Origin: Pseudoxanthomonas sp.
GTDB taxonomy: Bacteria > Pseudomonadota > Gammaproteobacteria > Xanthomonadales > Xanthomonadaceae
Direction: 5' to 3'
Assembly: GCF_051953815.1 (NCBI RefSeq)
Contig: NZ_JBQCIJ010000046.1
Span: forward strand, 172,164 to 236,163
Length of the DNA stretch: 64,000 nucleotides
The first letter of the stretch is position 1. Each line of letters begins with the position of its first letter. Made by a program: the position numbers and the translations under genes. The notes beneath the pieces were generated by a model that saw nothing but the letters and a program-made list of their open reading frames with translations, made no database searches and was not told the origin of the DNA. Below, one piece after another: positions 1-64,000 of the stretch.

Positions 1-3000
1 CGCGCGTTCCCGGGCCCCACGCCGGCCCAGCGCGCCGCGTGGCCGGCGATCCAGTCCGGCCGCCACACCCTGGTGGCGGCCCCGACCGGTTCGGGCAAGA
101 CCCTGACCGCGTTCCTGGCCGCGCTGGATGAGCTGGTGCGGCGCGGGCTGGAAACCGGCGGCCTGCCGGATGAAACCGCGGTGGTCTACGTCTCGCCGCT
201 GAAGGCGCTGTCCAACGACATCCACCTGAACCTGGAGGCCCCGCTGGCCGGCATCCGCGCGGAACTGGCGGAGATGGGCCTGCCCGACGTGGACATCCGC
301 ACCGCCGTGCGCACCGGCGACACCCCGGCCGGCGAGCGCCAGAAGGTCTTCCGCACGCCGCCGCACGTGCTGGTCACCACGCCCGAATCGCTGTACGTGC
401 TGCTGGGCTCGGCTTCGGGCCGGGCGATGCTGTCCACCGTGCGCACCGTGATCGTCGATGAAATCCACGCGGTGGCCGCCAGCAAGCGTGGCAGCCACCT
501 GGCCCTGTCGCTGGAACGATTGCAGGCGCTGTGCGCGCAGCCGCCGGTGCGGGTCGGCCTGTCGGCCACCCAGAAACCGGTCGAGGCGGTCGCGCGTTTC
601 CTGGTGGGCGCGGGCGAGGGACCGGAACCGCCCGCCTGCGAGATCGTCGACATCGGCTACGGCAAGCAGCGCGATCTGGCGCTGGAACTGCCGCCGACGC
701 CCTTGGGCGCGGTGATGTCCAACGATCAGTGGGAACAGGTCTACGACCGGGTCGCGGCGCTGGTGCGCGAGCATCGCACCACGCTGGTGTTCGTCAACAC
801 GCGCCGCATGGCCGAACGCGCCGCGCGTCATCTGGGCGAGCGCCTGGGCAAGCAGGGCGTGGCCGCGCACCACGGCAGCCTGGCGCGGGAAGCGCGGCTG
901 GACGCCGAGCAGCGGCTCAAGCGCGGCGATCTGCAGGTGCTGGTGGCGACCGCCTCATTGGAACTGGGCCTGGACATCGGCGACGTCGATCTGGTGTGCC
1001 AGTTGGGCTCGCCACGATCCATCGCGACCTTCCTGCAACGCGCGGGCCGGTCCGGCCATGCGGTCGGCGGCGTGCCGAAGGCGCGCCTGTTCCCGCAGTC
1101 GCGCGACGAACTGATCGAATGCGCCGCGTTGCTGGATTGCGTCCGCCGCGGCGAACTGGACGCGCTGCGCATCCCGGTGGCGCCGCTGGATGTGCTGGCC
1201 CAGCAACTGGTGGCCGAGACCGCCAGCCGCGAATGGGACGAGGACGCGCTGTATGCGCTGGTCCGGCGCGCGGCGCCGTACGCGTCGTTGTCGCGCGAGG
1301 ACTACGCGGCGGTGGTGCGCATGCTCGCCGACGGCTTCAGCACCCGTCGTGGCCCGCGCGCCGGTTACCTGCATCGCGACGCCGTGCATCGGCGCCTGCG
1401 CGAGCGCAAGGGCGCGCGGATGACCGCGCTGATGTCCGGCGGCACCATTCCGGACACCGGCGACTACGCGGTGATCCTGGAGCCCGAGGCGCACACCATC
1501 GGCACGGTCAACGAGGACTTCGCGGTCGAGAGCCTGTCCGGCGACGTGTTCCAGCTGGGCAACGCCAGCTATCGCATCCTGCGGGTGGAACCGGGGCGGG
1601 TGCGGGTGGAGGACGCGCGCGGCGCGCCGCCCAACATTCCGTTCTGGCTGGGCGAGGCGCCGGGCCGCAGCGACGAACTGTCCTCGGGCGTGGCGCGCCT
1701 GCGCGAGGAGGTGGCGCGGGCGCTGGCCGAAGGCGGCGAGGCGGCAGGCCTGCGCCTGCTGGTCGCGGAGATGGGATTCGACGAGGAGGCCGCGCGCCAG
1801 ATCGTCGATTACCTGGGCAAGGCCGTGGCCGCGCTGGGCGAATTGCCGACCCAGTCGCGCATCGTGATGGAACGGTTCTTCGACGAATCCGGCGGCACCC
1901 AGCTGATCATCCATTCGCCGTTCGGCAGCCGCCTCAACCGCGCCTGGGGCCTGGCCCTGCGCAAGCGCTTCTGCCGCCAGTTCAACTTCGAGCTGCAGGC
2001 GGCGGCGACCGAGGACGCGATCATCCTGTCGCTGTCCACTAGCCACAGCTTTCCGCTGATCGAGGTGTCGCGCTACCTGCACTCGTCCTCGGCGCTGGAC
2101 GTGCTGGTGCAGGCGCTGCTGGACGCGCCGCTGTTCGGCGTGCGCTGGCGCTGGAACGCCACCACCGCGCTGGCGCTGCCGCGCTTCGTCGGCGGCCGCA
2201 AGGTGCCGCCACAATTGCAGCGGATGAAGTCCGAGGATCTGCTGGCGACGGTGTTTCCGGATCAGGTCGCCTGCCTGGAGAACATCGTCGGCGAGCGCGA
2301 GATTCCGGATCATCCGCTGGTCGCGCAGACCCTGGACGATTGCCTGCACGAAGCCATGGACGCCGAAGGCTGGCTGGATCTGCTGCGGCGGCTGGAAGCA
2401 GGCGGGATCGAAGTCGTCGCGCGGGATCTGCCGCTGCCGTCGCCGCTGGCCGCGGAGGTGCTCAACGCGCGTCCGTACGCCTTCCTCGACGACGCGCCGC
2501 TGGAGGAACGCCGCACCCAGGCGGTGCAGAGCCGGCTGTATCGCGAAGCCGAATCCGCCGACGATCTCGGCAAGCTGGATCCCGCCGCGATCCAGGCCGT
2601 GCGCGAGGAAGCCTGGCCGCAGCCGCGCAATCCGGACGAGATGCACGAGGCGTTGACCGGCGTGGGCGTGGTGACCGCCGCCGAAGCGATGGAAAATCCC
2701 GGTTGGCAGGCATGGTTGCAGGCGCTGGCGGCGGACGGACGCGCCACCCGCCTCCAGGCGGGCGATGCCGGCCTGTGGCTGGCGACCGAACAGTTGCCGA
2801 TGCTGCGTGCGCTGTTTCCGCAGGCGCCGATCGCGCCGGTGGTCGAGCCGCCGGAGGAATACGCCCAGGCGGAGTGGCCGCGCGAGAGCGCGATGCGGGA
2901 ACTGCTGCGCGCCCGCTTGACCGCGTCGGGGCCGGTGCCCGCGTCCGTGCTCGCGCATTCGCTGGCGTTGCCGGCGGCGGACGTGGATCCGGCCCTGCTG

Positions 3001-4281
3001 GCGCTGCAGAGCGAAGGCTATGTCATGCAGGGCCGCTTCACGCCCGGCGCGACGGAAGAAGAATGGTGCGAGCGCCATCTGCTGGCGCGCATCCACCGCT
3101 ACACGCTCAAGCAGTTGCGGCGCGAGATCGAACCGGTCGAACCGCGCGACTTCCAGCGCTTCCTGTTCGATTGGCAACATCTGAGCGAGGCCGAGCGGGT
3201 CAGTGGTCCGGAGGCGCTCGCCGGCGTGCTGGGGCAACTGGAAGGATTCGAGGCGCCCGCCGCCAGCTGGGAAGCCGATCTGCTGCCGGCGCGCGTGCGC
3301 GGCTACGCCATCCATTGGCTGGACGATCTGTGCACCGCCGGCCGCACCCTGTGGACGCGCCTGCGGCCGCCCGCCGGCGAGGGCGGTGGCCGTGGCAACG
3401 TGTCGCTGCGCGCCACCCCGATCCTGCTGCTGCCGCGCCGGCAGGCGCCGCTGTGGTCGCGCCTGGCGCCGGCGCCGGTGGATGACGAGGATCTCGGTTC
3501 GCGCGCGCGCCGTGTGGTGGATCATCTGGGCGCGCACGGCGCTTCGTTCTTCGATGAAATCGGCGACGGCGCGCATCTGCTGCGCACGGAACTGGAGGAT
3601 GCGCTGGCCGAACTGGTCGTGCGGGGGCGCGTCCACTGCGACAGCTTTGGCGGCCTGCGCGCGTTGCTGGTGCCGGCGTCCAAGCGCGACGGCGGATCCC
3701 GCCATCGCCGGCGCAAGCCGATGTTCGGCATCCAGGACGCCGGCCGCTGGGCGCTGATCCGGGCCGGCGCGCCCGCCGGCAGCGGCAGCGCGCAGGCCGA
3801 AGCGGTGGAGCACGTGGCGCGGACGCTGCTGCGCCGATACGGCGTTGTCTGCTGGCGATTGCTGGAACGCGAAGCCGCGTGGTTGCCGCCGTGGCGGGAA
3901 CTGGCGCGCGTCTACCAGCGCCTGGAAGCGCGCGGGGAGATCCGGGGCGGGCGTTTCATCAGCGGAATTCCAGGCGAACAGTTCGCCCTGCCGGAAGCGG
4001 TCGCGGCCTTGCGGCAGGTCCGGCGCCGGCCCGCCGACGGCAAATGGGTGGCGATTGCCGCCACCGATCCGGCCAACCTGCTGGGCACGCTGCTGCCGGG
4101 CGAGAAAGTGGCGCGCGTGCCGGGCTCGCGCGTGCTCTATCGCGATGGCCTGGCGATCGCGGTGCTGATCGGCGGCGAGGTGAAGTTCCTGGAAACGCTG
4201 CCTTTGCCCGAAGCGCAGGACGCCGACCGCGTCCTGCAGCGACCCGGCCATGTCGAGTTCGAGCCGCCGGCGATCGCCTGA
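1..4281 (+). CDS. lhr: ATP-dependent helicase Lhr (large helicase-related), 5'-truncated by window edge
   Basis: Frame 1 is open from nt 1 ([34 protein letters not shown]...), so the start lies upstream of the window. Walker [13 protein letters not shown] box (VDEIHAV), GLSATQ, helicase-C block [20 protein letters not shown]...[20 protein letters not shown] ~900-aa C-terminal extension typical of Lhr follows. Stop 4279-4281. Confidence 0.9.
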
Positions 4282-4309
4282 GCCTCCACGTTCGCCGAAC
4301 CCGGTTCGA

Positions 4310-4323
4310 TTGATCCGGATCAT
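4310..4323. promoter_or_regulatory. FNR/ANR-type box TTGATCCGGATCAT
   Basis: Left half-site is perfect and the right half is ATCAT. The core TGATCCGGATCA is a perfect 12-bp palindrome. The centre lies ~66 nt upstream of the ATG at 4382, which fits a -41.5 class II promoter with a ~24-nt leader. Confidence 0.6.
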
Positions 4324-4381
4324 GGGGCGGGACGCCGCGATGCCTTACGGTGCCGGACGATCCCCGAACAGGAAGCTTTTG

Positions 4382-4816
4382 ATGCGTTTTCCTTCCCCCG
4401 AGGACGCCGGCGGCGCGGGGCCGTGGCTGTGCAGCGAAGCCGAGGTGACCAGGCTGGTGGAGACGTTCTACGCGCGCGTGCGCCAGGACGATCTGCTGGC
4501 GCCGATCTTCGATGCCCGCGTCAAGGACTGGGCCGCGCACCAGTCGCTGCTGGTGGCGTTCTGGTCCGCGTTGCTGCGGGGGACGCGACGCTTCCACGGC
4601 GCTCCGGTCAGCCGCCACCTGGAATTGCCGGGCCTGACCGAACAGGCGTTCCTGCGCTGGCTCGATCTGTTCCGCCGGACCACCGCAGAATGCGGCAACG
4701 AAGCGATGCGCCGCGAAGCCGACGACGCCGCGCTGCGCATGGCCAATCATTTCTGGCAGCGGTATCAGTTGCGGGGGATCTCTCCCGGGGAGCCCGCTCC
4801 GCTTCCGGATAGGTAA
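4382..4816 (+). CDS. group III truncated haemoglobin (Ctb-like globin)
   Basis: 144 aa. Colinear by eye with Campylobacter Ctb-type trHb (LVETFYARVRQDDLLAPIF, W..H......FWSALL.G...F.G.PV..HL.LP, FLRWLDLF, ANHF). SD AGGAAG at 4368-4373. The alternative ATG at 4322 falls inside the FNR box. Confidence 0.8.
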   Translation: MRFPSPEDAGGAGPWLCSEAEVTRLVETFYARVRQDDLLAPIFDARVKDWAAHQSLLVAFWSALLRGTRRFHGAPVSRHLELPGLTEQAFLRWLDLFRRTTAECGNEAMRREADDAALRMANHFWQRYQLRGISPGEPAPLPDR

Positions 4817-4831
4817 GCGGAAGCGAAGCCA

Positions 4832-5071
4832 TCAGCCGCTGCAACCGCCGCAGCACACCGAGGGAATGCGTTCGATCTGGGTCAGTCGCACCGGATGTCC
4901 GGCCTGTTCCATGATGAAGACAAGTTCGATGTCCATCACCACGGTGGAGATGCGCAGCTTGCCGGCCTTGGCGTCCAGGTCGACCAGGCCTGCGGGATCG
5001 AATTCCTGCAGTACCCGTTCGATGGTGATCGGATCCACGGACGGGCCGGGCAGGGGGATGTGGTATTCCAT
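4832..5071 (-). CDS. small HMA-fold-like protein lacking the N-terminal CxxC, with C-terminal Cys-Gly tail (SVCCGGCSG)
   Basis: 79 aa with good GC3. The beta-alpha-beta-beta-alpha-beta-like pattern (ITIERVLQEFDPAGLVDLDAKAGKLRISTVV...IMEQAGHPV) resembles heavy-metal-associated domains. A paralog lies at 22821-23072. It is the last gene downstream of azurin on the same strand. Confidence 0.6.
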   Translation of the reverse strand: MEYHIPLPGPSVDPITIERVLQEFDPAGLVDLDAKAGKLRISTVVMDIELVFIMEQAGHPVRLTQIERIPSVCCGGCSG

Positions 5072-5163
5072 GGGGCGGCACCAGTGTCAGGGGTGGGAGG
5101 AAAGAACGGCGATGAAAGCAGGAGCGCCGGCAAACCGGCCCCGGCGCCCCTGTCCCCGGTGGG

Positions 5164-5622
5164 TTACTTCGTCACCACCAGCTTGCCCTTCATCAAGGTG
5201 GAGTGGCCGGGGAAGCTGCAGAAGAAGTTGTAGTCGCCGCCGGCGGTCAGCTTCTTGCCGGGCAGGGTGATCCGGGTTTTCTGGCCGCCGCCGATCAGGG
5301 CGGTGGAGGCGATCACGCGGGCGTCGCCCTTGGGCACGTAGTGGTTGGTCACGCCGGCCTTGATGGCGTCACGGGCGATGCCGTCCATGTCCTTGGCGGC
5401 GGCGATGACCACGTTGTGGCCCATCGCGGCGGCCGGCATCTTGCCGGTGTGGGCCAGTTCGATGGTGATGGTGGCGCAGCTGGCGGAGACGGTCGCCGTC
5501 TTGAGGTCGAACTTCATCGCGTCGTCGCCCTTCAGGCTGACGGTGCAGTTGTTGGCGGCCTGGGCCATGCCGGCGGCGGCCAGCAGGCCGAGGGCGAGCA
5601 GGGAAGCGGAAACGATTTTCAT
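5164..5622 (-). CDS. azu: azurin (blue copper protein)
   Basis: 152 aa. Signal peptide MKIVSASLLALGLLAAAGMAQA. Azurin blocks NCTVSLKGDDAMKFD and AAMGHNVV, with C-terminal type-1 Cu ligands in YNFFCSFPGHSTLMKG. SD GGAG directly upstream of the ATG at 5622. Confidence 0.95.
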   Translation of the reverse strand: MKIVSASLLALGLLAAAGMAQAANNCTVSLKGDDAMKFDLKTATVSASCATITIELAHTGKMPAAAMGHNVVIAAAKDMDGIARDAIKAGVTNHYVPKGDARVIASTALIGGGQKTRITLPGKKLTAGGDYNFFCSFPGHSTLMKGKLVVTK

Positions 5623-5660
5623 GGAGAACTCCTGTGTGGTTGCGGGGTGTGAGTGAAGGG

Positions 5661-6245
5661 TCAAGGGGCGGGAGAAGCAGCCAGGGCGGTGTGGACGGCG
5701 GCGATGAAGGCCGGGTCCGGCATCGCGCTGGCGACCTCGGAACGGGCGAGCACGCGGCCTTCCGCGTCGACCAGCACCAGCACGCTGGTGTGGTTGATGC
5801 TGCCGTCCTCGCGGGGGCGGTAGCGCACGTCGAGCACGCTGGCGATCGCGCGGGCGTCGTTGGCGCCGGGCTGCAGGAATCGCCACTGCGCCGGCACCCG
5901 GTGCCGTTGCGCGGTCTCGCGCAGGGCCTGCGGCGTGTCGCGGGCGGGATCCAGGCTGATCATCACCATCTCCAGGCGCGCACGCTCGGCGGGTGTCAAC
6001 TGCTTCTGGACCGCCTTGCCGTTCTCGATGATGAGCGGGCACATCAGGTGGCAGTTCGTATAGAACATCGACATGACGCGCGGGCGGCCGCGCAGATCAC
6101 GCCACTGGCCCGCGTTGCCGTCCTGGTCGGTGACCTTCGCGTCGAGCTGGTAGAGGGAATCTCCCGGCAACGCCTGCGCGGCGGCCGGGGCGCCGGGCTG
6201 GAACAGCGCCAGCCCGAGCAGGAGGAAAGAGAGGGGCATCTTCAT
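5661..6245 (-). CDS. SCO1/SenC-family copper chaperone (thioredoxin fold)
   Basis: 194 aa with a signal peptide. CxxxC copper motif FYTNCHLMCP and downstream conserved His (INHTSVLVLVD). The ATG overlaps the nirV stop (ATGA at 6242-6245). Confidence 0.9.
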   Translation of the reverse strand: MKMPLSFLLLGLALFQPGAPAAAQALPGDSLYQLDAKVTDQDGNAGQWRDLRGRPRVMSMFYTNCHLMCPLIIENGKAVQKQLTPAERARLEMVMISLDPARDTPQALRETAQRHRVPAQWRFLQPGANDARAIASVLDVRYRPREDGSINHTSVLVLVDAEGRVLARSEVASAMPDPAFIAAVHTALAASPAP

Positions 6246-7003
6246 GGCTGGCTCCTTGCGCAGCGGAATCCGAGATTGCCGAGGGTGTTGGCGGGTTGCA
6301 GCGCCGACAGCAGGGCGAAGCGTTTCATCACCCCATAGTGCTGGCGGTCGTTGAAGGCCAGTGCGGTCGCGCCGCAGTACTTGAGCTTGTCGCCGTCGTC
6401 GGCGCCGCGCTTGTCGCTGTCGCCCATCAGGGTGGCGAAGTCGTCCACCCACTCCCAGGCCACGCCGTGCAGGCCTTGGATGCCGTAGGCGTTGGGCGGC
6501 GCGTCGCCGGCATCGATCGCGCGGGCCGTGGCGTCGTTGAGCAACCGCGCCTGCCAGCCCTGATCGCCACGGGCATCGCGGCGATGAGTGTCGGCGGCGG
6601 CCGCGTATTCCCATTCCAGGAAGGTCGGCAGGCGCGCGTCCTGGGCGCGACAGTAGGCGTCGGCGGCGTACCAGCTGATCTGGACCACCGGCGCGTCCGC
6701 ATCGGCCGCCGCGCCCGGGCCCGCGGCCTCTGCCCAGTGGCCGAGATAACCGGGGCCGGCGAACAGCGCCGGTACCTGGTCCCTTCGCCATTGCGGATGC
6801 CGCGCGACGAAGCGGGCGAAGTCGGCGTTGCTGACCGCGCGTTCCATCAGGGCGAAGGCGGCGACGGCTCGCGCGTCGCCGCTTTCCTCGTAGCGGATGG
6901 CCGAGCGGAAACTCCCGCCCGGCACGTCCACGTAGCCGGGACCACCCGCCATCGCCGGTACGGCGAGGCAGGCAAGCAACAAGGCGGGCAGTCTCCGGTA
7001 CAT
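6242..7003 (-). CDS. nirV: NirV (formylglycine-generating-enzyme/SUMF1-like domain protein)
   Basis: 253 aa. Signal peptide MYRRLPALLLACLAVPAMA. FGE-sulfatase-type blocks (ISWYAADAYCR, LPTFLEWEYAA, HGVAWEWVDD, NLGFRCA). It sits immediately downstream of nirK, as in known nirK-nirV pairs. An alternative GTG start lies at 7030. Confidence 0.8.
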   Translation of the reverse strand: MYRRLPALLLACLAVPAMAGGPGYVDVPGGSFRSAIRYEESGDARAVAAFALMERAVSNADFARFVARHPQWRRDQVPALFAGPGYLGHWAEAAGPGAAADADAPVVQISWYAADAYCRAQDARLPTFLEWEYAAAADTHRRDARGDQGWQARLLNDATARAIDAGDAPPNAYGIQGLHGVAWEWVDDFATLMGDSDKRGADDGDKLKYCGATALAFNDRQHYGVMKRFALLSALQPANTLGNLGFRCARSQP

Positions 7004-7026
7004 GGACGTCCTTACTGAGGCTTCGC

Positions 7027-8085
7027 TCACTTGCCCGCGGGTTGGCCCTGCGGGTACTCCTTGCTGGACTGCTGGCCGGTGTAGATGTCGTGCTTGGCTT
7101 CACCATCCACCTTCAGGATGCCCAGCGACCCCTTGTGGAAGGTGCGGAAGATGCTGTGGTCGACCAGCACGAAGTTGCCCGGCACGTCGGCCTTGAACTC
7201 GACGATGGTCGCGCCACCCGCCGGCACCAGCGTGGTCTGCACGTTCTCCTGGTACTTGCTGCCGCCCTCCGTGTAGACCTTGTCGAAGATCTCGCCGATG
7301 ACGTGGAAGCTGGACACCAGGTTGGGGCCGCCGTTGCCGACGAACATGCGGATGGTTTCACCCGCCTTGGCCTGCAGCGCGTTGTCGCCGGTCAGCGAAC
7401 CCTCGGCGCCGTTGAACACCACGTAGGTCGGGTGCTCGTCGATGGCCTTTTCCAGACTGAAGGGCTGCAGGCCGGGTTCGCCGTACTTGCCTTCGGTGTA
7501 GAAGTCGCCCTGCATCACGTAGAACTCCTTGTCCACCTTCGGCAGGCCCTCCGGCGGCTCGACCAGGATCAGGCCGTACATGCCGTTGGCGATATGCATG
7601 CCGACCGGTGGCATCGCGCAGTGGTAGACGTACAGGCCGGGATTGAGCGCCTTGAAGGTGAACTGGGTTTCGTGCCCGGGAAGAGTGAACGTGGCCTCGG
7701 CGCCGCCGCCCGTGCCGGTGACGGCGTGCAGGTCGATGTTGTGCGGCATGTGCGAGCTGTGGTGGTTCTTCAGGTGGAATTCCACCGTGTCGCCCTGGCG
7801 CACGCGGATGAAGCTGCCCGGGACCGAACCGCCGAAGGTCCAGAAGTTGTAGGTCACGCCGTCGGAGATCTTCATCTCCTTCTCGACCACTTCCAGATCC
7901 ACGATGACCTTGGCCGGCGCGCTGCGCGTGATCGGCGGCGGCACCATCGGCGGCGCGGTCAGGAGCGCCTTGATCGGCTCGCCCTGGGGGGCGCCGTTGT
8001 CGGCCGCGAAGGCGTTGCCGGCGAGGGTGGCGCCCATCGCGCAGGCGAGGGCGTAATAAAGCAGGGAGTTGCTCTTGCGCTTCAT
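7027..8085 (-). CDS. nirK: copper-containing nitrite reductase NirK
   Basis: 352 aa with a signal peptide. Cu-ligand motifs [13 protein letters not shown] and [20 protein letters not shown], plus [11 protein letters not shown]. Two cupredoxin domains. FNR box 73 nt upstream. Confidence 0.95.
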
Positions 8086-8151
8086 GGCGCGTTCCTTGTC
8101 ATGGCCTTTGGCCGATGGGAGAACGTTAGTTGTCCCACCTTCGTGGTCGCC

Positions 8152-8165
8152 TTGATTTGCATCAA
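8152..8165. promoter_or_regulatory. FNR/ANR box TTGATTTGCATCAA (perfect consensus)
   Basis: Exact TTGAT-N4-ATCAA. Centre ~73 nt upstream of the nirK ATG (8085) in the nirK/oprC divergent intergenic region. Confidence 0.8.
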
Positions 8166-8210
8166 TCGATGCCCTCGATTCGGCGAAAAACACCGGCAAC
8201 TTCATCCGGC

Positions 8211-8224
8211 TTGACATGGATCAA
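8211..8224. promoter_or_regulatory. FNR/ANR box TTGACATGGATCAA
   Basis: 13/14 match to the consensus. It is the second box in the same divergent region, ~104 nt upstream of the Cu-receptor ATG (8322). Confidence 0.65.
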
Positions 8225-8321
8225 GTTCGCTTTCGACGAACCCGTCCCTGCGACAACCTGACGCATCCCAACGTTGGAGCGGCTCCAGACAATGGCGTCG
8301 ACCAATACGGAGAGTCGTGTC

Positions 8322-10409
8322 ATGCGTAGAGATTGTCTTGCCGTCGCCCTGTCCCTCGCGCTCGCACCGGCGTCGCTGGTGTTGGCCGCCGAGGCGCCGC
8401 CCAACGATGTCGGCCAGCATGTGCATGGCGCGGGACCCGTCGCGCCGACCGAGCTCGATGGCGTGGTGGTGGTGGGCGTGGCACCGGTATTGGCGACGAC
8501 CTTCGTCACCGATCCGAAACTGCCGCGCCAGCCGGTGCCGGCCAGCGATGGCGCGGACTACCTGAAGACGATTCCCGGATTCGCCACCCTGCGCAGCGGT
8601 GGCACCAACGGCGATCCGGTGCTGCGCGGCATGTTCGGATCACGCCTGAACCTGATGACCAACGATGGCGCGCTGAGCGGCGCGTGCCCCTCGCGCATGG
8701 ACAACGCCATGTCCTACATCGCGCCGGAAACCTATGACCGCCTGATCGTCATCAAGGGGCCGCAGACGGTGCTATGGGGTGGCGGCGCGTCGGCGGGCAC
8801 GGTGCGCTTCGAGCGCGAGATTCCGTACTTCGATCGCGCCGGCGTGCGCGTCAATGCCAGCGCGCTGGCCGGCAGCCGCAACCGCAACGATCAGGTGGTG
8901 GACGCCACCGCCGGCAACGCCACCGGCTATCTCCGGCTGGGCGGAAACCGATCGGAGGCCGACGACTACCAGGATGGCAACGGCGACGAAGTGCCGTCCG
9001 CGTGGCGCAAGTGGAACACCGATGTCGCGCTGGGCTGGACGCCGGACGAGGACACCGTGCTGGAGTTGAGCGCCGGTACCGGCGATGCGCAGGCCCGCTA
9101 TGCCGGCCGCGGCATGGACGGTTCGCGCTTCCGCCGCGACAGCCTGGGCCTGCGTTTCGAGAAGAGCGACATCGGTGGCCTGCTGGACGCGGTCAAGGCC
9201 AACCTCTACCTCAACGACGTCGACCACGTGATGGACAATTACACGCTGCGGCGTCCGGATCCGGCCAGCAGCATGCCCATGCCGATGGCCAGCAACGTCG
9301 GCCACCGCACCTGGGGTGGCCGGGTCGCGGCGACCTGGCAGCGCGACGACTGGGAAATCACCGCCGGCGTGGATCTGCGCGACAGCCGCCATCGCCAGCG
9401 CAGCGGCATGGGCCGCGGTACCTATCAGCAGCAACCGTGGACAGTGGATGCGCGCTTCCGCACCTTCGGCGCCTTCGCCGAATCGCATTGGCATCTGACC
9501 GACAAGCACCATGTGATGAGCGGCCTGCGTGTGGATCGCGCGCGGGTGGAGGACCTGCGTCGCAGCACCGGCGGCATGATGCCGATGCCCAATCCCACCG
9601 CCGGGCAGGCGCGCAGCGAAAGCCTGCCCAGTGCCTTCGTGCGCTACGAGTACGACATGTCCGGCAAGCTGGGCGCATACGCCGGCATCGGCCACACCCG
9701 GCGCATGCCCGACTATTGGGAACTGTTCTCGCCCAGGCGCGGTCCGGCCGGTTCGGTCAACGCCTTCGCCGGCATCCAGCCCGAGCGCACCACCCAACTG
9801 GATCTGGGCCTGCAATACCGCGGCGAGCGTTTCGATGCGTGGGTGTCGGTCTACGCTGGCCGCATGCAGGACTACATCCTGTTCGATTACCTGCCCGGGA
9901 TGATGGGGATGGGCGCGACCACCCGCGCGCGCAATATCGACGCCGACATCCGCGGTGGCGAGGCCGGGGTGGAATGGCGTCCCGGCGCGGGCTGGAAGCT
10001 CGGCGGCTCGCTGGCCTATGCCTGGGGCGAGGATCGCGCCAGCGGCACGCCGTTGCCGCAGATGACGCCGCTGGAAGCGCGGCTGTCGGCCGGTCGCGAG
10101 CACGAACGCTGGTCGTGGGGCGCGCTGTTGCGCCTGGTCGATTCCCAGCACCGGGTCAGCACGGGCCAGGGCAACGTGGTCGGCCGCGATCTCGGCCCCA
10201 GCGCGGGCTTCGCGGTGTTCTCGATCAACGGCGGCTATCGCTTCAGCGACCACCTGCAGCTGACCGCCGGCATCGACAACCTGTTCGACCGCGCCTACAG
10301 CGAACACCTGAATCTCGGCGGCAACAGCGCCTTCGGCTATCCGGCCGATCCGGTCCGGATCAACGAGCCCGGCCGCACCGCCTGGCTGAAGCTCAATTTC
10401 ACCTACTGA
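8322..10409 (+). CDS. oprC: TonB-dependent copper receptor (OprC/NosA-like)
   Basis: 695 aa with a signal peptide. Plug-domain blocks (TNGDPVLRGMFGSRLNLMTNDG, YDRLIVIKGPQTVLWG). Met-rich loops (SSMPMPMASN, GGMMPMPNP, LPGMMGMG). Beta-barrel ending WLKLNFTY. Confidence 0.85.
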   Translation: MRRDCLAVALSLALAPASLVLAAEAPPNDVGQHVHGAGPVAPTELDGVVVVGVAPVLATTFVTDPKLPRQPVPASDGADYLKTIPGFATLRSGGTNGDPVLRGMFGSRLNLMTNDGALSGACPSRMDNAMSYIAPETYDRLIVIKGPQTVLWGGGASAGTVRFEREIPYFDRAGVRVNASALAGSRNRNDQVVDATAGNATGYLRLGGNRSEADDYQDGNGDEVPSAWRKWNTDVALGWTPDEDTVLELSAGTGDAQARYAGRGMDGSRFRRDSLGLRFEKSDIGGLLDAVKANLYLNDVDHVMDNYTLRRPDPASSMPMPMASNVGHRTWGGRVAATWQRDDWEITAGVDLRDSRHRQRSGMGRGTYQQQPWTVDARFRTFGAFAESHWHLTDKHHVMSGLRVDRARVEDLRRSTGGMMPMPNPTAGQARSESLPSAFVRYEYDMSGKLGAYAGIGHTRRMPDYWELFSPRRGPAGSVNAFAGIQPERTTQLDLGLQYRGERFDAWVSVYAGRMQDYILFDYLPGMMGMGATTRARNIDADIRGGEAGVEWRPGAGWKLGGSLAYAWGEDRASGTPLPQMTPLEARLSAGREHERWSWGALLRLVDSQHRVSTGQGNVVGRDLGPSAGFAVFSINGGYRFSDHLQLTAGIDNLFDRAYSEHLNLGGNSAFGYPADPVRINEPGRTAWLKLNFTY

Positions 10410-10449
10410 GCGTGGCCATGGCCACGCACGAAAACCACAAGGGGACTCC

Positions 10450-11691
10450 ATGAAACACCACATCCGCTGCCTGCTCGGCATTCCCTGCCTGGCCATCGCG
10501 CTGCCGGCCTTTGCCGCGTCACCGGACGATGCCGCCGGCAAGGTCATCCTGGACGCGCGCTACCGCTACGAGCAGATGGAGCAGGACAACGCGCTCGACA
10601 CCGCCAAGGCGCACACGCTGCGCACCCGCATCGGCTATCGCACGCCGCGCTGGCACGGGCTGTCGGGATTGCTTGAAATCGACGACGTGCGCCACCTGGG
10701 TACGGAGCGCTTCAACGACACCCGCAACGGTCGCGGCCGCTACAGCACCGTCGGCGATCCGGAAGGCACCGAGGTCAACCAGGCACTGCTGAGGTACACC
10801 GCTGGCTGGGGCAACGTGCAAGTGGGGCGGCAGCGCATCAACCTGTCCAACCAGCGTTTCGTTGGCGGGGTCGGTTGGCGTCAGAACGAGCAGACCTACG
10901 ACGGCGCGATGATCGAATTGACGCCCGCGCCGGCCTGGAAGCTGACCTACGCCTACCTGGACAACATCAACAGCGTGTTCGGCCCGGACGACACCCGTCC
11001 GATCAGCCGCACCGCGCCCGCCGACATCGAGGGGCACAGTCATCTGTTGCAGGCGCAGTACGCGTTCTCGCCCCATCTGACCGCGATCGGGTATCACTAC
11101 CGCCTCGGTCTGGACAATCTCGCGGTGGCGACGGGCGCGCCGCTGGGCACGCTGTCCAGCCGCACCACCGGCCTGCGCCTGCAGGGCAAGGCCGGCGCGT
11201 TCTCTTATGTTCTGGAACATGCGCGCCAGCGCGAGCTCGATGGCAATCCCTGGCAACTGGATGGCCGTTACTGGCTGGCCGAAGGTGGCTATCGCTGGCA
11301 GGCCATCCAGTGGAAGGCCGGCTACGAAGTGCTGGGCGCCGGTCGCGGCGGCGCGGGAAACCAGGCGTTCCAGACACCGCTGGCGACCAAGCACGCGTTC
11401 CAGGGCTGGGCGGATCAGTTCCTGACCACGCCGGCCGACGGCCTGCGCGATGCCTATGCGGGTGTCGTCCTTCCGCTCGCTGGCGGCGAGTGGCAGGCGT
11501 GGTACCACGATTTCCGCAGCGATCGCGGCGGCCACCGCTTCGGGCGCGAACTGGATCTGTCCTGGCGCCACGCGATTCCCGGCGTGAAGGGACTCGACGG
11601 ACTGCTCAAGCTGGCCAGCTACCGCAGCGCCGACGGCGCACGCACGGTGGATACCGACAAGTTCTGGGTGCAGGTGCAGTACAGCTACTGA
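10450..11691 (+). CDS. outer-membrane beta-barrel protein, alginate-export (AlgE)-family-like porin
   Basis: 413 aa. Signal peptide ending ALPAFA. Alternating beta-strand pattern (LDARYRYE, LRTRIGYRT) with terminal WVQVQYSY. The family assignment is by eye only. Confidence 0.55.
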   Translation: MKHHIRCLLGIPCLAIALPAFAASPDDAAGKVILDARYRYEQMEQDNALDTAKAHTLRTRIGYRTPRWHGLSGLLEIDDVRHLGTERFNDTRNGRGRYSTVGDPEGTEVNQALLRYTAGWGNVQVGRQRINLSNQRFVGGVGWRQNEQTYDGAMIELTPAPAWKLTYAYLDNINSVFGPDDTRPISRTAPADIEGHSHLLQAQYAFSPHLTAIGYHYRLGLDNLAVATGAPLGTLSSRTTGLRLQGKAGAFSYVLEHARQRELDGNPWQLDGRYWLAEGGYRWQAIQWKAGYEVLGAGRGGAGNQAFQTPLATKHAFQGWADQFLTTPADGLRDAYAGVVLPLAGGEWQAWYHDFRSDRGGHRFGRELDLSWRHAIPGVKGLDGLLKLASYRSADGARTVDTDKFWVQVQYSY

Positions 11692-11702
11692 GCGGCGCCG
11701 GC

Positions 11703-11716
11703 TTGACGTGGATCAA
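11703..11716. promoter_or_regulatory. FNR/ANR box TTGACGTGGATCAA
   Basis: 13/14 match to the consensus. Centre 65 nt upstream of the ubiD ATG (11775). A GACAAT -10-like hexamer lies at 11740-11745. Confidence 0.7.
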
Positions 11717-11774
11717 TGTGGCCCGTGGCGGGGCGTGAGGACAATGCCGCCTCCTTCCCGCCATCGGACGCGGC

Positions 11775-13331
11775 ATGCCTTTCCACGATCTGCGCGAGTT
11801 CCTGGATCATCTGGGCGGGCAGGGTGAACTGATGGGCATCGACGCGCCGGTCGATCCCGAGCTGGAAAGCACCGCCCTGAGCCTGCGCGCCCTGCGCGAG
11901 TCCGGGCCGGCGTTGCTGATGAACAACGCCGGTTCCGCACATCCGCTGCTGGGCAACCTGTTCGGCCATCGCCGCCGCATCGAGCTGGCGCTGGATGGCC
12001 GGCCGCTGACGTCGCTGCGTGAGCTCGGCGAACTGCTTGCCTGCATCAAGGAGCCGCGCTGGCCCGGCAACCTGCGCAGCGCGCTGGCCGACTGGCCGGG
12101 GCTGGCGCAACTGGCCTACGTGGCCCCGCGCGTGGTCCAGGAAGCGGCGTTCAAAGAGCAGGTGCTGGAAGGCGAGGACGTCGATCTGGGGCGGCTGCCG
12201 ATCCAGCGCTGCTGGCCGGAGGACATCGACCGCCTGATCACCTTCGGCCTCGTGATCACCCGCGGCACCCGCCAGGAACGCCAGAACGTGGCGATCTACC
12301 GGCAGCAGGTCATCGGCCGCAACCGCGTGATCATGCGCTGGCTTCCGCATCGCGGCGGCGCGCTCGACTATGCCGGCTGGCAGGCCGCACATCCCGGCAA
12401 GCCCTTTCCGGTGCTGGTGGCGATCGGCGCGGATCCGGCCACCCTGCTGGCGGCAGTCGCGCCGGTGCCGGACACGCTGTCCGAATACGAATTCGCCGGC
12501 CTGCTGAGGGCCGCACGCACGCGGGTCTGGCGCAGCGCGCTGACCGGGCTGGACGCGCCGGCGGGCGCCGAAATCCTGCTGGAAGGCTTCATCCATCCCG
12601 GCGACACCGCGCTGGAAGGGCCGTTCGGCGATCACACCGGCTACTACAACGCGCAGGCGCATTTCCCGGTGCTCACCATCGAGCGCATGCGCCTGCGCGG
12701 CGGCGCCATCTACCACGGCAGCTACATGGGGCGGGCGCCGTTCGACGAACCCTCGGTGCTGTCGATGGCGCTGAACGACATCTTCGTGCCGATCCTGCGC
12801 AAGGTGTTCCCGGAAATCGTGGACTTCTACCTGCCGCCGGAAGCGTGCTCGTACCGGGTCGCGGTGGTCAGCATCCACAAGCAGTACGCGGGACACGCGC
12901 GCAGGGTGATGATGGGCGTCTGGTCCTACCTGCGCCAGTTCACCTACACCAAGTTCGTCATCGTCACCGACGAGGACATCGACGTGCGCGACTGGTCGCA
13001 GGTGATCTGGGCGGTGTCGACCCGGGTGGATCCGGCGCGCGACAGCCTGCTGGTGGAGAACACCCCGATCGACTATCTCGATTTCGCCACCCCGGTGTCC
13101 GGGGTCGGTTCCAAGCTCGGCCTGGACGCCACCCGCAAATGGACCGGTGAAAGCGCGCGCGAATGGGGCCGGCCGATCACCCTCGATCCGCAGGTCGAGC
13201 GGCGCGTGGACACGCTGTGGCGACAGATCCGCCGGACCGTGGAAGCCGAGTCCGCACAGGGTGCCGGACCGGAAATCCCCGATGCCCGGGCGGCGCGCCG
13301 CCGGCATTCCCCCGCCTGGAGAACCCCCTGA
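11775..13331 (+). CDS. ubiD: UbiD-family decarboxylase (4-hydroxy-3-polyprenylbenzoate decarboxylase-like)
   Basis: 518 aa. Colinear with UbiD family (MPFHDLREFLDHL..., RCWPEDIDRLITFGLVITRG, NVAIYRQQVIG.NRVIMRW, EGPFGDHTGYYN, KFVIVTDEDIDVRDW). The stop overlaps the ubiU ATG by 1 nt (TGATG). Confidence 0.85.
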   Translation: MPFHDLREFLDHLGGQGELMGIDAPVDPELESTALSLRALRESGPALLMNNAGSAHPLLGNLFGHRRRIELALDGRPLTSLRELGELLACIKEPRWPGNLRSALADWPGLAQLAYVAPRVVQEAAFKEQVLEGEDVDLGRLPIQRCWPEDIDRLITFGLVITRGTRQERQNVAIYRQQVIGRNRVIMRWLPHRGGALDYAGWQAAHPGKPFPVLVAIGADPATLLAAVAPVPDTLSEYEFAGLLRAARTRVWRSALTGLDAPAGAEILLEGFIHPGDTALEGPFGDHTGYYNAQAHFPVLTIERMRLRGGAIYHGSYMGRAPFDEPSVLSMALNDIFVPILRKVFPEIVDFYLPPEACSYRVAVVSIHKQYAGHARRVMMGVWSYLRQFTYTKFVIVTDEDIDVRDWSQVIWAVSTRVDPARDSLLVENTPIDYLDFATPVSGVGSKLGLDATRKWTGESAREWGRPITLDPQVERRVDTLWRQIRRTVEAESAQGAGPEIPDARAARRRHSPAWRTP

Positions 13332-14329
13332 TGCAACTGGTATGTCCGGCCGGCAACCTGCCGGCGCTGAAGGCCGCCATCGATGCCGGCGCCGACGCGG
13401 TCTACGCGGGCTTCCGCGACCAGACCAACGCCCGCGCGTTCCCGGGGCTGAACTTCGACGACGTGGAGATGCGCGAAGGCATCGCCTATGCGCATGCGCG
13501 CGGGCGCAAGGTGTACCTGGCGCTCAACACCTATCCGGACAGCGCGCGCCTGCCGCAATGGCGGCACGCGGTGGATCAGGCCGCCGCGTTCGGCGCCGAC
13601 GCCATCATCGCCGCCGAGATGGCGGTGCTGCACTACGCCTCGGTCCGTCATCCGGATCTGGCGCGGCACCTGTCCGTGCAGGGTTCGGCGACCACCGCGG
13701 CCGCGCTGCGCTACGCGCATGAACGCTTCGGCATCTCGCGCGCGGTGCTGCCGCGGGTGCTGTCGGTGCAGCAGGTCGAGCGGTTGTGCCAGGCCTCGCC
13801 GGTGCCGCTGGAAGTATTCGCGTTCGGCAGCCTGTGCATCATGGTCGAGGGCCGCTGCCAGTTGTCCAGCTATGTCACCGGCGCCTCGCCCAACCGGCAT
13901 GGCGTGTGTTCGCCGGCCAGTTTCGTGCGCTGGGAGGAGCATGCCGACCAGGGCCGCAGCGTGCGCCTCAACGGCATGCTCATCGATCGCTTCGGCGCGA
14001 CCGAACCGGCCGGCTATCCGACCGTGTGCAAGGGCCGCTACGATGTCGGCGGCGAAATCTTCCACGCGCTGGAGGAACCCACCAGCCTCAACACCCTGGA
14101 ATTGCTGCCGCGACTGGTCGCGGCCGGCGTGGCGGCGCTGAAGATCGAGGGCCGCCAGCGTGGCGTGGCCTACGTGCGCACGGTGACCCGGGTCTGGCGC
14201 GAAGCCATCGACGCGCAGGCGCGCGAACGCGAGGACTGGCGCATGCGCGAGGACTGGCAGGCGGATCTGTCCACGCACGCCGAAGGCCAGCAGACCACCC
14301 TTGGACCGTACCACCGCGCCTGGCATTGA
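13331..14329 (+). CDS. ubiU: U32-family O2-independent ubiquinone hydroxylase subunit UbiU
   Basis: 332 aa, near-colinear with E. coli YhbU/UbiU (MQLVCPAGNLPALKAAIDAGADAVY, PLEVFAFGSLCIMVEGRCQLSSY, GVCSPA, YPTVCKGRY, EEPTSLNTLELLP, KIEGRQR). The four Fe-S Cys are present. Confidence 0.9.
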   Translation: MQLVCPAGNLPALKAAIDAGADAVYAGFRDQTNARAFPGLNFDDVEMREGIAYAHARGRKVYLALNTYPDSARLPQWRHAVDQAAAFGADAIIAAEMAVLHYASVRHPDLARHLSVQGSATTAAALRYAHERFGISRAVLPRVLSVQQVERLCQASPVPLEVFAFGSLCIMVEGRCQLSSYVTGASPNRHGVCSPASFVRWEEHADQGRSVRLNGMLIDRFGATEPAGYPTVCKGRYDVGGEIFHALEEPTSLNTLELLPRLVAAGVAALKIEGRQRGVAYVRTVTRVWREAIDAQAREREDWRMREDWQADLSTHAEGQQTTLGPYHRAWH

Positions 14330-14332
14330 ACG

Positions 14333-15220
14333 ATGAAACTCAGTCTTGGACCCCTGCAGTACTTCTGGCCGCGCGAGCGCGTGCTGTCTTTCTACCGGCA
14401 GGCCGCGCAATGGCCGCTGGACATCCTCTACCTGGGCGAGACCGTGTGCAGCAAGCGGCGCGAGCTGCGCACGCGCGACTGGCTGGCGCTGGCGGAGGAA
14501 CTGGCCGGCAGCGGCAAGCAGATCGTGCTGTCGTCGCTGGCCCTGATCGAAGCCGAGTCGGAACTGTCCACGGTCGTCCGGTTGGCGGAGAACGGCCGTT
14601 TCCTGCTGGAAGCCAACGATCTTTCCGCCGTGCAGGTCTGTCGCGAGCGTGGCCTGCCGTTCGTGGCCGGACCCACCCTCAACGTCTACAACCAGGTTGC
14701 CTTGGGTCTGCTGATCGAGGATGGGCTGGTGCGCTGGGTGCCCGGGGTGGAACAGGGACGCGAGCTGCTGCGGGATCTGCGCGCGGCGATGACAGAGCAG
14801 GGCACGCCCATGCCCGAGCTGGAAGTGCTGGCCTGGGGGCGACTGCCGCTGGCGTATTCGGCGCGCTGTTTCACCGCGCGCGCCTATGACGTGTCCAAGG
14901 ACGACTGCGGTTTCCGCTGCATCGAGCACCCCGGCGGCCTGCCGCTGGCCACCCGCGAGGGCGAGCCCTTCATGGTCATCAACGGCGTGCAGGTGCAGGG
15001 CATGGAAGTCGTCGATCTGGCGCCGGAACGCGACGAGCTGATCGCCTGTGGCGTGGACATCCTGCGGTTGTCGCCGGTGCAGGACGACATGGCGGACATG
15101 GTCGATCACTTCCGGCGCATGCTGGATGCGCCGCTGCCACCGCCGCGCCTGGGCGCGCGCAACGGCTACTGGCACGGCAAGCCGGGGCGGGCGTCGCTGG
15201 CCGCGCCCATGATCGGATGA
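14333..15220 (+). CDS. ubiV: U32-family O2-independent ubiquinone hydroxylase subunit UbiV
   Basis: 295 aa. YhbV/UbiV-like N-terminus [15 protein letters not shown]...[12 protein letters not shown] and C-terminal Cys cluster [20 protein letters not shown]. It starts 3 nt after ubiU. Confidence 0.85.
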
Positions 15221-15280
15221 GCAGGGGACTGGCGCGGAATCCGGCGCGCCAATCTCGATTCCTGGGAGTCGATACGCCCG

Positions 15281-15364
15281 ATTCAACGCGCCCCAACTCG
15301 ACGCATCCAGTTCAACGCATCCGCTTCAACGCATCGCGTTCAGCGCGCCGGATTCACTCCGCTG
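15281..15364. repeat. six phased 14-bp tandem direct repeats (consensus nnTTCAACGCATCC)
   Basis: Units: attcaacgcgcccc / aactcgacgcatcc / agttcaacgcatcc / gcttcaacgcatcg / cgttcagcgcgccg / gattcactccgctg. They lie in exact 14-nt register and fill the convergent gap between the ubiV stop (15220) and the nadB stop (15354). Confidence 0.7.
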
Positions 15365-16805
15365 GCGCGTCACTTCGATAGTGCGCGCCGAGGCTGCGCG
15401 TGCGCGCCAGCGCCGCCCGCAGCAGGCGGCCCACCAGTTGGCCCTGCCAGCTGCCACCGATGGAGGCATCCCGGGCAAGTTCGTCCAGCGCTTCACGCAT
15501 CAGAGCGCCTTCGCGCACCGGGCCCAGCGCACGCCAGGCGAGCGCCCGCAGGCCGATCAGCGCTGCGGCGTCCGCTTCACGGCCCCGTTCGACCCAGTGC
15601 CCGCCGCCCTCCGGCACATGCCGGCGCAGGCTGCCCAGATGCTGGCCGAGGCGGCGGCCGTAGACCACGCCCTCGAGCAGCGAATTGCTGGCCAGCCGGT
15701 TGGCCCCGTGCACGCCGTTGCAGGCGGTTTCGCCCACCGCATACAGCCCTTCCACCGAGGTGCGGCCATCGAGATCGACAGCGATGCCACCCATGTGGAA
15801 ATGCGCGGCCGGCGTGACCGGAATCCGCTGGACGCGCGGATCGATGCCGTGCGCTCGGCACAGCGCGTACACGGTGGGGAACTGCAGCAGCCAGGTTTCG
15901 TGCAGGTGGGTGGCGTCCAGCCAGATGCGCCGTCCGTCCTGCTGCGCCAGCCACACCTGGCGCGCGACGACGTCACGCGGCGCGAGATCGCCCAGCGGAT
16001 GTTGCCCGGTCATGATCGCCGCGCCGTCGTCGTCGAACAGGCGCGCACCCGCGCCGCGCAGCGCTTCGGTGATCAGCGGCAGGGCGCCATGGACGGCCAC
16101 CGACAGCGCGGTGGGATGGAACTGGACGAACTCCAGGTCCCGCGCCTGCGCGCCCGCCGCGAGCGCCAGCGCCAGGCCGTTGCCGTCGGCGCCGGAAGGA
16201 TTGGTGCTGGCGGCGAACAGCGCGCCGCAGCCGCCGGTGGCCAACACCACCTCGGCGCAGTCGATCTCCTCGGGGCGCGCGTCCGCCTGCCGGCGCAGGC
16301 GCAGGCCGCTGACGCCGTGATCGCCGACGCGCAGCGCGTCCAGCATCGCCGGCGGCCGCCAGTCGATGTGCGGGGCGTTCTGCGCCGCCCGGATCAGCGC
16401 CAGCAGCAGCGACGCGCCGCTGGCATCGCCACCGGCATGGACGATGCGGTGACGACGGTGGCCGCCTTCGCGGCCGAGCAGGAAGCGGGTGCCTTCCAGG
16501 TCGAATGGTACGCCCTGCGCCTGCAGCCAGCGCACCGCCATCACCGCGTTGTCGACCAGATAGCGGACCGCGTCGTAGTCGTTGTGATCGGCGCCGGCGG
16601 CGAGGGTGTCGTGCGCGTGCGCGTCGGGGCTGTCGCCGCTGTCCAGGGCGGCGGCGATGCCACCCTGCGCCAGCGCGGTGCAGCAGTCGATGCCGGCGGG
16701 CGCGCGTCCGATCAGCAGCACCCTGCGCGGCGCGGCCGACAGCGCCGTGGCCAGGCCGGCGACGCCGCAGCCCACCACCACCAGCGGCGGCACGCCGGTG
16801 CTCAC
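15354..16805 (-). CDS. nadB: L-aspartate oxidase NadB
   Basis: 483 aa. GTG start overlapping the nadA stop (GTGA). FAD-binding VVVGCGVAGLATAL, QGGIAAAL, HPTAL, HFHMGGI and GLYAVGETACNGVHGANRLASNSLLE. The 840-aa track ORF is this gene plus out-of-frame read-through. Confidence 0.9.
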   Translation of the reverse strand: MSTGVPPLVVVGCGVAGLATALSAAPRRVLLIGRAPAGIDCCTALAQGGIAAALDSGDSPDAHAHDTLAAGADHNDYDAVRYLVDNAVMAVRWLQAQGVPFDLEGTRFLLGREGGHRRHRIVHAGGDASGASLLLALIRAAQNAPHIDWRPPAMLDALRVGDHGVSGLRLRRQADARPEEIDCAEVVLATGGCGALFAASTNPSGADGNGLALALAAGAQARDLEFVQFHPTALSVAVHGALPLITEALRGAGARLFDDDGAAIMTGQHPLGDLAPRDVVARQVWLAQQDGRRIWLDATHLHETWLLQFPTVYALCRAHGIDPRVQRIPVTPAAHFHMGGIAVDLDGRTSVEGLYAVGETACNGVHGANRLASNSLLEGVVYGRRLGQHLGSLRRHVPEGGGHWVERGREADAAALIGLRALAWRALGPVREGALMREALDELARDASIGGSWQGQLVGRLLRAALARTRSLGAHYRSDAPAE

Positions 16806-17818
16806 GCGCGTTCGCCCCGGCCCACGGCGAGCATGCGTTCCAGCGCGGCGCGCGCGCGTCCGGCCACGTCGGCGGGCACTTCGACCGGATGGCGCAGGTC
16901 GCGCAGGCAGGCGTGGATGTTCGGCAGGGTGATCCGCTTCATGTGCGGGCACAGGTTGCAGGGCTTGATGAAGTCCACGTCCGGGAAGCGATGGCGCAGG
17001 TTGTCGGCCATCGAGCATTCGGTGATCAGGGCCACGCGGCGTGGGCGCTCGCGCTCCAGCCAGGCGCCCATGGCGGTGGTGGAACCGACGAAGTCGGCTT
17101 CGCGCTGCACTTCCGGTGGACATTCCGGATGCGCGAGCAGGCGCGCGCCGAAGGTCTCGCGGGTGTGGCGCGCCTGTTGCGCGGTGAATTGTTCGTGCAC
17201 CTCGCAGCGGCCATCCCACAACACCAGTTCGACCCCGGTCCGGGCGGCGACATGGTGGCCAAGGAAGGCATCGGGCAGGAAGATCACCTTGTCGGCGTTC
17301 ATCGCCTCGACCACCCGCACCGCGTTGGCCGAGGTGCAGCAGGCATCGGATTCGGCCTTCACCGCCGCGCTGGTGTTGACGTAGCTGACCACCGGCGCGC
17401 CGGGATGGCGCGCACGCAGCGCGCGCACGTCGTCGGCGGTGATGGAGGACGCCAGCGAACAACCGGCTTCGGGATCCGGAATCAGCACCGTGCGCCGCGG
17501 CGCCAGGAGCTTCGCGGTCTCGGCCATGAAGTGGACGCCGCACAGCACGATGATGTCGGCGTCGCAGTCCGCCGCCGCCTGCGCCAGCGCCAGCGAATCG
17601 CCGGTGACGTCGGCCACCCCGTGGAAGATCTCCGGCGACTGGTAGCTGTGCGCCATGATCACCGCGCCGCGTTCGCGCTTGAGCGCCTGGATGGCGTCGA
17701 TCCATGGCAGGTGCAGCGGCCATTCCAGGCACGGCACGGTGTCGCCGACGCGCGCGGTCAGATCCGCGTAGCGCGTTTCCAGATCCGGCGTCCAGCGCGG
17801 TTGGAAGATGGCGCTCAT
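16802..17818 (-). CDS. nadA: quinolinate synthase NadA
   Basis: 338 aa with NadA blocks (VIMAHSYQSPEI, CGVHFMAETAK, CSLA, VSYVNTSAAVKA, CTSANA, HPECPPEV, STT.M, ECSM). The ATG overlaps the ubiT stop (ATGA 17815-17818). Confidence 0.9.
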   Translation of the reverse strand: MSAIFQPRWTPDLETRYADLTARVGDTVPCLEWPLHLPWIDAIQALKRERGAVIMAHSYQSPEIFHGVADVTGDSLALAQAAADCDADIIVLCGVHFMAETAKLLAPRRTVLIPDPEAGCSLASSITADDVRALRARHPGAPVVSYVNTSAAVKAESDACCTSANAVRVVEAMNADKVIFLPDAFLGHHVAARTGVELVLWDGRCEVHEQFTAQQARHTRETFGARLLAHPECPPEVQREADFVGSTTAMGAWLERERPRRVALITECSMADNLRHRFPDVDFIKPCNLCPHMKRITLPNIHACLRDLRHPVEVPADVAGRARAALERMLAVGRGERA

Positions 17819-18693
17819 GCGACCTCGCCGTGATGGACGCGGTAGGCGTGGCGTGCGTCGCGGGCCACGCGGGCACCGCGCTGGAGCAGGATGCGCGAAC
17901 CCAATGGGAAGGATTCCCACGGCAGCCGGTCCAGCAGGTTGCGCACGGTCAGCCCCAGCTCGGTGTCGCCGGTCAACATCAGCCGGCGCTGGAAGAACAG
18001 CGTATCGGCGTCCTCCAGCCGGCTGGCGAGCAGCAGCAGATCGGTCGCGCTGCCGCTGACGGTGGCCTCGGCGACGCCATCCGCCAGGCGCAGGCCATCG
18101 GCCTCCATCACCAGCACCCAGCGCAGATCGAGATCGCGCACGTCGATGCCGAGCCGGCGGCCGTTGATGGAATCCAGGATCCGCCGCACCTGCGGTGTGG
18201 CGAGGGCTGGTGCGAGCAACCGCAGCAGGAGCCGTTCGCGCATGGAGCGCGGCACGCGTGACAACCAGGGACGCAGCCGTCGCGGCGGCGGAAGCCAGCG
18301 GAGCAGGGAGGAAGTGGAGGAGTCGCCGCGCGATGACGACGTGCCGGTGGTTGCCATGGGAGGGAACGGCTCGGAAGTGAAGGTGGAAGGACGTGCCTGC
18401 CAGCGATGGGCCTCGGCGATCAGCAAGCGCATCAACCGTTCGGCGCTGGCGGGCGGAATGCCGCTGCGTCGCGCCAGCCGGCAGGCGCGTTGATGGACCT
18501 GTTGTTCGCGGAGCGGATCGGTCTGCGCCATGCCGGCGTGGCGCTTGAGCCGACCCGCCAGCCCGGCCAGCCGCTGGCGCCCGCCCAGCAGGATGATCAT
18601 GGCGTCGTCGACCCGATCGATCGCCGCCCGGGTGCCATCCAGGGCCATCCGGCTCAGCACGGGACGACGCCCGCGACGGGGCAATAGCGGCAA
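17815..18693 (-). CDS. ubiT: AroQ (chorismate-mutase type II)-like domain fused to SCP2-domain ubiquinone accessory factor UbiT
   Basis: 292 aa (alternative ATG at 18648). The N-terminal ~85 aa match the CM_2 pattern (TRAAIDRVDDAMIILLGGRQRLAGLAGRLKRH...DPLREQQV...LMRLLIAEAHRWQ). The C-terminal ~170 aa are colinear with E. coli YhbT/UbiT (IDVRDLDLRWV; SATDLLLLASRLEDADTLFFQRRLMLTGDTELGLTVRNLLD). Confidence 0.8.
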   Translation of the reverse strand: MPLLPRRGRRPVLSRMALDGTRAAIDRVDDAMIILLGGRQRLAGLAGRLKRHAGMAQTDPLREQQVHQRACRLARRSGIPPASAERLMRLLIAEAHRWQARPSTFTSEPFPPMATTGTSSSRGDSSTSSLLRWLPPPRRLRPWLSRVPRSMRERLLLRLLAPALATPQVRRILDSINGRRLGIDVRDLDLRWVLVMEADGLRLADGVAEATVSGSATDLLLLASRLEDADTLFFQRRLMLTGDTELGLTVRNLLDRLPWESFPLGSRILLQRGARVARDARHAYRVHHGEVA

Positions 18694-18788
18694 CCGGGCA
18701 AGCCCGGCATGGTCGGTGCGACAAACGGCGGCATGGCGGGCTCACCTCTGCGGTGACCCCATCCTAGGCAGCGCGGCGGGGCCTGCCA

Positions 18789-18802
18789 TTGACCCAGATC
18801 AA
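18789..18802. promoter_or_regulatory. FNR/ANR box TTGACCCAGATCAA
   Basis: 13/14 match to the consensus, ~100 nt upstream of the ubiT ATG (18693). The stop codon of the upstream membrane-protein gene (18799-18801) is embedded in the right half-site. Confidence 0.65.
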
Positions 18803-20055
18803 GTGGAGCGATCCGTTTCCCGGGGACGGAAGCGCAGCGCGTCGCGCCAACAGGCCAGCACCGCCGCGCCGCTCGCGGTCCAGGCCAGGGCAAGCGCGGC
18901 GCCCGCGACGCGGGTAAAGGTGGGTTGCCAGATGGCCAGCAACAGCAGGCCGGCCGATGCCAGATGGGCGCGCAGCAGCCACTGCTTGCGCTTATCGTCC
19001 AGCAGGCGATCCACGCCGGGGACGCGCACGCCGCGCGGATGTCGACGGCGCAGTTCGATCCAGGCCAGGAAGCCGACGATTTCCAGCAGCATGCCCAGCA
19101 CCAGCAGTGGCAGGCCGATGGCGATCACCAGCGCGCCGAGCGCGAGCAGTCCGCGCGGGGACAGGGCCGGGGCGAGACCGAGCAGGCAGGCGAAGGCGAG
19201 GGCCACGCAGCCGGCCTGCCAGAAACGCCGCAGCACCGGGTTGCGCCGGTGCGGCGCGCGCGCCTGCAGAACCAGCACGGCGATGCAGAACACCAGCCCG
19301 GGCAACGCCAACGCACGCGCCGGAAGGCCGGATGGATCGGACAGCGCCGCGCCACCGGTCCAGGCGAGCGCCAGCAGCAGCGTGCACAGCCACGCCAGCA
19401 GCAAGGGGGCGGGAATCCGCCGCGTCCCCTGCAACATCGGCATGGTGATGCTGGCCACCGCGCCCAGCAGCGCGAGCGCCCAGCCCGCCAGTCCGAGCGC
19501 GGCATGCAGATTGGCGATGCGGTCCAGCGGCAGCGCCCACAGCCCGGACAGCGCGGCCAGCAGCGCCAGCCCCAGCGCGATGGTGACCAGCAGCGACGCC
19601 AATGCGATGCCGATACCCAGGCGCGGCGCGCGCGGGCCGCTTCCCCGCATCACCGCGATCAATCCGCTGACGGCGAACAGGGCCAGCGGCGGCGCCAGCA
19701 ACACCGACGAAGCGCCGGCGAGCGCACGTGACGGAAAAACCAGCGATGACAGCAACAGCAGCAACCCGGCGTTGAGCGCGACGTGCAGCCAGTTCGCCTG
19801 GCGCGGCAGCGACAACGGACATCCGGCGGCCACCGGCAGGAACTGGAACAGGCTGCCGATCATCGCGTTGCCCAGCACGCCGAGGGTGAACAGGTGCGCC
19901 AACACCAGCGTGTGCGGCGCCCAGCGCGTCAGCAGCGCGGTTTCGCCGGTCCACAGCAGCCACAGTCCGGCGCCGGCGCCCCAGGCCAGCGAGGACAGCA
20001 GGAAACGCAGCGGTTGGCCGGGAGGCGGCGCCTGGGCGAACGCCAGCCCGCTCAT
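18799..20055 (-). CDS. 12-TM integral membrane protein, possibly NnrS-related
   Basis: 418 aa from MSGLAFAQ. The ATG overlaps the DUF2249 stop (ATGA). It is highly hydrophobic with two repeated halves, each carrying a His/Gly motif (HTLVLAHLFTLGVLGNAMIGSLFQFLP; NLHAALGLAGWALALLGAVASITMPMLQG) reminiscent of NnrS. The functional call is weak. Confidence 0.55.
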   Translation of the reverse strand: MSGLAFAQAPPPGQPLRFLLSSLAWGAGAGLWLLWTGETALLTRWAPHTLVLAHLFTLGVLGNAMIGSLFQFLPVAAGCPLSLPRQANWLHVALNAGLLLLLSSLVFPSRALAGASSVLLAPPLALFAVSGLIAVMRGSGPRAPRLGIGIALASLLVTIALGLALLAALSGLWALPLDRIANLHAALGLAGWALALLGAVASITMPMLQGTRRIPAPLLLAWLCTLLLALAWTGGAALSDPSGLPARALALPGLVFCIAVLVLQARAPHRRNPVLRRFWQAGCVALAFACLLGLAPALSPRGLLALGALVIAIGLPLLVLGMLLEIVGFLAWIELRRRHPRGVRVPGVDRLLDDKRKQWLLRAHLASAGLLLLAIWQPTFTRVAGAALALAWTASGAAVLACWRDALRFRPRETDRST

Positions 20056-20306
20056 GCGATCCGCGGCGGTTCCAGCGCGGCGTGATCGTCGCCGTGGCAG
20101 ATGGCGATGCAGGCGTCGCCGGCGGGCAACTCGTGCACGCGATAGGCGTAGCCCCAGGCATCGAGCAGGGACATCAGCGGCAGCGGACGGAACGGCGTGA
20201 ACGCGACCAGTCGCCCGCCGCGCGGCAGGGTTTCCAGGCTGGCGAGGATCCGCTGCATCGGTTCCGGCGGCGCGAGTCCGCGCAGATCGAGTCGGGTCAG
20301 AAGCAT
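20052..20306 (-). CDS. DUF2249-like (TusA-fold) small protein
   Basis: 84 aa, MLLTRLDLRGLAPPEPMQRILASLETLPRGGRLVAFTPFRPLPLMSLLDAWGYAY, typical of DUF2249 proteins found in NO-responsive clusters. SD GAGGA 7 nt upstream. Confidence 0.7.
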   Translation of the reverse strand: MLLTRLDLRGLAPPEPMQRILASLETLPRGGRLVAFTPFRPLPLMSLLDAWGYAYRVHELPAGDACIAICHGDDHAALEPPRIA

Positions 20307-20437
20307 GGCGCGTCCTCATTCTTGGAGCCGTCCTCGCCGGCGGGGCAGTCCAACCTCGCGCCCGCGGCGTCGAAGGATTCGCGTATCCAGCCCGCGCAGG
20401 GCGAGCAGGGATCCGGTGGCAGCAACGCTTCGTTCAT
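20297..20437 (-). CDS. unlisted 46-aa four-Cys ORF (MNEALLPPDPCSPCAGWIRESFDAAGARLDCPAGEDGSKNEDAPCF)
   Basis: It fills the sirB2-DUF2249 gap exactly. The ATG lies 4 nt after the sirB2 stop, and the 3' end overlaps the DUF2249 start by 10 nt. Third-codon positions are mostly G/C. It has a CxxC plus two further Cys. It was extracted from a longer shadow ORF (20297-20590). Confidence 0.35.
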   Translation of the reverse strand: MNEALLPPDPCSPCAGWIRESFDAAGARLDCPAGEDGSKNEDAPCF

Positions 20438-20441
20438 GGCA

Positions 20442-20840
20442 CTACCCCAGCAGGGCCAGCAGGCCCATCGGATGGTGGGCGCGCGCGATGCCGTAGACCT
20501 GCAGGAAGCACAGCAGCGCGGCGGCGTACAGCGCGACGCGGGACAGCCTTGCGCGCGCCGGCTGGAAGGCGAGCACGCCCAGCACGACATAGGCGAGGAT
20601 GAAACCGACCTTCACGATCAGCCAGCCATTGGCGAACACGCCGGCGGGCAGGATCGTCAGCAGCATCATCGCGGCGGTCAGCAACACGGTGTCGACGGTG
20701 TAGCTGAGGTAGCGCAACGGCGCGACCCGCGGCCAGCGCATGCCCAGCGACAACCCCAGTCCGCGCAGCGCGAACAGCGTGCCGCTGGTGAGCGCGGCGC
20801 CGATGTGGACCAGCTTGATGTCGGGATAGAAGGTGATCAC
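20442..20840 (-). CDS. SirB2-family membrane protein
   Basis: 132 aa with 4 TM segments (MITFYPDIKLVHIGAALTSGTLFALRG..., LSYTVDTVLLTAA, NGWLIVKVGFILAYVVLG), the SirB2-family pattern. It starts 5 nt after the nnrS stop. Confidence 0.7.
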   Translation of the reverse strand: MITFYPDIKLVHIGAALTSGTLFALRGLGLSLGMRWPRVAPLRYLSYTVDTVLLTAAMMLLTILPAGVFANGWLIVKVGFILAYVVLGVLAFQPARARLSRVALYAAALLCFLQVYGIARAHHPMGLLALLG

Positions 20841-20844
20841 GGCG

Positions 20845-22044
20845 TCAGCCCGGTCGCCCGTCGGCGCGCGGACTCAGGTAGATGCGCCCGATGCGGGTCA
20901 CCCACGGCAGCAGCGCGATCAACCAGCCCGCCGCCGAGGCGACCTGCCAGAACAGCGCGTCCGGCGCGATCTCCGCGACCACCCGCATCACCGCGACGAT
21001 CTGCAACGCGGTGAACGCGAACCAGGCCAGTGCGTGCATCTTCAGCGGCCGCCCGGAATGGCCCTGGGTCACCCGGGTGACCATCGCCACCAGCACGCTG
21101 CCGAAGAATCCGATGAACATCGCATGCATCGGCGCGCGTCCGAGCACGAACTCCCCGGTGAGCAGGTAGATGACGCTCTGCGCGGTGTACAGCGCGAAGG
21201 TGGTGGGCAGCCACGCGGTACCGATGAAGAGCACTGCCAGCAGGCCCGGCATGCGTCCGCGCGGCCACCAGTGCCACAGCGCCACGCCGCTGGCGATCAG
21301 CAGCGCCGCGTCCGGCAGCCACAGCCAGGGGTAGGCATGCCGCAGTTCAAGCACCAGGTGCAGCAGCAGGAAGCCCCACATCGCCCCCAGCCACGCCATC
21401 GGCCGCCACGGCTTGTAGCCGGGCACCACGTTGGCGGCGAAGAACGGAAACATGCGGTGAGCGACCGTCAGGTAGATCGGCAGCAGCATCGCCACGCCGC
21501 CGAGCTTGATGCTGGCGAACGCGTACCACGCGTCGCCGGTCAGCACGAACACCTGGAAGCACGCCAGCCCGGCGCAACCCAGCAGCAGCGCGGCGAAGCA
21601 GGAACGCGCGTGCCAGGTGCGCGCGGTATCGCGCAGCAGCAACCGGCCCAGCGTGGCGACCCCGGCCAGCCAGCCGGCCAGCGCCATCCACAGGCCGACC
21701 GTGAAACCGGCTTCCCAGCCCAGCGTGGACAGCAGGATCGCCAACTGCCCGCCCATCAGCCCGGCGCCGACCGGCGCATACCGCCAGCGCGGCAGATCCG
21801 GCAGGCCCATCCAGCGCGGAAACACGGTGAGCAGGAAACCGAAGATGAAACTCGGCAGCACCAGGTACTGCATCAGGAACGCATGCAGCCAGCCCGGCGG
21901 CACCGCCGTATCCGGCATCCGCCAGCCGCCGCTGTACTGCGACGCCAGCCACGCCGCCCACCACAGCATCGCCAGCAGCACGTTGCCGGCGCCGATGAAG
22001 AACATCAGCCGATGCGGCGCCTGCAACAACTGGCGCGCGGACAT
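20845..22044 (-). CDS. nnrS: NnrS-family haem/copper membrane protein
   Basis: About 399 aa from MSARQLLQAPHRLMFFIGAG (the ORF extends to 22101). NnrS-type N-terminus and multi-TM body with conserved His (HAFLMQY, HRMFPFF, HAMFIGFFGS). The FNR box position favours the 22044 start. Confidence 0.85.
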   Translation of the reverse strand: MSARQLLQAPHRLMFFIGAGNVLLAMLWWAAWLASQYSGGWRMPDTAVPPGWLHAFLMQYLVLPSFIFGFLLTVFPRWMGLPDLPRWRYAPVGAGLMGGQLAILLSTLGWEAGFTVGLWMALAGWLAGVATLGRLLLRDTARTWHARSCFAALLLGCAGLACFQVFVLTGDAWYAFASIKLGGVAMLLPIYLTVAHRMFPFFAANVVPGYKPWRPMAWLGAMWGFLLLHLVLELRHAYPWLWLPDAALLIASGVALWHWWPRGRMPGLLAVLFIGTAWLPTTFALYTAQSVIYLLTGEFVLGRAPMHAMFIGFFGSVLVAMVTRVTQGHSGRPLKMHALAWFAFTALQIVAVMRVVAEIAPDALFWQVASAAGWLIALLPWVTRIGRIYLSPRADGRPG

Positions 22045-22135
22045 GCCGGCGGAAGGACCGGCGGGCGTCGGAGGATGGTTGGAAACGGGAATCGGTCGCA
22101 TGACCGCAGTCTGCGCCGCGGTGTCGGGACCTTCC

Positions 22136-22149
22136 TTGACCTGGATCAG
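22136..22149. promoter_or_regulatory. FNR/ANR box TTGACCTGGATCAG
   Basis: 12/14 match to the consensus. Centre 98 nt upstream of ATG 22044, and only 41 nt from the alternative ATG at 22101. Confidence 0.6.
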
Positions 22150-22211
22150 GCCGAATGCGGATCAACGCCGGTGGATCCGCACCGGCACCGTTCCGCCGAT
22201 GAAGTACGGCA

Positions 22212-22594
22212 CCGTCATCCCGGCTAACGCGGGGACCCATGTTGACGTTCGGCCAGCGCTCGCGGGAGCTCAGGATCCCAATAGATTCCAGCCTGCGCTG
22301 GAATGACGACGGGAACGATGGAATGGGAAAGGGAGTCCCGACGCCGTCGTCCCAGCGCACGCGGGGACCCATGTTGACCTCCGGCCAGCATTCGCGGCAG
22401 CCCGGAATCCCGATGGATTCCTGCTTGCGCTGGAATGACGTTGGGAAGGACGTTGGGAAGGACGACAGGAACGATGGAGTGGGAAAGGAACCCCGACACC
22501 GTCGTCCCAGCGCACGCGGGGACCCATGTTGACCTCCGGCCAGCATTCGCGGCAGCCCGGAATCCCGATGGATTCCTGCTTGCACTGAAGCGAC
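22212..22594. repeat. tandem array (about 3 units) of a REP/MITE-like palindromic element
   Basis: Units at 22212-22308, 22344-22440 and 22499-22594, with periods of ~132 and 155 bp. Units 2 and 3 are near-identical over ~85 bp (ccgtcgtcccagcgcacgcggggacccatgttgacctccggccagcattcgcggcagcccggaatcccgatggattcctgcttgc). Each unit has two short hairpins (GTCCCAGCG/CGCGGGGAC and ATTCCTGC/GCTGGAAT). An internal 12-bp duplication, ttgggaaggacg x2, lies at 22441-22464. Confidence 0.85.
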
Positions 22595-22729
22595 GTTGGG
22601 ATGGATGTGGACTTGGGAAGCCCGTGGACTGGGGATGGATCCCGGATGTCCAGGGGAAGCGGTCGCGACCCACGTCGCTCCTACGGAGTTGACGAAGGGG
22701 GCGGGGAGCGTCGCAAGAGGCGATCCGGC

Positions 22730-22743
22730 TTGATGCGGGTCAA
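22730..22743. promoter_or_regulatory. FNR/Dnr-type box TTGATGCGGGTCAA
   Basis: Left half is perfect; the right half is GTCAA, the same variant as the qNor box. Centre ~85 nt upstream of the ATG at 22821. Confidence 0.6.
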
Positions 22744-22820
22744 TGCCAGGTGCCATGGGCCTGCGTACGTTTGCCGGCACCGGGGCGCTCGCCCCGGCCC
22801 ACACTCAGCAAGGAAACCGC

Positions 22821-23072
22821 ATGTCCGCTCCCGAACACACCGACGAACCGCTCCAGCAACGCACCCGTGCCATGACCCACGCCCTGCGCGAATGGGATCC
22901 CGACGCGGAGGTCCAGTTCGAATCCGCCAGCGGGCGCCTGGCGATCCTCACCACGCTTTCGCCCGAGCGCGTGCGCGAGATCCTGTCCACGGTCGGCGAA
23001 CAGGTCGAGGATGTGCCGGAAGACGCCCGTCGGAGCGGCTGCGGTTGCGGGGGCTGCGGCTGCTCGAACTGA
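22821..23072 (+). CDS. small HMA-fold-like protein with C-terminal Cys-Gly tail (SGCGCGGCGCSN); paralog of 4832-5071
   Basis: 83 aa. SD AAGGAAA upstream. It aligns with the 4832-5071 product (L.E.DP...V......G.L.I.T.......I....G..V ... C.GGC). It is monocistronic, sitting between an FNR-type box and a strong terminator. Confidence 0.65.
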   Translation: MSAPEHTDEPLQQRTRAMTHALREWDPDAEVQFESASGRLAILTTLSPERVREILSTVGEQVEDVPEDARRSGCGCGGCGCSN

Positions 23073-23115
23073 GAGGTTGGAACGCCGCCGCCTTGTCGGA
23101 TTGCAACGATAAGCC

Positions 23116-23144
23116 AAAAAAGAGCCGCTTTCGCGGCTCTTTTT
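23116..23144. terminator. bidirectional rho-independent terminator
   Basis: aaaaa-AGAGCCGC-tttc-GCGGCTCT-tttt: a perfect 8-bp GC-rich stem flanked by an A-run and a T-run. It lies between the convergent Cys-tail gene (+) and qNor (-). Confidence 0.85.
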
Positions 23145-23169
23145 CATTGCGCTTGAAAACCGCCGTGAG

Positions 23170-25443
23170 TCAGCCCTCCGCCGGCACCGCCGCCGGCAGC
23201 GCTTCCCGGCGCGGCGCCACCCATAGCCGGAACACGAACCAGGCCAGGGCGAACGCGCCGACGCTGAACAGCGTGTCCGACGGCACCCGCATCCACACCA
23301 GCATGTCCACGACCGGCTGCTGCATGAACTCGGCCGAGCGGGCGTACCAGTAACCGTGCTTGAGCGCGGCGTTGAGCTGCATGATGCCCAGTGGCAGCAG
23401 GGTGAACAGGGCCATGCCGGCCAGACCGATGTTGAGCGACCAGAACGCGGTCCTCAGCAGCTTCTCGTTCCACACCACGTCCGGCTTGAGGCCGCGCAGG
23501 CAGAACAGCATCAGGCCGATGCCGAGCATGCCGTACACACCGAACAGCGCGGTGTGGCCGTGGGTCGGGGTCAGGTTCAGGCCCTGCATGTAGTACAGCG
23601 GCAGCGGCGGATTGATCAGGAAGCCGAACAGGCCGGCGCCGACGAGGTTCCAGAACGCGACCGCGATGAAGAACAGGATCGGCCAGCGATAACGCTGCAT
23701 CCACGGCGTGGCCTTGCCCATCCGGTAGCTGTGGTACGCCTCGAAGCCGACGTAGGCCAGCGGCACCACTTCCAGCGCGGAGAAACTGGCGCCGATGGCG
23801 ATGACCGCGGTCGGGGTGCCGGTGAAGTACAGGTGGTGCAGGGTGCCCAGCACGCCGCCGGCCATGAACACGATGGTCGCGAACAGCACCGCCATCGTGG
23901 CGGACTTGACCTGCAGCAGGCCCAGGCGAGTGAACAGGAAGGCGATGACCGCCACCGCGAAGACCTCGAAGAAGCCTTCCACCCACAGGTGCACGACCCA
24001 CCAGCGCCAGTACTCGACCATCGACAGGTGCGTGTGCTCGCCCCACATCAGGCCGGCCGCGTAGAACAGGCCGATGGCCACGGTGGACAGGAACAGCAGC
24101 GACACGATGGAGCGCGAATCGCCGCCGTTGCGCATCGCCGGCCACAGGGCACGGCCGACCAGCACCAGCCACAGGGTCAGGCCGATGAACAGGAACCACT
24201 GCCAGAAACGGCCCAGGTCGACGTATTCCCAGCCCTGGTGACCGAACCAGAAGTTGTGCTTCAGACCGAGCTTCTGCATCACCGCGAACCACTGTCCGGC
24301 GAACGCGCCGACCACGATGATCAACAGGCAGACCCACAGGAAGTTCACGCCAAGGCGTTGGAATTTCGGTTCGTGCCCGGAAATCGCCGGGCCGATGTAC
24401 AGGCCCATGCCCAGCCACGCGGTGGCGATCCACAGCACCGCCAGCTGGGTGTGCCAGGTACGGGTCAGCGAATACGGCAACACGTCGGCCAGGGCGAAAC
24501 CGTAGGCTTCCTGGCCTTCAACCTGGTAATGCGCGGTGATCGCGCCGAGCAGGATCTGCACCAGGAACAGCGCGATGACCACCCAGAAATACTTGGCCGT
24601 GGCGCGCATCGACGGGGTGACCTTGATGTCGGCCAGCGGATCCCGCTTGGGCAGCACGTGCGCCAGTTCGTCGCCATGGTTGACCGCGTAGTGCCAGCCG
24701 AGCAGGGCGACACCGGCGATCAGGAACAGCACGCTGAACACCGTCCACAGGAACGCGCTGGGCGGTGGCGTGTTGCCGACCAGTTCGTCGGCCGGCCAGT
24801 TGGCGGTGTAGGTGATCTCCGCGCCGGGGCGCAGGGTCACCGACGACCAGGCGGCCCACCAGTAGAAACCGGTGAGCTGGCGGCGGTGGCCGGCATCGGG
24901 CACGGTGTCGTTGCGCATGGCGTAGGCCTCGCGCAGCTTGACCATCGCCGGGTCCTTGCCGAACAACTGCTCGTAGTGCGCGGCGACGGTGCGGATGGCC
25001 GCGGCGCGATCGGCATCGACCGTCACCGTGCCGGTGGCGGCGTCGTAGGTGTTCGGACGCATCAGCGCCTGCACGCGCTTGGCGTAGGCGGCCTGGGTCG
25101 GGGCGTCCAGCTCCTTGTAGCCGGCGACGCCGGCTTCGCGCCTGGCCCAGATGTCGAGGATGGCCTCGGCTTCGCGATGCAGCCAGTCCGCGCCCCAGTC
25201 GGGAGCGACGTAACCGCCGTGGCCCCAGATGGAGCCCAGCTGCTGGCCGCCGATGGACTGCCAGACCTGGCGGCCGGTCTCGATGTCCTGGCGGGTGTAG
25301 AGAACCTGGCCATCGGCATCGACCACCTGTTCGGGCAGGGGCGGCGCCTGTCGGTGGACTTCGCTGCCGACCCAGAGTAGGACGGCGAACGAGGCGATGA
25401 GCAGGGCGGCCAACCCTGCCCACAGCTTGCGTGTGGAATTCAT
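23170..25443 (-). CDS. norB: quinol-dependent nitric oxide reductase (qNor, single-subunit NorB/NorZ)
   Basis: 757 aa. N-terminal TM plus cytochrome-c-like extension (QDIETGRQVWQSIGGQQLGSIWGHGGYVAPDW), followed by a 12-TM haem-copper-oxidase-type body with conserved His (HLWVEGFFEVF, GTLHHLYF, HGHTALFGVYG). Confidence 0.95.
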   Translation of the reverse strand: MNSTRKLWAGLAALLIASFAVLLWVGSEVHRQAPPLPEQVVDADGQVLYTRQDIETGRQVWQSIGGQQLGSIWGHGGYVAPDWGADWLHREAEAILDIWARREAGVAGYKELDAPTQAAYAKRVQALMRPNTYDAATGTVTVDADRAAAIRTVAAHYEQLFGKDPAMVKLREAYAMRNDTVPDAGHRRQLTGFYWWAAWSSVTLRPGAEITYTANWPADELVGNTPPPSAFLWTVFSVLFLIAGVALLGWHYAVNHGDELAHVLPKRDPLADIKVTPSMRATAKYFWVVIALFLVQILLGAITAHYQVEGQEAYGFALADVLPYSLTRTWHTQLAVLWIATAWLGMGLYIGPAISGHEPKFQRLGVNFLWVCLLIIVVGAFAGQWFAVMQKLGLKHNFWFGHQGWEYVDLGRFWQWFLFIGLTLWLVLVGRALWPAMRNGGDSRSIVSLLFLSTVAIGLFYAAGLMWGEHTHLSMVEYWRWWVVHLWVEGFFEVFAVAVIAFLFTRLGLLQVKSATMAVLFATIVFMAGGVLGTLHHLYFTGTPTAVIAIGASFSALEVVPLAYVGFEAYHSYRMGKATPWMQRYRWPILFFIAVAFWNLVGAGLFGFLINPPLPLYYMQGLNLTPTHGHTALFGVYGMLGIGLMLFCLRGLKPDVVWNEKLLRTAFWSLNIGLAGMALFTLLPLGIMQLNAALKHGYWYARSAEFMQQPVVDMLVWMRVPSDTLFSVGAFALAWFVFRLWVAPRREALPAAVPAEG

Positions 25444-25499
25444 GATGCGGGACTCCGTGGGAACCACAGGCATGTTCCGCCCGCGTCCGGATCCCCTCC

Positions 25500-25513
25500 A
25501 TGACCTACGTCAA
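25500..25513. promoter_or_regulatory. FNR/Dnr-type box ATGACCTACGTCAA
   Basis: TGAC-N6-GTCA palindrome matching the consensus at 11/14 positions. Centre 63 nt upstream of the qNor ATG (25443). Confidence 0.55.
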
Positions 25514-25576
25514 GCCGATGTCATTCGCGTGCGGACGGCGCGCGTCGCGGGGATCAATGCCCGGATGCGCCGGGTA

Positions 25577-26332
25577 TCAGTCGCGCAGTACCATGGACGC
25601 CAGTTCGTGCAGGCGATCCAGGTCGAGGATCTCGACGTCGCGCTGCTTGATGCGGACCAGTCCGTCGCGCTCGAACCGGCGAAGCACCCGGCTCACCGTT
25701 TCCGGCGCCTGGCGCAGGTAATTGGCGATATCGGTGCGCGACATGGTCAGCTGGAAGCGGCGCGAGGAATAACCGCGCGCGGCCAGCCGCCGCGACAGGC
25801 CGATGAGAAACGCGGCCATGCGCTCGTCGGCGCTGTTGTCGCGGGCGAACAGCGAGGCCACGCCGATGTCATGGCTCATCAGCCGGAACAGGTGCTGCTG
25901 CAGGTTGGGCAGGCGGGTGGCGAGCAGGGCGATCTTGGGAAACGAGAACCGGCAGAGCATCACCGTGTCCAGCGCCACCGCGTTGCAGGGATAGCGATCG
26001 CCGTGGATGGCGTTGAGGCCGATCACCTCGCCGGGCAGGTGGAAGCCCAGGACCTGCTCGTGGCCATCGCGATCCACTTGGTAGGTCTTGACCGTGCCGG
26101 CGCGTACCGCGGCGATGGCGCTGAAACTGTCGCCTTCGCGGAATACGTGTTCGCCCGGTTGCAGCGGGCCGACATGCTCCACCAGGACATGCAGATCCAT
26201 CAGCGCGCGCTTGTCCATGCCCTCGCTGAGGCAGGCCTGGGAGAACGCGCAGGTGGAACAGAACGTCAGCGAATCGCCGTCGTCGGAGAGGATGGTGGCG
26301 TCGGTGCGTGGGAAAACGACCGGCGAGCTCAT
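25577..26332 (-). CDS. fnr: FNR/ANR-type oxygen-sensing Crp-family transcription regulator
   Basis: 251 aa. N-terminal C-X2-C-X5-C (FCSTCAFSQAC) plus an internal Cys (VMLCRFSF), as in the E. coli FNR [4Fe-4S] ligands. cNMP-like domain. HTH with the E--SR recognition helix (ETVSRVLRRF). It starts 19 nt after the hemN stop. Confidence 0.9.
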   Translation of the reverse strand: MSSPVVFPRTDATILSDDGDSLTFCSTCAFSQACLSEGMDKRALMDLHVLVEHVGPLQPGEHVFREGDSFSAIAAVRAGTVKTYQVDRDGHEQVLGFHLPGEVIGLNAIHGDRYPCNAVALDTVMLCRFSFPKIALLATRLPNLQQHLFRLMSHDIGVASLFARDNSADERMAAFLIGLSRRLAARGYSSRRFQLTMSRTDIANYLRQAPETVSRVLRRFERDGLVRIKQRDVEILDLDRLHELASMVLRD

Positions 26333-26351
26333 GCGGACGCCCCGGATGAGG

Positions 26352-27752
26352 TCAGATGGTTCGCGAGAACCGCGTGGTCGCGGTGTCCGCGGCGGCGGGC
26401 AGGTATCGGTCGAAGCACATGGCGATGATACGCAACAGCAGGCGTCCACGCGAGGTGGCGCACACTTCCCGGGGACCGACCTCGACCAGCCCGTCGACCT
26501 GCAACGGCTCCAGGCGGGCCAGGGCGTCGGCGAAATAGTCGCGGAAGTCGATGACGTGGCGGCGTTCGACCGCGTCGAAATCGATCCGCCCGTGGCACAT
26601 CAGCTGCTGGATCACGTCCGCGCGCAGCAGATCGTCCTCGTCCAGGCGCATGCCGCGCCAGACCGGCAGGCGGCCGCTGTCGATCGCCTGTTCCCAGCTG
26701 CCGATGTCGCGCGGGTTCTGGCTGAAGCTGGCGCCCACGTGGCTGATCGCGCTCACGCCCAGGCCGATCAGGTCGCTCTCGGCGTGGGTCGAATAGCCCA
26801 TGAAATTGCGGTGCAGGTCGCCGCGCTGCTGCGCCTGCGCCAGATCGTCGCCGGGCAGGGCGAAGTGATCCATGCCGATGTAGACATAGCCGGCTTCGCC
26901 CAGCTTGTCGATCGCGCAACGCAGCAGGTCCAGCTTCTGTTCGGGGGAGGGCAGCTCTTCGGCGTGGATGCGCTGCTGCGGGCGGAACAGCGCCGGCAGG
27001 TGTGCATAGCTGTAGATCGCCAGCCGGTCCGGGCGCGCCTTCAGGGTGATGTCGAGGGTGCGGGAGAACCCGGCCAGGGTCTGCCGGGGCAGGCCGTAGA
27101 TCAGATCGACATTCACCGAGCGCATGCCGTGGGTGCGGCAGGCGTCGATGATCGCCAGGGTGTCGTCGACGCCCTGCACGCGGTTGACCGCCTGCTGCAC
27201 GTCGGGGTCGAAGTCCTGCACGCCCAGGCTGGCGCGGTTGAAGCCGGCGCGGGCCAGTTGACCGACCTCGTCCGGGCTGATGAAGCGCGGGTCCAGTTCG
27301 ATCGAGCAGTCGAAGCCCGTGCCCGAAGCGAACGAAAAATGGCGGCGCAGGACGTCGACGACCTCGGTGATCTGGTCGGGCGACAGGAAGTTGGGCGTGC
27401 CGCCGCCGAAGTGCACCTGGTTGACGTCGCGGTCGCGGTCGAACAGCGGCGAGACCAGCGCGATTTCGCGGTACAGCCGGGTCAGGTAGGCGTCGCCGCG
27501 CGCCTTCTCGCGGGTGATGATGCGGTTGCAACCGCAGTAGAAGCACGGACTGGTGCAGAACGGGATGTGCAGGTACAGCGACAACGGGCGCGGAATCGGA
27601 TCGCCGTTGGTGATGGCCGCCACGTCGCGCAGTTCGGCCTCCTGGAACTGCGCCGAGAATTGCGGCGCGGTCGGATAGGAGGTGTAACGCGGGCCCGGCT
27701 TGTCGTAGCGCCGGAGCAGTTCGGGATCGAAGAGGGCGGAGAGGGCTGGCAT
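26352..27752 (-). CDS. hemN: oxygen-independent coproporphyrinogen III oxidase HemN (radical SAM)
   Basis: 466 aa. N-terminus LLRRYDKPGPRYTSYPTAPQF, radical-SAM CxxxCxxC (HIPFCTSPCFYCGCN), GGGTPNFL. Confidence 0.95.
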   Translation of the reverse strand: MPALSALFDPELLRRYDKPGPRYTSYPTAPQFSAQFQEAELRDVAAITNGDPIPRPLSLYLHIPFCTSPCFYCGCNRIITREKARGDAYLTRLYREIALVSPLFDRDRDVNQVHFGGGTPNFLSPDQITEVVDVLRRHFSFASGTGFDCSIELDPRFISPDEVGQLARAGFNRASLGVQDFDPDVQQAVNRVQGVDDTLAIIDACRTHGMRSVNVDLIYGLPRQTLAGFSRTLDITLKARPDRLAIYSYAHLPALFRPQQRIHAEELPSPEQKLDLLRCAIDKLGEAGYVYIGMDHFALPGDDLAQAQQRGDLHRNFMGYSTHAESDLIGLGVSAISHVGASFSQNPRDIGSWEQAIDSGRLPVWRGMRLDEDDLLRADVIQQLMCHGRIDFDAVERRHVIDFRDYFADALARLEPLQVDGLVEVGPREVCATSRGRLLLRIIAMCFDRYLPAAADTATTRFSRTI

Positions 27753-27786
27753 GGAACAAGGCTAGACAGGGGCGGGCCCCGCCGCC

Positions 27787-27800
27787 TTGACCTGAATCAA
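27787..27800. promoter_or_regulatory. FNR/ANR box TTGACCTGAATCAA
   Basis: 13/14 match to the consensus, in the hemN/moeA divergent region. The centre lies exactly 41.5 nt from the A of the hemN ATG (27752). Confidence 0.7.
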
Positions 27801-27922
27801 CCGTCGGCCAGTTGGCCGGAACCCTTCAGCTATGTGAGGATGCGGCGTCCTTGCCCGCGGATGATGCCGGTGGTGTCGCCGGGAACGGGTATACGGACAC
27901 GGCAATCTTCCAGGGAGCAGGC

Positions 27923-29182
27923 GTGGTCGATTACGAGCAGGCCCTGGCCATCCTCCTGCGCGGGGTGGCGAGGGGAGACAGCGAGACGGTCGCCTCCGCC
28001 GAGGCCGATGGCCGCGTGCTGGCGGCGGACATCGTCAGTCCGGCGGCGCTGCCGCGATTCGACAACGCCGCGATGGACGGCTTCGCCCTGGCCCTGCGCG
28101 GACGCGCGCTTGCCGCCGGACACGAGCTGCCGGTGCGCGGCGCCATCGCCGCCGGCGTCCCGGCGGGAGAAGGCGGCGACGGGGCGTGGGAGATCATGAC
28201 CGGCGCGGCGCTGCCCGCGGGACTGGACACGGTGGTGCCGGTCGAGCGGGTGGATGCGATCGCCGGCGAGGACGCCGGGGCGCCGCCGATCGGAATCCGC
28301 CTGCGTGAAAGCCCCGCGCCCGGCGCCAACGTCCGCCGTCGCGGCGAGGACGTCGGCGAGGGCGAACCGGTGTTGAAGGCTTCGGAGCGGCTCGATTCCG
28401 CCCGCCTCATGCTGCTGGCCGCGCTGGGCGTGACCCGCGTGCCCGTGGTGCGGCGGCCACGCGTGGCGCTGATCGCCACCGGCCGGGAGCTGGTCGATGG
28501 CGGCATCGCCGACGGCGCGGGCATCCACGACAGCAATACGCCGTTCCTGCGGCTGCGGCTGCGCGCGGCCGGCGCGGAGGTGGTGATGGAGGAACGCGTG
28601 GCCGATGATCCGGTCGCGTTCGCGGCCGCGCTGGATCGGATCCGCGAGCGCGGCGTCGATCTGGTGATCAGCACCGGCGCGGTGTCGAAGGGACGCTTCG
28701 ATTTCGTTCCCGGGAGCCTGCGCGCGCGCGGCGCCGAACTGCTGTTCCATGGCGTCGGCATCCGGCCCGGCAAGCCGCTGCTGGCCGCGCGCCTGCCGGA
28801 GGGGCCGCTGCATGTCGGCCTGCCGGGCAATCCGGCCTCCTGCGCGGTGGGATTGCGCTTCTTCGTCGAGCCGGTGCTGCGGGCGATGCTGGGCCTGCCC
28901 GCCGAACGCCCGCTGCGACTGCCATTGGCCGGGCCCGCGTGGCGGCGGCCCGGACTGCGCACGCATCTACATGCGCGCGTGACCTGCGATGCGCGCGGAC
29001 AGCTGACGGTGCATCCGTTGCCACGCCAGGAATCGTTCCGCCTGCGGCCGTTCCTGGTCTCGCAGGCATGGCTGGTGTTGCCGCCGGCGGACGGCGATGA
29101 CGGCAGCCTCGCGCCCGGTGAAATCGTGACGGTGTATCCGCCCGGCCACCTCGATGCGCTGGGCTGGACGCAGACGGCATGA
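27923..29182 (+). CDS. moeA: molybdopterin molybdotransferase MoeA
   Basis: About 419 aa from GTG 27923 (SD GGGAG 5 nt upstream; the ORF is open from 27812). MoeA blocks: YEQALAILL, LPRFDNAAMDGFAL, IMTGAALP, GEDV..GE, TGRELV, I.DSN, DLVISTGAVSKGRFDF, GVGIRPGKP, GLPGNPAS. Confidence 0.85.
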   Translation: MVDYEQALAILLRGVARGDSETVASAEADGRVLAADIVSPAALPRFDNAAMDGFALALRGRALAAGHELPVRGAIAAGVPAGEGGDGAWEIMTGAALPAGLDTVVPVERVDAIAGEDAGAPPIGIRLRESPAPGANVRRRGEDVGEGEPVLKASERLDSARLMLLAALGVTRVPVVRRPRVALIATGRELVDGGIADGAGIHDSNTPFLRLRLRAAGAEVVMEERVADDPVAFAAALDRIRERGVDLVISTGAVSKGRFDFVPGSLRARGAELLFHGVGIRPGKPLLAARLPEGPLHVGLPGNPASCAVGLRFFVEPVLRAMLGLPAERPLRLPLAGPAWRRPGLRTHLHARVTCDARGQLTVHPLPRQESFRLRPFLVSQAWLVLPPADGDDGSLAPGEIVTVYPPGHLDALGWTQTA

Positions 29183-29192
29183 GCCGCGCGGC

Positions 29193-29750
29193 ATGCACGC
29201 GATGATTTCCCCCTGGAACGGCGTCGTACTGGCCGGCGGACGCTCGTCGCGCATGGGCCGGGACAAGGCGATGCTGCCCTGGCAGGGCCGGACGTTGCTG
29301 GAACACATGCGCGAACGCCTGCGCGAAGCCGGCGCGGCGCGGGTGGTGATCAGCGGCGCGCATCCGGATCCGGACGCCATTCCGGACGTCGTCCGCGATG
29401 GCGGTCCGGCGGCCGCGCTCGCGCAACTGGCGCCGCGGCTCGACGATGGCGTCTGGTTGCTGGTGCCGGTGGACATGCCGTTGCTGGATGTGTCGACGCT
29501 GGGCGTGCTGGCCGCATCGTCCGCCGATTGCGCGATCTTCGCCGGGCATCCGCTTCCGATGCGACTGGTGCTGGATCCCCGCAGCCGCGCGGTGCTGGCG
29601 GCGCTGGCGATCGCGCCGCCGCCGCAGCGTTCGCTGCGCGCCATCCACCAGGCGTTGGCGGGCGACGTCATCGACGTCGAGGGAAGGAACGCGCGATTGA
29701 TCAACTGCAACACGCCGGAAGAATGGGACGCGCTGCGCCGCGGAGACTGA
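29193..29750 (+). CDS. mobA: molybdenum cofactor guanylyltransferase MobA
   Basis: About 185 aa (alternative ATG at 29202). VVLAGGRSSRMG.DKA.L, VPVDMPLL, and N-terminal nucleotide-binding fold. Confidence 0.8.
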   Translation: MHAMISPWNGVVLAGGRSSRMGRDKAMLPWQGRTLLEHMRERLREAGAARVVISGAHPDPDAIPDVVRDGGPAAALAQLAPRLDDGVWLLVPVDMPLLDVSTLGVLAASSADCAIFAGHPLPMRLVLDPRSRAVLAALAIAPPPQRSLRAIHQALAGDVIDVEGRNARLINCNTPEEWDALRRGD

Positions 29751-29830
29751 CCACTGACACGTTCGGGCGCGAAAGTTTGTGCTAGGCTCGCTGCGCAGTT
29801 CGCCCAGCCATCAACCGCCAGGTGAGCCTC

Positions 29831-29998
29831 ATGGAGCATCCGCCCCGCCAGGATGTCGCAGGCAAGGCCCGGGAACGCCTTGCCTTTCTGCTGTTGACCG
29901 TGGTCGTTTTTCCGCTGACGGCGGTGCTGATCGTCGCCGGCTACGGATTCCTCGTCTGGATCTACCAGATGTTCGCCGGCCCGCCTTCCGGACCCTGA
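29831..29998 (+). CDS. napE: periplasmic nitrate reductase accessory membrane protein NapE (not in ORF track, 55 aa)
   Basis: MEHPPRQDVAGKARERLAFLLLTVVVFPLTAVLIVAGYGFLVWIYQMFAGPPSGP. It has a single TM and the NapE signature AGYGFLVW...GPP. It ends 3 nt before napF. Confidence 0.8.
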   Translation: MEHPPRQDVAGKARERLAFLLLTVVVFPLTAVLIVAGYGFLVWIYQMFAGPPSGP

Positions 29999-30001
29999 GC
30001 G

Positions 30002-30541
30002 ATGGACACGGCACGGACGATGTCGCGACGCGCGTTGCTGTTCGGCCGGGATGGCGATGACCGTTCTGAACGGACGCCGGGCGCCGCCCGCGTACCCTCG
30101 CCACTGGTGCTGCGTCCGCCCTGGGCATTGCCCGGAAGCGCGTTCGCCCGCGCCTGCACCGGCTGTGTCGCCTGCGTCGACGCCTGCCCCGAACAGGTGC
30201 TCGTGCTGCGCAAGGGCAAGGCCGTGTTCGATCCGGAGCGCGGCGAATGCAGCTTCTGCCATGCCTGCGTAGACGCCTGCGCGCCGGGCGCGCTGCGCGA
30301 TGAAGGCAAGGACGCACCCTGGATCCAACGCGCCGTCGTCGATGACGCCTGCCTCGGCGCGCGGGGCGTGGTCTGCGCCAGTTGCCGCGACGCCTGTCCA
30401 GCGGCCGCCATCCTGATTCCGCCGGCCGCACGCGGCGCCGCCTGCATCGACGCCGATGCCTGCACCGGTTGTGGCGCGTGCGTCGCGGTATGCCCGACCG
30501 ACGCCATCCACCTGCACCAGTCCGAGGAATCTGCGGCATGA
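30002..30541 (+). CDS. napF: ferredoxin-type protein NapF
   Basis: 179 aa with four 4Fe-4S-type Cys clusters (CTGCVACVDACP, CSFCHACVDACA, CASCRDACP, CTGCGACVAVCP). Arg-rich N-terminus. Confidence 0.9.
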   Translation: MDTARTMSRRALLFGRDGDDRSERTPGAARVPSPLVLRPPWALPGSAFARACTGCVACVDACPEQVLVLRKGKAVFDPERGECSFCHACVDACAPGALRDEGKDAPWIQRAVVDDACLGARGVVCASCRDACPAAAILIPPAARGAACIDADACTGCGACVAVCPTDAIHLHQSEESAA

Positions 30542-30852
30542 GCGCGCCCGGCGACGACGAACTGCACATCGCAAGTTTCGTGATCCAGCATCGCCGTGAA
30601 GCCATGCCCGCGCTGGCGGCCGCGATCGGCGGACACGCGGACCTGGAACTGGCCATCCCCGGCGATACCCGCAGCGTGGTGCTGTGCGAATCCGCCGACC
30701 GCTACGCGGTGATGGATCACGTCGATCAGCTGCGCGCGGTGCCGGGCGTGCTCAACGTATTGCTGGTCTATCACCACGCCGAGCCGCGCGATGCGCTGGA
30801 GGCCGAGATGGACACCCCTCCCGATTCGAACCTTGCCGGAGTCCAGCCATGA
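30538..30852 (+). CDS. napD: NapA chaperone NapD
   Basis: 104 aa ([10 protein letters not shown]...[33 protein letters not shown]). ATGA overlaps with both napF and napA. Confidence 0.85.
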
Positions 30853-33341
30853 GCACCCGCCGGGAATTCATCCGCAACAGCGCCGTCGCCACCGCCGCGG
30901 CCGCCGCCGGCCTGCCCCTGGCGGGTGACGGCAGCAACCTGGTGACCGAGGGTGACCTGACCGCGCTGAAATGGGACAAGGCGCCGTGCCGCTATTGCGG
31001 CACCGGTTGCGGCGTCAACGTGGCGGTCAAGGACGGCCGCGTGGTCGCCACCCACGGCGACGTCCATGCCGAGGTCAACCGCGGCATCAACTGCGTCAAG
31101 GGCTATTTCCTGTCCAAGATCCTGTATGGCCAGGACCGCCTGGGCATGCCGCTGCTGCGCAAGAAGAACGGCGTCTACGCCAAGGACGGCGAGTTCGAGC
31201 AGGTCGGCTGGGACGAGGCTTTCGACGTGATGGCGGCGCAGTTCAAGCGCGTGCTCAAGGAGAAGGGCTCCGACGCGATCGGCATGTTCGGTTCCGGCCA
31301 GTGGACCATCTTCGAGGGATATGCGGCCAACAAGCTGATGAAGGCCGGTTTCCGCAGCAACCACATCGATCCCAACGCCCGCCACTGCATGGCTTCGGCG
31401 GTGATGGGCTTCATGCGCACCTTCGGCATGGACGAGCCGATGGGCTGCTACGACGACATCGAGGCCGCCGATGCATTCGTGTTGTGGGGCTCGAACATGG
31501 CCGAGATGCATCCGATCCTGTGGACGCGGGTGACCGATCGCAGGCTCTCGCATCCGCACGTCAAGGTGGCGGTGCTGTCGACCTTCGAACACCGCAGCTT
31601 CGAACTGGCCGACATTCCGATCGTTTTCAAACCGCAGACCGATCTGGTCATCCTCAACTACATCGCCAACCACATCATCCGCACCGGCAAAGTCAACCAG
31701 GACTTTGTCAACAAGCACACCACGTTCAAGCGCGGCAACGACGACATCGGCTACGGTCTGCGCCCGGACAACCCGCTGGAAATCAAGGCAAAGAACGCCA
31801 AGGACCCGAACGGCGGCGAAGCCATCGATTTCAACGCCTTCGCTCGCTTCGTCGCGCCGTACACGCTGGACAAGGCGGTGGAGATGACCGGGGTCGAGCG
31901 CGGCTGGCTGGAACACCTGGCCGAGCTGTACGCCGATCCGAAGATCAAGGTCACCTCGTTCTGGACGATGGGCTTCAACCAGCACACGCGGGGGGTATGG
32001 GCCAACAACATGGTCTACAACCTGCATCTGCTGACCGGCAAGATCGCCACCCCGGGCAACAGCCCGTTCTCGCTGACCGGCCAGCCCTCGGCCTGCGGCA
32101 CCGCACGCGAGGTCGGCACCTTCAGCCATCGCCTGCCGGCGGACATGGTGGTGACCAACCCCGAGCACCGCAGGCACGCCGAGGAAATCTGGAAGGTGCC
32201 GCACGGCACCATCAAGCCCAAGCCGGGCTATCACGCGGTCGAACAGAACCGCGCCCTGAAGGACGGCAAGCTCAACGCCTACTGGGTGATGGTCAACAAC
32301 AACATGCAGGCGGCGGCCAACCTGCGCGAGGAAACCTGGCCCGGCTACCGCAATCCGCAGAACTTCATCGTCGTTTCCGACGCCTATCCGACGGTGACCG
32401 CGCAGGCGGCGGATCTGATCCTGCCGGCGGCGATGTGGGTGGAAAAGGAGGGCGCCTACGGCAACGCCGAGCGGCGCACGCAATTCTGGCACCAGTTGGT
32501 GAAGGCGCCGGGGCAGGCGCGTTCGGACCTGTGGCAGCTGATGGAATTCTCCAGGCGCTTCACCACCGACGAGTGCTGGCCGGCGGAACTGCTGGCCGCC
32601 AATCCGCAGTTCAAGGGCAAGACCCTGTTCGACGTGCTGTACCGCAACGGCAATGTGGACCGCTTTCCAATCACCGACATCGAACCGGGCTACGCCAACG
32701 ACGAGTCGGCCGCCTTCAGCTTCTACGTGCAGAAGGGATTGTTCGAAGAATACGCCGCGTTCGGGCGCGGCCACGGCCACGATCTGGCCCCGTTCGACGC
32801 GTATCACAAAGCGCGCGGCCTGCGCTGGCCGGTGGTCGACGGCAAGGAGACCCGCTGGCGTTATCGCGAAGGCGCGGATCCCTACGTCAAGGCGGGCACC
32901 GGCTTCCAGTTCTATGGCAACCCGGATGGCCGGGCGGTGATCTGGGCCTTGCCCTACGAGCCGCCGGCCGAATCGCCGGACGAGGAGTACAACCTGTGGC
33001 TGGTCACCGGGCGGGTCCTGGAGCACTGGCATTCCGGTTCGATGACCATGCGCGTGCCCGAGCTGTACCGCAGTTTCCCCGCCGCGGTGGTGTTCATGAA
33101 TCCCGACGATGCCCGCGATCGCGGGCTCAAGCGCGGCGACGAGGTGAAGGTGGTGTCACGGCGCGGCGAGATGCTGTCGCGGATCGAGACGCGCGGCCGC
33201 AACCGGATGCCGCCCGGGGTGATCTTCGTGCCGTGGTTTGACGCCGGTCAGCTGATCAACAAGGTCACCCTGGACGCGACCGATCCGATTTCCAAGCAGA
33301 CCGACTACAAGAAATGCGCCGTCAAGGTGCTGGCCGTCTAG
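30849..33341 (+). CDS. napA: periplasmic nitrate reductase catalytic subunit NapA
   Basis: 830 aa. Tat signal [21 protein letters not shown]-terminal 4Fe-4S motif CRYCGTGCG. Molybdopterin oxidoreductase blocks throughout. Confidence 0.97.
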
Positions 33342-33351
33342 GAGATTCGCC

Positions 33352-33936
33352 ATGCGCAACAAGCCATTGCTGATTGCCTTGGGATTGACGGTGGTCCTGG
33401 CGGTGCTGGTGTTCGTGGCGGGGTGGATGTTCGGCAGCCATCGCGCATCTGAGCCACAGGCGACCGCCGACACGCCGGCGGTGCCCGGACCGGCCATCGA
33501 TGCGCCGCTGCCCGGCGGCCAGATCGACGCCCTCCGCCGGGGCGTGCCGGTCGACCAGGAAGGCGCGCCGCCACCGATGGCGCGGGTGGAGAACACCGAC
33601 ATCAAGCGGGTGCGCGCCTACCCGATGCAGCCGCCGACCATCCCGCATGCGATCGATGGCTACCAGGTCGACAAGAACAGCAACCGCTGCATGCTGTGCC
33701 ATGCGCGCGCCAACGCCGCGACCTTCCAGGCGCCGCCGGTGAGCGTGACCCACTATATGGACCGCGACGATCAATTCCTGGCGACCATTTCGCCGCGACG
33801 CTATTTCTGCAACCAGTGCCACGTGGTGCAGACCGACGCCAGGCCGCTGGTGGCGAACAACTTCCAGGACATCGACAGTGTCATCGCGGCCACCCCCGCC
33901 GCGCCGACCGCGCCGGCCAAGCAGGGGAGCGAATGA
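33352..33936 (+). CDS. napB: dihaem cytochrome c NapB
   Basis: 194 aa with an N-terminal TM/signal. Two CxxCH motifs (CMLCH, CNQCH) in NapB context (PPTIPH, YFCNQCHV). Confidence 0.9.
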   Translation: MRNKPLLIALGLTVVLAVLVFVAGWMFGSHRASEPQATADTPAVPGPAIDAPLPGGQIDALRRGVPVDQEGAPPPMARVENTDIKRVRAYPMQPPTIPHAIDGYQVDKNSNRCMLCHARANAATFQAPPVSVTHYMDRDDQFLATISPRRYFCNQCHVVQTDARPLVANNFQDIDSVIAATPAAPTAPAKQGSE

Positions 33937-33939
33937 GCC

Positions 33940-34539
33940 ATGTGGGAACGGATCAAGCAACGCCTGCTGCCCATCTGGCGCACCCTGCGAGTCCCCAGCC
34001 GGCACTACAGCCTGGGTTTCCTGACCGTGGCCGGCTTCGTCGCCGGCGTGGTGTTCTGGGGCGGCTTCAACACCGCGCTGGAAGCGACCAACACCGAGAC
34101 CTTCTGCACCGGTTGCCACGAGATGCGCGACAACGTTTTCCAGGAGCTGAAGACGACCATCCACTACTCCAACCGCTCCGGAGTGCGCGCCACCTGCCCG
34201 GACTGCCACGTGCCGCACAACTGGACCAACAAGATCGCCCGCAAGATGCAGGCGTCGAAGGAAGTCTGGGGCAAGGTGTTCGGCACCATCGACACCCGCG
34301 AGAAGTTCCTGGACCACCGGCTGGAACTGGCGATGCACGAATGGGAGCGGCTGAAGGCCAACGATTCGCTGGAGTGCCGCAACTGCCACGATTACTCGTC
34401 GATGGATCTGACCCGGCAGGGATCACGCGCGGCCCAGACCCACAAGCTGTGGCTGGGTACGCAGAAGAAGACCTGCATCGATTGCCACAAGGGCGTGGCC
34501 CACCACCTGCCGGACATGACCGGAGTGCCGCAGGGCTGA
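33940..34539 (+). CDS. napC: tetrahaem cytochrome c NapC (NapC/NirT family quinol dehydrogenase)
   Basis: 199 aa with an N-terminal TM. Four CxxCH motifs (CTGCH, CPDCH, CRNCH, CIDCH). Confidence 0.95.
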
Positions 34540-34585
34540 ATCCCCCAGCCGCTGCGGCTTCCCCAAAGACGATGCCGGGCGGGTC

Positions 34586-34735
34586 CTACCTGCCGCCGCG
34601 GCGGCGCTCTTCCTCGCGCATCTTCTTGCGCAGGAACAGGCTGACCCAGAGGCCGATGCCGAACATCACCAGGCTGCCGCCGATGGCCAGCCAGCCGACC
34701 GGCTCCAGCAGGATTTCGCGAAGGATCGGATGCAT
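34586..34735 (-). CDS. 49-aa single-TM micro-protein (not in ORF track as such)
   Basis: MHPILREILLEPVGWLAIGGSLVMFGIGLWVSLFLRKKMREEERRRGGR: one hydrophobic helix and a basic tail. It lies in frame within track ORF 34586-34909. An FNR box is centred 62 nt upstream. Good GC3. Confidence 0.45.
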   Translation of the reverse strand: MHPILREILLEPVGWLAIGGSLVMFGIGLWVSLFLRKKMREEERRRGGR

Positions 34736-34790
34736 GTGGCGGTTCCCCGGATGGACTGCGCGCAGGTTAACGGGATGGCGGCGCGCGGCA

Positions 34791-34804
34791 TTGACTTGAA
34801 TCAA
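34791..34804. promoter_or_regulatory. FNR/ANR box TTGACTTGAATCAA
   Basis: 13/14 match to the consensus. Spacing fits a class II promoter for the minus-strand 49-aa ORF (predicted TSS ~34756). It is less well placed for the plus-strand ORF at 34891. Confidence 0.65.
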
Positions 34805-34890
34805 TGGGGTTTGCCGCCGGGATCGCGCGAAGAGCGCGTGCACGGGGCGAGGACGCCGGTGTGCGATAAGGTGCGCCGGAGGAACACGGC

Positions 34891-35133
34891 ATGAGCGGCA
34901 CCTATTCACTTCTGATATCGCCCGGGCACGCCGAACTGGTGCAGGGGGACGCCGGCGCCACGCTGGGAGCGGGCTTCCGGCTGGTCCACGAGCAGTTGCG
35001 GAAGGCCAGCGGGGCGCGCTGGTATTTCTACGCCGACGCCTCCCTCAGCAAGCCCGAGGCGCTGCGGCGCGCGCAGCAGTGGTACGACTCCAGCGGCCAT
35101 CCGGACTGGCCGGGACTGGCCGCCGGCGGCTGA
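34891..35133 (+). CDS. hypothetical 80-aa protein
   Basis: ATG start and high GC3. No recognisable motif. Confidence 0.4.
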   Translation: MSGTYSLLISPGHAELVQGDAGATLGAGFRLVHEQLRKASGARWYFYADASLSKPEALRRAQQWYDSSGHPDWPGLAAGG

Positions 35134-35204
35134 AGCCAGCGGCCTCTACATGGCCTTCACCGGGCTTGCCACAGCTTGGAACCGATCGCACAAGGGACCG
35201 TTCC

Positions 35205-38009
35205 ATGCTGGATCCGCGCAGCCCCGACGCGGGCAGCCAATCCGTCCTGCTGGCGCTGGAGGATGGCATCCGCCGCATCCGTGACGCACGCCAGGTGATG
35301 GCTTTCGCCGCCGAGCACCTGGCCCGCCATCTGGGCGTCGATCGGGTCTGCTACGCGGAAATGGACAAGGCCGGCGAGCGTTTCGCCTTGCAGGTGGAGT
35401 ACAGCAGCGGGCGCCTGCCGGCGCTGACCGGCCAGCATCGCCTGGACGCGTTCGGCGATTCGGTCGGCGAGGCGATGCGTCGCGGCGAATCGCTCAGCTG
35501 CGACGACACGCACGCACTGGCCGGCCTCAACGAAGTGCAGCGACGCACGTATCGCGACAGCGGAATCCGCGCGCACATCAGCGTGCCGCTGGTGCGGGAA
35601 GGCGATTTCAAGGCCATCCTGGCGGTCCACCACGCCGAACCGCGCGCATGGACCGCCGATGAACTGGCGCTGGTGCGGGACGTCGGCGACCGCACCTGGG
35701 AGGCGGTGCTGCGCACGCGGGTGGCGGTGGAACTGCGCCGCAGCGAGGCCCGGTTCCGGCAGTTGTTCGAATCCATCGACCAGGGCTTCTGCATCATCGA
35801 CGTCGCGTTCGACGGCGATGGACATGCCTATGACTACCGGTTCATGGAGGTCAACGCCGCTTTTTCCCGTCACTCCGGCCTGAGCGACGTCGCCGGGCGC
35901 CGCATGCGCGAAGTGGCCGCCGATCTGGAGCCCTCCTGGTACGAACTGTATGGAGAGGTCGCGCGGACTGGAGAGCCGCGACGCTTCGAGAAGCAGGCGA
36001 TGGGACTGGGCGGACGCTGGTTCGAGGTGTACGCGTTCCCGCTGGAGGACATCGGCCATCAGGTCGGCGTGCTGTTCAGCGACATCAGCGAGCGGCGCCG
36101 GATCAGCGAGGCGGTGCGCGAGAGCCAGGTGCAGCTGGCGGCGGTGATCGAACACGTACCCGTCGGCATCGGTCTGTTCGATACCCAGGGCCATTACCTG
36201 ATGACCAACCCGCGGTTGCAGGAACTGGTCGGCGACGTGCTGCCGTCGCGGGACCCGCGTTCGCGCTGGCGCGCCTACGACGCCGACGGCCGGTTGCTGT
36301 CGCCGGCGGAGTATCCCAGTTCGCGCGCCCTGCGTGGCGAGACGGTGCCGCCTACGGTGGATTTCCACATCTACCTGGACGGGCAGGAGCGCTGGATCGT
36401 GTTCGGGGCGGTGCCGCTGTGGCGCGACGGCGTGGTGATCGGCGGCATTTCGGTGGCGCAGGACATCACCGAACGCCGGCGGGTGGAAAGCGCGTTGCGC
36501 GAAAGCGAATGGCGGCTGTCCACGCTCATCGAAGGCATTCCGCAACTGGTCTGGCGTTCCTCCGATCGCGGCCACTGGACCTGGGCAAGCCCGCAATGGG
36601 AACAGTTCACCGGGCAGGATCCGGCGGCGGCGGTCGGGCTGGGCTGGCTGGAAGCGATCCATCCGGAGGATCGCACCGCCACCCTCTCGGCGTGGGAGCA
36701 GGCCGGCGAGGGCGGGGTGATGGCGGTGGAACACCGGGTGCGTCACGCCCGCAGCGGCAGCTACGTCTGGCATTCCACCCGCTCGCGACCGCTCAGGGAT
36801 CCGCAGGGCCGCATCGTCGAATGGCTGGGCACCACCACCGACATCCAGCAATTCAAGGAACTGCAGGCCCGCCAGCGCGAATTGCTGGAACAGCAGGCCG
36901 AGCAGAACCGACGCAAGGACGAGTTCCTGGCCATCCTCGCGCACGAACTGCGCAATCCGCTCGCGCCGCTGCGGACCACCCTGGAACTGCTGGTGGAGGC
37001 GGGCGAAGCGCCGTTCGCGCGCTCGCTTACCCGCATGCAGCGGCAGGTGGATCACATGGTCCGGCTGGTGGAGGACCTGCTGGAGGTCTCGCGCATCACC
37101 CGCGGCACCATCGAGCTGCGGCGCGAGCCGCTGGATCTCAACGAGGTGCTCAAGGTCGCCATCGACACCAGCCGCCCGTGGATCGAGCAGGCCGGACACA
37201 CGCTCGACATCGCGCTGTCGCCGCCGCCGTGTTGCCTGGTCGACGGCGATCCGGTGCGGCTGGCGCAGGTGTTCTCCAACCTGCTGAACAACGCCGCCAA
37301 GTTCACCCACGCGCCCGGCCGGATCGCGCTGGCGTCGGAACGGGTCGGGGATCGCGTGCGGGTGACCGTCAGCGACAACGGCGTCGGCATGCCGGCCGAG
37401 CGCATAGGCGAAATCTTCAACCTGTTCTCGCAGATCCGCCAGGAAAAGCAGCAGATGCTGAGCGGCCTGGGAATCGGCCTGACCCTGGTCCGCAGCATCG
37501 TCGAACTGCACGGCGGACGGGTCACGGCGCACAGCGATGGCATCGGGCAGGGCAGCCGGTTCGAAGTCGAACTGCCGCTCATCACGACGGACATACCCGG
37601 AGACGACGACATGGCGAACCCGCAAATGCAAGCACGCAGCCGGCACCGGATCATGGTGGTCGACGACAACCGCGACGCGGCCGACGCGGTGGCCGAGTAT
37701 CTGGAGTTCGCCGGACACGAGGTGGCGGTCGCCTACGATGGCGAGTCCGCGTTGGCCCGCTTCGTCGGATTCGCGCCGGAAATGGTGCTGATGGATCTGG
37801 GCATGCCGGGGCTCAGCGGCTATGAAACCGCCACGCGCATGCGCGCGTTGCGGAAGGACGCGCCGCTGACCCTGGTGGCGCTGAGCGGCTGGACCCACGA
37901 GGACGACAAGCGCCGTTCGCGCGAAGCCGGCTTCGACGCGCACCTGGCCAAACCGGTGGAGGTGGCCACGCTGCGCCGCCTGATGAGCGAGTATCTGGAG
38001 GCCACGTGA
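35205..38009 (+). CDS. hybrid sensor histidine kinase (GAF - multiple PAS - HisKA - HATPase_c - receiver)
   Basis: 934 aa. GAF-like N-terminus, PAS repeats (FRQLFESIDQGFCI, LSTLIEGIPQLVW), H-box FLAILAHELRNPLAPL, N/G boxes (NLLNNAAKF, DNGVGM, GLGIGL), and a C-terminal receiver (IMVVDDNRDAAD...MDLGMPGLSG...KP). Confidence 0.9.
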   Translation: MLDPRSPDAGSQSVLLALEDGIRRIRDARQVMAFAAEHLARHLGVDRVCYAEMDKAGERFALQVEYSSGRLPALTGQHRLDAFGDSVGEAMRRGESLSCDDTHALAGLNEVQRRTYRDSGIRAHISVPLVREGDFKAILAVHHAEPRAWTADELALVRDVGDRTWEAVLRTRVAVELRRSEARFRQLFESIDQGFCIIDVAFDGDGHAYDYRFMEVNAAFSRHSGLSDVAGRRMREVAADLEPSWYELYGEVARTGEPRRFEKQAMGLGGRWFEVYAFPLEDIGHQVGVLFSDISERRRISEAVRESQVQLAAVIEHVPVGIGLFDTQGHYLMTNPRLQELVGDVLPSRDPRSRWRAYDADGRLLSPAEYPSSRALRGETVPPTVDFHIYLDGQERWIVFGAVPLWRDGVVIGGISVAQDITERRRVESALRESEWRLSTLIEGIPQLVWRSSDRGHWTWASPQWEQFTGQDPAAAVGLGWLEAIHPEDRTATLSAWEQAGEGGVMAVEHRVRHARSGSYVWHSTRSRPLRDPQGRIVEWLGTTTDIQQFKELQARQRELLEQQAEQNRRKDEFLAILAHELRNPLAPLRTTLELLVEAGEAPFARSLTRMQRQVDHMVRLVEDLLEVSRITRGTIELRREPLDLNEVLKVAIDTSRPWIEQAGHTLDIALSPPPCCLVDGDPVRLAQVFSNLLNNAAKFTHAPGRIALASERVGDRVRVTVSDNGVGMPAERIGEIFNLFSQIRQEKQQMLSGLGIGLTLVRSIVELHGGRVTAHSDGIGQGSRFEVELPLITTDIPGDDDMANPQMQARSRHRIMVVDDNRDAADAVAEYLEFAGHEVAVAYDGESALARFVGFAPEMVLMDLGMPGLSGYETATRMRALRKDAPLTLVALSGWTHEDDKRRSREAGFDAHLAKPVEVATLRRLMSEYLEAT

Positions 38010-38078
38010 GTCCGTCCCCCGGCGCGGCGGGCGGCGCCGGCGGCGGCTTTCACCGTGCGTAGCCATCGGGCCGGGACA

Positions 38079-39791
38079 ATGGAGTCCCGTTCAAGGAATC
38101 CGCCCATGGAATCCCAGGCCAGGCAACTCGACCCTTCGCCGGGCGCGGGCAGGCGGCGCGGCCAGATCCTGCGCTTCCTGTTCCGATACCGGAATTCAGG
38201 ACTGTTCTCCGGGCTGGACACCCGCCTGGAGGACGCCGACCCCGACGCGGCCGAGGGCACCCCGCAGGAGCTGGCGCATGATCTCGAAGCGCTCGGCCCG
38301 GCGTTCGTGAAGATCGGACAGATGCTGTCCACCCGTCCCGACATCGTGCCGCCGGCCTATGCCAGTTCCTTCGAGCGCATGCAGGAACAGGTCGAACCGG
38401 TGCCGTTCGAGGCGGTGCGCGAGGTGGTGGAGGCCGAACTGGGCGTTCGCCTCAGCCACGCCTTTTCCGATTTCGAAGCCAGGCCGCTGGGCTCGGCCTC
38501 GCTGGCGCAGGTGCACCGCGCCTGGCTGCGCGACGGCAGGGCGGTGGCGGTGAAGGTGCAGAAGCCCGGCATCGCCCAGCAACTGCTCGGGGATCTGGAG
38601 CTGTTGCGCGGCTTCGCCCGCGGCGCGGATCGCTTCACCGATGTCGGCCGGCGGGTCCGCTTCGCCGACTGGCTGGAAGAGTTCAGCCGCACCCTGCTGG
38701 CGGAACTGGACTACCAGGCCGAAGCGGAGAACCTGGTCCGCTTCCGCCTGCACCTGGCGCCGTTCCCGGAATTGTGGGTGCCCGCGCCGGTGGCCGATCT
38801 GAGCCGGCGCCGGGTCCTGACGATGGAACTGGTGGAAGGCATCCGGGTGGACCAGATTCCCGGCGTCCGCCGCACCGAGCAGGCCATGGACACGCTCGCC
38901 TCGGCGCTGCTGCGCGGCTATCTGGATCAGATCTTCGTGCACGGCGAAATCCATGCCGATCCGCATCCGGGCAACCTGCGGGTGACCCGCGACGGGCGCC
39001 TGGCGGTGTTCGATCTCGGCATGGTCGCCAATATCCCGCCCAAGCGACGCGATTGCCTGCTCAAGCTGCTGTTCGCCGCGGTCGACGGCCGTGGCGAGCA
39101 GGCCGCCGACGAGGCCATCGCGATGGGCACGCGGCTGGAGGATTACGACGAGGAGCGTTTCGTGCGCGAGGTCGGCCACCTGGTCAGCCACTACACCGCG
39201 CATGCGCGCAGCACCTCGTCCGGACGGGTGGTGCTGGAACTGGTGCGGGTGGCCACCGCCTGCGGCCTGCGCACGCCACCGGAGCTGAGCCTGCTGGGCA
39301 AGGCGCTGCTCAACCTGGATGCGGTCTGCCGGCACCTGGCGCCGGAGATGGATCCCAAGGCGGTGGTGGAAAGGCATCTTCAGCACGTCATCCGCGCGCG
39401 CCTGCGCCAGTCGCTGTCCTCGCCCAACATCGCCAGCGAATTGATCGAGATCCAGACCCTGCTGCGCGAAGGCCCGCGCAAGCTGTCCGACGCGCTGTCG
39501 CTGATCGCCGAGAACAAGCTGCAGCTGCGCGTGGCGGGCCTGGAGGAATCGCGGCTGATGGAGAACCTGCAGAAGATCGCCAACCGGATCTCCGCCGGGC
39601 TGGTGACCGCCGCGTTGATCGTCGCGTCCTCGTTGATGATGCGGGTGGAGACCCGCAGCACCCTGTGGGGCTACCCGACGGTGGCGCTGCTGCTGTTCCT
39701 GCTGGGCGCGGGGCTGGGCGTTGGCATCGTGATCAGCGCGCTGCGACGCGACCGCACCGCGCGTTCGCGCGAGGAGCGCGCCCCGCGCTGA
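38079..39791 (+). CDS. ABC1/UbiB-family atypical protein kinase with C-terminal TM segments
   Basis: About 570 aa (alternative ATG at 38106). FVKIGQMLSTRPDIVP, PLGSASLAQVHRA, VAVKVQKPG, catalytic HADPHPGNL, FDLGMV. Two C-terminal hydrophobic helices. Confidence 0.85.
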   Translation: MESRSRNPPMESQARQLDPSPGAGRRRGQILRFLFRYRNSGLFSGLDTRLEDADPDAAEGTPQELAHDLEALGPAFVKIGQMLSTRPDIVPPAYASSFERMQEQVEPVPFEAVREVVEAELGVRLSHAFSDFEARPLGSASLAQVHRAWLRDGRAVAVKVQKPGIAQQLLGDLELLRGFARGADRFTDVGRRVRFADWLEEFSRTLLAELDYQAEAENLVRFRLHLAPFPELWVPAPVADLSRRRVLTMELVEGIRVDQIPGVRRTEQAMDTLASALLRGYLDQIFVHGEIHADPHPGNLRVTRDGRLAVFDLGMVANIPPKRRDCLLKLLFAAVDGRGEQAADEAIAMGTRLEDYDEERFVREVGHLVSHYTAHARSTSSGRVVLELVRVATACGLRTPPELSLLGKALLNLDAVCRHLAPEMDPKAVVERHLQHVIRARLRQSLSSPNIASELIEIQTLLREGPRKLSDALSLIAENKLQLRVAGLEESRLMENLQKIANRISAGLVTAALIVASSLMMRVETRSTLWGYPTVALLLFLLGAGLGVGIVISALRRDRTARSREERAPR

Positions 39792-39798
39792 CGCCCCG

Positions 39799-40356
39799 GT
39801 GACCGCCTTCCTTTACCTGCTGCCCTGCGCGGGCGAGGACCTGATCAAGCTGGGCATCTCCCGCGATCCGCTCGCGCGTGCGCGCAGCCTGGCGCCGCGC
39901 TGGTTCGAGTTCTTCGACCTGGATCGCGCCTGGCTGCTGCAGGCCGACGCCATCGCCGAGGCGCAGTCGTGGGAGACCGCGCTCAAGCGTTCGCTGAAAC
40001 CGCACAACGCGCCGGCGCCGCTGTTGTCGGTGCGCGCCGCCGGCGGGTTCAGCGAATGGTTCCGTGGCGCGCACGGGGCGGTGCTGGACTACATGGATGC
40101 GATGGCCGGGCAGGGGTTCGCGCTGCATCCGGCCCGGCCCTGGCTGGGCCAGGCGCTGGCGCGCGGCAGCGATTCCCTCTACGGCTGGGCCGATGCGCTC
40201 TGGCAATCCATGCTTGAAAGCGGCATCGATCCCTCGCTGCATCCGCTCGCGCCTTCGCTGCGCGATGCCTGCGACGAACAGGCCGCGTTCGCGCTGGAGG
40301 TGGAGACGCGGATGCCGGCGGCGGTGGCGCGCTGGTATCGCGACGTTCGTGGTTGA
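39799..40356 (+). CDS. GIY-YIG / T5orf172 (MUG113)-like domain protein
   Basis: 185 aa. GTG start 8 nt after the kinase stop. FLYLLPCAGEDLIKLGISRDPLARARSL ... WETALKRSL ... GFSEWF matches the T5orf172 pattern by eye. Confidence 0.6.
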   Translation: MTAFLYLLPCAGEDLIKLGISRDPLARARSLAPRWFEFFDLDRAWLLQADAIAEAQSWETALKRSLKPHNAPAPLLSVRAAGGFSEWFRGAHGAVLDYMDAMAGQGFALHPARPWLGQALARGSDSLYGWADALWQSMLESGIDPSLHPLAPSLRDACDEQAAFALEVETRMPAAVARWYRDVRG

Positions 40357-40370
40357 AGTGGTTGAACGGG

Positions 40371-40634
<264 letters not shown>

Positions 40635-40836
40635 TCAGCGCCGGTTGCGATCGCCGGTGCCGAGCGGATCCGGGTAATCGCGTTCGGGATCGCGGCGACC
40701 GGTGCCGCGTGGCACGTCCGGCTGGTCGTGGTCCTTCCAGCGCGCATCGTCGTTGCGCAGGCGATCGGGGGTATGGGCTTTCTGCTGGTCGCCCTGCGGA
40801 TTGCCGCGCGGGGGCGGGGGCGGGTTTGCGCTTCAT
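40635..40836 (-). other. coding-potential segment after the udgX stop; its only ATG is in a different frame (frameshift, indel or read-through candidate)
   Basis: 66 codons in the udgX frame, directly after its TGA, show strong GC3 and a natural hydrophilic sequence (SANPPPPPRGNPQGDQQKAHTPDRLRNDDARWKDHDQPDVPRGTGRRDPERDYPDPLGTGDRNRR*). The ATG at 40836-40834 overlaps the udgX TGA (ATGA) but is in the adjacent frame. It precedes a C/G homopolymer-rich run (aaacccgcccccgcccccgcg). Confidence 0.45.
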
Positions 40837-41513
40837 GGGGCATCTCCGGATGCGGTTGGAGGAACGTCGCCGGCCACCCGCGCGGCGACCTTGCGCAGAT
40901 CGCCGCGCAGGTCGCGCAGGGCCTGTTCGCGCGGCTCGCCCTGCATGCGCAGGATGGCGGAGGGATGCCAACTGGCGATGGCGTCGGTGCGCTCGTCGAG
41001 CGCGCGCCAGCGGCCGCGTTCACGGGTCAGGCGGAAGGCGTTGCCGAACAGCGTCTGCGCGGCCATCGCGCCCAGTGCGACCACCCAGCGCGGACGCAGG
41101 CGCGACAGCTCGGCGGCCAGCCATGGCCGGCACGCCGCCTGTTCGGCGGCGTTGGCGCGCTGGTGCAGGCGTCGCTTGCCGCGTTGGCGGAACTTGAAGT
41201 GCTTCACCGTGTTGGTCAGGTAAACCTCGTCTGCGGCCAGCCCGCATTCCGCGAGCAGCTGGCGCAGCAGCTGCCCGGCCGGCCCCACGAACGGCTCGCC
41301 CTGGCGATCTTCCTGATCGCCGGGCTGTTCGCCGATGAGCATGACCGCGGCCCGCGCGGGACCGGCGCCGAAGACCGTCTGCGTCGCGTCCCGCCACAAC
41401 GGGCATGCCCGGCAATCCGCCGCGCGCAGGCGCAACTGGCGCAGCGTGCCGGCCGGAACGGCCTCCACCGGCTTGGCCAGCGGCACCCGGGGCGGCGCGA
41501 TGGCGCGCGGCAT
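40833..41513 (-). CDS. udgX: family-4 uracil-DNA glycosylase of the UdgX subtype
   Basis: 226 aa. Motif A GEQPG (LIGEQPGDQED), Fe-S Cys (CRACPL ... C...C), UdgX-specific insertion VKHFKFRQRGKRRLHQRA (KRRIH-like loop), motif B HPSAILR. Confidence 0.75.
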   Translation of the reverse strand: MPRAIAPPRVPLAKPVEAVPAGTLRQLRLRAADCRACPLWRDATQTVFGAGPARAAVMLIGEQPGDQEDRQGEPFVGPAGQLLRQLLAECGLAADEVYLTNTVKHFKFRQRGKRRLHQRANAAEQAACRPWLAAELSRLRPRWVVALGAMAAQTLFGNAFRLTRERGRWRALDERTDAIASWHPSAILRMQGEPREQALRDLRGDLRKVAARVAGDVPPTASGDAP

Positions 41514-41542
41514 GGACTCAGCGCGCCGGCCGCGGGCGCGGC

Positions 41543-41941
41543 TCAGGCGTCGGCCAGTTCATGCACCGCGTGCCGGCTGGCCTGCGGAACGGCGACCGCC
41601 GGCGCTTCGCGATGCGGACGCGGCAGCGGCGCCATGGGCGCGACCGGCACGGGCGCGCGCCGGCGTTCGGCCGCCGCCAACACCCGCAGGCGCGCAATCC
41701 GGCTGCGCGCCCAGCGCGCCGACCAGCGCATGCCGGCCGCCACCGAACGCACCGCGACGTTGGCCTGGGGATTGAGCGGGTCGTGCAACTGCACGCTCAC
41801 CAGCCAGCCATCGCGCAACGGATGTATCTCCAGCACGCTGCAGCCATCGAGCAACAGGCGCGCGCCGCTCCATGCGTCGTCGGAGGTGGCTTCCACCCAG
41901 GTGAAGTCCGAAGGAAGCTTCATCGGCACGGCTTTGGTCAT
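41543..41941 (-). CDS. hypothetical protein (132 aa), first gene of the udgX operon
   Basis: MTKAVPMKLPSDFTWVEATSDDAWSGARLLLDGCSVLEIHPLRDGWLVSVQLHDPLNP... SD AGGA 8-11 nt upstream. The start was chosen downstream of the sigma-54 promoter; the ORF is open to 42061. Confidence 0.55.
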   Translation of the reverse strand: MTKAVPMKLPSDFTWVEATSDDAWSGARLLLDGCSVLEIHPLRDGWLVSVQLHDPLNPQANVAVRSVAAGMRWSARWARSRIARLRVLAAAERRRAPVPVAPMAPLPRPHREAPAVAVPQASRHAVHELADA

Positions 41942-41979
41942 GGCATGCATCCTGTTTGCTTGGGGGATGCGGTTACATA

Positions 41980-41994
41980 GCAGATCACATGCCA
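41980..41994 (-). promoter_or_regulatory. sigma-54 promoter TGGCATGTGATCTGC (-24 GG / -12 GC)
   Basis: Minus-strand reading TGGCAT-N5-CTGC with correct GG-N10-GC spacing. The -12 element lies ~38 nt upstream of ATG 41941. Confidence 0.6.
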
Positions 41995-42199
41995 TCGGAA
42001 ACTGACTGGAAACAACACCCTGGATCGTGCATCGCGCAAGCAGGGACGCAGGCGTTTCCATCCGCCGGAAAAAATTTCCGGCGAAGTGGAGAGCACGTGA
42101 AGAGCGCGCCTTGGCGCGGCGCTCACGAGCCGCTCCCTAACGTGCTTGTTCAGCAGAAACGCCGCGTTCGACCCTGCGCTGGCGTAACCGGGAGTGAAC

Positions 42200-43282
42200 A
42201 TGAAAGGCAGCGCCAAGAAGTCTTCCGTCAAGAAATCCGCCATCAGGAAATCCTCCGTCGCGAAAGACGCCGGTACGAAAGACACGAAAAGGAGTCGCGG
42301 TGTTTCCGCTTCGTCGTCCGCGAAGGCCGCCTCCACCGCGCAACGCCAGCGTCGGCTGCAGGAGGAGGCGATGGAGAAGAACGCGCGCGCGCCTTCGCCC
42401 GGGAAGAAACCGGTGCAGGCGGGCAGCCGGCGACAGCCCGAGCCACCGCTGAGCCGCCAGCACCTGGCCAAGCCGGGCAACGAATCCGAGCTGGACGTGC
42501 CGCCGCGTTTCCTCGCCCGCGATTACCGCGGCAGCGGCAAGCTGCAGGATCGCCGCGCCCTCATCACCGGCGGCGACTCCGGCATCGGCCGGGCGGTGGC
42601 CGTGCTGTTCGCGCGGGAAGGCGCGGACGTGGCCATCGTCTACCTGGACGAGCACGAGGATGCGCGCGAGACCGCGCGCCACGTCGAGGCCGAAGGACGG
42701 CGCTGCCTGTTGATCAGCGGCGACGTGCGCGATCCGGCGTTCTGCGCGCAGGCGGTGGCGCGCACGCTGGAGGTGTTCGGCGGGCTCGACATCCTGGTCA
42801 ACAACGCCGCCTTCCAGCAGCACGTCAAGCGGCTGGAAGACATCAGCGACGCGCAGCTGGCCGAAACCCTGCAGACCAACATCGGCGGCTACTTCAACAT
42901 GACCCGCGCGGCGTTGCCGCACCTGCGGGAAGGCGCCTGCATCATCAACAGCGGTTCGGAAACCGGATTGTTCGGCAGCAAGGAACTGCTCGACTACGCC
43001 GCGACCAAGGGCGCCATCCATGCGTTCACCAAATCGCTGGCCAGCAACCTGTTGCCGCGCGGCATCCGGGTCAACGCGGTGGCGCCGGGACCGGTCTGGA
43101 CGCCGTTGAATCCGGCGGATCGGGAAGCGGACAAGGTGGCCACGTTCGGCAAGGACAGCGACATGGGACGACCGGCGCAGCCGGAGGAACTGTCGCCGGC
43201 CTATGTGTTCCTGGCCTCGCCGATCACCGCCTCGTACATCAACGGCGCGGTGTTGCCGGTGATGGGCGGGCCATACGGATAG
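42200..43282 (+). CDS. SDR-family oxidoreductase (YghA/YhxC general-stress type) with Lys/Ser-rich N-terminal extension
   Basis: 360 aa. SD GGAG. Core: ALITGGDSGIGRAVAVLFAREGADV, LVNNAA, catalytic Y...K (YAATKGA), PGPVWTPL. The first ~70 aa are a low-complexity K/S/A tail (KGSAKKSSVKKSAIRKSSVAKDAGTKDTK). Confidence 0.85.
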   Translation: MKGSAKKSSVKKSAIRKSSVAKDAGTKDTKRSRGVSASSSAKAASTAQRQRRLQEEAMEKNARAPSPGKKPVQAGSRRQPEPPLSRQHLAKPGNESELDVPPRFLARDYRGSGKLQDRRALITGGDSGIGRAVAVLFAREGADVAIVYLDEHEDARETARHVEAEGRRCLLISGDVRDPAFCAQAVARTLEVFGGLDILVNNAAFQQHVKRLEDISDAQLAETLQTNIGGYFNMTRAALPHLREGACIINSGSETGLFGSKELLDYAATKGAIHAFTKSLASNLLPRGIRVNAVAPGPVWTPLNPADREADKVATFGKDSDMGRPAQPEELSPAYVFLASPITASYINGAVLPVMGGPYG

Positions 43283-43300
43283 CCGGCTGGCCGCGCCGGC

Positions 43301-43534
43301 TCAGGCGCGATCGCGCAGGCCGCTTTCACCCGACTGCTTGGCGCAGTGCGCGCAGCAGTAGATGGTGCCTTCGCTTTCCACCCCGTGGCCGATGACCATG
43401 CAGCCGCAATGCGCGCAGCGCGGCGCGAAGGCGTGGATGGCGCATTCGAACGCATCGAAGGTGCCGGTGCGTCCCTGCTGGGTGAGGGTGAAACTCTTGT
43501 CGTACTCGTTGCCACAGACGTCGCAGCGGGCCAT
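43301..43534 (-). CDS. Cys/His-rich small metal-binding (metallothionein-like) protein
   Basis: 77 aa, MARCDVCGNEYDKSF...FECAIHAFAPRCAHCGCMVIGHG...IYCCAHCAKQSG, with 9 Cys and 4 His. SD GGGAGA upstream. Confidence 0.7.
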   Translation of the reverse strand: MARCDVCGNEYDKSFTLTQQGRTGTFDAFECAIHAFAPRCAHCGCMVIGHGVESEGTIYCCAHCAKQSGESGLRDRA

Positions 43535-43550
43535 GGGACATCTCCCGTCG

Positions 43551-43589
43551 GTTGGGAAAAGGAACGGGCCGCACGCGGTGCGGGCCCGG
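43551..43589 (-). terminator. rho-independent terminator after 43603-44160 gene
   Basis: Minus strand: CCGGGCCCGCAC-cgc-GTGCGGCCCG followed by TTCCTTTTCCC. Confidence 0.55.
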
Positions 43590-43602
43590 CGGTTTGCGTC
43601 GC

Positions 43603-44160
43603 TCAATAGACGCCCTCGGGACTGGGTTGCGGACGGCCCGGCGGCTCGGGGGGCAACTGTTCCAGGATGGGCGCGAGGATCTGTTCGGACTCCTCCAGCC
43701 AGGCGAGCATGCGCAGGGCCCAGTCGCGCAGATCGTCGCGGGCGCAGCGCTGCGACGCCTGGTCGAACAACGGCCACGCCTCGTCCAGCACCGATTGCAG
43801 CGCCAGCGCGGCTTGGCGCTCGTATTCGTCCGGATCGAAACCCGGCAGCCGGGTGGACGCGTCATCGCCCGCGCCGGCCGTGTCATGGCCGGCCCACACC
43901 CCATCCGCGTTCTGGTGCTGGGCCAGGATCATGCGCGCCAGGGCGCGCAGCGATTCGTCGCCGGCGTGTTCGAGGATGCCGGCGGCGAGGCGTCGTTCGC
44001 GCAGGCCCAGCGCCAGCGCGGCCTCGAGGAAGGCGTCATCGTCGAAATCCGCGGGCGTGTCGTCCCCGTCGTCGTTGCGCCGCGGGGGCAGGTGGCGCAG
44101 CAGCATGACCGCGCCGGCCACCAGCGCCAGCCACGCGATCATCGAAGTACGGTGCTTCAT
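43603..44160 (-). CDS. hypothetical membrane-anchored acidic protein
   Basis: 185 aa. N-terminal TM MIAWLALVAGAVMLL, then an acidic helical region. No recognised family. Confidence 0.55.
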   Translation of the reverse strand: MKHRTSMIAWLALVAGAVMLLRHLPPRRNDDGDDTPADFDDDAFLEAALALGLRERRLAAGILEHAGDESLRALARMILAQHQNADGVWAGHDTAGAGDDASTRLPGFDPDEYERQAALALQSVLDEAWPLFDQASQRCARDDLRDWALRMLAWLEESEQILAPILEQLPPEPPGRPQPSPEGVY

Positions 44161-44226
44161 GCCGGATGCCTCCGCACGGCCGCCCGGATGGACGGCCGTG
44201 CCTGTCGTGCCGCCCGGCGCGGGCGG

Positions 44227-45363
44227 TCAGTGGGTGCTGCCTGCGGTCGGCGAGGGGTTGCCGCCGGTGCTGGAACGCTGGGTCGTCGCGCCGCTGCGCC
44301 GGCCGGCGGACTCGCCGGTGGCGGACGGGGTTTCCAGCCCCGTGTCCGGCATCCGTCCGAGCGCGGGCGATACCCGGATCTCGTTGCGCACATCCTTCAC
44401 GCCGCTGCAGGCATCGGCGATGTCCTCGGCGCGATGCTTCATCCAGCGATGCTCCACGGTTCCGGTCAGGGTCGCGACGCCGCCACTCACGCTGACCTGC
44501 ACGTCGTCCGCATCCAGGTACGGATCGTCGGTGAAGCGTTCGTTGAGATCCTCGGTGATGCGTTCGTCCGAGCGGGTATAGCCACGCGGTCCACGACCAC
44601 GGAAGCCCTGATTGGACTCGCCGAATCCGGCGGCGCCGCCGGCCTGGCGGTCGTCGCGCCATGACGACCGCCCGCGCCCCATGCCACCGTAGCGGCCGTC
44701 GTCACCCAGGCCGGCGCCGCGCGCATGGCGCCCGCCGCGCCCGTAACCGCCGCCCGCGAACACGTCGCCCTGCGCATAGCGCTGGCTGAAGTCTTCCGGT
44801 CCATAGACCCGCCCGGGATCGCGCTCGCGTCCATAGCCCTGGCTGTACTCGCCGCGATTGGCGTAGTAGCCGCTTTCGGTGTCGCCCTGGCGATAGCCGC
44901 CGGTGAAATCGCTGTCGTCGAACCCGCGCCCGTATTCGCGCTGGCCGGTGGCGCCGTAGTCGCTGAAGCCCGAACGGCCCTGGCCGGCGCCGTGCCTATC
45001 GCGTCCGCCGCCGCGTCCACCGCGTCCTCCGTCGTACTGGCTGCGAACGTCCTCGTCGGTCTCGCGTCCGCGGCCCCAGCGTTCGTACTCGTCCTCGCCG
45101 AATCGGCCTTCCTCCCAATCGCGCGGGCGCGGACGGGGCTGCACACCGGCGGTGGCGTAACCCTCGCCATAACCGCGCGCGTCGCGCTCGTCCCGCGGAT
45201 GCCGTTCGTCCTGTTGCCGCCCGTATTGCCGGTTGTACTGGTTCATGTCCTGTCTCCGGTTCTGCCACCATTCGCGGCTGGCGTCCGCCAGCTGCGTCGC
45301 CAGTTGCCGCAGTTCGCCTATCGCGGCCTTCAGTTCGGTGCCCACTTGCCTGTTGTCTTCCAT
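44227..45363 (-). CDS. BON-domain protein with ~290-aa RGG/YG/D-rich intrinsically disordered N-terminal region
   Basis: 378 aa from MEDNRQVGTELK. SD AGGAG. C-terminal BON domain (DADDVQVSVSGGVATLTGTVEHRWMKHRAEDIADACSGVKDVRNEIRV). The upstream region is G/R/Y/D/E low complexity. Confidence 0.8.
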   Translation of the reverse strand: MEDNRQVGTELKAAIGELRQLATQLADASREWWQNRRQDMNQYNRQYGRQQDERHPRDERDARGYGEGYATAGVQPRPRPRDWEEGRFGEDEYERWGRGRETDEDVRSQYDGGRGGRGGGRDRHGAGQGRSGFSDYGATGQREYGRGFDDSDFTGGYRQGDTESGYYANRGEYSQGYGRERDPGRVYGPEDFSQRYAQGDVFAGGGYGRGGRHARGAGLGDDGRYGGMGRGRSSWRDDRQAGGAAGFGESNQGFRGRGPRGYTRSDERITEDLNERFTDDPYLDADDVQVSVSGGVATLTGTVEHRWMKHRAEDIADACSGVKDVRNEIRVSPALGRMPDTGLETPSATGESAGRRSGATTQRSSTGGNPSPTAGSTH

Positions 45364-45437
45364 CTGCCTGCTCCTGTGCGGATTCGGAGCCGCGCCACGC
45401 CGATGGCGCTCTGGACGGACTCCTTCGCATCCATCAC

Positions 45438-45452
45438 GCAAACGCCATGCCA
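45438..45452 (-). promoter_or_regulatory. sigma-54 promoter TGGCATGGCGTTTGC
   Basis: Minus-strand TGGCAT-N5-TTGC, one mismatch from TGGCAC-N5-TTGC. It lies 75 nt upstream of the BON gene ATG (45363). Confidence 0.75.
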
Positions 45453-45544
45453 TCGGCGGGCGCGCGCGTGCGCGCCCATCGCGCGCCCGCGTCCGGCGAC
45501 GCAGGCAGCTTTTGCCCCGCCGCGAAGTTTGTGCGCGCGCCGAC

Positions 45545-45559
45545 TGGCACGCGCCTTGC
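45545..45559 (+). promoter_or_regulatory. sigma-54 promoter TGGCACGCGCCTTGC (perfect consensus)
   Basis: Exact TGGCAC-N5-TTGC. The -12 element lies 39 nt upstream of the lipoprotein ATG (45598). Confidence 0.8.
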
Positions 45560-45597
45560 GCGGATCTACGCGAGCCAACGCGAAAACGAGGTGCGAG

Positions 45598-45879
45598 ATG
45601 AAACGATGGAGCCTGCTGGCCTGCCTGTTGCTGGCCCTGGCGGCGTGCGACCGCCGCGACGATGCCGACGTGCCCGCCTCCAGCACCGGCAGCGGCACGC
45701 CACCGGGCGAGGCGGTGGACCCCGGGGGCGACGACAAGGCGGCGACGCGCGACGCGCCGGTGCAGTTGACCCAGCCACCGCCCGCGGCGACGGACTGCGA
45801 CGGCAAGGTCGGTGACGAGCTGGCGGACTGCATCCGCGATCGCGGCCAGCGCGAGCGTGGCGGAGCGCCGCCACCCTGA
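45598..45879 (+). CDS. small lipoprotein (93 aa)
   Basis: MKRWSLLACLLLALAACDRRDD: signal peptide with lipobox LAAC. SD GAGG. The mature part is Pro/Asp/Gly-rich with a Cys pair (CDGKVGDELADC). Confidence 0.7.
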   Translation: MKRWSLLACLLLALAACDRRDDADVPASSTGSGTPPGEAVDPGGDDKAATRDAPVQLTQPPPAATDCDGKVGDELADCIRDRGQRERGGAPPP

Positions 45880-45953
45880 CGCACAAATTTCACGGCGTGC
45901 AGCTTGTTCCGCCCTGGTCGTCGCCGGAGCGCTCCCTGCGCGGGCTCCGCCGT

Positions 45954-45968
45954 TGGCACGGACATTGC
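45954..45968 (+). promoter_or_regulatory. sigma-54 promoter TGGCACGGACATTGC (perfect consensus)
   Basis: Exact TGGCAC-N5-TTGC. The -12 element lies 65 nt upstream of the KGG-protein ATG (46033). The palindrome GGAGCGCTCC at 45926-45935 sits just upstream. Confidence 0.8.
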
Positions 45969-46032
45969 GGAGCACGCTGTGGCCGCGGCGTGGTCGCCGC
46001 GCGCCATTTCCTTTCCAACAGAAGGCGACCCC

Positions 46033-46440
46033 ATGTCCCGTTCCCCGTTGTCATTGAGCCCCTCCGCGATGAACGCAAACGCCATGAACGCTTCTTCTTC
46101 ATCCTCCCCCCGCGGTCCGTCTCCCGGCCGCCGTGAACCACGCGGTTTCGCCGCGATGGATCCGGAGCGCCAGCGCGAGATCGCGCGCAAGGGCGGACGC
46201 GCCGCCCACCGGAGCGGAAACGCCCATCAATTCGATTCCGAGGAAGCGCGCGAGGCGGGCCGCAAGGGCGGTGAAGTGGTGAGCCAGGACCGCACGCACA
46301 TGGCGCGGATCGGCGCGCGCGGCGGCGAGGCGCGCGGCGCCAACCGCCGGCAGCAGGCGCAGAGCGGGGACAAGGACGGCGAGGAAGCCGCCGGATCCGA
46401 GCCGGAGGACGCCGGCATGTCCGCGCGACGTCCGCATTGA
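46033..46440 (+). CDS. KGG-repeat general stress protein (YciG/Con-10-like)
   Basis: 135 aa with repeated KGG motifs (IARKGGRAAH, AGRKGGEVV, IGARGGEARG). SD GAAGG. Low-complexity Ser/Asn N-terminus. Confidence 0.8.
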   Translation: MSRSPLSLSPSAMNANAMNASSSSSPRGPSPGRREPRGFAAMDPERQREIARKGGRAAHRSGNAHQFDSEEAREAGRKGGEVVSQDRTHMARIGARGGEARGANRRQQAQSGDKDGEEAAGSEPEDAGMSARRPH

Positions 46441-46474
46441 ATGACCCCCGCGAACGCGCGGAACGCGGCGCCGC

Positions 46475-46679
46475 CTAACTCTCGGGGATGGCGCGCGCCG
46501 CGCGCGGCGACGCATTCGCCCCCGCGCGATCCAGCAGCGCGCCGCACTGGACGACCGCCGCGTCGATGCGATCCAGTCCCGCGCGCGCATCCTCGGCCTG
46601 TCCATCCGCGAGCGCCTGGCGCACGACGGAGTTGGCGTACAGGATCAGGTTGAGTTCGTTGCGCAGTTCATGCTGCCAG

Positions 46680-46687
<8 letters not shown>
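46475..46687 (-). CDS. 70-aa stand-alone DHp (HisKA H-box) mini-protein
   Basis: MSDWQHELRNELNLILYANSVVRQALADGQAEDARAGLDRIDAAVVQCGALLDRAG... This is an H-box (HELRN.L..I) plus the second DHp helix, with no sensor and no ATPase domain. The ATG overlaps the 3' end of the activator gene by 8 nt. High GC3. Confidence 0.6.
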
Positions 46688-48005
<1,318 letters not shown>

Positions 48006-48168
48006 GTTCACTCTCGTGGATCGTCAGATGCCGAGCATCGCGGAATGGCTGTTAGGGCAACGCGAAGCGGGCGCGGCCACATGCGCCGCGCGCGTGCATG
48101 CGATGTTGATGTTCATGAAGGTGACCGCTGATCGCGCTTGTTGTCGTGTCGCGGCGCCGTGAAGGCGA

Positions 48169-48624
48169 TCAGGCGAGGCGCTGATCCATCCTGAAATGGT
48201 GCGCCGGCAGGTAGCTGGCCCGCGCGAACAGGGGATGGCGCGGATTGATCAGCAGGTTGTGTTCGCACGGACACAGCGCGCTGGGCACCTGCGCGAGCAG
48301 CGTGTTTCCGGCCGCCAGCCAGGCGTCACCCAGCGCCTGGACTTCCGGGCGATAGGGACGCTCGCGCCACGGCAGGTCCTCGCCGACTTCGATGACATGC
48401 AGCGAATCGACGGGGAACCGCGCTTCGATCAGCTTCAGATCGTTGATCGGCGTGCTTTCCAGGTGCGCGCGGTGCTCCAGCATCGCCGCCGCGGCCGAGC
48501 GCGCGGCGTAAATCACCGGCAGGCGGCCGGAGGTCCAGCGGCCCGGGCGGTCGCTGGCGGTGAACGCTTCGGCGATGACGGTGTCCTCCACCATCACGAA
48601 GGCCGGGATGGTGTCATTCGACAT
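48169..48624 (-). CDS. RES-domain protein (RES-family NAD+-targeting toxin-like), no cognate antitoxin gene seen
   Basis: 151 aa. GRWTSGRLPVIYAARSAAAAMLE (Arg/Tyr/Glu block) and VPSALCPCEHNLLINPRHP (Ser block) match the RES-domain pattern. Confidence 0.75.
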   Translation of the reverse strand: MSNDTIPAFVMVEDTVIAEAFTASDRPGRWTSGRLPVIYAARSAAAAMLEHRAHLESTPINDLKLIEARFPVDSLHVIEVGEDLPWRERPYRPEVQALGDAWLAAGNTLLAQVPSALCPCEHNLLINPRHPLFARASYLPAHHFRMDQRLA

Positions 48625-48768
48625 GGCATCTGCTCCGGATCGCGGTGACCATCATCGTGTTCCCGGCGCGAAGACGGCGTGCAATGGCGGCGGGAGATCG
48701 CCGCGCGCTTTTCACATGGCGGGTCCGCGGGCTCGGTTAGGGTCGAAATCCTCCAACTCCGGTCGACC

Positions 48769-50841
48769 ATGCGCGCCTTCACCGCATCCCCGACAACCAC
48801 GTCCACGCCTTCCCGCATCCGGTGTTCCGCCCGCTTCGTCCGCCGATGGCGCGGCGCCGCGCTGGCGGCCTTGATGCTGCTCATGGCCGGCGCCCCGACG
48901 GTCTCCGCCCGTTCGCCGGCGGCGCTTCCGGAGTCCGCGCCATCGTCGCCTTCCGTGCAGGCCACCGCGCGCGAGGTGCTGGAGCAAGTGGGCGAGCGCG
49001 ACAGCGCGCCGATGTACAGCCGTCGCATGTGGCGCGGCGCGGTGCGCGACTGGGCGTGGGCGGCGCCGGCGGTCGAACGCGATGTCGCCGCCGCATGGCG
49101 CGATCTGCGCGGCCAGACCGATGGACTTGTCGGCGTGCTCGCGCTGTCGCTGCTGCCGCTGTGGGCGGTCGCGCTGTGGGCGGTTCCGCGACTGCTGGCC
49201 AGGCTGTCGCCGCGACTGCCGGAAGGCCGCGTCCGGCGTTCGCTGACCGCATTGCTGCGGGTGTTGGCGGCGACGGCGCTCAGCGCGGTGGCGGTGACCG
49301 GGCTGCTGCAGATCCTCGCCTGGGGCGCGCCGGCGGATTCGCCGCTGCCGGGACTGCTGGGACCCCTGACCGGCGTCTGCGTGTTCGCGGTGTTCATGCT
49401 CAGCCTGGGCCGCAACGTGCTGTCCTGCGGAGACGCGGGCCTGCGCCTGCCGGATATTCCCGACGACGTGGCCGCGCGCATGCGGCATGTCCCGTGGCTG
49501 CTCGCGGGAGCGGTCGCGCTGGCGACCTGGACGGACATCCTGCTGGCGCGCTGGTTGCCGGCCGGCAGCCAGGCGGCGCAGCTCGGCGGCGCGTTCGTCA
49601 CGGTGTTCCTGTCGGCGGTGCTGGCGAGCGTGTGGTCGCGGTTGGGGCTGGCGCTGCGCGGCGATCCGGCGGCCGCGCCACAGGGACGCCAGCGGGTTCT
49701 GCTGCGCGCGGTGATCCTGCTCGGCTGGCTGCTCATCCTCGGCAGCCTGGCCGCGACCCTGGCGGGCTATTACGCGGCCGGCGCGTTCCTGATCAGGCAG
49801 ACCCTGTGGGGCGGCGTGGTGCTGGTGTTCGTCTATCTGCTCGCGGTCGCCAGTGGCGATGTCATCGACGCGTATCTGGGCGGAAACGGTCGCGCCGGCC
49901 GGGTGTTGGCGTGGCGGCTGGGACTGGAGCCGCGCAAGGTCGACCAGTTCGGCGCGCTGGTGTTCGGCGCGGTGCGGCTGCTGCTGTTGCTGGGCGCGCT
50001 GGTGCTGCTGGCGGCGCCCTACGGTCTGGGGCCGTCGGAGCTGTTCGGCCGCCTGCATCCGGGCTCGGCGGTGATCGCGATCGGCCAGCTGCGGCTGGGT
50101 GCGGGCGATCTCCTGCGGGCGCTGCTGGTGTTCGTTGCGGTGATGCTGGGCGCGCGCCTGTTCGGACACTGGTTCGATGGCCGCTACCTGCCGACCACGC
50201 GGCTGGATCCGGGCATGCGCGCCTCGCTGGCGTCGGTGATCCGCTACGCTGGCGTGGTGATCGCGCTGTCGATGGCGCTGGCGGCGATGGGCGTGGGCCT
50301 GGACAAGATCACCTGGATCGCCAGCGCGGCGACCGTGGGCATCGGTTTCGGCCTGCAGGCGATCGTGCAGAACTTCATCTCCGGCCTGATCCTGCTGGCC
50401 GAGCGCCCGGTCAGGGTGGGCGACTGGGTGGTGGTCGGCGACGCGGAGGGCGACGTGCGCCGCATCAACGTGCGCGCGACCGAGATCACCATGGCCGACC
50501 GCACCACCGTGCTGGTGCCCAATTCGGAGCTGATCACCAAGGTGGTGCGCAACCGCACGCTGACCCGCGCCGAAGGGCTGGTGAAAATCCTGCTGCCGTT
50601 GCCGGCGGCCACCACCGACGTCGAGAAGGCGGTCACCGTCGCGCGCGCGGTGATCGAGGCCAATCCGGACGTGCTGCCGCGGCCGGAGCCGCTGGTGCTG
50701 GTGGAGGAGGTGAAGGACAACAAGATCTTCTTCAATCTGTCGGTCTATGTGGAGGGACCGCGGCGGGTAGCGGCGGTGCGCGGCGCGCTGTTGTACGAAC
50801 TGCTGCGCCGGCTGCCCGCGGCGGGGGTGCCGCTGGCCTGA
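48769..50841 (+). CDS. large mechanosensitive channel of the MscS/MscK family
   Basis: 690 aa. Signal peptide, a long N-terminal multi-TM region, and a C-terminal MscS core (GIGFGLQAIVQNFISGLILLAERPVRVGDWVVVGDAEGDVRRINVRATEI...RTTVLVPNSELI). Confidence 0.85.
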   Translation: MRAFTASPTTTSTPSRIRCSARFVRRWRGAALAALMLLMAGAPTVSARSPAALPESAPSSPSVQATAREVLEQVGERDSAPMYSRRMWRGAVRDWAWAAPAVERDVAAAWRDLRGQTDGLVGVLALSLLPLWAVALWAVPRLLARLSPRLPEGRVRRSLTALLRVLAATALSAVAVTGLLQILAWGAPADSPLPGLLGPLTGVCVFAVFMLSLGRNVLSCGDAGLRLPDIPDDVAARMRHVPWLLAGAVALATWTDILLARWLPAGSQAAQLGGAFVTVFLSAVLASVWSRLGLALRGDPAAAPQGRQRVLLRAVILLGWLLILGSLAATLAGYYAAGAFLIRQTLWGGVVLVFVYLLAVASGDVIDAYLGGNGRAGRVLAWRLGLEPRKVDQFGALVFGAVRLLLLLGALVLLAAPYGLGPSELFGRLHPGSAVIAIGQLRLGAGDLLRALLVFVAVMLGARLFGHWFDGRYLPTTRLDPGMRASLASVIRYAGVVIALSMALAAMGVGLDKITWIASAATVGIGFGLQAIVQNFISGLILLAERPVRVGDWVVVGDAEGDVRRINVRATEITMADRTTVLVPNSELITKVVRNRTLTRAEGLVKILLPLPAATTDVEKAVTVARAVIEANPDVLPRPEPLVLVEEVKDNKIFFNLSVYVEGPRRVAAVRGALLYELLRRLPAAGVPLA

Positions 50842-50844
50842 CGG

Positions 50845-52965
50845 TCACTGGCGGATGCTGACGGCCAGGCCGGGCGCGCCTTCGCCCTCGGCGAACACGC
50901 TGATGCGTTCGCCGACCTTGCGGAACGCCAGGTCGAAGCGGCGTTCGCCCAGGCGGAGATCGCTGACCGTGACATCCTCGATGCCCGGCGGCAGTTCGGG
51001 CTGGTTGATCTCCACGATGTCCCGACGGCCATCGATCTCGATGCCCAGGCACGCCTGCAGCAGCATCAGCGCCGAGCCGGCGGCCCACGCCTGCGGCAGG
51101 CACGCCACCGGATAGGCCACCGGCGGCGCGCCCTGGGTGCGCGAGAAGCCGCAGAAGAGTTCGGGCAGGCGCATGTCGAAATGCACCGCCGCCTCGAACG
51201 CGCCCCGCAGCAGGCGCGGCGCGCCGCCGCGGAAACCGGCGCGGGCGATGCCGCTGGCGCAGATCGCGTTGTCGTGCGGCCACACCGAGCCGTTGTGGTA
51301 GGAAATGGGGTTGTAGCGCGCCTCGCCGCGGGCGACGGTGCGCACGCCCCAGCCGGTGAAGAACGAGGACGACAGCAACTGCGCGGCGACGCCGGCGGCG
51401 CGTTCCGGCGCCGCCAGGCCGGTGTAGAGCAGGTGGCCGGGATTGCTGGTGCGCACGCGGCACAGTTGTCCTTCGCCATCCATCGCCAGGCCGTAGAACT
51501 TCAGTTCCTCGTCCCAGAACCGTTCCTCCACCGTCCGCCGCAGGCGTTCGGCGCGCGCCGCCCAGGCGTGCGCGCGCGGCTCGTCGTCACCGGCGATGGA
51601 CGCCAGCGCCGCCATCCCGCGCAGCGCCGCGTAGGCATAGCCTTGCACTTCGACCAGCGCGATCGGCCCCGGCGCCAGCCGCCCATCGGCGTGGAAGACC
51701 GAGTCGCCGCTGTCCTTCCAGCCCTGGTTGCTCAGGCCGCTGCGTTCGCCGCGCGCATAGTCCAGCAGGCCGAGCGGATTGCCGTCGCAGACCCGTTCCA
51801 CCCAGCCGATGGCGGCGGTCAGCGACGGCCACAGTCCGCGCACGAACGCGTCGTCGCCGGTGCGGCGCCAATAGGCGTGCGCGAGCATCACGAACAGCGG
51901 CGTGGTGTCGACGCCGCCGTAATACAGCCCGAACGGCAGCTCGCGCAGGCTGGACATTTCGCCCTTGCGGGTCTCGTGCATGATTTTGCCCGGCGACGCG
52001 TCCAGGAACGGCGCATCCTCCTTGGCCTGGTGCGCGGCGAGGAAACGCAGCACGCCGCACGCCAGCCCCGGATCCACCCACAGCGTCTGCAGCGCGGTGA
52101 TGACCGCGTCGCGCCCGAACGGCGTGGAGAACCAGGGAATGCCGGCGTACGGATAGGGGCCGGTGTCCAGATCGCTGGTCAGCAGGGCCAGGTCCGAACG
52201 CGACTGGCGCATCCATTGATCGAACAGCGGCCCGCTGCTGACGATGCGCGCGCCCCGGCGCTGGCGCGAGCGCATGCGCCGGCGGGCGAGGGCGGCCTGG
52301 TAGCGATAGCGTTCGCGCGAGGGCGGTTCCCCGGCATCCGCGCCCGCCTCGATGTAGAACTCGCGGACTTCGTCCGGTTCCAGCGTCAGCGGAAACTCCA
52401 GTTCGCCGGCGTCGGAGAATCGCGGCGGCAGCGAGAAACGGATGTAGGCGGTGCGCTCCACGTCGTCCAGGCCGAGGTAGCGGAAGCCGTAGCCGATCTC
52501 GCCGGGCTCCGGTTCCATCAGGCGCCCGCGCGCCGGACGACGGCTGCCGCGCACCTCGAACATGTCCCAGAAGTCCGCCGCCAGGCGGAAGCGCAGCGGC
52601 AGGGTGACCCGCTGCTCGCCGTAGTTGACGCAGCTGATGCGCTCGTACATCCGCTCCTGGCACAGGAAACGGTTGCGGCTGATGTGGATCAGGCCCTGCG
52701 GCGTGCCGGCCTCGTCCAGCGGCGACAGCGCCCGGTTGGTGAGATGGGCGACGAACAGCACGTTGTCCTGGGTCACCGCCGCGCTGAGCAGGGTCGGCGC
52801 CTCGTCGCCGAGCCGCAGGTGGTAGCCCGACAGCACCCGCGTGTCGCTGATGAAGAGGCCTTCGGCCGGGCCGGCGATGTCGCCGTAGCTGTTGGCGACC
52901 AGGAAACTGTCGCCGTCCTTCAGTACATAGCGGGTGTACAGGGCGGCGTCGGCGGCGGAATCCAT
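50845..52965 (-). CDS. amylo-alpha-1,6-glucosidase / glycogen-debranching-type glycoside hydrolase (GDE_N_bis + GDE_C)
   Basis: 706 aa. N-terminus VLKDGDSFLVANSYGDI...GLFISDTRVLS and a six-hairpin C-terminal domain (PWFSTPFGRDA, GKIMHE.R.GE, YHNGSVWPHDN). Confidence 0.75.
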   Translation of the reverse strand: MDSAADAALYTRYVLKDGDSFLVANSYGDIAGPAEGLFISDTRVLSGYHLRLGDEAPTLLSAAVTQDNVLFVAHLTNRALSPLDEAGTPQGLIHISRNRFLCQERMYERISCVNYGEQRVTLPLRFRLAADFWDMFEVRGSRRPARGRLMEPEPGEIGYGFRYLGLDDVERTAYIRFSLPPRFSDAGELEFPLTLEPDEVREFYIEAGADAGEPPSRERYRYQAALARRRMRSRQRRGARIVSSGPLFDQWMRQSRSDLALLTSDLDTGPYPYAGIPWFSTPFGRDAVITALQTLWVDPGLACGVLRFLAAHQAKEDAPFLDASPGKIMHETRKGEMSSLRELPFGLYYGGVDTTPLFVMLAHAYWRRTGDDAFVRGLWPSLTAAIGWVERVCDGNPLGLLDYARGERSGLSNQGWKDSGDSVFHADGRLAPGPIALVEVQGYAYAALRGMAALASIAGDDEPRAHAWAARAERLRRTVEERFWDEELKFYGLAMDGEGQLCRVRTSNPGHLLYTGLAAPERAAGVAAQLLSSSFFTGWGVRTVARGEARYNPISYHNGSVWPHDNAICASGIARAGFRGGAPRLLRGAFEAAVHFDMRLPELFCGFSRTQGAPPVAYPVACLPQAWAAGSALMLLQACLGIEIDGRRDIVEINQPELPPGIEDVTVSDLRLGERRFDLAFRKVGERISVFAEGEGAPGLAVSIRQ

Positions 52966-52968
52966 CGT

Positions 52969-54024
52969 TCAACCCTTGGCCATGCGCAGATCCGGACGCG
53001 CGAGCAGGGACTGGTACAGCGCGATGTAGTCGTTGGCCATCGCGGTCGCCGAGAAGCGTCGCTCGAAGGTTTCCCGGATCCCCGCGCGCGACAGGCGATC
53101 CACCTGTTCCACCGCGGTGGCTGCGGCGGCGATCGAGTCGACGATATGGCCGGTGACGCCTTCGTCCACCACTTCCGGGACCGAGCCGCAACGCCATCCG
53201 ATGACCGGGGTGCCGCAGGCCATCGCCTCGATCATCACCAGCCCGAACGGCTCCGGCCAGTCGATCGGGAACAGCAGCGCACGCGCGTTGCCCAGGAACG
53301 CCGGCTTCTCGCTGTCGTTGATCTCGCCGATGAATTCGACCCCGTCCTGATCCAGCAGCGGACGGATGGTTTCGCGGAAGTACACGCGATCGTGGGTGTC
53401 CACCTTGGCCGCGATGCGCAGCGGCAGGCCGACCCGGCGGGCGATGGCGATCGCCCGATCCAGCCGCTTTTCGCGCGACACCCGGCCCAGGAAGGCGAGG
53501 TAGTCCCCGCGCGGGGCCGGCGACGGCGCGTACAGATCCTCCGGCAGGCCGTGGTAGACCGTGCCCAGCCAGTTGGCCCACGGAATCGGTTTGCGCTGGC
53601 TTTCGGAGATCGACACCAGCGGGAATTCCGGCCAGCGCCGGTAGTAGGCCGGCAGATCCTTCTTGTCCTGGCGGCCGTGCAGCGTGCTGAGCGTGCGCGC
53701 CGCGAACGGCTCGAACAGCGGGAACGGCAACAGGTCGATATGGAAATGCAGGATGTCGAATTCCGGCGCGCGCCGCGCCACGTCGGCGAGCATCGCCAGG
53801 TGCGCGGCCACCGGCGACTTCAGCGGCGAATCGTCCAGCCGGATCGCGCGGTCGCGGCCGGGCACGAGCGTGGCCGAGGTGCGCGAATCGCCGGAGGCGA
53901 ACAGGGTCACCTCGTGGCCGGCGGCCACCAGCGCTTCGGTCAGGTAGGACACCACCCGTTCGGTGCCGCCGTACAGGCGCGGGGGCACCGCTTCGAGCAA
54001 GGGCGAAATCTGCGCAATTCTCAT
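52969..54024 (-). CDS. GT4-family glycosyltransferase
   Basis: 351 aa from MRIAQISPLLEAVPPRLYGGTERVV. C-terminal GT-B block EPFGLVMIEAMACGTPVI. The ATG overlaps the otsA stop (ATGA). Confidence 0.85.
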   Translation of the reverse strand: MRIAQISPLLEAVPPRLYGGTERVVSYLTEALVAAGHEVTLFASGDSRTSATLVPGRDRAIRLDDSPLKSPVAAHLAMLADVARRAPEFDILHFHIDLLPFPLFEPFAARTLSTLHGRQDKKDLPAYYRRWPEFPLVSISESQRKPIPWANWLGTVYHGLPEDLYAPSPAPRGDYLAFLGRVSREKRLDRAIAIARRVGLPLRIAAKVDTHDRVYFRETIRPLLDQDGVEFIGEINDSEKPAFLGNARALLFPIDWPEPFGLVMIEAMACGTPVIGWRCGSVPEVVDEGVTGHIVDSIAAAATAVEQVDRLSRAGIRETFERRFSATAMANDYIALYQSLLARPDLRMAKG

Positions 54025-55478
54025 CGTAGCGAATCTCCGGTGAGCGCCCCGGAACGCGGTCCGGCAAGCGCGGTGGTCATGGCGCCTCCGCCACGGAGCC
54101 GTGGTTCGGCACGCAGGGTTTCGAGGAAGCGGCGCGCCCAATGGCCCACGTCGTTGCCGCGCAGCCGCGCCATCAGCGCCCGCCAGCGTTCCTGGCGCTC
54201 GCGCAGCGGCATGCCCGCGGCGAGGTCGATGGCCTCGGCCACCGCGTCGGGGTCATGCGGATTGACGATCAGCGCTTCGACCAGTTCCTCGGCGGCGCCG
54301 GCGAAACGCGACAGCACCAGCACCCCGGGATCCGCGGGCGATTGCGCGGCCAGGTACTCCTTGGCGACCAGGTTCATGCCGTCGCGCAGCGGCGTGATCA
54401 GGCCGATCGCCGCGGCCCGGTGGAAGCCCGCCAGCACCGGCTGCGGAAAGCTGTCGTTGACGTAGCGGATCGGCGTCCAGTCCGGCTTGGCGTGGCGGCC
54501 GTTGATATGCCCGGCCAGGCCTTCGAGTTCGCGGCGCACGTCCTGGTATTCGGGAACCTGGATGCGGCTGGGCGGCGCGATCTGCAGGTAGGTCAACTGG
54601 CCGGCGGACGCCGCGCCGCTTTCCAGGTGGCGCTCGAAGGAACGGAAGCGTTCCGGCAGGCCCTTGGAGTAATCCAGCCGATCCACGCCGATCGCGAGCC
54701 GGCGACCCGACAGGCTCGCCCGCAGGTCGTGTTCGGCCCGCTCCGCCTCGGCGCTGCGCGCCTGCGCGGCGATCGCCTCGACATCGATGCCGATCGGGAA
54801 CGCGCCGCTGCGTCCGTGGCGGGTGATGCCGTGCTGGCGCAAGGCATGCTGATAGTTGTCGAGATCGGCGCGGGTCTGGAATCCGGTCAGGTCGTGGCAG
54901 GCCAGCGCTTCCAGCAGATCGCGATGGACGGGCAGGGCACGCAGCACGTCGGGCGGCGGCATCGGGATGTGCAGGAAGAACCCGATCCGGTTGCTCACGC
55001 CAAGTTCGCGCAGGCAGCGCGCCAGCGGAATCAGGTGGTAGTCGTGCACCCAGACGGTGTCGTCCGCGCGCAGCCGGCGGGCCAGCGCTTCGGCGAAGTA
55101 CCGGTTCACCCGCAGCCAGGCCTCGTGGTGCTCGCGGTGGTAATCGACCAGGTCGATGCGGTAATGGAACAACGGCCACAGCACGCGGTTGGCGAAGCCG
55201 TGGTAATACCCGTCGAAATCGTCCGCCGGCAGATCCAGCAACGCGTATTCGATCCGCCCCGAATGCAGCGTCTCCAGCGGCAGGCGCGCATCGCTGGCCA
55301 TGCGGCCGCTCCAGCCCAGCCACAGCGCCGGAGCGCCATCCATCGCCGCCGCCAGCGCCACCGCCAGGCCGCCGGTCTGGGTTTCACCGGGCAATGCCAC
55401 CCGGTTGGAAACCTGCACGATGCGTCCGGTCTCCGCGCGTTCGTGAATCACGGGCCGCGATCGTGAGTCGATGTTCAT
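54021..55478 (-). CDS. otsA: alpha,alpha-trehalose-phosphate synthase OtsA (GT20)
   Basis: 485 aa. VSNRV, GGLAVAL, WLGWSG, FANRVLWPLFHY, WVHDYHLIPL, IGFFLHIPMP, DGMNLVAKEY, LSRFAGAA. Confidence 0.92.
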   Translation of the reverse strand: MNIDSRSRPVIHERAETGRIVQVSNRVALPGETQTGGLAVALAAAMDGAPALWLGWSGRMASDARLPLETLHSGRIEYALLDLPADDFDGYYHGFANRVLWPLFHYRIDLVDYHREHHEAWLRVNRYFAEALARRLRADDTVWVHDYHLIPLARCLRELGVSNRIGFFLHIPMPPPDVLRALPVHRDLLEALACHDLTGFQTRADLDNYQHALRQHGITRHGRSGAFPIGIDVEAIAAQARSAEAERAEHDLRASLSGRRLAIGVDRLDYSKGLPERFRSFERHLESGAASAGQLTYLQIAPPSRIQVPEYQDVRRELEGLAGHINGRHAKPDWTPIRYVNDSFPQPVLAGFHRAAAIGLITPLRDGMNLVAKEYLAAQSPADPGVLVLSRFAGAAEELVEALIVNPHDPDAVAEAIDLAAGMPLRERQERWRALMARLRGNDVGHWARRFLETLRAEPRLRGGGAMTTALAGPRSGALTGDSLR

Positions 55479-56239
55479 GCGATGACCTCGTCTTTCAGGG
55501 ATGCGAGCAGCCAGCGCCGGACCGCGTCCGGATTCGCCAGTCGATGGCGTGCCGCGGTGGGTCGCCCCGCGCCGATCAGCACGCTGACGCCGCCCAGCGC
55601 GTTGACCCGCGCGAATCCCGGCTCGTCCGCGGGATCGTCGCCGATGAAGGCGGGGCGCCGGCCTTGGAAAGGCGGCATCGCCATGAAGGCGGCGATGGCC
55701 TCGCCCTTGTCCATGCCGAGCGGGCGTATCTCGATGCCGTGCGCGCCGGGATGCAGCCGGTGGCGCGGCAGGCGCGCGCGCAGGCTGTCGGCGAATGCGC
55801 CGAGTTCCTTCGCCGCTTCCGGCGCGGCGCGCCAATGCAGGAACAGGCAACCACCGCGGCATTCCACCAACGCGCCCGGATAGCGGCCGGCGATCGCTTC
55901 GGCTTCGGCGGCCAGCGCGAGGAAAGGAGCATCCATCGCCGGCGCGGGTTGCCATTCGCCCTGCGCGCGCCGTTCCAGCCCGTGCAGGCCGGCGACCGCC
56001 GCGACGACCAGCGGCGCGAACAACGCGTCGAGCGCAGCCACCGTGCGTCCGCTCACCAGGGCCAGCGCGCCACCGCATTTGCGCGACAGCGCGGGAAGGG
56101 CCTGTTTGATCGCGGGGTCAATCCGCACCGCGTCCGGGGTGGGCGCATGCTCGGCGAGCGAGCCGTCGACATCGAGGAACAGCGCCCAGTCCTCCTCGAT
56201 CAGCGGTGGTTCCGCCGCAAGGGTACTTTCGCTTTCCAT
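55475..56239 (-). CDS. otsB: trehalose-phosphatase OtsB (HAD)
   Basis: 254 aa. HAD motif I FLDVDGSL, SGR, GLHG.E, and C-terminal GDD..DE. The stop overlaps the otsA ATG (ATGA). Confidence 0.88.
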   Translation of the reverse strand: MESESTLAAEPPLIEEDWALFLDVDGSLAEHAPTPDAVRIDPAIKQALPALSRKCGGALALVSGRTVAALDALFAPLVVAAVAGLHGLERRAQGEWQPAPAMDAPFLALAAEAEAIAGRYPGALVECRGGCLFLHWRAAPEAAKELGAFADSLRARLPRHRLHPGAHGIEIRPLGMDKGEAIAAFMAMPPFQGRRPAFIGDDPADEPGFARVNALGGVSVLIGAGRPTAARHRLANPDAVRRWLLASLKDEVIA

Positions 56240-56368
56240 GATTTCATCCTAGATATCGCGGTGTGAGCGCCGCGTGGATGGGTCTTCATGCGAAGCCAAC
56301 ATACCGCGCACGGAATCTTGACCTCGCCCGCGCGAGGCTGCGGCGAGGCGGCGAACCGGAGCCGATCG

Positions 56369-56869
56369 ATGTCCGCGCAGCTGACGGCGCAGGTAAACGT
56401 GTTGCTGGAAGTGCTGTACGCGATGCTGCTGGCCGGCAGCATCGGCGTGGAGCGCGAGATCAAGAACCGGCCCGCGGGCTTCCGCACCCACATGCTGGTC
56501 GGCGGCGCGGCCGCGTTCCTGGTCGGCATCGGCGACATGGTGATGACCGAGAGCATGCGTGAGGCGAGTCCGACGCTGGTGGTGGATCCGTTCCGGCTGG
56601 TGGAGGCGGTGATCGCCGGCGTGTCCTTCATCGGCGCGGGCACCATCTTCGCCCAGCGCGGCGCCGGCACGGTGGTCGGCATCACCACCGCCGCATCGCT
56701 GCTGATGGTCGCGGTGATCGGCGTGGCGGTGGGCTTCGACTACAACCTGCTGGCCTTCCTCGTCACCGCCGCGACCCTGTCGGTGCTGGTCCTGCTCGCG
56801 TGGATCGAACGGCTGATCGCCGGCCGCCGACCGCCCGGCGGCGGGCCGCACCGCCGGACTTCCGCTTGA
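56369..56869 (+). CDS. MgtC/SapB-family membrane protein
   Basis: 166 aa. LLAGSIGVEREIKNRPAGFRTHMLVGGAAA, VSFIGAGTIF, GITTAASL. Confidence 0.85.
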   Translation: MSAQLTAQVNVLLEVLYAMLLAGSIGVEREIKNRPAGFRTHMLVGGAAAFLVGIGDMVMTESMREASPTLVVDPFRLVEAVIAGVSFIGAGTIFAQRGAGTVVGITTAASLLMVAVIGVAVGFDYNLLAFLVTAATLSVLVLLAWIERLIAGRRPPGGGPHRRTSA

Positions 56870-56931
56870 ACGCCAACGGGGGTATCTTCCGGGGTCGGGG
56901 GACGTTGACCATTCCGCTGCCTGGCTACTCG

Positions 56932-59895
56932 ATGGTTGCCATGACGGAGACGCGCAAGGAATTGCCTATAACTCGCTCCACCCGGACGATCGCCTGGTCA
57001 GGCATCGTCCTGGCGCTCATGCTCGCGTACCTGCTCGGTTACTTCGTGTATCGCGATCACCAGCTGCGCCTGCAGGCCGCGCAGCGCCAGAGCATGGCGC
57101 TGGCCGAAGGCACCGCGCGCCTGTTGCGGCTGGAACTGCGCAATCTCGAACGCGCCATGGCGGGCATCGCCGGCGATGCCCGCCATGCGTTCCAGACCGT
57201 GCCCGCGTCCGCGCCCGTGCTGCTGGGCGAAGCGGTGGCCGGCGTCGTGCAGCGGCATCAGGAGCTGCACAGCATCGTGATCGTGGATGCGGGCGGCCAG
57301 GCGATCACGCCGGGCGACGGTTTTGCGATTCCTTCCCGGCTGCGCGGCGCCCGTCCGCAGGTGCTGAGCTTCGGCGGCCTGCAGCAGGTGGATGGCGAAT
57401 GGGTGTGGCCGCTGCTGATGGCGATGGAGGATGGGCGGTGGATCGTCACCCGGCTGCGGGTGGCCGAGATCCAGCGCCTGGTCGCGGACCTGGACACCGG
57501 CCGCGAGGGCGTGGTGACCGTGATGGATCACGGCGGCACGGTGCTCGCGCGCAGTCGTGACGCGTCACGTTATCTGGGGCGCCGCTATCCGGAAATCCTG
57601 CCGTCCGGTCCGCCCTACGCCGCCAGTACGATGATCCGGCGGAGCGGGGTGGACGGGGTGATGCGGATCACCGCGCGCATGCACCTGGACGACTACGGCG
57701 TGTTCGTCAGCGCCGGCCTGGGGCGGGCCGAAGTGCTGCGCGACTGGTACCTGCTGCTGTTCGGGTCGCTGGCGGTCTATGCGCTGTACTGGGCGGGCTT
57801 CCTGTACCTGCTGCGGCATATCCGGCAGGCGGCGCGGGCGCAGAAGCGACTGGTCACCGAAGTGGGGCGCGCGGCCGATGGACTGCGGCTGGCCCAGCGC
57901 GTCGGCAGGACCGGCAGCTGGATGGTGCTGCGGTCGCCGCCGCGGGTCGAATGGTCCGAACAGGTATCGGAGATCTTCGGCCTGGGCCAGGAGCGCCACA
58001 GCGCCTGCAGCGAGGAGTTCTACGCGCTGGTGCATCCGGAGGATCGCGAGCCGCTGCGCGCGCGTTTCGCCCAGGCCTGGCGGAGCCGAGAACCCTTCGT
58101 CGCCGAGTACCGCGTGATCCGGCCCGATGGCCAGGTCCGCTGGCTGCTGACCCGCGGAGGCGTGGTCGAGCAGGACGGCGAAGTCACCCGCATGACCGGC
58201 ACGGTGCTGGACATCACCAACGAACGCAGCGCCCAGGCGCGCCTGCTCGAAACCGAGCGCCAGTACCGGTTGCTGTTCGATCGCAACCCGATGCCGTTCT
58301 GGGTGTTCGATCTGGAGAGCCTGCGGTTCCTGGAGGTCAACGACGCCGCCGTCCGCCACTACGGCTACAGCCGCGAGGAGTTCCTGGCGATGACCATTCT
58401 GGACATCCGCCCGCCTCGCGACTCGGTGGATGTCCTGCAGTCGTTGAGCGAACCGGCGCCCACCCCGGAAGGCGAGCTGTGGAAGCATGTGAAGAAGGAT
58501 GGCAGCGTCATCGACGTGCAGGTGCGCACCGACACCATCAGCTACAACGGCCGGCCCGCCAAGCTGGTGCTGGCCGAGGACATCAGCGAAACCCTCGCCT
58601 ACGAGCGCGAACTCAATTACCGGGCCAGCCACGACGCCGCCACCGGCCTGCTGAACCTGCCGGGGCTGAAGACCCACCTGGCCGCCGAGGGCAAGGGGCC
58701 CTACGCGCTGGCCTATCTGCAGCTGCGCGGCCTGGAACTGGTCATCGACAGCCTGGGCCAGGCGGTGGCGACCCGGGTGCTGGACATCCTCGCCAATCGG
58801 CTGGAATCGCTGGCCGATCCCTGGGGCGAGAGCGCATTCGTGCCCTCCGAGGCCTTCGTGGTGGCGCTGCGGCACGGCGTGGACGTGGACATGGCGGTGA
58901 CCGCGCTGCACCGCGCGATGACCTTGCCGGTGGAGCAGGGCGGATCGCGGCGCACGCTGGAAGCGTGGGTGGGCGTCGCCCGGTTCGACGGCACCGGGTT
59001 CGAGAACGCGGTCAGCCATGCCGCGCTCGCCGCGCACGTGGCGCGTTCGCAGGGCGTTCCCAGCCGGACCTTCGATGCGCCGATGGCGCAGGCGGCCGGC
59101 GAGCGCCTGCGCATGATCGGCCGCATCCACGTGGCGCTGGAACAGCGCGATTTCATGCTGCATTTCCAGCCGATCTACCGGCTCCAGGATCGCCATCCGG
59201 TCTGCCTGGAGGCGCTGCTGCGCTGGCCGCAGGCCGATGGCGGCTTCGTGCCGCCATCGCAGTTCATTCCGCTGTCCGAGGACGCCGGCCTGATTCCCGC
59301 GCTGGGCGACTGGGTGATGGAGGAGGCGGCGCATTGCCATCGCAAGCTGGTGGAGGCCGGGTGGGGCCAGCTGCCGATCGCGGTCAACGTATCGCCGGCG
59401 CAACTGCGCCGGCGGGACTTCGCCGAACGCTTGATCCAGCTGCACGAGCGCTTCGGCCTGCCGCGCGGCGCGCTGCACATCGAAGTCACCGAAAGCATGC
59501 TGCTCGACAGTCCCGAAAGCACCATGCGCACCCTGCGCACGTTGCAGAAGCACGGCATCTGCACCTCGCTGGATGATTTCGGCACGGGCTTCTCCAGCAT
59601 GTCGTACCTGCACCAGCTGCCGCTGGACGCGCTGAAGATCGATCAGGCGTTCGTGCGCAACGTCGCCGACGACGACCGCAGTGCGGCGATCTGCCACGCG
59701 ATGATTTCCCTGGGCCACAGCCTCGGCCTGACCCTGGTGGCGGAAGGGGTGGAGACGCAGGCGCAGCTGGACTGGCTGCACCGCCATCACTGCGATCAGG
59801 TGCAGGGCTATCTGCTGGCCCGGCCGATGGATCTGGCGCGGACGCTGGAACACCTGTCCGCCGGCGTGGCGCCGGAGCGTAGACGGGGCGGCTGA
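56932..59895 (+). CDS. membrane sensor: periplasmic domain - 2 PAS - degenerate GGDEF - EAL phosphodiesterase
   Basis: 987 aa. Two TM segments flank a ~270-aa periplasmic domain. PAS-like segments are present (ERHSACSEEFYALVHPEDRE...; YRLLFDRNPMPFWVFD). In the GGDEF domain the signature is replaced by PSEAF. The EAL domain is intact (EALLRW, NVSP, EVTE, DDFGTGFSS, KIDQAF, EGVET, QGY). Confidence 0.88.
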   Translation: MVAMTETRKELPITRSTRTIAWSGIVLALMLAYLLGYFVYRDHQLRLQAAQRQSMALAEGTARLLRLELRNLERAMAGIAGDARHAFQTVPASAPVLLGEAVAGVVQRHQELHSIVIVDAGGQAITPGDGFAIPSRLRGARPQVLSFGGLQQVDGEWVWPLLMAMEDGRWIVTRLRVAEIQRLVADLDTGREGVVTVMDHGGTVLARSRDASRYLGRRYPEILPSGPPYAASTMIRRSGVDGVMRITARMHLDDYGVFVSAGLGRAEVLRDWYLLLFGSLAVYALYWAGFLYLLRHIRQAARAQKRLVTEVGRAADGLRLAQRVGRTGSWMVLRSPPRVEWSEQVSEIFGLGQERHSACSEEFYALVHPEDREPLRARFAQAWRSREPFVAEYRVIRPDGQVRWLLTRGGVVEQDGEVTRMTGTVLDITNERSAQARLLETERQYRLLFDRNPMPFWVFDLESLRFLEVNDAAVRHYGYSREEFLAMTILDIRPPRDSVDVLQSLSEPAPTPEGELWKHVKKDGSVIDVQVRTDTISYNGRPAKLVLAEDISETLAYERELNYRASHDAATGLLNLPGLKTHLAAEGKGPYALAYLQLRGLELVIDSLGQAVATRVLDILANRLESLADPWGESAFVPSEAFVVALRHGVDVDMAVTALHRAMTLPVEQGGSRRTLEAWVGVARFDGTGFENAVSHAALAAHVARSQGVPSRTFDAPMAQAAGERLRMIGRIHVALEQRDFMLHFQPIYRLQDRHPVCLEALLRWPQADGGFVPPSQFIPLSEDAGLIPALGDWVMEEAAHCHRKLVEAGWGQLPIAVNVSPAQLRRRDFAERLIQLHERFGLPRGALHIEVTESMLLDSPESTMRTLRTLQKHGICTSLDDFGTGFSSMSYLHQLPLDALKIDQAFVRNVADDDRSAAICHAMISLGHSLGLTLVAEGVETQAQLDWLHRHHCDQVQGYLLARPMDLARTLEHLSAGVAPERRRGG

Positions 59896-59900
59896 GGCCG

Positions 59901-60233
59901 CTAGTGCAGGCTCCAGATATCCGGGATCAGCGCTTCGGCCGATTCCCGGAAGCCATCTTCGAAATGGGGAGGCAGGCCCAGGGGAAAGTTCTCGGCGGCG
60001 ACCTGGAGGCAGGCGATCAGCCGGGTCTGCACCGGCTCCTCCACCGCCTGCATCACCGTCGAGGCCACGTAGCCCATGACCGCGAGCTGGCCCTGGAGCC
60101 GGCCGAAATGTTCCAGCACGTACCCGATCGCCTGATCCTGCCGCTGGACGCGTTGCTCCAGCGCGGGTTCCAGGCGCAGGCAGATCGCCTCCAGTTCGGC
60201 GAGGCGCGTCTCCATCGAATGCCGCTTGCCCAT
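59901..60233 (-). CDS. hypothetical protein (110 aa)
   Basis: MGKRHSMETRLAELEAICLRLEPALEQ... SD AGGAGA 6 nt upstream of ATG 60233 (the ORF is open to 60263). High GC3. No recognised family. Confidence 0.6.
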   Translation of the reverse strand: MGKRHSMETRLAELEAICLRLEPALEQRVQRQDQAIGYVLEHFGRLQGQLAVMGYVASTVMQAVEEPVQTRLIACLQVAAENFPLGLPPHFEDGFRESAEALIPDIWSLH

Positions 60234-60306
60234 GCGCGTCTCCTGCTTGGCGTGCAGGTCCACTTTCCGGCATCGGCATCAAGAGAACGTGTGCAGGGCG
60301 CGGCGG

Positions 60307-60473
60307 CGGAAAGAGAAAGGGGGAGAACCGGAAGGCGATCCAGACGAGGTTGACCCGCCGTTCCTGTCGGCCGGTGAGGCCTGAGGCCGGTTCTCCTGTG
60401 GGGCTGCCGGTCAAGACCTCGGCCCACGGGGAGCCGTATCCACTGAATGCGCAGCCAGCCGGGGTGTTCTCCG
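60307..60473 (-). promoter_or_regulatory. candidate cis-regulatory RNA leader / attenuator with competing GGAGAAC-GTTCTCC helices
   Basis: On the minus-strand RNA, CCGGAGAAC (60473-60465) and GGAGAACCGG (60395-60386) can both pair with CCGGTTCTCC (60330-60321). That last element is followed by CCCTTTCTCTTTCC. A nested long-range helix CGAGGTCTTGACC/GGTCAACCTCG (60420-60408 / 60355-60344) is also present. The whole region lies in a 330-bp gap between two minus-strand genes. Confidence 0.35.
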
Positions 60474-60591
60474 GCATCCACACAGAAGATTCTCCGCCAT
60501 CGCCGCGAAACCGGCGGTGCAGGGCGCGTCCACACGCCGTTAAGAAGCGGTCGCGAGCGGCGGAGCGCTCAGCGCAGCGTGGCGGTTCCGC

Positions 60592-60888
60592 TCAGGCCGT
60601 CGGCGACGCGCGCAGCAACGCCGGCTCGTGGCCGCGGGGATGCGTGGGCAATCCGAGACAATCCACGCAGGCGTCGTCGAGCGTCGCGTGCGACGGACGC
60701 CAGCCCAGCACGTACCAGCCTTCCTCGTCGCCGGACAGATGCTCGGCGTGCCAGGCGCGGCCATCGTAGTGACCGTTGAACCAGCCGGTGGTGTCGTCGA
60801 TCGAGCAGGCGTAAATCGCCAGCGGCACGTTCACCGGGGGCGCGCGCTCGGGCAGATAGCAGCAGGCCGCGTCCGTAAGCGGGCTCAT
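60592..60888 (-). CDS. hypothetical protein (98 aa)
   Basis: MSPLTDAACCYLPERAPPVNVPLAIYACSIDDTTGWFNGHYDGRAWHAEHLSGDEEGWYVLGW... SD GGAG 6 nt upstream. High GC3. Confidence 0.55.
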   Translation of the reverse strand: MSPLTDAACCYLPERAPPVNVPLAIYACSIDDTTGWFNGHYDGRAWHAEHLSGDEEGWYVLGWRPSHATLDDACVDCLGLPTHPRGHEPALLRASPTA

Positions 60889-61104
60889 GGGGACTCCGAC
60901 GTGCCGCGCACGCGAATGGGATTGAGCCGGGTTCTACTCCCGAGTCCGGCAAGAGCGTGTGTTCAAGCGCGCGGGTTGCCGTTAACGATCGATGCACGCC
61001 TGGGCATTTGTTTGTCACGGCGCGTTTGCACCGGCGAGGTTAGAACTGGGATGACGCGGCGAGGCCGCGTGTTTTTCTCCCAACCCGACGGCAAGGAGTA
61101 TCCG

Positions 61105-61716
61105 ATGGCACGCGCATCCATGACCGACCAGGCGCAGGTGAACGAACTGTTGCTGCAGGCGCTCGAAACCGAACGCGGCGGCATCCAGGTCTACACCGCG
61201 GCGATCGAGGCGGCACAGAACGAGGATCTGAAGGAAGAATGGCGGAAATACCTGGATGAAACCCGCCGGCATGAGCAGATTCTGCTGGATGTCTTTGAAC
61301 AGCTGGGCAAGGATCCGGAAGCCGCCAGTCCGGGGCGCGAGGTCGTGGCGCATCACGGCCGCTCCCTGGTGAAGGCCATCGAGATGGCGATGGCCAACGC
61401 CGATGCCGCCGCGGCCGAACTGGTTGCCGCCGAATGCGTGGTCCTGGCCGAAACCAAGGATCACCAGAACTGGGAACTGATCGGCCGGGTGGCGGAAAAG
61501 GCCGGCAAGCAGGAAGGAAAGATCCTCAAGGCCGCACACGACGAGGTGGAGAAGGAAGAGGATCACCACCTCTATCACACCCGCGGCTGGGCACGGGAAC
61601 TGTGGATCCAGTCGCTGGGCCTGCCGGCGGTGCTGCCGCCGCCGGAAGAGGAACGCAATGTCGAAACCGCCATCGGCGCGGCGCGCGCCGAGCAGTCACG
61701 CGACAAGATGATGTAG
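61105..61716 (+). CDS. ferritin-like (four-helix-bundle) domain protein
   Basis: 203 aa. SD AAGGAG. Helical repeats with Glu/His pairs (LQALETERGGIQVY, EEWRKYLDETRRHEQIL, ECVVLAETKDHQNWE, HDEVEKEEDHHLYH). Confidence 0.6.
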   Translation: MARASMTDQAQVNELLLQALETERGGIQVYTAAIEAAQNEDLKEEWRKYLDETRRHEQILLDVFEQLGKDPEAASPGREVVAHHGRSLVKAIEMAMANADAAAAELVAAECVVLAETKDHQNWELIGRVAEKAGKQEGKILKAAHDEVEKEEDHHLYHTRGWARELWIQSLGLPAVLPPPEEERNVETAIGAARAEQSRDKMM

Positions 61717-61816
61717 CAGCCCCTCCGTCGCGATCCGGCCGCGTGCCGGGTCGCGACGGGGCTGTCGTCGTGAACGGAACATTTTTACCGCGCGGGCGCG
61801 CGGCTGCGCCGCCCGC

Positions 61817-62110
61817 TCAGAATTCGTCGACGAACTCGACCGCCATGCCCAGGCTTTCCGCGCTGCGGATGATGAGCTCGCGCACCTCGTCGCCCGCATG
61901 CGGACCGGGAACCTCGATCTCGATGGCGTGAACGCCGCCGCTGCCCTGATCGTCGACCAGTCCGGCGGAGCTGGAGTCATCGTCGTCCATGTGCGGCATC
62001 AGGTCCGCCACTTCCTCGACCCGCTCGACCCCATCGACGCCATGCACCACGCTGATCACGGTGGCCGCGTCGGCTTCACTTCCGGTCAGGCGGACTTTCA
62101 GCAGGGGCAT
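61817..62110 (-). CDS. hypothetical acidic protein (97 aa)
   Basis: MPLLKVRLTGSEADAATVISVVHGVDGVERVEEVADLMPHMDDDDSSS... SD GGAG. The rest of track ORF 61817-62419 is REP repeat sequence. Confidence 0.55.
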   Translation of the reverse strand: MPLLKVRLTGSEADAATVISVVHGVDGVERVEEVADLMPHMDDDDSSSAGLVDDQGSGGVHAIEIEVPGPHAGDEVRELIIRSAESLGMAVEFVDEF

Positions 62111-62191
62111 GGGGAACTCCTTGGGACGGGGAGGCGCTCCGCTGGAGCGCACGGGGGCTTCGGGGGTAGAGGTTCCGGTTTCGCCAAATGG

Positions 62192-62318
62192 ATTCCAGCT
62201 TACGCTGGAATGACAACTCAAAGCCGTCGTCCCAGCGAACGCTGGGACCCATGTTTGCTTCCTAGTTCGCTTCCTATGCGACAGGCCTGCGGACGCCTGA
62301 TTCCAGCTTTGGCTGGAA
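62192..62318. repeat. second cluster of the same REP-like palindromic elements
   Basis: Hairpins ATTCCAGC-ttac-GCTGGAAT (62192-62211), GTCCCAGCG-aa-CGCTGGGAC (62229-62248, followed by ccatgtt as in the 22.3-kb array) and TTCCAGC-tttg-GCTGGAA (62301-62318). Confidence 0.8.
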
Positions 62319-62533
62319 CGACGGCGGGAAGTCTCCGTCGTGCCATTGGATCCGGGACCTATCCTGTTCCGCGACCAACACGTGTTGATCCGGATTGAAC
62401 CGTAGTCCAGGCCCTTCATCCAGCTGTCTCCCTCTTAAAGCGGAGGCGCTGACGAGCATGTGAAGAGCTTCCGCATACACGCTCGACACACCTGCGCATG
62501 CAGGCTGCGCCATATCCCACTCGCGGTGTGACG

Positions 62534-63010
62534 ATGTATCGAATCCTGATTGTCTGTGTCGGCAACATCTGTCGAAGTCCGATGGCCGAGGCGGTGATGC
62601 GGGCGCGGTGGCCCGCGGGCGAGGTGGAGGTGCGCTCGGCCGGGCTGGCCGCGCGCGTGGGCGACGGCGTGCATCCGATGGCCGCCGAGATGCTGAAGGA
62701 AAATGGTCTTCGATTGGATCACCATGCCGCGCGCCAGATCGATCTGCAGATGCTCGTGCAGGCGGACCTCGTGCTGGCGATGGAGCATCGACAGTTGCGC
62801 GCGCTCGCGGCCATCGCACCGCCGCTGCGTCAGCGCATGCAACTGCTGGGCCGATGGAAGGGGAACAGCGAAATACGCGATCCCTGCGGGCGTCCACGCG
62901 CCGACTTCGTGCGCGCCTTTGATCTCATCGAGGCGTCCGCGCACGCCTGGTGCGAGCGCATGCCGATGAATCGTGATTCACGATTGTGCGCGATGCCTGC
63001 ACACACCTGA
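62534..63010 (+). CDS. low-molecular-weight protein-tyrosine phosphatase
   Basis: 158 aa. Active-site P-loop VCVGNICRSPMAE near the N-terminus and the downstream DP motif (EIRDPCG). Confidence 0.88.
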   Translation: MYRILIVCVGNICRSPMAEAVMRARWPAGEVEVRSAGLAARVGDGVHPMAAEMLKENGLRLDHHAARQIDLQMLVQADLVLAMEHRQLRALAAIAPPLRQRMQLLGRWKGNSEIRDPCGRPRADFVRAFDLIEASAHAWCERMPMNRDSRLCAMPAHT

Positions 63011-63174
63011 GCGGATCCCCGTGCGTGGTTCGCGCTTTCATGCGCTCATCAAGATGCTGTCCGTAGATTGCCAGCGGAACAAATCACCACCACGCACACC
63101 GCGTGGAATGGCGGTTTTTGCCAGGGATGACCGGTTGGACAGGATGGCCATCACGGACAAACGAGGAATTCTGG

Positions 63175-64000
63175 ATGGAGCATCCGAGGATCATCGCGGC
63201 CAGCGCGATCGCGTTGGCGGTGACATTGTTCGCCATCTTCTCGATGCGCCCATGGGCGCGCCGGGTGGGACTGGTGGATCGTCCCGACGACGACCGCAAG
63301 CATCACAACGGCCGCGTACCGCTGATCGGCGGCATCTGCTTCTTCATCGGGCTGCTGGTCGGACTGGCGTACCTGGGCTTCATCGATCGCTTCGTCATGA
63401 GCGTGATGATGGGCGCGGCCCTGATCGTGGCCATGGGCGTGGCGGACGACGTGGTCCATCTGACCGTGCAGTCCCGGCTGCTGATCGAGTCGGCGATCGT
63501 GGCGTTGGTGATCCTGAGCACCGGCTACTACGTCGACCACCTGGGCGGACTGCTGCCGGGTGACATCCGCCTCGGCATCTGGGGCATCCCGCTGACCATC
63601 TTCGCGGTCATCGGGTTGATCAACGCCTTCAACATGCTGGACGGCATCGACGGCCTGGCCGCCTCGGTCGCGCTGGTCTGCATCGGCACCGTGCTGATGT
63701 ACGACCGCGCCGGCTGGTCGGTGGTGGGCGTCATGCTGATGCTGCAGGTGCTGTTCGCCGCGCTGATTCCCTACATCTTCGCCAATCTCGGCTGGCCGGA
63801 CGGCCGCAAGATCTTCATGGGCGACGCCGGCAGCATGGCGATCGGTTTCCTGCTGGGCTGGAGCCTGATCTATCTGAGCCATTCGCGGGTCGGCCGGCTG
63901 GCTCCGGTGGACGTGCTGTGGTGCGTGGCGCTGCCAGTGATGGACACGCTGGCGGTGATGTATCGCCGCGTCCGCGCCGGCCGCTCGCCGTTCGGCGCGG
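63175..64000 (+). CDS. wecA: undecaprenyl-phosphate alpha-N-acetylglucosaminyl-1-phosphate transferase (WecA/MraY family), 3'-truncated by window edge
   Basis: Not in the ORF track because there is no stop in the window. MEHPRIIAASAIALAV...RRVGLVDRPDDDRKHHNGRVPLIGGI, GVADDV, NAFNMLDGIDGLA, KIFMGDAGS, PVMDTLAVMYRRVRAGRSPF. Colinear with E. coli WecA by eye. Confidence 0.85.
   Translation, partial: MEHPRIIAASAIALAVTLFAIFSMRPWARRVGLVDRPDDDRKHHNGRVPLIGGICFFIGLLVGLAYLGFIDRFVMSVMMGAALIVAMGVADDVVHLTVQSRLLIESAIVALVILSTGYYVDHLGGLLPGDIRLGIWGIPLTIFAVIGLINAFNMLDGIDGLAASVALVCIGTVLMYDRAGWSVVGVMLMLQVLFAALIPYIFANLGWPDGRKIFMGDAGSMAIGFLLGWSLIYLSHSRVGRLAPVDVLWCVALPVMDTLAVMYRRVRAGRSPFGA

Follow-up and report, generated by a model that had tools for sequence, protein, structure and literature searches.

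An AroQ-type chorismate mutase (CM) domain and the ubiquinone accessory factor UbiT are joined here in one protein, CM-UbiT, and it is rather likely that this is a two-domain protein of O2-independent ubiquinone synthesis whose CM domain makes the prephenate co-substrate on site. The fusion puts a step that uses chorismate into physical connection with the machinery for anaerobic ubiquinone synthesis, as the initial annotation of the 64-kb window (the whole stretch of DNA analysed) had proposed.

Gene structure and start codon

The open reading frame at 17815..18693 (-) is real and gives 292 aa if read from TTG 18693, as in the ORF list. Besides ATG 18648, the gene has alternative starts at GTG 18660 (281 aa) and at this TTG 18693 (292 aa). 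The true start is likely to be either ATG 18648 or GTG 18660: the 277-aa product of the former is 100% identical to database protein P0001, and the latter agrees with the closest relatives, which begin MLSRMAL. The CM domain is complete from either of the two. The resulting protein of 277-281 aa is laid out as an N-terminal AroQ CM, a disordered linker and a C-terminal UbiT:

17815..18648, (-) strand: CM-UbiT fusion gene, 277 aa from ATG 18648, TGA stop at 17815-17817, codons checked directly
18391..18642, (-) strand: AroQ (CM_2) chorismate mutase domain, residues 3-86, from Pfam CM_2 and from alignment to and superposition on 1ecm
18307..18390, (-) strand: flexible linker, residues 87-114, rich in Ala, Pro, Ser and Thr, with a Met at residue 98
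17818..18306, (-) strand: UbiT domain, residues 115-277, SCP2 lipid-binding fold, motifs LLRxLPPP and EDADTLFFQRRL..GDTELGL

The chorismate mutase domain

Pfam CM_2 (PF01817) matches residues 22-99 with E=7.4e-14 and 52.2 bits, well over its gathering score (27), and PF01817 is carried by 120/120 of the homologues listed. Besides CM_2 and SCP2, the only Pfam match to CM-UbiT at E <= 1 was a weak, sub-threshold one to MDMPI_C (15.6 bits against 29.5). The best NCBIfam CM equivalog for the domain, PRK09239, reached 53.9 bits against a cut-off of 120, other models scoring lower; since every CM equivalog cut-off is missed, the domain represents a separate subfamily. In the AlphaFold2 model of CM-UbiT (mean pLDDT 84.7), three helices are followed by disordered residues 91-108 and an alpha/beta SCP2 domain. 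The helices (2-38, 45-62 and 66-85, pLDDT 84-95) form the three-helix AroQ fold, and the modelled N-terminal domain superposes on 1ecm_A with an rmsd of 0.8 A over 84 columns and on 3rmi at 1.3 A.

The register to EcCM (1ecm), the AroQ-alpha domain of E. coli PheA, was set by the family profile, which aligned without gaps over residues 8-89 at an offset of +4 (E=1.5e-12). This alignment agrees with the one made previously by eye, which had correctly matched R11, R28, K39, D48, R51, E52 and Q88 and placed Ala at S84. In CM-UbiT/EcCM numbering the equivalents are R7=R11, R24=R28, K35=K39, D44=D48, R47=R51, E48=E52, A80=S84 and Q84=Q88, encoded as follows:

Catalytic codons, (-) strand, first half: R7 18628-30; R24 18577-79; K35 18544-46; D44 18517-19
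Catalytic codons, (-) strand, second half: R47 18508-10; E48 18505-07; A80 18409-11; Q84 18397-99

R7, R24, K35, R47, E48, A80 and Q84 are invariant in 120/120 homologues listed, and D44 (EcCM D48) is kept in 119/120. As this set is essentially unchanged while the linker has a mean pairwise identity of only 19%, selection acts on the active site. Residues of an EcCM-type active site, including Lys39, Glu52 and Gln88, are those that stabilise the transition state. From the conserved residues we infer that the domain is a working chorismate mutase.

CM-UbiT therefore shares with EcCM the three-helix fold, a gapless alignment and seven catalytic residues; it differs in an identity of only ~25%, in missing the NCBIfam CM equivalog cut-offs, in its partner (a lipid-binding protein rather than prephenate dehydratase as in PheA) and in having Ala for Ser84. 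This position, which contacts a ligand carboxylate in EcCM, is Ala in 120/120 homologues listed and Val in 3rmi, and Ala, Cys, Gly and Ser each emerged from selection there when PchB was evolved towards more CM activity (PMC12329711). Such tolerance means that Ser84 is probably not essential, and its invariant replacement by Ala may reduce activity or alter specificity.

The UbiT domain and the linker

The C-terminal part passes the NCBIfam UbiT equivalog NF047962 with 114.7 bits against a cut-off of 46.9, and Pfam SCP2 matches residues 166-255 (E=1.8e-15). Its best structural match by Foldseek is the SCP2 domain of UbiJ (6h6p, E=2e-6). The proposal of a true AroQ-UbiT fusion whose CM active site is conserved holds.

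Between the domains, linker residues 91-108 have a pLDDT < 50 in the AlphaFold2 model, and the distance corresponding to Q84-to-P120 is 30-49 residues across homologues. A Met lies within the linker in 118/120 homologues listed. At 72 loci no Shine-Dalgarno enrichment was found before this Met (-1.7 vs -2.5 kcal/mol for the control), leaving a second translation start at the linker Met, yielding free UbiT, unsupported if still conceivable.

Distribution and age of the fusion

The domain-architecture search called for in the initial annotation was run, and CM_2 + SCP2 recurs without interruption in 120/120 homologues listed, at 49-100% identity, as well as in the best 80 of 569 relatives from species genomes. 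In both sets every carrier bearing a name belongs to the Lysobacterales, within which two families are represented; the most divergent named representatives are Rhodanobacteraceae, Ahniella or "Lysobacterales bacterium". From pair to pair, identity in the CM domain correlates with identity in the UbiT domain (r=0.77), which fits a single old fusion whose halves have been inherited together since. One metagenome-assembled genome with the fusion is labelled Patescibacteria; judging from sequence similarity and nadA-nadB synteny, the label is probably a binning error.

The CM-domain profile was also searched against 1.84 billion representative proteins, and the best 150 matches were inspected. 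At least 25 of these contain the whole CM-UbiT fusion, and a few others correspond to pieces of it; proteins of odd length among them are DAHPS-CM, PDT-ACT-CM, CM-PDH and tandem CMs. No CM joined to a U32 domain was present among the 150, so that a CM-U32 link is not repeated elsewhere in this set. The nearest stand-alone CM examined, P0163, lies on a 1-kb contig, and the gene following it has no UbiT match and resembles prephenate dehydrogenase, as judged by eye from its translation.

Gene neighbourhood and putative regulation

The fusion gene lies near the genes for the anaerobic pathway's hydroxylation steps and overlaps the first of two nad genes:

16802..17818, (-) strand: nadA, quinolinate synthase, Pfam NadA E=1.6e-108, its ATG overlapping the CM-ubiT TGA (ATGA)
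15354..16805, (-) strand: nadB, L-aspartate oxidase, its GTG overlapping the nadA TGA (GTGA)
14333..15220, (+) strand: ubiV, partner U32-family subunit, NCBIfam UbiV equivalog 349.6 bits vs 275
13331..14329, (+) strand: ubiU, U32-family subunit for O2-independent ubiquinone hydroxylation, NCBIfam UbiU equivalog 531.6 vs 440
11775..13331, (+) strand: ubiD-family decarboxylase, Pfam UbiD_N, UbiD and UbiD_C, its stop overlapping the ubiU start (TGATG)
18789..18802, (-) strand: putative FNR/Anr-type box TTGATctggGTCAA, with its centre 147 nt upstream of ATG 18648

The best matches of nadB are NCBIfam L-aspartate oxidase models, all slightly under their cut-offs (PRK07512: 501 vs 528 bits). The ubiD gene passes an NCBIfam UbiD-family subfamily model (457.7 vs 244.85), yet its best match, the 4-hydroxy-3-polyprenylbenzoate decarboxylase equivalog, stays under the cut-off (693.3 vs 788). 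Much of this arrangement is retained in 81 related loci: nadA lies directly downstream of the fusion in 51/81, nadB and a ubiD-family gene are each present in 49/81, and ubiU and ubiV occur within 8 kb in 67/81 and 68/81, respectively, several of the others being broken-off contigs.

Elsewhere the window carries anaerobic-type genes, namely nirK, qNorB, NnrS, hemN, napABC and an Fnr-like regulator. An FNR-type box with <=1 mismatch was found at -125 to -163 in 13/81 related loci, against a background of 0.033 per 300 nt. Taken together, the denitrification island and the putative FNR-type box suggest that the gene is probably induced once oxygen is exhausted.

In E. coli and P. aeruginosa, UbiT (YhbT) serves O2-independent ubiquinone synthesis as an SCP2-type accessory factor (Pelosi et al. 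2019, PMC6747719). CM-UbiT resembles it in its C-terminal 160 residues, which score above the UbiT equivalog cut-off and share the SCP2 fold, and in having ubiU/ubiV nearby and an FNR-type box upstream. Unlike the E. coli protein (174 aa, SCP2 domain only), it adds an N-terminal 86-residue CM domain and a linker, and its gene shares a transcript with nadA and nadB instead of adjoining ubiUV.

Proposed role in anaerobic ubiquinone synthesis

In 2024, E. coli genetics and isotope labelling identified prephenate as the compound that donates oxygen in the UbiU/UbiV hydroxylations, and the CM domain of PheA alone was found to restore anaerobic ubiquinone synthesis in a pheA tyrA double mutant (PMC10990095). 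UbiT is required for ubiquinone synthesis solely in the absence of oxygen. We propose that the AroQ domain would convert chorismate to prephenate as an intertwined homodimer like EcCM, and that the flexible linker of 30-50 residues would tether this dimer to UbiT. Prephenate would then be made where UbiU/UbiV use it, at three molecules per ubiquinone, and its supply would be independent of the chorismate mutase of the Phe/Tyr pathway. PheA (CM_2-PDT-ACT), the housekeeping chorismate mutase, is reported to be widespread in Xanthomonadaceae (PMC5700972), and the fused CM is therefore probably an additional, dedicated copy.

The proposal implies that CM-UbiT may dimerise, that it may physically associate with UbiU/UbiV, that its CM activity would be coupled to ubiquinone synthesis and that the cell would benefit from a local prephenate supply. 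E. coli and P. aeruginosa use the same pathway with an unfused UbiT; therefore, tethering is dispensable for the chemistry. More tentatively, it is possible, if on the doubtful side, that the CM-UbiT dimer forms the core of an anaerobic Ubi complex, pairing two lipid-loaded UbiTs, docking UbiU/UbiV and handing over prephenate. If this were true, the supply of oxygen atoms for ubiquinone would be shielded from Phe/Tyr feedback control, and the fusion would be the missing reagent with which a prephenate-dependent U32 hydroxylase could be reconstituted in vitro for the first time; as of 2024, an in vitro assay was absent for UbiU/UbiV and for any other U32 hydroxylase (PMC10990095).

The design has parallels. 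In PheA (CM-PDT-ACT), TyrA (CM-PDH) and CM-DAHP synthase, architectures that are all present among the nearest CM representatives, a small AroQ domain likewise sits on a prephenate-dependent partner. In CM-UbiT, unlike in these, the partner is a quinone-synthesis accessory factor and not an enzyme of aromatic amino acids, and UbiU/UbiV, which presumably use the prephenate, are encoded apart from it. A UbiT-UbiU gene fusion of Zymomonas mobilis, reported in two genomes, has been taken as evidence of shared function (PMC6747719). There too UbiT is physically tied to a component of anaerobic hydroxylation; in the present case, by contrast, it is joined to a putative co-substrate-making enzyme instead of a hydroxylase subunit, and the fusion is order-wide.

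Such a fusion throughout an order of denitrifying bacteria independently supports the role of prephenate on evolutionary grounds. It also suggests that UbiT is present at the site of hydroxylation, beyond ferrying lipids, and that prephenate supply can constrain anaerobic ubiquinone synthesis to the point where a dedicated enzyme is favoured. CM-UbiT would offer a compact natural construct for reconstituting prephenate-dependent hydroxylation.

Alternative explanations

It is unlikely that the CM-like domain binds chorismate or prephenate with no need for turnover, whether to sense the ligand, to deliver prephenate or simply to pair UbiTs as a dimerisation scaffold. A precedent for such a role comes from Bacillus subtilis DAHP synthase, whose CM-like domain has a largely regulatory function. 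The Ala at the Ser84 position in all members and the missed CM equivalog cut-offs are consistent with binding alone, and AroQ domains are obligate intertwined dimers (PMC12329711), hence UbiT would be dimerised by the fusion. However, eight active-site positions are essentially unchanged in 120 proteins down to 49% identity, for which scaffolding alone is insufficient; with the active site so intact, catalysis is to be expected.

We regard as quite improbable that the domain is the general Phe/Tyr chorismate mutase of the cell and that its fusion to UbiT is a historical accident with no functional coupling. The position of P0163 beside a prephenate-dehydrogenase-like gene does suggest descent from ordinary CMs of the aromatic pathway. 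Nevertheless, the fusion persists in two families and lies in an anaerobic island beside ubiU, ubiV and ubiD, and not among aro, phe or tyr genes. A PheA with its own CM domain is reportedly widespread in Xanthomonadaceae, as noted above (PMC5700972), and an FNR-type box ahead of a housekeeping enzyme would be odd in facultative aerobes.

The initial annotation had raised the idea of a lyase forming 4-hydroxybenzoate (4-HB). On that account the domain would carry out another pericyclic or elimination reaction, either chorismate to 4-HB and pyruvate or that of an isochorismate-pyruvate lyase, and would supply the ring precursor of ubiquinone. The chance of this is very small. In its favour, PchB works as a lyase on an AroQ fold and traces of lyase activity occur in some genuine CMs (PMC12329711), the invariant change of Ser84 to Ala departs from EcCM, and no ubiC or xanB2 was found among the ~45 ORFs scanned or inspected within the 64-kb window. 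These ORFs included no pheA or ubiX either.

The active site nonetheless argues for a mutase. Five positions that split PchB from CMs (PchB Pro50, Ala51, Val55, Trp86 and Tyr87) were mapped via PMC12329711. Among the 120 homologues listed, the fusion family has Arg at Pro50 (83/120), Asp at Ala51 (119/120), Glu at Val55 (120/120), Asp or Glu at Trp86 (99/120) and Ala at Tyr87 (120/120), i.e. the CM-type series R/D/E/D(E)/A against P/A/V/W/Y in PchB. Profile scores of the CM domain agree, with 52.5 bits to 3rmi, 50.7 to 1ecm and 50.1 to 1ybz against 25.3 to PchB. PchB of P. aeruginosa (isochorismate-pyruvate lyase, 2h9c, 2h9d) is thus a distant homologue that shares the AroQ fold, its lyase-specific Ala51, Val55 and Tyr87 being replaced in the fusion by Asp, Glu and Ala.

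The conversion of chorismate to 4-HB belongs to UbiC and XanB2, and XanB2 is the source of 4-HB in X. campestris, a member of the same order as the fusion carriers. We know of no AroQ enzyme that forms 4-HB from chorismate. No homology to UbiC (Chor_lyase) or XanB2 was found in CM-UbiT (Pfam, E <= 1), the domain being an all-helical AroQ, and the genes scanned in the window included none for salicylate or siderophores. Moreover, 4-HB is needed both with and without oxygen, whereas UbiT works solely without it. CM-type active-site signatures together with CM-like profile scores lead us to reject the 4-HB-forming lyase.

Finally, that the fusion is an artefact of a frameshift or assembly error, or of a true start downstream of the CM part, is hardly credible: the linker Met could mark the start of an ancestral separate ubiT or an internal start, but it has no Shine-Dalgarno enrichment before it, both likely starts keep the CM domain, the two domains share one frame at 81 independent genome loci and in no fewer than 120 protein clusters (recurrence that refutes a sequencing artefact), GC3 is 0.83 across the entire ORF, and selection on the CM active site is strong.

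Naming and earlier descriptions

The belief that such a fusion had not been described stands for the literature, where our search found no paper linking UbiT or SCP2 with chorismate mutase; it does not stand for the databases, which already annotate the architecture. The words "UbiT" and "fusion" are both absent from the PNAS 2024 paper on prephenate (PMC10990095). Prephenate had been named in the initial annotation merely as a possible regulator, with no link to oxygen donation. In JGI the architecture is called "predicted lipid carrier protein YhbT/chorismate mutase", and NCBI names the fusion proteins only "UbiT" or "SCP2 domain-containing", sometimes only "chorismate mutase", which amounts to a systematic annotation gap.

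A chorismate mutase domain joined to UbiT

The minus-strand open reading frame at 17815..18693 was confirmed as real (292 aa in its longest reading; GC3 of 0.83, as expected for coding DNA in a window of 69% GC). In this longest reading, residues 22-99 match the Pfam domain CM_2 (E=7.4e-14; 52.2 bits vs a gathering score of 27) and residues 166-255 match SCP2 (E=1.8e-15), while the NCBIfam UbiT equivalog gives 114.7 bits (cut-off 46.9). All NCBIfam chorismate mutase (CM) equivalog models are matched as well, each below its own cut-off. The single AroQ-UbiT reading frame claimed in the initial annotation is thus borne out. Its true start is probably either ATG 18648, which gives a 277-aa protein identical to database protein P0001 and from which residues are numbered below, or GTG 18660, which gives 281 aa and resembles the closest relatives, whose N-terminus is MLSRMAL. 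The CM domain is retained under every candidate start, and a frameshift joining two genes, or a false start, is excluded by comparative data.

An AlphaFold2 model based on 24 homologues (mean pLDDT 84.7) predicts helices at residues 2-38, 45-62 and 66-85, followed by disorder at 91-108 and an alpha/beta domain. The predicted N-terminal domain fits E. coli chorismate mutase 1ecm_A with an rmsd of 0.8 A (84 columns) and 3rmi with one of 1.3 A; for the predicted C-terminal domain, UbiJ's SCP2 domain (6h6p, E=2e-6) is the best match.

Both Pfam domains are present in all 120 listed homologues (identity 49-100%). With each species represented by a single genome, a scan returned at least 569 relatives, and in the best 80 of these, which were inspected, the match runs in one frame from query residues 1-9 into the UbiT domain, two beginning at residue 29. 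The carriers listed among the best 80 of 569 belong to Lysobacteraceae and Rhodanobacteraceae (Pseudoxanthomonas, Stenotrophomonas nitritireducens, Xanthomonas chitinilytica, Thermomonas, Arenimonas, Lysobacter, Luteimonas, Dyella, Frateuria, Rhodanobacter, Rudaea, Dokdonella and Chiayiivirga), and the named members among the most divergent representatives are Lysobacterales too. Closest to the window is Pseudoxanthomonas beigongshangi, with 84% identity for the fusion protein and full synteny. Between homologues, the identity of the CM half correlates with that of the UbiT half (r=0.77), which points to a single ancient fusion event, the two domains having apparently been inherited as a unit.

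Active site of the CM domain

The family profile aligns without gaps to residues 8-89 of EcCM, the CM domain of E. coli PheA (E=1.5e-12). Invariant in 120/120 homologues are R7, D14, R24, K35, R47, E48, R54, A80 and Q84; 119 homologues share each of I10, D11, D15 and D44, and 118 share L20 and V51. Given the gapless alignment, the invariant residues include the equivalents of EcCM R11, R28, K39, R51, E52 and Q88. The D48 equivalent is kept in 119/120 and that of S84 is Ala in all, in agreement with the earlier by-eye alignment, including its Ser-to-Ala replacement. Mean pairwise identity is 19% in the linker vs 52% in the CM domain and 67% in UbiT, so conservation is selective.

PchB, the isochorismate-pyruvate lyase of P. 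aeruginosa, differs from EcCM at seven active-site positions, the first five being P, A, V, W, Y in PchB and R, D, E, D, S in EcCM (2025 PchB directed-evolution study, PMC12329711). The fusion family, in contrast to PchB, has R, D, E, D/E, A and is therefore CM-type. The CM hallmark is Glu52, which contacts the 4-hydroxyl of chorismate; Arg11' is partnered by Asp48, and the Ser84 position is occupied by a small residue (Ser, Ala, Cys or Gly) in PchB variants that were selected for increased CM activity (PMC12329711). Genuine CMs score 50-52 bits against the family profile and PchB 25 bits.

Despite its 19% identity, the linker (residues 87-114; window 18307..18390, minus strand) contains a Met kept in 118/120 homologues, usually 17-22 residues ahead of an LLRxLPPP motif and often inside a short hydrophobic motif, M/I-M/I-A-P-x-M. 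No Shine-Dalgarno signal was found ahead of this Met, which could be left over from the start codon of an ancestral ubiT, or could serve as an internal start or for docking.

The ubi and nad neighbours

Genes around CM-ubiT
11775..15220, plus strand: ubiD, ubiU, ubiV operon, with TGATG overlap of ubiD and ubiU
13331..14329, plus strand: ubiU, above equivalog cut-off
14333..15220, plus strand: ubiV, above equivalog cut-off
15354..17818, minus strand: nadA and nadB (quinolinate synthesis), with ATGA/GTGA overlaps in the CM-ubiT operon

The ubiD-family gene, whose stop overlaps the ubiU start, precedes ubiU and ubiV, and the three converge on an operon of CM-ubiT, nadA and nadB. With 4-nt overlaps between its genes (ATGA and GTGA), nadA and nadB are translationally coupled to CM-ubiT. 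We know of no reason for tying NAD synthesis to anaerobic ubiquinone synthesis; speculatively, the need of L-aspartate oxidase for a non-oxygen electron acceptor might explain it. Among 81 related loci, ubiU/ubiV occur no more than 8 kb from the fusion in 67-68, nadB in 49 and ubiD in 49, and nadA lies directly downstream in 51. The linkage of ubiD fits a 2026 preprint in which UbiX/UbiD are reported as essential for ubiquinone synthesis without oxygen, X. campestris being without both. The island gives the impression of a self-contained cassette for anaerobic ubiquinone synthesis; no ubiX was seen in the window. The order CM-ubiT, nadA, nadB also occurs in a MAG labelled 'Patescibacteria group bacterium' (L023, DATMVT010000066.1; 49% identity to the window protein), a label that most likely reflects faulty binning or contamination.

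A possible prephenate supply for ubiquinone synthesis

Without oxygen, E. coli mutated in both pheA and tyrA lacks ubiquinone, and the PheA CM domain alone restores it (Kazemzadeh Ferizhendi et al., PNAS 2024, PMC10990095); the prephenate requirement of UbiU/UbiV, the U32-family subunits of O2-independent hydroxylation, is established, prephenate being the oxygen donor of their reactions (PMC10990095). UbiT is an SCP2 accessory factor working only without oxygen (PMC6747719). Since a CM makes the co-substrate prephenate and the lipid substrate is presumably presented by UbiT, the fusion joins both, and we suggest from its sequence that it is a UbiT with a built-in prephenate synthase, a rationale that has been coherent and testable since 2024. 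The text of PMC10990095 contains neither 'UbiT' nor 'fusion', and our literature search found no paper linking UbiT or SCP2 to chorismate mutase; the CM-UbiT fusion is annotated in databases but apparently undescribed in the literature. The only UbiT fusion in the 2019 discovery paper is UbiT-UbiU of Zymomonas (PMC6747719), whereas here the partner is a CM. No other tie between a CM and a U32 protein was found among the 150 closest CM representatives.

In the proposed mechanism, the AroQ domain would dimerise, as in the obligate intertwined dimer of its family, where the partner chain supplies Arg11', and with its intact active site would convert chorismate to prephenate. The flexible linker of 30-49 residues could hold the CM dimer in reach of two UbiT domains, and the prephenate would be consumed by UbiU and UbiV, presumably in contact with UbiT. 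A speculative benefit is that a dedicated CM could sustain oxygen-atom supply while the housekeeping CM is down-regulated. The latter is PheA (CM_2, PDT, ACT), reported to be widely distributed in Xanthomonadaceae (PMC5700972).

It is possible that the CM-like domain purely binds or scaffolds, but this leaves its essentially unchanged catalytic residues unexplained. That it is a housekeeping CM joined to UbiT by accident is disfavoured by both the genomic context and the separate PheA reported for Xanthomonadaceae. The lyase forming 4-hydroxybenzoate (4-HB), suggested when the fusion was first proposed, is disfavoured: the active-site signatures are CM-type, 4-HB is made by XanB2 in X. campestris, and it is required both with and without oxygen. 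The initial interpretation of the fusion is thereby supported in part.

Denitrification island and possible regulation

Other features of the window
5164..8217 and 20052..34539: denitrification and anaerobic-respiration genes
18789..18802, minus strand: putative FNR/Anr-type box TTGATctggGTCAA, 147 nt upstream of the CM-ubiT start
18799..20061, minus strand: 420-aa hydrophobic protein, probably membrane-embedded, between DUF2249 and CM-ubiT
25577..26449, minus strand: Fnr-like regulator, adjoining hemN (204 bits vs subfamily cut-off 228)
38055..39791, plus strand: ABC1/UbiB-family protein, 578 aa (315 bits vs UbiB equivalog 488, below cut-offs)

Outside the ubi and nad genes, the window forms a large denitrification island (nirK, azurin, quinol-type NorB, NnrS, DUF2249, SirB, the Fnr-like regulator, hemN, moeA, mobA and napABC), whose hemN-to-nirK order is identical in P. 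beigongshangi; a nirV-like gene and napF/D-like ORFs are also present. An FNR-type box with at most one mismatch lies at -125 to -163 in 13/81 loci, mostly the nearest relatives, against a background of 0.033 per 300 nt. The Fnr-like regulator gene is 7 kb from the box of CM-ubiT. The gene for the 420-aa protein, which has no match in Pfam or NCBIfam, stands upstream of the fusion in 42/81 related loci, and its product could be an uncharacterised component tied to NO/denitrification or anaerobic ubiquinone synthesis. The 578-aa protein, whose gene directly follows nap and a gene for a PAS/GAF hybrid histidine kinase, may represent a second UbiB paralogue with a link to anaerobiosis.
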